Positions 1 to 17,325 of a DNA stretch of 17,325 nt are shown piece after piece. This DNA is from Atribacterota bacterium (GTDB lineage: Bacteria > Atribacterota > Phoenicimicrobiia > Phoenicimicrobiales > Phoenicimicrobiaceae), in the NCBI GenBank assembly GCA_038203565.1, contig JBBRDV010000028.1, positions 1 through 17,325 of the forward strand, given 5' to 3'. The stretch's first letter is position 1. Each line of letters begins with the position of its first letter. The position numbers and the translations under genes are program-made. The notes under the pieces were generated by a model. The model did not search any database and had not been told where the DNA came from. It saw only the letters and a list, made by a program, of their open reading frames with translations.

Positions 1-591
1 AATCACTAACTGCTCCCGCGATATACCGGGCATTTCAAAATCTAAGAACGATTTTCCCATAAAAAAATCTGCGGGTATGCCTAATAGACGCTCAACCGTC
101 TCATTACAGTAAATATGCTGCAGGTTGCTATTGAAACGCACGATCATATCAGGGGAATTTTGAATCAGTTTAGAAATTAACCTTTCGCTCTTCCGCAGCG
201 CCTCCTCCGCCTTCTTGCGCTCGGTGATATCACGGAAGACCATGGCGAAATAGCCGGGCTGGTCGCTGTAGACAGTTATTTCGTACCAGCGATCTTGCTG
301 GTTAAGGTACTGTTGAAAACGAATGCTCTGACCGGGTTCAATAGCTGTTACTCGATCGAAGACGCCGATCCAATCAAAGCTTAAGTCCTCAATTCCCGGA
401 CGTACTTCTTTCAACTTTTTACCAATAATATGGTCTCTTGGAAGCCCGGTCAGGGCCTCAAAGGATGAGTTGATCTCTAAGAAGATATAATCCACCGGTT
501 TTCCGGTGTTATCCCGGACCATTTTACAATAAGCTAATCCATCAGGTAGATTCTTTATCAGTAAGCGATATTTGTCTTTTCCTTGAATCAT
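1..591 (-). CDS. PAS-domain signalling protein, partial (N-terminal 197 codons; runs off the window's left edge)
   Basis: Not in the ORF track because it has no stop in the window. Manual translation from ATG at 591 (GAGG RBS upstream): MIQGKDKYRLLIKNLPDG...VFRDITERKKAEEALRKSERLISKLIQNSPDMIVRFNSNLQHIYCNETVERLLGIPADFFMGK. This is one complete PAS/PAC plus the start of a second PAS. Confidence 0.88.
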   Translation of the reverse strand, partial: MIQGKDKYRLLIKNLPDGLAYCKMVRDNTGKPVDYIFLEINSSFEALTGLPRDHIIGKKLKEVRPGIEDLSFDWIGVFDRVTAIEPGQSIRFQQYLNQQDRWYEITVYSDQPGYFAMVFRDITERKKAEEALRKSERLISKLIQNSPDMIVRFNSNLQHIYCNETVERLLGIPADFFMGKSFLDFEMPGISREQLVI

Positions 592-603
592 AAGTAGTAC
601 CTC
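214..603. repeat. Copy 1 of a ~390-bp near-identical direct repeat (RBS plus first PAS domain)
   Basis: Matches 2146-2534 at a constant offset of 1932 bp with scattered substitutions. Confidence 0.95.
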
Positions 604-687
604 TTTGCAAGTAATTTTTTTAAAATAAATGACCTGTCCCTTTTTTTAATTGAAAGTAAATATTAATTAATAAAATGGGATGTGTCC

Positions 688-2523
688 CTATTTATTTTCC
701 CACTGGAATCCTTTCTTCTTGAAAAGCTTCAAACAAGCATCCACGACCCTGGGGTCATAGAGTTTACCCTTGTTCTTGGTTATTTCCTCCAAGGCCTTAT
801 CCAGGCCTAAAGCTGGCCGGTAAGGTCGGTGAGAAGCCATAGCCTCAACTACGTCTGCTACCGCTAATATTCGGGCTTCCAGAAGAATAGCTTCACCGGA
901 TAAACCAGAAGGATAGCCGGAACCATCCATCCTTTCGTGATGTTGAAGTACGATGGAGGAAACCTCCCCGGGTAATTCCATTCCCTTTAATATATCACTA
1001 CCGACCTGAGGATGAATTTGGATAAGGCTCAATTCTATCTCGCTCAACCTGCCGGGCTTACTGAGAATCTCACTCGGAACGTTTATCTTGCCAATATCGT
1101 GAATAATCCCCGCTATATAAAGTCCTTCCATTTTATCTGGGGAAAGGCTTATTTCTTCAGCTATAGCGCAGGCAAGTTTAGTCACTCGTTTTTGGTGTCC
1201 AGTGGTGTAGGGGTCTCTTTTCTCCAAAATTAAAGCTATCGCCTGGATAGTGCTCTTCATAGCCTTTTGCAAATTCTGATAACTTAGCTTAAGTTCTTCT
1301 TCTATCTTTAAACGGGTAATCCCTTCTCCCATCAAGGTAGCGGCGATTTTTAGCACCTGTCTATTTATCTCAGAAACATCTTCTAATTTCTTGGAGCCAA
1401 GATTCAGACAGCCAATCACCTGGTTCTCGAAAATCAAGGGAAGTACTGCGAAAGCCTGCAGCTTTTCCGCTTTTCTAACCTCATCAAGGGGAAGATCAAA
1501 CTCTGGGTAGCGGGTAAAGAGCGGTTTCCCCTGCAGTACCAGGCAGGCATAGTTTGAATCCGCTCTATAATGCGATACGCTTTTTATAAAGGCGGGGGAA
1601 AGGTTTCTATGACAGATGAGGTTTAAATCACCGCTAGCCTGGTCAATAAGATAAATTCTGCCGCAATCCATTTCCGAAAGCTGGAGCATAGTATCCAGGC
1701 ATTTCGATAATGCTTCATCTATTTGGTGGCTGAAACTTATCGCCAGAGCCAGGTCTCGCTGAATCAATATAAGAAGTTCTGCCTGCTTGCGCTCGGTGAT
1801 GTCCATCGTGTAACCGACAAGGTAGCGATGTTTTCCGTTAACAAGTATTGGGAATTTTATGGTTGTATAAAACCGCCCGTTTAATTCTTCTTCAACCGTT
1901 ATTTGCTTTCCTTCATTTAAGACACGCAGGTCTTCGGCAATCATACTTTTTGCAAGGTCAGACGGAAATAGGTCATCCATGGTTTTGCCAAGCAATTCAT
2001 GCATCGGTTTCCCTAACATTTTCTCATAATTACTGCTCAATCGAATTACTTGGATTTTATCATTTTTGAAAAACACATAATTCGGACTGTTTTCCATGAA
2101 CTCTTTGAATATTTTATCGCTCTCCTGCAGCTCATCCTCCACCTGCTTGCGCTCGGTGATGTCATGAAAGACCACGGCGAAATAGCCAGGCTGGTAACTG
2201 TAGACGGTTATTTCGTACCAGCGATCTTGCTGGTTAAGGTACTGTTGGAAACGGATGTTCTGACCGGGTTCAATAGCTGTTACTCGATCGAAGACGCCTA
2301 TCCAATCAAAGCTTAAGTCCTCAATTCCCGGACGTACTTCTGTCAACTTTTTACCAATAATATGGTCTCTTGGGAACCCGGTCAGGGCCTCAAAGAAGGA
2401 GTTGATCTCTAAGAAGATATAATCCACCGGTTTTCCGGTGTTATCCCGGACCATTTTACAATAAGCTAATCCATCAGGCAGATTTTCTATCAGTAAACGA
2501 TATTTGTCTTTTTCTTGAATCAT
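688..2523 (-). CDS. PAS-PAS-GAF-HD-GYP domain protein, putative cyclic di-GMP phosphodiesterase
   Basis: Two PAS/PAC units ending DITERKQ and a GAF domain (AVLPLIFENQVIGCLNLGS). HD-GYP motifs DPYTTGHQKRV, HDIGK, HHERMDGSGYP, ADVVEAM..HRPYR. Start moved from 2565 (TTG) to ATG 2523, which has a GGAGG RBS and matches the paralogue start at 591. Confidence 0.93.
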   Translation of the reverse strand: MIQEKDKYRLLIENLPDGLAYCKMVRDNTGKPVDYIFLEINSFFEALTGFPRDHIIGKKLTEVRPGIEDLSFDWIGVFDRVTAIEPGQNIRFQQYLNQQDRWYEITVYSYQPGYFAVVFHDITERKQVEDELQESDKIFKEFMENSPNYVFFKNDKIQVIRLSSNYEKMLGKPMHELLGKTMDDLFPSDLAKSMIAEDLRVLNEGKQITVEEELNGRFYTTIKFPILVNGKHRYLVGYTMDITERKQAELLILIQRDLALAISFSHQIDEALSKCLDTMLQLSEMDCGRIYLIDQASGDLNLICHRNLSPAFIKSVSHYRADSNYACLVLQGKPLFTRYPEFDLPLDEVRKAEKLQAFAVLPLIFENQVIGCLNLGSKKLEDVSEINRQVLKIAATLMGEGITRLKIEEELKLSYQNLQKAMKSTIQAIALILEKRDPYTTGHQKRVTKLACAIAEEISLSPDKMEGLYIAGIIHDIGKINVPSEILSKPGRLSEIELSLIQIHPQVGSDILKGMELPGEVSSIVLQHHERMDGSGYPSGLSGEAILLEARILAVADVVEAMASHRPYRPALGLDKALEEITKNKGKLYDPRVVDACLKLFKKKGFQWENK

Positions 2524-2534
2524 AAGTAGTACCT
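2146..2534. repeat. Copy 2 of the ~390-bp near-identical direct repeat
   Basis: Matches 214-603 at offset 1932 bp. Confidence 0.95.
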
Positions 2535-2655
2535 CCAGGTAAGTATTTTTTCGCCAATATTTCAAAATCCTTCTCTAATTTACCTATATCATCAATGATT
2601 TCAGTTATATATATAATTATTCAGTTTATTATTATTTATTCTATCTTGGTTGCTT

Positions 2656-3945
2656 TTAAACTGTTTTGTAATCTGCTTTTTTTAACCTGACTTCCAATAT
2701 ATTATTTTTATACCTCTTGGTAAAACTATTGGTATTAACCACTACGGGAAGAGAAATTTCTTGATGATAATCTTTATCTGCATCAATAATAAGTTTATTA
2801 TTCGCCACACTTAACCGTAACTTATCTTCTTTAATACCCAACAGCTCTAAATAGACTATTAGTTCAGCGTCCTCATCAAATATGTCCAGAAGTGGTTCCT
2901 CTCTCTCTTGATGAGGCTGACCGGCGAGCCACCAACTAAAGGTAACTTTCTCGCCAGTTTCCCGGTCAACTTTTGAACTCTCGAATAAGAGTATAGGATA
3001 GCCGATTATCTTTTCAGCGGTGGGATTTATAATCTCCCTTATTTTAAGTAAAATATCCATATGGGTAGGAGCCTCTATGAGCTTGGCTAAGGTGTCGATC
3101 CTGGCGTGTCTGTTCTCATAAAGACACATAAGTATCTCTTTTGAATCGGCATCCAATTCGGTAATAATTTTATTTAAGGTCTCCCGGTCTACTTTTAGTA
3201 ATATTCTCTGATATAGTTCTTTTCTCCAGGTCTCTAAATTAAGTGATATAATCCATGCTTTTGATAATTCACCAGAAGATTCACATACTACACAGATAGT
3301 ATCACTTTGACTAACTCCGTAAACCCTTTTTTCTATTCTTAAATCCTTTATACTGCTGAGTGGTGTCTCCCATACAAATCCCGATTTATAGGTAAAAAAA
3401 GTGAGTTTCTTAGAGGTAAGAAGAAGAGTTCCCAGCCACCACCTTGATTGACCGGGAGTTAAATAACCACCCTTTTCCTTTAAAATTACTTCATCAGATT
3501 GCGCGTTAGAGGCTGTGGGCTGTGGATCAGAAGAGGTAGATTGTGACTCCGGCGTCCTCTCCTCAATTGCCTTTTTCCAATTCTCAGGATCTTTTATGGC
3601 AATATAGGGCACTCTCCTGCCTTCAGATACTATATTAAGTTGTTTTACTTTCTTGCCCAAAATCCATTCCCTCTTTACTATATTTATAGTCTTTATTTGA
3701 CTGAGTAGAACCTTGAATAGTATCTTTCTTCCCTGAACAAAAAGCAGTCTTTTATTGGTAAAGTATAAATTACCCAGTCTCCAAGATGAAGCAAGTGAAC
3801 TCCCGATATCGTAGCTTGCCGTATAATACTTAATCACTTCCTCGCCCGGTAGTAAAGGTAAACTAACTGGTTTTCTTATAGTATCTAAATCTCTTCTCAT
3901 ATTAAGATTACTTTCCTCTTTTACTTCCTGTGCTCTCTCTCGCAA
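2656..3945 (-). CDS. Multidomain protein: two PH/GRAM-like domains, a winged-helix-like domain and a C-terminal Hsp20/alpha-crystallin domain
   Basis: WRLGNLYFTNKRLLF and WWLGTLLLTSKKLTF fit the G-x-L-x-L-T-x-x-R-L-x-F GRAM/bPH signature. LDADSKEILMCLYENRHARIDTLAKLI is HTH-like. EPLLDIFDE...ELLGIKED...EISLP...YKNNILEVRLKK is an alpha-crystallin domain. Start is uncertain (TTG 3945 or ATG 3900). Confidence 0.75.
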   Translation of the reverse strand: MRERAQEVKEESNLNMRRDLDTIRKPVSLPLLPGEEVIKYYTASYDIGSSLASSWRLGNLYFTNKRLLFVQGRKILFKVLLSQIKTINIVKREWILGKKVKQLNIVSEGRRVPYIAIKDPENWKKAIEERTPESQSTSSDPQPTASNAQSDEVILKEKGGYLTPGQSRWWLGTLLLTSKKLTFFTYKSGFVWETPLSSIKDLRIEKRVYGVSQSDTICVVCESSGELSKAWIISLNLETWRKELYQRILLKVDRETLNKIITELDADSKEILMCLYENRHARIDTLAKLIEAPTHMDILLKIREIINPTAEKIIGYPILLFESSKVDRETGEKVTFSWWLAGQPHQEREEPLLDIFDEDAELIVYLELLGIKEDKLRLSVANNKLIIDADKDYHQEISLPVVVNTNSFTKRYKNNILEVRLKKADYKTV

Positions 3946-3969
3946 TTGATAATCCCTAATTCCTCATTT

Positions 3970-4593
3970 TCAATGGTTATTCCTCTCTTGAAACTGTGCT
4001 ATAGTTTCCAATATCTTTTCCTCAGTAAACGGCTTGTCAATGAAACCGTGAACCCCCTCCTGATTATTCGCTTCTGCCCTTTTTTCTTCACTGCCGTAAG
4101 CGGAAATCATGACTACTAATGCCTGCGGGGCTGCCGCTTTTATTTCGGGAAGCATATCCATTCCATTCCCGTCAGGTAACTTTAGGTCTAATAATACCAA
4201 ATTGGGCACCTTCTTCTTTAAACAGGCTATGCCTTTAATTATGCTATGGGCAACTGATACATTATATCCTTTGTTTTGTAAGGTATTGGTTAAGAGCCAG
4301 CACAAGTCTTTTTCGTCATCCACGATCAAAACATTCTTTATCTGCCTTTTGGGGTGCGGGATCGGCCTTAGTTCTTCCTTTTTCCTTCTTAATCGTGCCT
4401 GTTCCCTCTGTTCAAAAAAGGGTATCAGCTCTTCAAGTTCTTCGGGTTTGCGCCAGCCCGAAAGACCGCTTCTCCATACCAGTGCTTCGTCTGGTTTGAT
4501 AATACCATTTAAAATCCAGCTTTTCAGCTTGGAGTGATAGATTGATCTGTAGGTATCCGCCCCTCTTCTCACATCGTATTTTAGCTCTGACAT
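3970..4593 (-). CDS. Response regulator: N-terminal GYF_2/DUF4339-like domain and C-terminal receiver domain
   Basis: Receiver motifs VLIVDDE, LVLLD(phospho-acceptor)LKLPDGNG, MISAYG, FIDKPF. The N-terminus LKSWILNGIIKPDEALVWRSGLSGWRKPEELEEL fits the GYF_2 pattern. AGGAGAGG RBS. Confidence 0.85.
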   Translation of the reverse strand: MSELKYDVRRGADTYRSIYHSKLKSWILNGIIKPDEALVWRSGLSGWRKPEELEELIPFFEQREQARLRRKKEELRPIPHPKRQIKNVLIVDDEKDLCWLLTNTLQNKGYNVSVAHSIIKGIACLKKKVPNLVLLDLKLPDGNGMDMLPEIKAAAPQALVVMISAYGSEEKRAEANNQEGVHGFIDKPFTEEKILETIAQFQERNNH

Positions 4594-4611
4594 AACCTCT
4601 CCTTTTGGATT

Positions 4612-4703
4612 GAAGTCAGAAAACAGAGGTCAGAGGTCAGAGGTCAGAAATCAGAATTTTCTGTCTTCTGTTTTCTGTAATCTGTCTTCTGTCTTCTGAC
4701 TTC
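4612..4703. repeat. Inverted heptamer-array palindrome, copy A
   Basis: Six NNNCAGA units (aagtcaga aaacaga ggtcaga x3 aatcaga), then attt, then six TCTGNNN units ending tctgacttc. Forms a long imperfect hairpin. Confidence 0.9.
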
Positions 4704-5428
4704 TATTTTATGGGCAAAAATATAGTAAAGACAGAACCCCTTTTCCAAATGCTTTCTACACTTATTTCCCCGCCGTGACTTACCACAATCCCGTAAACTA
4801 TGGATAGACCCAGGCCTACTCCCATTCGCTTAGTGCTAAAAAAAGGATCAAATATCCTGATAATATCTTCTTCGGGGATACCTACCCCGGTATCTTGAAT
4901 CTTCACCACCATAAAGTCCCCTTCAATACTGGTATTGATGGTCATTGTGCCGCCTTTAAGCATGGCCTCAACAGAATTAATTACCACGTTCAAGAATACC
5001 CGGTTGATATGTTCCTTATCCACATTTATTATTGACGGCTTAGCGTCATATTTTTTAATCACCTTTATCCATTGTGTGGAAAGACTGCTCCTTATCGAAT
5101 CCAAAACGTTTTCTATAATCCCATGCATCTCATGGGGACGGATGTTAAGTTCCGGTGGTCGGGCACAGTTGAGGAGTTCGGTGATCAAAAAGTTAATCCT
5201 CTCCGTGTTTCTAATAATAACTTCAATATGTTTGGACCAGGGGCTATCTTCGCTATAGGCCTTCTTAAGCTGCTGGGCCGCTAAAGACACGTTGCCAAGC
5301 GGATTTCTTATCTCATGAGCTATACTGGCAGCTATTCTACCGGTAAAGGCAAGCCTTTCGGATAAAACCGATTCTTTGCCTTGATTGCCAACTCCTTCAT
5401 AAGAATCTTCACCTCTTGATCCGGACAT
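4703..5428 (-). CDS. Histidine kinase (HisKA + HATPase_c) with no sensor or transmembrane region
   Basis: H-box IAHEIRNPL, N-box FLNVVINSVEAM, G1 DTGVGI, F-box IFDPFFST, G2 GVGLGLSI. Only about 25 aa precede the HisKA helix. GGGAG RBS before the ATG. Confidence 0.92.
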   Translation of the reverse strand: MSGSRGEDSYEGVGNQGKESVLSERLAFTGRIAASIAHEIRNPLGNVSLAAQQLKKAYSEDSPWSKHIEVIIRNTERINFLITELLNCARPPELNIRPHEMHGIIENVLDSIRSSLSTQWIKVIKKYDAKPSIINVDKEHINRVFLNVVINSVEAMLKGGTMTINTSIEGDFMVVKIQDTGVGIPEEDIIRIFDPFFSTKRMGVGLGLSIVYGIVVSHGGEISVESIWKRGSVFTIFLPIK

Positions 5429-5445
5429 AATATTACTCCCTTCTT

Positions 5446-5531
5446 AATCAGAGGACAGAAGTCAGAAGTCATAATTTTCTGTCTTCTGTTATCTGTTTTC
5501 TGTCTTCTGTTATCTGTTTTCAGAAGACAGA
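5446..5531. repeat. Inverted heptamer-array palindrome, copy B
   Basis: aatcaga ggacaga agtcaga agtcata attt tctgtct tctgtta tctgttt tctgtct tctgtta tctgttt, then cagaagacaga overlapping the upstream gene's stop codon. Confidence 0.88.
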
Positions 5532-6284
5532 TGTTAAATTATTATTTCTTCTGTTTTCTGTCATCTTTTTTAGTCTCGGGCTAACCGGGCTAACCCAGCC
5601 GCAGCTTGAGCAGCCTTCTTCTAATAGTTCTTTTGCCAGGGCGGGTTTGCCGCACTGGGGACAGGTTTCGGTTTCCTCACTTTCAAACTCCGGAAGTATA
5701 AGGCTGGCCTCTAAAGAAAGTCCCATAGTTGCTAAATTTTGCTCAATAGCATCTTTTAACTGATTTATTTCTACTGCACTAAGCCGATGCACTTGATCCT
5801 GTTTATCTATAAGATAAAGTACCTGTTTTTTCTTTCCTTTAACCAAATGCGCCTCCTCTCTCGCTACCAATGCCTTTATTTCTTCTAATAGTGTCTGAAA
5901 GGTGATTTCATCAAAATCTTGACGGTAAAGAATAAGCCTTTTATTAGTTAAATAAAAATAGCCTGGTCTCCAGGCATTACATATCCCTTTACTATAGTAA
6001 TAAGAACCATACATTTTCAGGGTAATTTCTTCTCCTTCAACTAAAGAAAGGACATTTTTCTTCCGATGTTCTCTTTCCCAAGCCCTACTTTTTTCATCCC
6101 AGGCCTGCATCACCCCATATTTCAGCATTGTCTCCATTCCCGCCAATGCTGCCCTTAAATTGACACCGATTAAAGGAATGCCAGCCACTGAAATAATAAT
6201 ATCTGCATTAATTACCAATCCTTTATCTAAAATTCGATCTAACAGATCTACTAAAGTTGCGTGTGTATCTCTTGATGGTTCCAT
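5520..6284 (-). CDS. gvpJ: GvpA/GvpJ-family gas vesicle protein fused to a PH/GRAM-like domain and a C4 zinc ribbon
   Basis: N-terminal TLVDLLDRILDKGLVINADIIISVAGIPLIGVNLRAALAGMET is the GvpA/J/M signature. Central WRPGYFYLTNKRLILY. C-terminal CPQC-x13-CSSC. AAGGAGG RBS. Confidence 0.8.
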   Translation of the reverse strand: MEPSRDTHATLVDLLDRILDKGLVINADIIISVAGIPLIGVNLRAALAGMETMLKYGVMQAWDEKSRAWEREHRKKNVLSLVEGEEITLKMYGSYYYSKGICNAWRPGYFYLTNKRLILYRQDFDEITFQTLLEEIKALVAREEAHLVKGKKKQVLYLIDKQDQVHRLSAVEINQLKDAIEQNLATMGLSLEASLILPEFESEETETCPQCGKPALAKELLEEGCSSCGWVSPVSPRLKKMTENRRNNNLTSVF

Positions 6285-6329
6285 CTTTCCTCCTTCGCTT
6301 CCACTCAGTCGGTGGTTTACAGTTTACCC

Positions 6330-6351
6330 GTCCCTCGCTTTTGCTCGGGAC
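6330..6351. repeat. Short REP-like imperfect palindrome
   Basis: gtccc-tc-gc-tttt-gc-tc-gggac: a stem with a central TC/TC mismatch, in the intergenic region. Confidence 0.5.
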
Positions 6352-6394
6352 TGTTTACGATTTGTGGTTTCTTGCCGTAAACCCTCATTCGTCG

Positions 6395-7159
6395 TTAGAC
6401 GAATGAGTACGGTGGCCAGGGACCGGTAAAACGAACAAAAAATCCTTTTAGATGGTCAATTTTCTCTAGTTCTTCACCCAGTATTTTACTCTTTCCCTTA
6501 AAAAGCAAACAAGAGAGATTCAACAGCATTTGTTTATCTTCTTCAAGTTTTTTGGTCTTTTCTACTTTAATTTGGTCGACACACCTTTTAATCTGCTCAT
6601 AAAAATCTTTAAAATATCTATCTGCTTCTTTTTCTATCTCTTTTTTTAATAAGTTCTCTAATTTCTGCTTATACATATAAGCTAAGCCCCTTGATTTGGA
6701 TTTTATCTCCTCACTCAATTTCTTAATCTCAGAGTTTGTCTCAATGAGCCCTTCGCTGATAGTTTTGGGGTCCCAAAATACCTGCACTCCAAACTCAGCT
6801 CTGTCTTTGAGCTTAGCCAGTTTTTGTTTTAAGTTTTCGTAATCACCCTTTAACCACTTCTTTATGTTCTCATCGGGGACAACACCCTCTTCACCCTTAA
6901 TGATGGTATCAAATCCCAGGGGTAAAACCGTGCCAAATCTTTCCCAGGCAATCTCCACAACTTTCGCGTGAGTAGTTAACCATAATTTAACCTTTTCCTG
7001 GTCATCTGATTTATATGGTTCTGATAGACAATTATGAACTACAGCACTTAAATCTTGATAGGGGATAGTGTAAACGCTACTACCCTCTATTCCAATATTA
7101 CCAAGGGTTATCTTTTCATTCCCCTCGACTATACAATAAAGATATCTTGCTTCAGCCAT
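6395..7159 (-). CDS. gvpL: GvpL/GvpF family gas vesicle protein
   Basis: RYLYCIV, DLSAVVH, H.KVVE, TVLPLGFDTII, EFGVQVFW, LLNLSCLL, FTGPWPPYSFV. Confidence 0.9.
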   Translation of the reverse strand: MAEARYLYCIVEGNEKITLGNIGIEGSSVYTIPYQDLSAVVHNCLSEPYKSDDQEKVKLWLTTHAKVVEIAWERFGTVLPLGFDTIIKGEEGVVPDENIKKWLKGDYENLKQKLAKLKDRAEFGVQVFWDPKTISEGLIETNSEIKKLSEEIKSKSRGLAYMYKQKLENLLKKEIEKEADRYFKDFYEQIKRCVDQIKVEKTKKLEEDKQMLLNLSCLLFKGKSKILGEELEKIDHLKGFFVRFTGPWPPYSFV

Positions 7160-7160
7160 T

Positions 7161-7484
7161 TTAAATTCCTTTCTCCTCCGCCTCTTTCTTCCACCTTTCG
7201 GGATTTATCATCTTGTCTAATACCTCATCCACAATGCTATCCAGCCCATCTCTTACGGATTTAACTGATTCAGTAACACCCTGTTCCTTTTTTATCTCTT
7301 CAATAGCAACATCTAAATCCATAAGGGCTTCCCCGAGTCTCTCCATCTCCTCCTCAGATAAACTGCCTCCCTCCATACGCTTCATTGCCTGGAGGTTAAG
7401 AGCATCTTTAATTATTTCTACTAAGGCAATGACTAAACCTAAAACCCCGTGTTTTAGATTGTCGGTATCAATATCGATTGACAT
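7161..7484 (-). CDS. gvpK: Gas vesicle protein GvpK
   Basis: GVLGLVIALVEIIKDALNLQAMKRMEGGSLSEEEMERLGEALMDL is the GvpK signature. AGGAG RBS. Confidence 0.9.
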   Translation of the reverse strand: MSIDIDTDNLKHGVLGLVIALVEIIKDALNLQAMKRMEGGSLSEEEMERLGEALMDLDVAIEEIKKEQGVTESVKSVRDGLDSIVDEVLDKMINPERWKKEAEEKGI

Positions 7485-7497
7485 CTTTCGCTCCTTT

Positions 7498-7584
7498 AAT
7501 CAGAGGTCAGAAGACAGAAGTCAGAGGACAGAGGTCAGAAGACAGAATTCTCTGTATTCTGTTTTCTGTTTTCTGTTTTCTGTT
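7498..7584. repeat. Inverted heptamer-array palindrome, copy C
   Basis: aatcaga ggtcaga agacaga agtcaga ggacaga ggtcaga agacaga attc tctgtat tctgttt x3 tctgtt. Confidence 0.9.
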
Positions 7585-7942
7585 ATCGCGTCTCCGACTT
7601 GAGTGCCTTGGCTTTGGTGGCAGGTAACCAGCCACACCAAGGACACCCGGTATTTATAAGTTCTTCTGCCGGTACTCGTTTGTTACATTGTGGACATTCT
7701 TCTTTGCCTACCATAGCCTCTTTCCAAGCTACAGTCTGGTAATTGGTACCAGATGGAAACTCCAAACCATATTTGGCAGCAGTCTCAAACGAAGCCAATG
7801 CTGCCCGAATCTTGATACCCAAAAGCTCCACCCCAGCAACAGATATAATGATATCGGCATTTATCACCAGACCTTTATCCAAGATACGGTCTATGACATC
7901 AACTAAAGTACCACTTGTATCCCTTGTCGCCTCCATGACCAT
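7583..7942 (-). CDS. gvpJ: GvpA/GvpJ-family gas vesicle protein with a C-terminal C4 zinc ribbon
   Basis: TLVDVIDRILDKGLVINADIIISVAGVELLGIKIRAALASFETAAKYGLEFPSG is GvpJ-like. C-terminal CPQC-x13-CPWC. Start moved to ATG 7942, 6 nt after AAGGAGG. Confidence 0.88.
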   Translation of the reverse strand: MVMEATRDTSGTLVDVIDRILDKGLVINADIIISVAGVELLGIKIRAALASFETAAKYGLEFPSGTNYQTVAWKEAMVGKEECPQCNKRVPAEELINTGCPWCGWLPATKAKALKSETR

Positions 7943-7997
7943 TTTCTGCCTCCTTCGCTCCACTCAGTTAGATTTATTATTTAGCCGTGCGTTTAAA

Positions 7998-8261
7998 TTA
8001 CTCTTTTTCCATTAAATCCATACGCCTACGCATGGACTTTCGCTCAAAATTCAAAAGGTTTCCATCTTCATCAAGAAGAACTTCATATAAAGCTAAAATA
8101 TCCATCTGATCGGGAATAGAACGTTTCTCTACCATTTCAATAGATATATTCCATCCCTTTTCATCCTTGGTAACCCCTACAGTAGAAGAAGCGGTCAGCC
8201 CGGTCAATTTATTTAACTCCCTACGTGCCTTTTCAATTAAAGTTCCTAATTCCTTTGCCAT
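7998..8261 (-). CDS. gvpO: Gas vesicle protein GvpO (GvpR-like)
   Basis: GWNISIEMVEKRSIPDQMDILALYEVLLDEDGNLLNFERK fits the GvpO motif. Confidence 0.9.
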   Translation of the reverse strand: MAKELGTLIEKARRELNKLTGLTASSTVGVTKDEKGWNISIEMVEKRSIPDQMDILALYEVLLDEDGNLLNFERKSMRRRMDLMEKE

Positions 8262-8263
8262 TT

Positions 8264-8500
8264 TTATTCCTCCGTTTTTTTAATTTCTTTTAACCTTTGT
8301 ATTAATTCTTTTTCTATCTGAAGGTAATCCTTTTCACTGATCTTACCTTCATCTAAGAGCAGTTGAAACTCCTTAAGTTTTTCCATAACTCCTGCTTTGG
8401 TTATCAGTCGCTCTTTATCAACTTCATTTATTATCCCCTCAAGTACCTTTTTTGCCAAATTGAAGGGCAACAACAATAAATCATCAATAATAAAAGCCAT
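8264..8500 (-). CDS. gvpG: Gas vesicle protein GvpG
   Basis: FIIDDLLLLP...LKEFQLLLDEGKISEKDYLQIEKELIQRL. Follows gvpF as in known clusters. Confidence 0.88.
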   Translation of the reverse strand: MAFIIDDLLLLPFNLAKKVLEGIINEVDKERLITKAGVMEKLKEFQLLLDEGKISEKDYLQIEKELIQRLKEIKKTEE

Positions 8501-8514
8501 TTTTTATGCCCCCC

Positions 8515-9258
8515 TTAAAATCCTTTTAATTTTATATTAACGAAATTATAAGGTGGAACAGGACCGACATACTTAAACTTCAATTTATTCTCATATTTTT
8601 GGGCTAATTCGTTCACTCTTTTATCAAAATCTTTTTCTTTATTTTTATCCACTAAGAAAGAGGAGTTAAGGAGCATTTTGATACCTATGGGCTGATTAAG
8701 ACGGCTATCGGTAGCTATTTCCTGAAGAGAACTATAAATATTTTGGACATATTTCTTTTTCCATTCCGTAACTATGGATTCAACTAATTTACCTACCTTA
8801 AGCTTGGAGCTTTGATCTTCCTTTACTGAAGAGTCAACTATTTTCTTCTTGTATTCTTGAAAATCTTTACCTCTACTCTCCATCTCTTTAACTACAGCCT
8901 CCTCTATCCAGAGAACTTTTACTCCTAACTCTATTTTACCCTTAAGCATTTTTAATTCCCGCTTAAATTCTAAATAGTTTTGTCTTAAAAGTTCGGCTAC
9001 TTTCTCCTCATTCTCAGCAATAATTCCGAAACTCATTGGAAGAATAAGATGTTCCTTCACGATTTCTTCAAGAACATGGGTATGAGCTAAAAGATTCTCT
9101 CTGGTAGGGTCGTATTCTATAACCTCTGCCTCACTGAGCACTGCAGCTAAATCCTGATAATTAAATGAATATACTTTCTTTCCATCAATTCCGGTAAAAC
9201 TAAATTCTTTTATTTTTAGTTCTTCTATAAAACCATAGATATATCTACCTACTGGCAT
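8515..9258 (-). CDS. gvpF: GvpF/GvpL family gas vesicle protein
   Basis: GRYIYGFI, PTRENLLAHTHVLE, ILPMSFG, GKIELGVKVLW, MLLNSSFLVD, YVGPVPPYNFV. Start moved to ATG 9258 (AGGAG RBS; aligns with paralogue N-termini). The ATG at 9333 lies inside a palindromic repeat. Confidence 0.9.
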   Translation of the reverse strand: MPVGRYIYGFIEELKIKEFSFTGIDGKKVYSFNYQDLAAVLSEAEVIEYDPTRENLLAHTHVLEEIVKEHLILPMSFGIIAENEEKVAELLRQNYLEFKRELKMLKGKIELGVKVLWIEEAVVKEMESRGKDFQEYKKKIVDSSVKEDQSSKLKVGKLVESIVTEWKKKYVQNIYSSLQEIATDSRLNQPIGIKMLLNSSFLVDKNKEKDFDKRVNELAQKYENKLKFKYVGPVPPYNFVNIKLKGF

Positions 9259-9327
9259 TATCCTTCTCCTTGTCTTTCTTTTTACTTCTCTAGTAGTTCG
9301 TTTTCTAAATATCTTTACATTTTGTTC

Positions 9328-9409
9328 TGTCATTGCGAGGAACGAAGTGACGAAGCAATCCCATGATTTGTAAGGACTTGAGATTGCTTCTCTATCGCTC
9401 GCAATGACA
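9328..9409. repeat. REP/RPE-like palindromic element
   Basis: Perfect 12-bp terminal IR TGTCATTGCGAG...CTCGCAATGACA plus inner IR GAAGCAATC (9352-9360) / GATTGCTTC (9382-9390). Confidence 0.88.
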
Positions 9410-9448
9410 AATTATTGTAACATTATTAAGCAAACGCTCTACTAGACT

Positions 9449-11605
9449 TTATTCTAAATGAGCTTTCAGTGACTTAATTGCTTCTTTAAAGTGCTTTAGG
9501 GAAATCTTAAAGGTGGCGGCATCCTCATTCTTCTTCTCTTTCTTTCCAGCCTTTTTTTTAATAAATTCCCTAATTGCTGCCATAGAAGCCTCCCTACAAA
9601 TAGCCTCAATATCCGCCCCGGTTAAGCCTTCTGTCTCTTCAGCCAAAACAGAAGGGTTCACCTCATCAGGCAGAGGTTTCCCTTGCAGGTGAACCTGAAA
9701 AATCTTCTCCCGACTCTTTTTATCTGGGATCGGAACTTCTAAAATCAAATCAAATCTACCCGCTCGCAGAATAGCCGGATCGATTAATTCTTTTCTATTA
9801 GTAGCTGCTAAAACTATAACACCTTTAAGTTCCTCGATCCCGTCCAGTTCAGTTAGAAATTGGCTAATTACCCTTTCCGTTACCTGAGAATCCCCACTTA
9901 TTCCCCGTTGGGGAACTATGGAATCAATTTCATCAAAAAATAGAATGATAGGAGCAGCTTGCTTTGCCTTACGAAAGAGCTCCCTTACCCCCCGCTCTGA
10001 CTCTCCAATATATTTTGAGATAAGTTCGGGTCCTTTCACCGAGATAAAATTGACCTCACTTTCATTGGCCAAAGCTTTAGCCATCAAAGTCTTTCCCGTC
10101 CCTGGAGGTCCAGATAACAGAATACCTTTTGGTGGTTTAGTATGGGTGTAATCGAATAAATCAGGATATTCTAAGGGCCATTCCACTACTTCGGTCAAAG
10201 TTTCTTTAATCTCTTCCAGTCCACCCACATCATCCCATTTCACATTGGGAATTTCCACAAAGACCTCTCTAATTGCCGAGGGCTCCACCTCTTTCAAGGC
10301 TGCCCTAAAGTTCTCCATAGTAACCTCTAATTCTAAAAGCATTTTATAAGGGATCTCATCTAATTCAAAATCGATATTAGGCAAGATAGTTCGCAAGGAA
10401 TTCATAGCGGCTTCTCGGCATAAAGCTTCTAAGTCAGCTCCTACAAAACCATGGGTAATTTGAGATATTTTTTCTAAATCTACATCTTTAGCTAAAGGCA
10501 TCCCCCGGGTATGAATATGCAAAATTTCCAGACGAGCCTTTTGATCAGGGATACGTATGGAAATCTCCCGATCAAATCTTCCTGGTCTTCTTAAAGCCGG
10601 ATCAAGAACATTGGGAATATTGGTAGCTCCAATAACAATCACTTCACCTCGAGATTCCAATCCATCCATCAGGGCTAATAGTTGAGCCACTACCCTTTTT
10701 TCTACCTGTTTCTCTCCCCCCATCTCTTCCCGCTTGGGAGCAATAGAATCAATCTCATCGATGAAGATGATAGAAGGGGCATTAGCCTGAGCTTCCTCAA
10801 ATACACTGCGCAGACGAGCTTCGCTTTCTCCGTAGAATTTTCCCATAATTTCGGGGCCGCTTATATGGCTAAAATGGGCAACTGTCTCCTGGGCAACTGC
10901 CCGGGCGATCAAAGTCTTTCCACATCCTGGAGGACCATAAAGTAAAACCCCCTTGGGGGGTTGAATACCTAATCTTTCAAAAACTTGAGGGTATTTTAGA
11001 GGAAGTTCGATCATCTCCCTAATTCTTTGAATTTCTTTACCTAATCCACCAATATCTTCATAAGATATCTTTAACTGTTTTCCGGTTACCTCTTTCTCTT
11101 CTTTCATCTTGATGGTAGTACCAGTATGGATAAAAACTGGTTGTTTAGCCGGAATAGTGGAAATCACCACAAAATCAAAGCTCCGTGCACCAAAAAGATT
11201 GGCTCTTATTCTATCCCCCTCTACTAAAGGTAGGCCTTCTAACAGACTACCTAAATATTTAGTATCCTCAGCCCCCCGCATAGACTTCATTAGAGCTAAG
11301 GGGGATAGGACTATCTTATCGGCTAATTTACATTCACATTTTTGAATGCTTACTTTTTCATCTAATCCTGCCTGGGTGTTTTCTCTTAATAAGCCATCCA
11401 TTTGAATAATCCCCTTTCCTCTATCTTCCGGATAGGCAGGCATAATTTTGGCTACTGACTTTCTTTTACCATATACTTCTATTATATCCCCTACTTCTAT
11501 ACCTATTTTTTGGAAATCTGCAGGGTCTATTCTAACTATTGCTCTTCCTACATCTTTGGCTTTTGCTTCTGAAACTTTTAGGGTTAATTCTTTATTTTTA
11601 GTCAT
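9449..11605 (-). CDS. cdc48: CDC48/VCP(VAT)-family double AAA+ ATPase
   Basis: N-domain ([20 protein letters not shown]). D1 [28 protein letters not shown]2 [23 protein letters not shown]. Confidence 0.95.
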
Positions 11606-11608
11606 ACT

Positions 11609-12184
11609 TTACTCCCTATTCTTATAAATTAAGTAGTCAATCTTAATATCCTTAAGTAAATATTTATATACTTTATGTTCACTACCTATAAATAAAATCC
11701 CAATTTCATCTTTTCTCAAAGTGTTATTTATCCTATTTGCTATGTAACGATCTCTTCTTATAAGTAACTGCTTATTTTCTTCTTTGTATTCCTTTTTAGA
11801 AGAAATAGTTGTTATATTTTTAATATTATTATACTCCTCTAAGAGGAGCTCTTTACTCTCTGTCCCCTCCAATTTAGCCCCTTTATTAATTAATTCTAAA
11901 ATTATCTTATAATTTATACTACCTCTTTCAGCTAATTTTTGGACTATATCTAACTCTTTTTCACAGAGAGGCAATCCATCCTGATATATCCTTACTTTTT
12001 CATAAGTTAATTTTAAACCATTAATTTTAGTTTTTATCCACTGCCAGATTTCTTTTATTAATTTAAGGTGTTCTTCCCATTTTTCTTCTCCAAACTTTAA
12101 TATATATTCCTCTTTTAACCAAAGAGCTACTGAACCCATTTCAAGCTCAGAATGAATTACTGGAATATATATCAGTCTTCTCAA
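11609..12184 (-). CDS. Hypothetical gvp-cluster protein, possibly TraB/ChaN/EreA-like fold
   Basis: TTG start with AGGAGG RBS and tight packing with neighbours. Motifs YIPVIH, IYQDG, RRDRYIANRI, GILFIGSEH. Confidence 0.75.
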   Translation of the reverse strand: MRRLIYIPVIHSELEMGSVALWLKEEYILKFGEEKWEEHLKLIKEIWQWIKTKINGLKLTYEKVRIYQDGLPLCEKELDIVQKLAERGSINYKIILELINKGAKLEGTESKELLLEEYNNIKNITTISSKKEYKEENKQLLIRRDRYIANRINNTLRKDEIGILFIGSEHKVYKYLLKDIKIDYLIYKNRE

Positions 12185-12198
12185 TTTTTCCTCCTGGC

Positions 12199-12729
12199 TT
12201 AAATTTTCTCCAATTTTAGCTCTAACATTCCATTTTTATAAGAAGATTTCATACTTTCTTTCTTTACCTGGGAAGGAAGCAAAACCTCCTTGGCATATTT
12301 TCTTTCTTTATTTTCTGCAGATAGTTTAAGAATATCTCCTTCTAAGTTAATCTTAATATTATCTTCAGAAACTCCAGGCAGCTCAACAATGACTAAAATA
12401 TGATCCTTTTCATTAAATACATCGACTATTGGTTCTCTAACTTCTTCTACCACCGGACCTTTGGCCGTTTTCTTCATATTACCAAAGGTATCGACAATAG
12501 GTTTTCCTCCGGCTAAAGTCCTGATGCTAAAACCATAAATACCTTTTGCCTCTTTAGGTAACCCTTTAATTTCACCAACTTTTTTAATTTCTCCGGCTTC
12601 TTTAGTTACCTTGTCTGCCAGGTTAATCAAGTCACTAATTCCCTTAAATATTCCTCCTAATTTCACTTTTCCCATATCAAAGTCAAATTCTAAGCCTTCT
12701 TTTTCTTCCTTTTTTCCTTTTTCGACCAT
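12199..12729 (-). CDS. Hsp20/alpha-crystallin small heat shock protein (GvpH-like, archaeal-type Hsp20)
   Basis: IYGFSIR...FGN...VEEVREPIVDVFNEKDHILVIVELPGVSEDNI...YAKEVLLP...YKNGMLELKLEK. Confidence 0.9.
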   Translation of the reverse strand: MVEKGKKEEKEGLEFDFDMGKVKLGGIFKGISDLINLADKVTKEAGEIKKVGEIKGLPKEAKGIYGFSIRTLAGGKPIVDTFGNMKKTAKGPVVEEVREPIVDVFNEKDHILVIVELPGVSEDNIKINLEGDILKLSAENKERKYAKEVLLPSQVKKESMKSSYKNGMLELKLEKI

Positions 12730-12749
12730 TTTTTTAACTCCTTTTCGCT

Positions 12750-13499
12750 TTATTTTAGGTTTAAATTTACAAAATTATAGGGTGGGGTTGGCCCAATATA
12801 CTTAAATATCACTCTTGGGGAATACTTGGATACTAATTCATGTACCTGATTATCAAATTCCCTTTCTCGGGCTCTATCCACTAAAAAAACAGTATTTATT
12901 AGCATTTCATCACCTTCCGTTTCATTGAGGTGAAAATTATAAGAGATTCTTTTTAAAACATTTATTATTTCCTTACCTTCCTTATCCCTTTTCACCTCTA
13001 AAGCTGTCTTTACTATTTTTCCTAATTTTATCACATCTTTATAACTTTCTTTAAGAGATTTTTTAGCTATTTTTTCCTTGAGAGACTTAATCTTTTTGTC
13101 TTCATCTACTATCTCCTGAAAAATAACTTTCATCTCTTTCCAGAAAGCCTTTACTCCTAACTCTATCTTATTATCCATATCCTTTAATAAGCTTTTTAGT
13201 TCCAAATATCTTTTTCTTAAAAGACCTCGAACTTCCTCAGCACTACTTGCCACGGTGCAAAATCTCATCGGAAGAACGGTATAATTCTTCATCACCTCTT
13301 CAACAACTTTTTCATGAGCAATTAAATTTTCTTTGTTTATCACATATTTATGTAAGGGGGAGTTGCTAATGACTGCACTGAGATCCTCATAGCCAATGGT
13401 AGATACTATATCTCCTCTTTCACCAATTCCTATGGGGCCAAAGTTTCTTCCCTCATTAGTACCGATGATACAATAAATATATTTACCTTCTTCTACCAT
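12750..13499 (-). CDS. gvpF: GvpF/GvpL family gas vesicle protein
   Basis: GKYIYCII, DLSAVIS, ENLIAHEKVVE, TVLPMRFCT, KIELGVKAFW, YIGPTPPYNFV. Confidence 0.9.
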   Translation of the reverse strand: MVEEGKYIYCIIGTNEGRNFGPIGIGERGDIVSTIGYEDLSAVISNSPLHKYVINKENLIAHEKVVEEVMKNYTVLPMRFCTVASSAEEVRGLLRKRYLELKSLLKDMDNKIELGVKAFWKEMKVIFQEIVDEDKKIKSLKEKIAKKSLKESYKDVIKLGKIVKTALEVKRDKEGKEIINVLKRISYNFHLNETEGDEMLINTVFLVDRAREREFDNQVHELVSKYSPRVIFKYIGPTPPYNFVNLNLK

Positions 13500-13885
13500 T
13501 TTATTTTCTCCTTCCGATGCATCATTTCTTGTTCTAAAGAGAAAATATAACTACGAGGTGACCTTCTTCTCCTTATTTTAGCCCATTCTCGGGCCATTAT
13601 GCTCCGAGCAAGAACTCCCAGGGAAGCCCCATTCAAACTTTTTGGTTTTCCTTCCTCATTCTTTTTTTGAAATTCGGTCATTCCCTGCTCTAACCAATTC
13701 ACTATTCCCTTATCCCTTAGTTTTATTTCCTTATATTCTTTTAAATTAATATTTAATATTTCAAAAAATGAATCTTCTATTTTCATAATTAGCCAGAAGG
13801 CTTTCCCCCTATCTCTGCAAGAATCAGCAGAATCTAAAATGGTAGTTATAGTATATAGTATTACTTGATTAGCAGTGTTTATCAA
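13493..13885 (-). CDS. Hypothetical protein
   Basis: 130-aa ORF filling the gap between gvpN and gvpF and overlapping both (17 bp and 7 bp). No recognised motif; start uncertain. Confidence 0.5.
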   Translation of the reverse strand: MINTANQVILYTITTILDSADSCRDRGKAFWLIMKIEDSFFEILNINLKEYKEIKLRDKGIVNWLEQGMTEFQKKNEEGKPKSLNGASLGVLARSIMAREWAKIRRRRSPRSYIFSLEQEMMHRKEKIKW

Positions 13886-14786
13886 TCAGAACCTGTACTA
13901 AATTTTTAACTTTTGCTTGATTAATACTGCTCCCGATACGACTGGTCTCCGAGGCTAAAATATCCTGGCAAATTTCTCTAAAAATCTTATTCTTAGCATT
14001 TACCAAACCACCTAAAGTGCTTAAGCTTTTAGCAATCATAATACAACCTCGAATAGTAGGCCTAAATTCACATTCTTCGGAAATCCGAAGGCCTCTTACA
14101 ATATCTACAATTTTTGCTGCATCATTAAAAGATAGATTAGACTTACCCTGGGTAATAGCAATCTCTGTATCTCTATCGAAATAATCTAAATCCATAGTAA
14201 TCATTCTATCCCTCAGGGCATCTTGACTTCGGTGAACACCAGCATACTCTTCCGGATTACTGGTAAAGATGGCTATAAAATCAGGGTGAACCTTTAAATA
14301 ATCACCACCTCCCCGAGCAGAGGGTAAACCCATCATTTTTTCTTGTAGAATGGAAAGTAGGACATTATTGGCTTCCGGGCGAGAACGAGTGAATTCATCA
14401 TAAATAAGGATAAGTCCATGCTCAACTGCCACAGTCAAACGATTGTCTACCCAGCTTTTCTGAACATCTTCCTCAGCTTTCATCACCGAATGAATAAAAT
14501 TGTCCACCACTCTCCTGGTGCGATAACCCTGCTCTCCCCCCACTAAATCGGAGGTAGTAAATTCCTCATCTCCATGAATCATAACCACCGGTCGGTCAAT
14601 TATACTGGCTAAATGCAGGGCAAGAGTAGTTTTCCCTGTTCCCGAAGGTCCCCGGAAATGAAGAGGAAAACCAGCTTTAATATACCCTAAAGCTCGCACC
14701 GTTACCTCCTTTACAAACTTGGTTTCCACAAAATTTGGCAGCGCACGAGCTTTCAAAACAGTTGTACCTTTGGTTACCATAATCAT
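13869..14786 (-). CDS. gvpN: Gas vesicle AAA+ ATPase GvpN
   Basis: HFRGPSGTGKT, VVDNFIHSVMK, WVDNRLT, LIYDEFTRSRPEANNVLL, FTSNPEEYAGVHRSQDALRDR. Confidence 0.96.
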   Translation of the reverse strand: MIMVTKGTTVLKARALPNFVETKFVKEVTVRALGYIKAGFPLHFRGPSGTGKTTLALHLASIIDRPVVMIHGDEEFTTSDLVGGEQGYRTRRVVDNFIHSVMKAEEDVQKSWVDNRLTVAVEHGLILIYDEFTRSRPEANNVLLSILQEKMMGLPSARGGGDYLKVHPDFIAIFTSNPEEYAGVHRSQDALRDRMITMDLDYFDRDTEIAITQGKSNLSFNDAAKIVDIVRGLRISEECEFRPTIRGCIMIAKSLSTLGGLVNAKNKIFREICQDILASETSRIGSSINQAKVKNLVQVLIDKHC

Positions 14787-14801
14787 TAATCACCTCTCTG
14801 C

Positions 14802-15200
14802 TTAAAAATCAATCTTTAATTCTTTAAAATTCGAAGGTTTAAAATTCCGGTTAATCTTTTGAGGGGAAGAATGATCTTTTTTCCAACTCCCCTTTTGTAA
14901 TTTTTGTCTTAATTCTATAATCTGTTTATTTTTATTCACGGTCTTGGCTAATTTATCCCTGATTTTTAGGATTTTTTCTTGAGATTTTTTTATAGCCAAA
15001 TCTTGCTGGGCAAATCTTTGTATGTCTTTTTGAATTGTTTGACTTAATTCCTGATCATCTATCAGTGATTCAAGAATCTTTTGCTCTTTTTTGCTTCTGC
15101 ATATAGAATTGGTAGTTCGAATCTTACGTTCGTTTCTATTTTCTAAACCGGTTTTAAAATCTCGAAATGTTTTTATAGCCACTAAACTTTCGTGCTTCAT
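14802..15200 (-). CDS. Basic coiled-coil hypothetical protein (possibly GvpV-like)
   Basis: AGGAGG RBS, adjacent to gvpN, central heptad-like helix and a short hydrophobic C-terminal tail (FKELKIDF). Confidence 0.7.
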   Translation of the reverse strand: MKHESLVAIKTFRDFKTGLENRNERKIRTTNSICRSKKEQKILESLIDDQELSQTIQKDIQRFAQQDLAIKKSQEKILKIRDKLAKTVNKNKQIIELRQKLQKGSWKKDHSSPQKINRNFKPSNFKELKIDF

Positions 15201-15238
15201 ATACCCCTCCTTTATTCGCCTTGCTTATCCAGTTTTTC

Positions 15239-16126
15239 CTATATCATAGGATAATATAAATTCTCTTCTTTTCGGATTTTATTTTCTTCCATAAGTTCCT
15301 TAACGGTTATTATATACCATCTCCAATCTTTTCCCAGCACGGCACCAATTTCAGCAAGCTTTATCCCCTGGGGATGTTTTATAATCAAGTCTAAGGTTTG
15401 TTGTTTTTCGCTCAAATTTTCCTTAATTTTGTTTTGTTCTGGCTTAGGAAGCTCTTTATTTACTATCTTTTTTTCTCGTACCACCGAGAGAGGCTTTACT
15501 CCACTTCTCTTTTCTTGCAGGGTAGAAGCCGTTTGCTGCCAGGACAATGATACCTTCTCTAATTCAGCTCTTAGCTTATCCTGGGTACTGCGAAAATCGT
15601 TCAACATTCCACTTACTTTACTTTTCATCCCCTGATTAAACTTGTTTAAATCATTCTTTAACTCTTTACTCATCTGGCTGTGTGAGACTTTAAAGTCATC
15701 CAAGGTCTTGCTTACCTCTTCTTTTCTATTCTCTACACCTTTAGCTAAATTTTTTCTCTGTTCAAGACTCATTTCTTGTTGGGTGCTATGAAAATCGTTC
15801 AACATTCCACTTACTTTACTTTTCATCCCCTGATTAAACTTATTTAAATCATTCTTTAACTCTTTACTCATCTGGCTGTGTGAGACTTTGAAGTCATCTA
15901 TCATCTTCTGAGTATCCTCTTCGAGATTCTCTTTGTATTTAGATAAATTTTCTCTTTGTTCAAGACTCATTTTTTTATGAACATTTTGAAAATTCTTTAA
16001 CAGATCTCGACTACTCTTTAATGCCTCTTCTGTTTCTTTTTTTATCTGTCCGATCTTTTCTACCCTTACATCATAGGAACCTATAATATCTGCACCTAAT
16101 TTTTCCATCTCTTCTTTAATTCTCAT
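15239..16126 (-). CDS. gvpC: GvpC-like protein with about five 33-aa helical repeats and a C-terminal winged-helix-like domain
   Basis: Exact 33-residue periodicity (LLKNF.., MIDDF.., MLNDF.., TLDDF.., MLNDF..) and position between gvpA and gvpN. C-terminal LDLIIKHPQGIKLAEIGAVLGKDW...VKELMEENKIRKEENLYYP. Confidence 0.72.
   Translation of the reverse strand: MRIKEEMEKLGADIIGSYDVRVEKIGQIKKETEEALKSSRDLLKNFQNVHKKMSLEQRENLSKYKENLEEDTQKMIDDFKVSHSQMSKELKNDLNKFNQGMKSKVSGMLNDFHSTQQEMSLEQRKNLAKGVENRKEEVSKTLDDFKVSHSQMSKELKNDLNKFNQGMKSKVSGMLNDFRSTQDKLRAELEKVSLSWQQTASTLQEKRSGVKPLSVVREKKIVNKELPKPEQNKIKENLSEKQQTLDLIIKHPQGIKLAEIGAVLGKDWRWYIITVKELMEENKIRKEENLYYPMI
15592..15898. repeat. Intragenic 109-bp direct repeat with 198-bp period
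   Basis: 15592-15700 versus 15790-15898; two mismatches seen by eye. Confidence 0.92.
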
Positions 16127-16176
16127 TTTTTTATTTCTCCTTTATTATTAGACTTAACTTAAATTTTTAAAACTCT

Positions 16177-16953
16177 TTACTTTTTATCCTCTTTTTCTTT
16201 AAGGATAGAAACTAAATCATTCTGATAAGTTTTTGCCCCCTCCAAATTGGAAATAATTTTTGTCTGTAGACGAAAACCAGCCAAGGTCTCTCGAACTTTT
16301 TTCCTTTCCTCTTGCCAGAGAGCTTTTCTTCCCCTCTGTTGAACTTGAATCTCTGAAATTGCTATTTTAAAATCCCTTATTCTTAAAGAGTTTCCTTTAC
16401 TTAAGAGGTCTCTTAAAGTTTGAGACATCAGCATCTGTTCAGCTCTATAAACTTCCAATTCTTTCCGAAAACTCTCTAACATTTTCCTAACTTCTTCCCC
16501 TCTTTTCTCTTGTTGGGTTTGAAGGTCTTTTAAAAAAATCTTAAAATCACTTAATCTATTAGATTCATTCTCTTTAAGATGGTCAGTGGACCTAGCCAAT
16601 CTTTCTCTTAAAGTAGTCGCAATATCTTTCTGCTTATCAAGATAACCTCTTAATTCTTCTCTAATTATATGCTGGTTTTTCTCAATTTCTTCCTTTCGAT
16701 TAGTTATTCCTCCCGATATTTTCTCTATCATCTGGTCAAAATCTTTTCTTCTTAGATGCTGTTGATTAGTTAAGGCCTCTCGCAGTTGTGCGTTTATTTT
16801 CTCCCTATCTTCCTTAGATTGTACTATATCATTTTGATATTCTTCTAACACCTGATAGGTATTCTCGATAATAGTTCTCACCTCAGAAATTCCATTATCA
16901 TAAGAAGTAACTATATCTTTTAATATTTTTTTCATCTGATCAACTCTCACCAT
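16177..16953 (-). CDS. Coiled-coil hypothetical protein with three internal repeats; N-terminus resembles the GvpC-like protein
   Basis: DQMKKILKDIVTSYDNGISEVRTIIENT aligns with EEMEKLGADIIGSYDVRVEKIGQIKKET. Repeats LREAL..LRRKDF, LRERL..RLSDF, LRDLL..LRIRDF. Start uncertain (TTG 16959, ATG 16953 or ATG 16935). Confidence 0.75.
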   Translation of the reverse strand: MVRVDQMKKILKDIVTSYDNGISEVRTIIENTYQVLEEYQNDIVQSKEDREKINAQLREALTNQQHLRRKDFDQMIEKISGGITNRKEEIEKNQHIIREELRGYLDKQKDIATTLRERLARSTDHLKENESNRLSDFKIFLKDLQTQQEKRGEEVRKMLESFRKELEVYRAEQMLMSQTLRDLLSKGNSLRIRDFKIAISEIQVQQRGRKALWQEERKKVRETLAGFRLQTKIISNLEGAKTYQNDLVSILKEKEDKK

Positions 16954-16993
16954 TTTCAAAAAACTTTATAATTCTAAAACCAATAACTAAATC

Positions 16994-17080
16994 AAAAAAA
17001 TGGGAATCTTGGCGGAATTTACTCGTTTAAATACCCTTAAATACCCTAAGTTTTTTGAGGATATTTCGGCAAAATTCCCC
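16994..17080 (-). terminator. Stem-loop plus U-tract downstream of gvpA (terminator or mRNA-stabilising hairpin)
   Basis: Minus-strand arms GGGAATTTTGCCGAAAT (17079-17063) and ATTCCGCCAAGATTCCC (17018-17002), followed by A then T7. Confidence 0.6.
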
Positions 17081-17108
17081 CCTAAGTTAGTTTAACTTAA
17101 ATAGGATC

Positions 17109-17315
17109 CTATGCTGCGGTTGCAGTAAGGCCTATTGCCTCTGCATACTTTAAGTAAGTCTCAACAGATGCAATCACTACTCTTGCTTCAATTGCTAATA
17201 ATTCGATACCTACTAAGGACACTCTGACCCAAGCATCGATTACTATACCTTTGTCCAATATTCTGTCTACAACTTCTACTAAACTTGAAGATGCCATTGA
17301 TTTTTCTACTGCCAT
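17109..17315 (-). CDS. gvpA: Major gas vesicle structural protein GvpA
   Basis: [64 protein letters not shown] is canonical GvpA. Confidence 0.98.
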
Positions 17316-17325
17316 TATTTTTCAC

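Follow-up and report, generated by a model that had tools for sequence, protein, structure and literature searches.

Gas vesicles are buoyancy organelles, and to our knowledge anaerobes of the host's type are not known to float. The window, that is, the whole 17,325-nt stretch of Atribacterota DNA analysed here, carries a gas-vesicle array whose 3' block joins gvp genes to PH, zinc-ribbon, kinase and GYF-like domains, and the question it raises is what such a block does for the vesicle. The first-pass annotation proposed a single module, in which PH domains displayed on the vesicle would dock chaperone and signalling proteins and so couple assembly state or position to a phosphorelay.

All seven minus-strand ORFs which that annotation had placed after the standard gvp genes were found at 2656..7942, as part of a co-oriented 20-gene array with intergenic gaps of -17 to 149 bp (Table 1). 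The locus has what defines a gas-vesicle cluster, gvpA together with the essential accessory set (F/L, G, J, K, M/S, N, O), and suggests buoyancy organelles in sediment and deep-water anaerobes such as Atribacterota; the genome is the MAG of an uncultured organism, and the portions of the literature on Atribacter and on gas vesicles that we consulted contain no report joining the two. The GvpJ-type protein has orthologues in other clusters, with 62% identity in Streptomyces, and the ORF at 2656..3945 likely starts at the ATG at 3900 (Met16, at least 90% conserved). Three spacers of the block hold hairpins; in relatives, the equivalent spacers hold PF05635 four-helix genes.

Table 1 Features of the window. 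The GvpC, GvpH and GvpZ labels are our own reading and not database matches.
Feature	Position (nt)	Strand	Evidence or content
GvpJ-type shell paralogue with C-terminal C4 zinc ribbon (CxxC..CxxC), 119 aa from ATG 7942	7583..7942	-	PF00741 8e-17; NF046090 (halo GvpJ) 99.5 bits; weak zinc-ribbon matches
GvpK	7161..7484	-	PF05121 5.6e-19
GvpL	6395..7159	-	PF06386 2.9e-64; NF045778 (GvpL) 192.9 bits (cut-off 200)
GvpM-type shell paralogue (aa 1-67), PH (aa ~76-188, nt ~5721-6059), C4 zinc ribbon (aa ~205-232)	5520..6284	-	NF046091 98.5 bits; AlphaFold2 and VIA
Sensorless histidine kinase, HisKA and HATPase_c	4703..5428	-	Domain profiles; H-, N-, G1-, F- and G2-box residues present
Inverted heptamer-repeat hairpin, intergenic	4594..4702	-	z -5.5; similar hairpins at 5429-5519 (z -3.3) and 7485-7582 (z -3.9)
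GYF_2-like domain (aa ~1-60), Pro-containing linker, receiver domain (REC)	3970..4593	-	Acid pair, Asp, Ser and Lys present; no DNA-binding output domain
PH1 (nt ~3550-3861), PH2 (~3196-3504), winged-helix-like (~2920-3195), alpha-crystallin/Hsp20 (~2671-2913)	2656..3945	-	AlphaFold2 pLDDT 86; Foldseek; VIA; winged helix by topology and weak Pfam matches
Upstream remainder of the co-oriented array	7998..17315	-	gvpA, 260-aa coiled-coil ORF, GvpC-like repeat protein, 132-aa ORF, gvpN, 130-aa ORF, gvpF, Hsp20 (GvpH-like), 191-aa ORF, CDC48 (GvpZ-like), gvpF, gvpG, gvpO

The motif W-x-x-G-x-[LF]-x-[LF]-T-x-K-[RK]-L, by which three related domains had been recognized as split between a shell paralogue and a chaperone, occurs exactly three times in the six-frame translation of the genome, each time within this block; shuffling the 4,579 cluster residues 20,000 times never produced it. 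AlphaFold2 models and structure search support all three as the PH folds that had been proposed, each a seven-stranded sandwich with a C-terminal capping helix (VIA Z 12-13, rmsd 2.0-2.5). The model of 5520..6284 reached Z 13.1 with 4tyz (rmsd 2.0, 101 aligned) and 12.8 with the TAPP1 PH domain, and that of 2656..3945 reached up to 12.8 with PH domains (rmsd 2.4, 91 aligned). Foldseek matched the latter model to the BBS5 tandem PH, to CheF (7ovp, E 2e-5) and to the Sulfolobus Hsp20.1 alpha-crystallin domain, and homologues of the shell paralogue with two PH domains match the Vps36, GRAM, PH and bPH_3 Pfam families. The PH domains of the two proteins are homologous (HHalign 98%, E 1.5e-13) and fall, in a quick tree, into four position-specific groups, every one spanning several phyla: GvpM PH1 (SH-aLRT 99), GvpM PH2 (96), Hsp20-fusion PH2 (98), and Hsp20-fusion PH1 with stand-alone PH (94).

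The shell paralogue at 5520..6284 had been read as GvpJ-PH-Zn-ribbon; its PH domain and zinc ribbon hold, and its GvpJ label gives way to a GvpM-type one. The N-terminal A-J-M domain is nearest GvpM (NF046091, cut-off 109; GvpJ 56.5 bits, GvpA 45), the GvpM and GvpJ scores both lying below cut-off, and the gene follows gvpK and gvpL as gvpM/gvpS does. At 254 aa, with its PH domain and zinc ribbon, it exceeds the ~70-100 aa of short GvpM/GvpS proteins; it is a fusion variant of GvpM/GvpS. Haloarchaeal proteins align with residues 1-77 only, or 1-112 in one case, among the 25 plasmid matches listed. Among the homologues listed, 112 of 120 have at least 300 aa and 94 of 120 carry two PH motifs; the window GvpM, with one, has lost in frame the second PH domain of most relatives. 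Such one-PH forms recur (P0136, P0146, P0181), and the tree indicates repeated loss of PH2. At two loci, one on a Streptomyces plasmid and the other on the chromosome of a high-GC actinomycete, GvpM-PH-PH is accompanied by gvpJ, gvpK and gvpL only, and neither the Hsp20 fusion nor the kinase was found near the quartet.

The protein at 2656..3945 ends in an alpha-crystallin domain (NF041800 1e-18; 4rzk rmsd 1.9, 34% identity). Gene neighbourhoods tie every component of the block tightly to gvp clusters. The PH-wH-Hsp20 family spans ~12 phyla, and 26 of its 30 GTDB loci lie in gvp-bearing genomes (19 with a gvp gene within the fetched DNA, and seven of the other 11 with gvp genes in the genome), in a set of loci found via module genes and hence not a random sample. 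Two of the four copies in genomes with no detected gvp gene are broken (L041, L051), and across 401 Desulfobacterota genomes the winged-helix (wH) domain occurs in four, three with GvpM-PH and one a broken remnant. In most relatives the gene directly follows a private DnaK: PH-wH forms have DnaK upstream in 27 of 33 loci, PH-PH-wH forms in none of 13 with at least 2.5 kb of upstream DNA. One locus (L048) reads short GvpM, stand-alone PH, DnaK, PH-wH-Hsp20. Four Desulfobacterota clusters with short GvpM (L182-L185) show DnaK and then a plain Hsp20, or end before it, and no PH or wH domain was seen in them. The pairing of the two PH-bearing proteins is loose: PH-wH-Hsp20 occurs with a GvpM without PH at three loci, and L045 pairs GvpM-PH with a PH-less wH-Hsp20. 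Among 149 distant representatives, 68 match the wH part only.

The kinase and the GYF-receiver make up a two-component pair, with intact H/N/G/F boxes, receiver Asp/Lys and adjacent genes. The kinase lies directly upstream of the GYF-receiver in all 72 informative loci, a gvp gene precedes the pair in 52 of 52, and the kinase follows gvpM in 51 of 52, the 80 GYF loci amounting to only 17 groups at 80% identity. Since 59 of the 60 homologues with a start inside the contig are 240-275 aa, the kinase appears sensorless by design. The receiver half of the annotated GYF_2-receiver was confirmed; the GYF_2 half (PF14237) falls below the Pfam cut-off in the window copy (20.4 against 25.8 bits) and is supported through its family, in which 32 of 33 aligned members match at E<=0.01 (best 7.9e-5), and through cross-matches to two bona fide GYF_2 domains. 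Strong GYF-region matches occur in 3 of 401 Desulfobacterota genomes, all beside GvpM-PH. The pair accompanies the Hsp20 fusion in only 2 of 30 GTDB loci and GvpM-PH in 3 of 6 Desulfobacterota genomes, on fragmentary contigs. Because of the former count, because DnaK often intervenes within the block in relatives and because actinomycetes carry gvpJ-M(PH-PH)-K-L alone, the block is not one obligate unit. The block is nonetheless real and conserved. Thus the PH folds, the gvp linkage and the novelty that had been claimed stand, the last in that the literature searched yielded no description of the GvpM PH tail, the PH-wH-Hsp20 protein or the kinase/GYF-receiver, whereas the single module docking chaperone and signalling proteins through PH is not supported in the form first given.

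A perfect sigma-54 motif, one of five in the genome, lies 107 bp upstream of gvpA, rpoN is present, and contig C4, which overlaps the window end by 119 bp, carries a PAS-kinase and NtrC; the sensorless kinase pair is therefore additional to Serratia-type regulators. We propose that the seeding complex is PH-tailed and has a chaperone adaptor of its own, with phosphorelay tuning as an option, and that all of this is carried on a gas-vesicle operon of a distinct type which has spread horizontally; we regard this reading as about equally likely to be right or wrong. The vesicle-starting complex consists of GvpJ, GvpK, GvpL and GvpM/S, of which GvpM/S and GvpJ may remain at the vesicle tips; GvpM can do without its C-terminus, and fusions to GvpS are tolerated (excerpts of PMC11445434 and PMC9501494). 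The 3' block would then be the seeding-and-proteostasis end of the operon with a signalling add-on. In this lineage the cytoplasm-facing GvpM tail has been extended by a zinc ribbon and by one or two PH domains, with fold and conservation to support them. The extension may offer other proteins a binding platform on the seed, and it probably also helps to keep the hydrophobic core soluble. PH-wH-Hsp20, given its linkage, may be a cluster-dedicated small-heat-shock adaptor holding aggregation-prone A/J/M subunits; its PH-PH form in the window probably arose when a stand-alone PH gene was fused on after loss of DnaK. The kinase and GYF-receiver, linked and with intact motifs, are a putative cognate pair whose transcription probably starts at the sigma-54 promoter upstream of gvpA. 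Having neither sensor nor DNA-binding output, they must act through protein contacts; what they most likely tune is either a proline-rich protein of the cluster or the phosphorelay of the PAS-kinase and NtrC, as an optional branch that the PH module would not need in order to exist. Against the proposed reading stand the loose pairing of GvpM-PH with the Hsp20 fusion, the actinomycete quartet with no such fusion nearby, the distant representatives that match the wH part only, and a distant wH subfamily with an N-terminal HTH in place of PH.

It is unlikely, in our estimate, that GvpM uses its PH domains to dock the Hsp20 fusion as well as the kinase/GYF-receiver, with the kinase reading assembly state or vesicle position into a phosphorelay as CheF links CheY-P to the archaellum. 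The nearly constant absence of a sensor and the nearly constant place after gvpM agree with this; moreover, CheF, a Foldseek and weak Pfam match, serves a phosphorylated receiver as its tandem-PH adaptor (PMC9126983, in excerpt), and a bacterial GYF domain binds a proline-rich segment of a receiver-domain protein (PMC11135422, in excerpt). However, the pair is rare beside the Hsp20 fusion and patchy beside GvpM-PH in Desulfobacterota, actinomycetes keep GvpM-PH-PH without it, and CheY binds the CheF tail and not the PH domains (same excerpt of PMC9126983). Slightly more doubtful is an assembly checkpoint, in which the vesicle seed (tip) would carry a eukaryote-like PH/zinc-ribbon scaffold that recruits the PH-wH-Hsp20 adaptor and allosterically controls the sensorless kinase, so that the organelle would pass information on its state of assembly to a phosphorelay feeding back on its sigma-54 operon.

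Less probable again, the GvpM PH domains would bind anionic membrane lipids or a cytoskeletal/ATPase system (volactin-type actin, ArsA/GET3) and so fix the seeding site or the bundling of vesicles. The nearest Pfam and structure matches are indeed GRAM, GLUE and PH domains, volactin occurs in related clusters (L037 and L043 by Pfam, L049 by BLAST), as do ArsA-family ATPases, and a tail that works without the Hsp20 fusion would fit the actinomycete quartet. Nevertheless, the window array has neither volactin nor ArsA, and a shared fold does not name a ligand, the top structure scores being tied between lipid- (phosphoinositide-) binding and protein-binding PH domains. The chance is slimmer still that PH-wH-Hsp20 binds DNA and acts as a regulator in a feedback loop, with its alpha-crystallin domain as the sensor of unassembled Gvp proteins. 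The order of helices and strands in the full-length AlphaFold2 model fits a three-helix core with a beta-hairpin wing, of 20 members three show weak DeoR matches and two weak MarR matches, and a distant wH subfamily, one of whose members is named Thermoplasmatota, has an N-terminal HTH in place of PH. A search of PDB sequences with the wH region gave nothing significant. Yet conservation in the wH domain falls mostly on His, Asp, Asn, Trp and hydrophobic residues and not on basic ones, a sigma-54/NtrC system already serves the operon, and the gene adjoins DnaK in most relatives. Finally, it is very improbable that the PH, kinase and GYF genes are passengers of a mobile gvp island, lodged on fusion-tolerant tails and with no vesicle role, for although GvpM/S tails tolerate deletion and fusion (in the excerpts cited above), PH2 is repeatedly lost and the spacers have acquired four-helix and nuclease genes unrelated to the block, ~12 phyla preserve the gene order and the four PH lineages, and two of the four copies in genomes with no detected gvp gene are broken.

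Of the steps in gas-vesicle assembly, seeding has been described as the least understood (PMC11445434, in excerpt), and the layout of the 3' block could show how gas vesicles are started and controlled. A natural folded GvpM tail offers a handle to localise the seed, pull down partners and engineer ultrasound-reporter vesicles, and since gvpJ-M(PH-PH)-K-L stands alone in a cultured Streptomyces, the tail can be tested with no need for an uncultured host. The module further supplies prokaryotic PH domains that are tied to a defined organelle, as well as a conserved sensorless kinase.

Among known systems, that of Serratia has GvpH, an Hsp20, GvpZ, an AAA ATPase, GvrB, a PAS kinase, and GvrC, a single receiver; we take GvrB/GvrC to be a kinase with a sensor domain and a single-domain receiver acting on gvpA transcription. 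We rejected the kinase pair as a plain GvrB/GvrC, since its kinase has no sensor and its receiver carries GYF, and since the pair occurs alongside separate genes for a PAS-kinase and a single REC (L052 with L068, L097, L101, L107) and for NtrC. Shared with the Serratia locus are a sigma-54 site upstream of gvpA that is under an NtrC-like regulator, more than one paralogue each of GvpF/L and of the A family, the genes for GvpH and GvpZ, and extra in-locus regulators (PMC4982088, in excerpt). Compared with the Serratia set as described, the window adds the sensorless kinase and GYF-receiver to PAS-kinase/NtrC/(REC), its GvpM and GvpJ carry PH/zinc tails, and its second Hsp20 carries PH and wH. 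The order J-K-L-M and the GvpM- and GvpJ-type N-terminal domains are common to gvpFGHIJKLM of Halobacterium salinarum and to the GvpS/J/K/L seeding complex of Priestia (Bacillus) megaterium, for whose clusters the portions of the literature consulted describe no two-component genes. Halobacterial GvpM is 84 aa against 254 aa in the window, and H. salinarum GvpH prevents GvpM aggregation, a precedent for a chaperone beside seed proteins (PMC9501494, in excerpt). Archaeal CheF is likewise a prokaryotic tandem PH proposed as a protein-interaction platform on a macromolecular machine and linked to a phosphorylated receiver (PMC9126983, in excerpt), but identity is 13%, the Pfam match is below cut-off and the window has no che genes; we rejected the protein at 2656..3945 as a CheF because its C-terminus is wH-like plus alpha-crystallin, with no CheY-binding tail, in a gvp and not a che/arl context. 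The ZnR-GYF of Myxococcus GltJ is also an N-terminal bacterial GYF without the G-Y-F residues; it binds a proline-rich segment, and zinc ribbons often accompany GYF (PMC11135422, in excerpt), whereas the window GYF is fused to a soluble receiver and not to a membrane receptor, and the zinc ribbons sit on separate Gvp proteins. Last, eukaryotic GLUE/GRAM/BBS5 PH domains (Vps36, myotubularin, BBS5) are the best Pfam and structure matches of the window PH domains, a likeness of fold at 5-21% identity. The parts list of PH, zinc finger and winged helix resembles that of Vps36.

The seven open reading frames that the first-pass annotation had described in the distal part of the gas-vesicle array, and the three copies of its W-x-x-G-x-[LF]-x-[LF]-T-x-K-[RK]-L motif, are all present. 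In strict form, the motif occurs three times in the six-frame translation of the genome, each time within this block; 20,000 shuffles of the 4,579 cluster residues yielded none. The PH folds proposed for these regions were borne out by AlphaFold2 models and by structure matches for both PH-bearing proteins. AlphaFold2 folds the 2656-3945 product (the Hsp20 fusion; pLDDT 86) into a pair of PH-fold domains, a hairpin-bearing helical domain and an alpha-crystallin domain. Its best Foldseek matches include tandem-PH BBS5, Sulfolobus Hsp20.1 and CheF, and its PH-domain matches in VIA reach as high as Z 12.8. The PH domain of the 5520-6284 product reaches Z 13.1, and its N-terminal shell domain was modelled at low confidence. 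This second gene had been called GvpJ-PH; its PH part holds, its shell part is of GvpM type, and the GvpJ-type label of 7583-7942 is retained. Among the listed GvpM-PH homologues, 112/120 have at least 300 aa and 94/120 carry two motifs, so the window's gene is an in-frame one-PH variant. An assembly error was ruled out, as the same form is found in independent proteins and recurs in several subclades of a quick PH tree (113 of 227 PH rows, once those at 85% identity or above had been removed; loci L149-L181 not included), in which four PH lineages were distinguished. In the ESM Atlas, GvpM-PH-PH falls in auto-named clusters of the same architecture, one of which (66 members, mostly Actinomycetota, at 0.79) serves as a lead only.

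The window is the whole of one contig of a 1.97-Mb metagenome-assembled genome with 35% GC, and its nearest named homologues are from Atribacterota. The array contains gvpA, N, O, G, K, two F, L, J- and M-type genes, Hsp20 and CDC48. Directly downstream on the same strand (1-2565) lies a PAS-PAS-GAF-HD-GYP gene, with the start of a near-duplicate PAS gene after it; this neighbour is not conserved beside related loci. The last ~55 residues of a GvpC-like repeat protein (15239-16126) look winged-helix-like by eye, with no Pfam match, and in relatives the interval from gvpO to gvpF repeatedly holds small genes of winged-helix-like appearance.

Coordinates of the array, its upstream regulators and related features
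Feature	Location	Strand	Remarks
Gas-vesicle array	gvpA 17109-17315 to 2656	minus	20 co-oriented genes, gaps -17 to 149 bp
PAS histidine kinase and NtrC-type sigma-54 activator	L001:6927-9893 (contig C4 of the same genome, G000)		upstream of gvpA
Inverted heptamer-repeat hairpins	4594-4702, 5429-5519, 7485-7582		three spacers of the window
gvpJ-Zn, gvpM-PH(-PH), gvpK, gvpL	L198:14001-16594		Streptomyces plasmid NZ_CP027299.1
gvpJ-Zn, gvpM-PH(-PH), gvpK, gvpL	L204:9275-12150		actinomycete chromosome, GC 71%
HTH-wH-Hsp20 proteins (wH, winged-helix-like domain)	P0412, P0418, P0423, P0425, P0426, P0430, P0431, P0446, P0501, P0503		

The proposed attachment of these genes to gas-vesicle operons was upheld by three scans, in which, with the PH-less HTH-bearing subfamily left out, homologues did not lie mostly outside gvp clusters. 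First, searching GTDB with the Hsp20-fusion family turned up 30 loci, spread over about 12 phylum-level groups (two loci share one genome); in 19 of the 30, the fetched DNA includes a gvp gene. The other 11 genomes divide into 7 with gas-vesicle family genes and 4 without; two of the latter hold broken PH-wH-Hsp20 remnants (L041, L051), one is a 1.0-Mb assembly and one has the gene at a contig start. Second, we considered the best 80 of 129 confirmed metagenomic loci of the GYF-receiver (3970-4593 in the window), which form 62, 48 and 17 groups at 95, 90 and 80% identity. Within these, the kinase lies directly upstream in 72/72 loci with at least 300 bp upstream, a gvp gene in 52/52 and GvpM in 51/52 of those with at least 1.5 kb, and a wH-Hsp20 gene lies downstream in 22/24 loci with at least 4.5 kb. 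Third, among 401 sampled Desulfobacterota genomes (up to 5 candidates per genome were scored), 34 gave A-family matches and 6 GvpM-PH; 4 contained the wH domain, three with GvpM-PH and one broken, and 3 gave strong GYF-region matches, all beside GvpM-PH.

Two studies (PMC11445434, PMC9501494) describe GvpS/M, GvpJ and GvpK as seeding factors that work together with GvpL and may sit at vesicle tips; according to them, fusions to GvpS are tolerated, GvpM can do without its C-terminus, and GvpH keeps GvpM from aggregating. Because the block consists of the J/K/L/M seeding quartet plus tails, the PH/zinc tail of GvpM would be a cytoplasm-facing binding platform of the vesicle seed, and the PH-wH-Hsp20 protein a dedicated holdase adaptor within an Hsp20/Hsp70/CDC48 kit, a reading that we regard as having an even chance of being correct. 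The two actinomycete quartets have no Hsp20 fusion, kinase or gvpA beside the block, and the Streptomyces plasmid has no A-family gene besides the quartet, which there comes after a B12-binding-domain gene.

The first-pass annotation treated the block as one module and suggested that the vesicle may be the input of the kinase/GYF-receiver pair. The single unit did not survive, and the block is modular: the pair is present in only 2/30 GTDB Hsp20-fusion loci, and there are others that have the Hsp20 fusion or DnaK directly after GvpM. Among the best 80 of 129 metagenomic loci, the gene following the GYF-receiver is DnaK in 34/55 and a PH gene in 16/55. By name or handle, the pair was detected only in Atribacterota and Desulfobacterota, the metagenome loci being unclassified. 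Its catalytic motifs are intact, and the kinase is not a truncated remnant, since 59/60 homologues from the best 80 of 129 loci have 240-275 aa. As there is neither a sensor nor a DNA-binding output, the pair would have to work via protein contacts; proline-rich segments of receiver proteins can serve as ligands for bacterial GYF domains (PMC11135422). The GYF_2 match itself falls below the Pfam cut-off, yet the profile matches 32/33 members, and the domain retrieves two true GYF_2 domains. A vesicle input to this pair, with its conserved adjacency to gvp genes and its absence from most GTDB loci, is in our view unlikely.

DnaK lies upstream of 0/13 two-PH Hsp20 fusions versus 27/33 one-PH forms, the first PH domain groups in the quick tree with PH genes standing alone in other clusters (SH-aLRT 94), and locus L048 has the order short GvpM, stand-alone PH, DnaK, PH-wH-Hsp20; on these grounds, a fusion event after the loss of DnaK probably gave rise to the window's protein. 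GvpF proteins of at least 320 aa have an HPD (J-domain-like) segment at the C-terminus in 28/28 loci (e.g. L027:2331, L095:1567), with DnaK in 18 of these loci and absent from the fetched DNA of 10; the window has neither such a GvpF nor DnaK. Four Desulfobacterota clusters show the order J-K-L-M-DnaK, but their GvpM is short and neither PH nor wH was observed. That the PH domains position vesicles via lipids, volactin or ArsA seems less probable than the vesicle input to the kinase pair. Larger accessory blocks beside the PH-wH-Hsp20 gene (L037:10394-17503, L043:79-9480, L049:9778-12950, L038:1-9944) encode volactin-family actin, ArsA/GET3 ATPases, TPR, B12-radical SAM, DnaJ zinc-finger, AbrB-like and proline-tyrosine-lysine repeat proteins.

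The winged-helix assignment in the Hsp20 fusion stands on topology and weak matches: the wH alignment, run as a profile against the PDB, gave a best E of 0.59, and the ESM Atlas returned for this part one unnamed cluster at 0.76, which is uninformative. An HTH-wH-Hsp20 subfamily of 230-300 aa without PH exists, one member being named Thermoplasmatota. A DNA-binding role for the Hsp20 fusion is quite doubtful.

The cluster is patchy among relatives (gas-vesicle family in 8/41 genomes, GYF region in 3/86). The hairpin spacers of the window look like empty cassette sites, because relatives' cluster spacers contain PF05635 four-helix or PDDEXK_3 nuclease genes (L027:5552, L069:7540, L116:1054). 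Between gvpF and cdc48 lies a short palindrome (9325-9400; z -3.2), probably a small dispersed repeat, since many unrelated contigs match it with loose ends. The idea that the module parts are passengers is very improbable.

Vesicle production and co-transcription of the array are presumed. A scan of 2400-9600 for sigma-70 promoters and terminators stayed at chance level (18 versus 18.2; 4 versus 5.5), so we claim no internal promoter or terminator there. Metatranscriptome contigs of related strains (four runs, small shares) overlie the module, one spanning kinase and GYF-receiver; these contigs carry no transcription, strand or level information, and a neighbouring non-cluster gene is covered too, so we give them no weight. 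The end of contig C4 shares 119 identical bp with the window end, giving the region upstream of the array, where L001:9611-9644 is a perfect 15-bp inverted repeat. A perfect TGGCAC-N5-TTGC sigma-54 motif, one of 5 such matches genome-wide, lies 107 bp before gvpA, and rpoN was found in the genome. The motif is not universal, with strict matches in 7/37 windows upstream of other gvpA genes and none in L026 or L028; in two close relatives, it precedes a small single-receiver gene, absent from the window's genome, that lies ahead of gvpA. In the literature searched, we found no description of a PH-module gvp cluster; published cluster surveys and supplements could contain these genes. Since separate PAS-kinase, NtrC and single-receiver genes coexist with the kinase pair, the latter is an additional pair, and its identity with GvrB/C, regulators of the Serratia cluster, was rejected. 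The sigma-54 motif and the NtrC-type activator have their parallel in Serratia, where gvpA1 is under sigma-54/GvrA control (PMC4982088).
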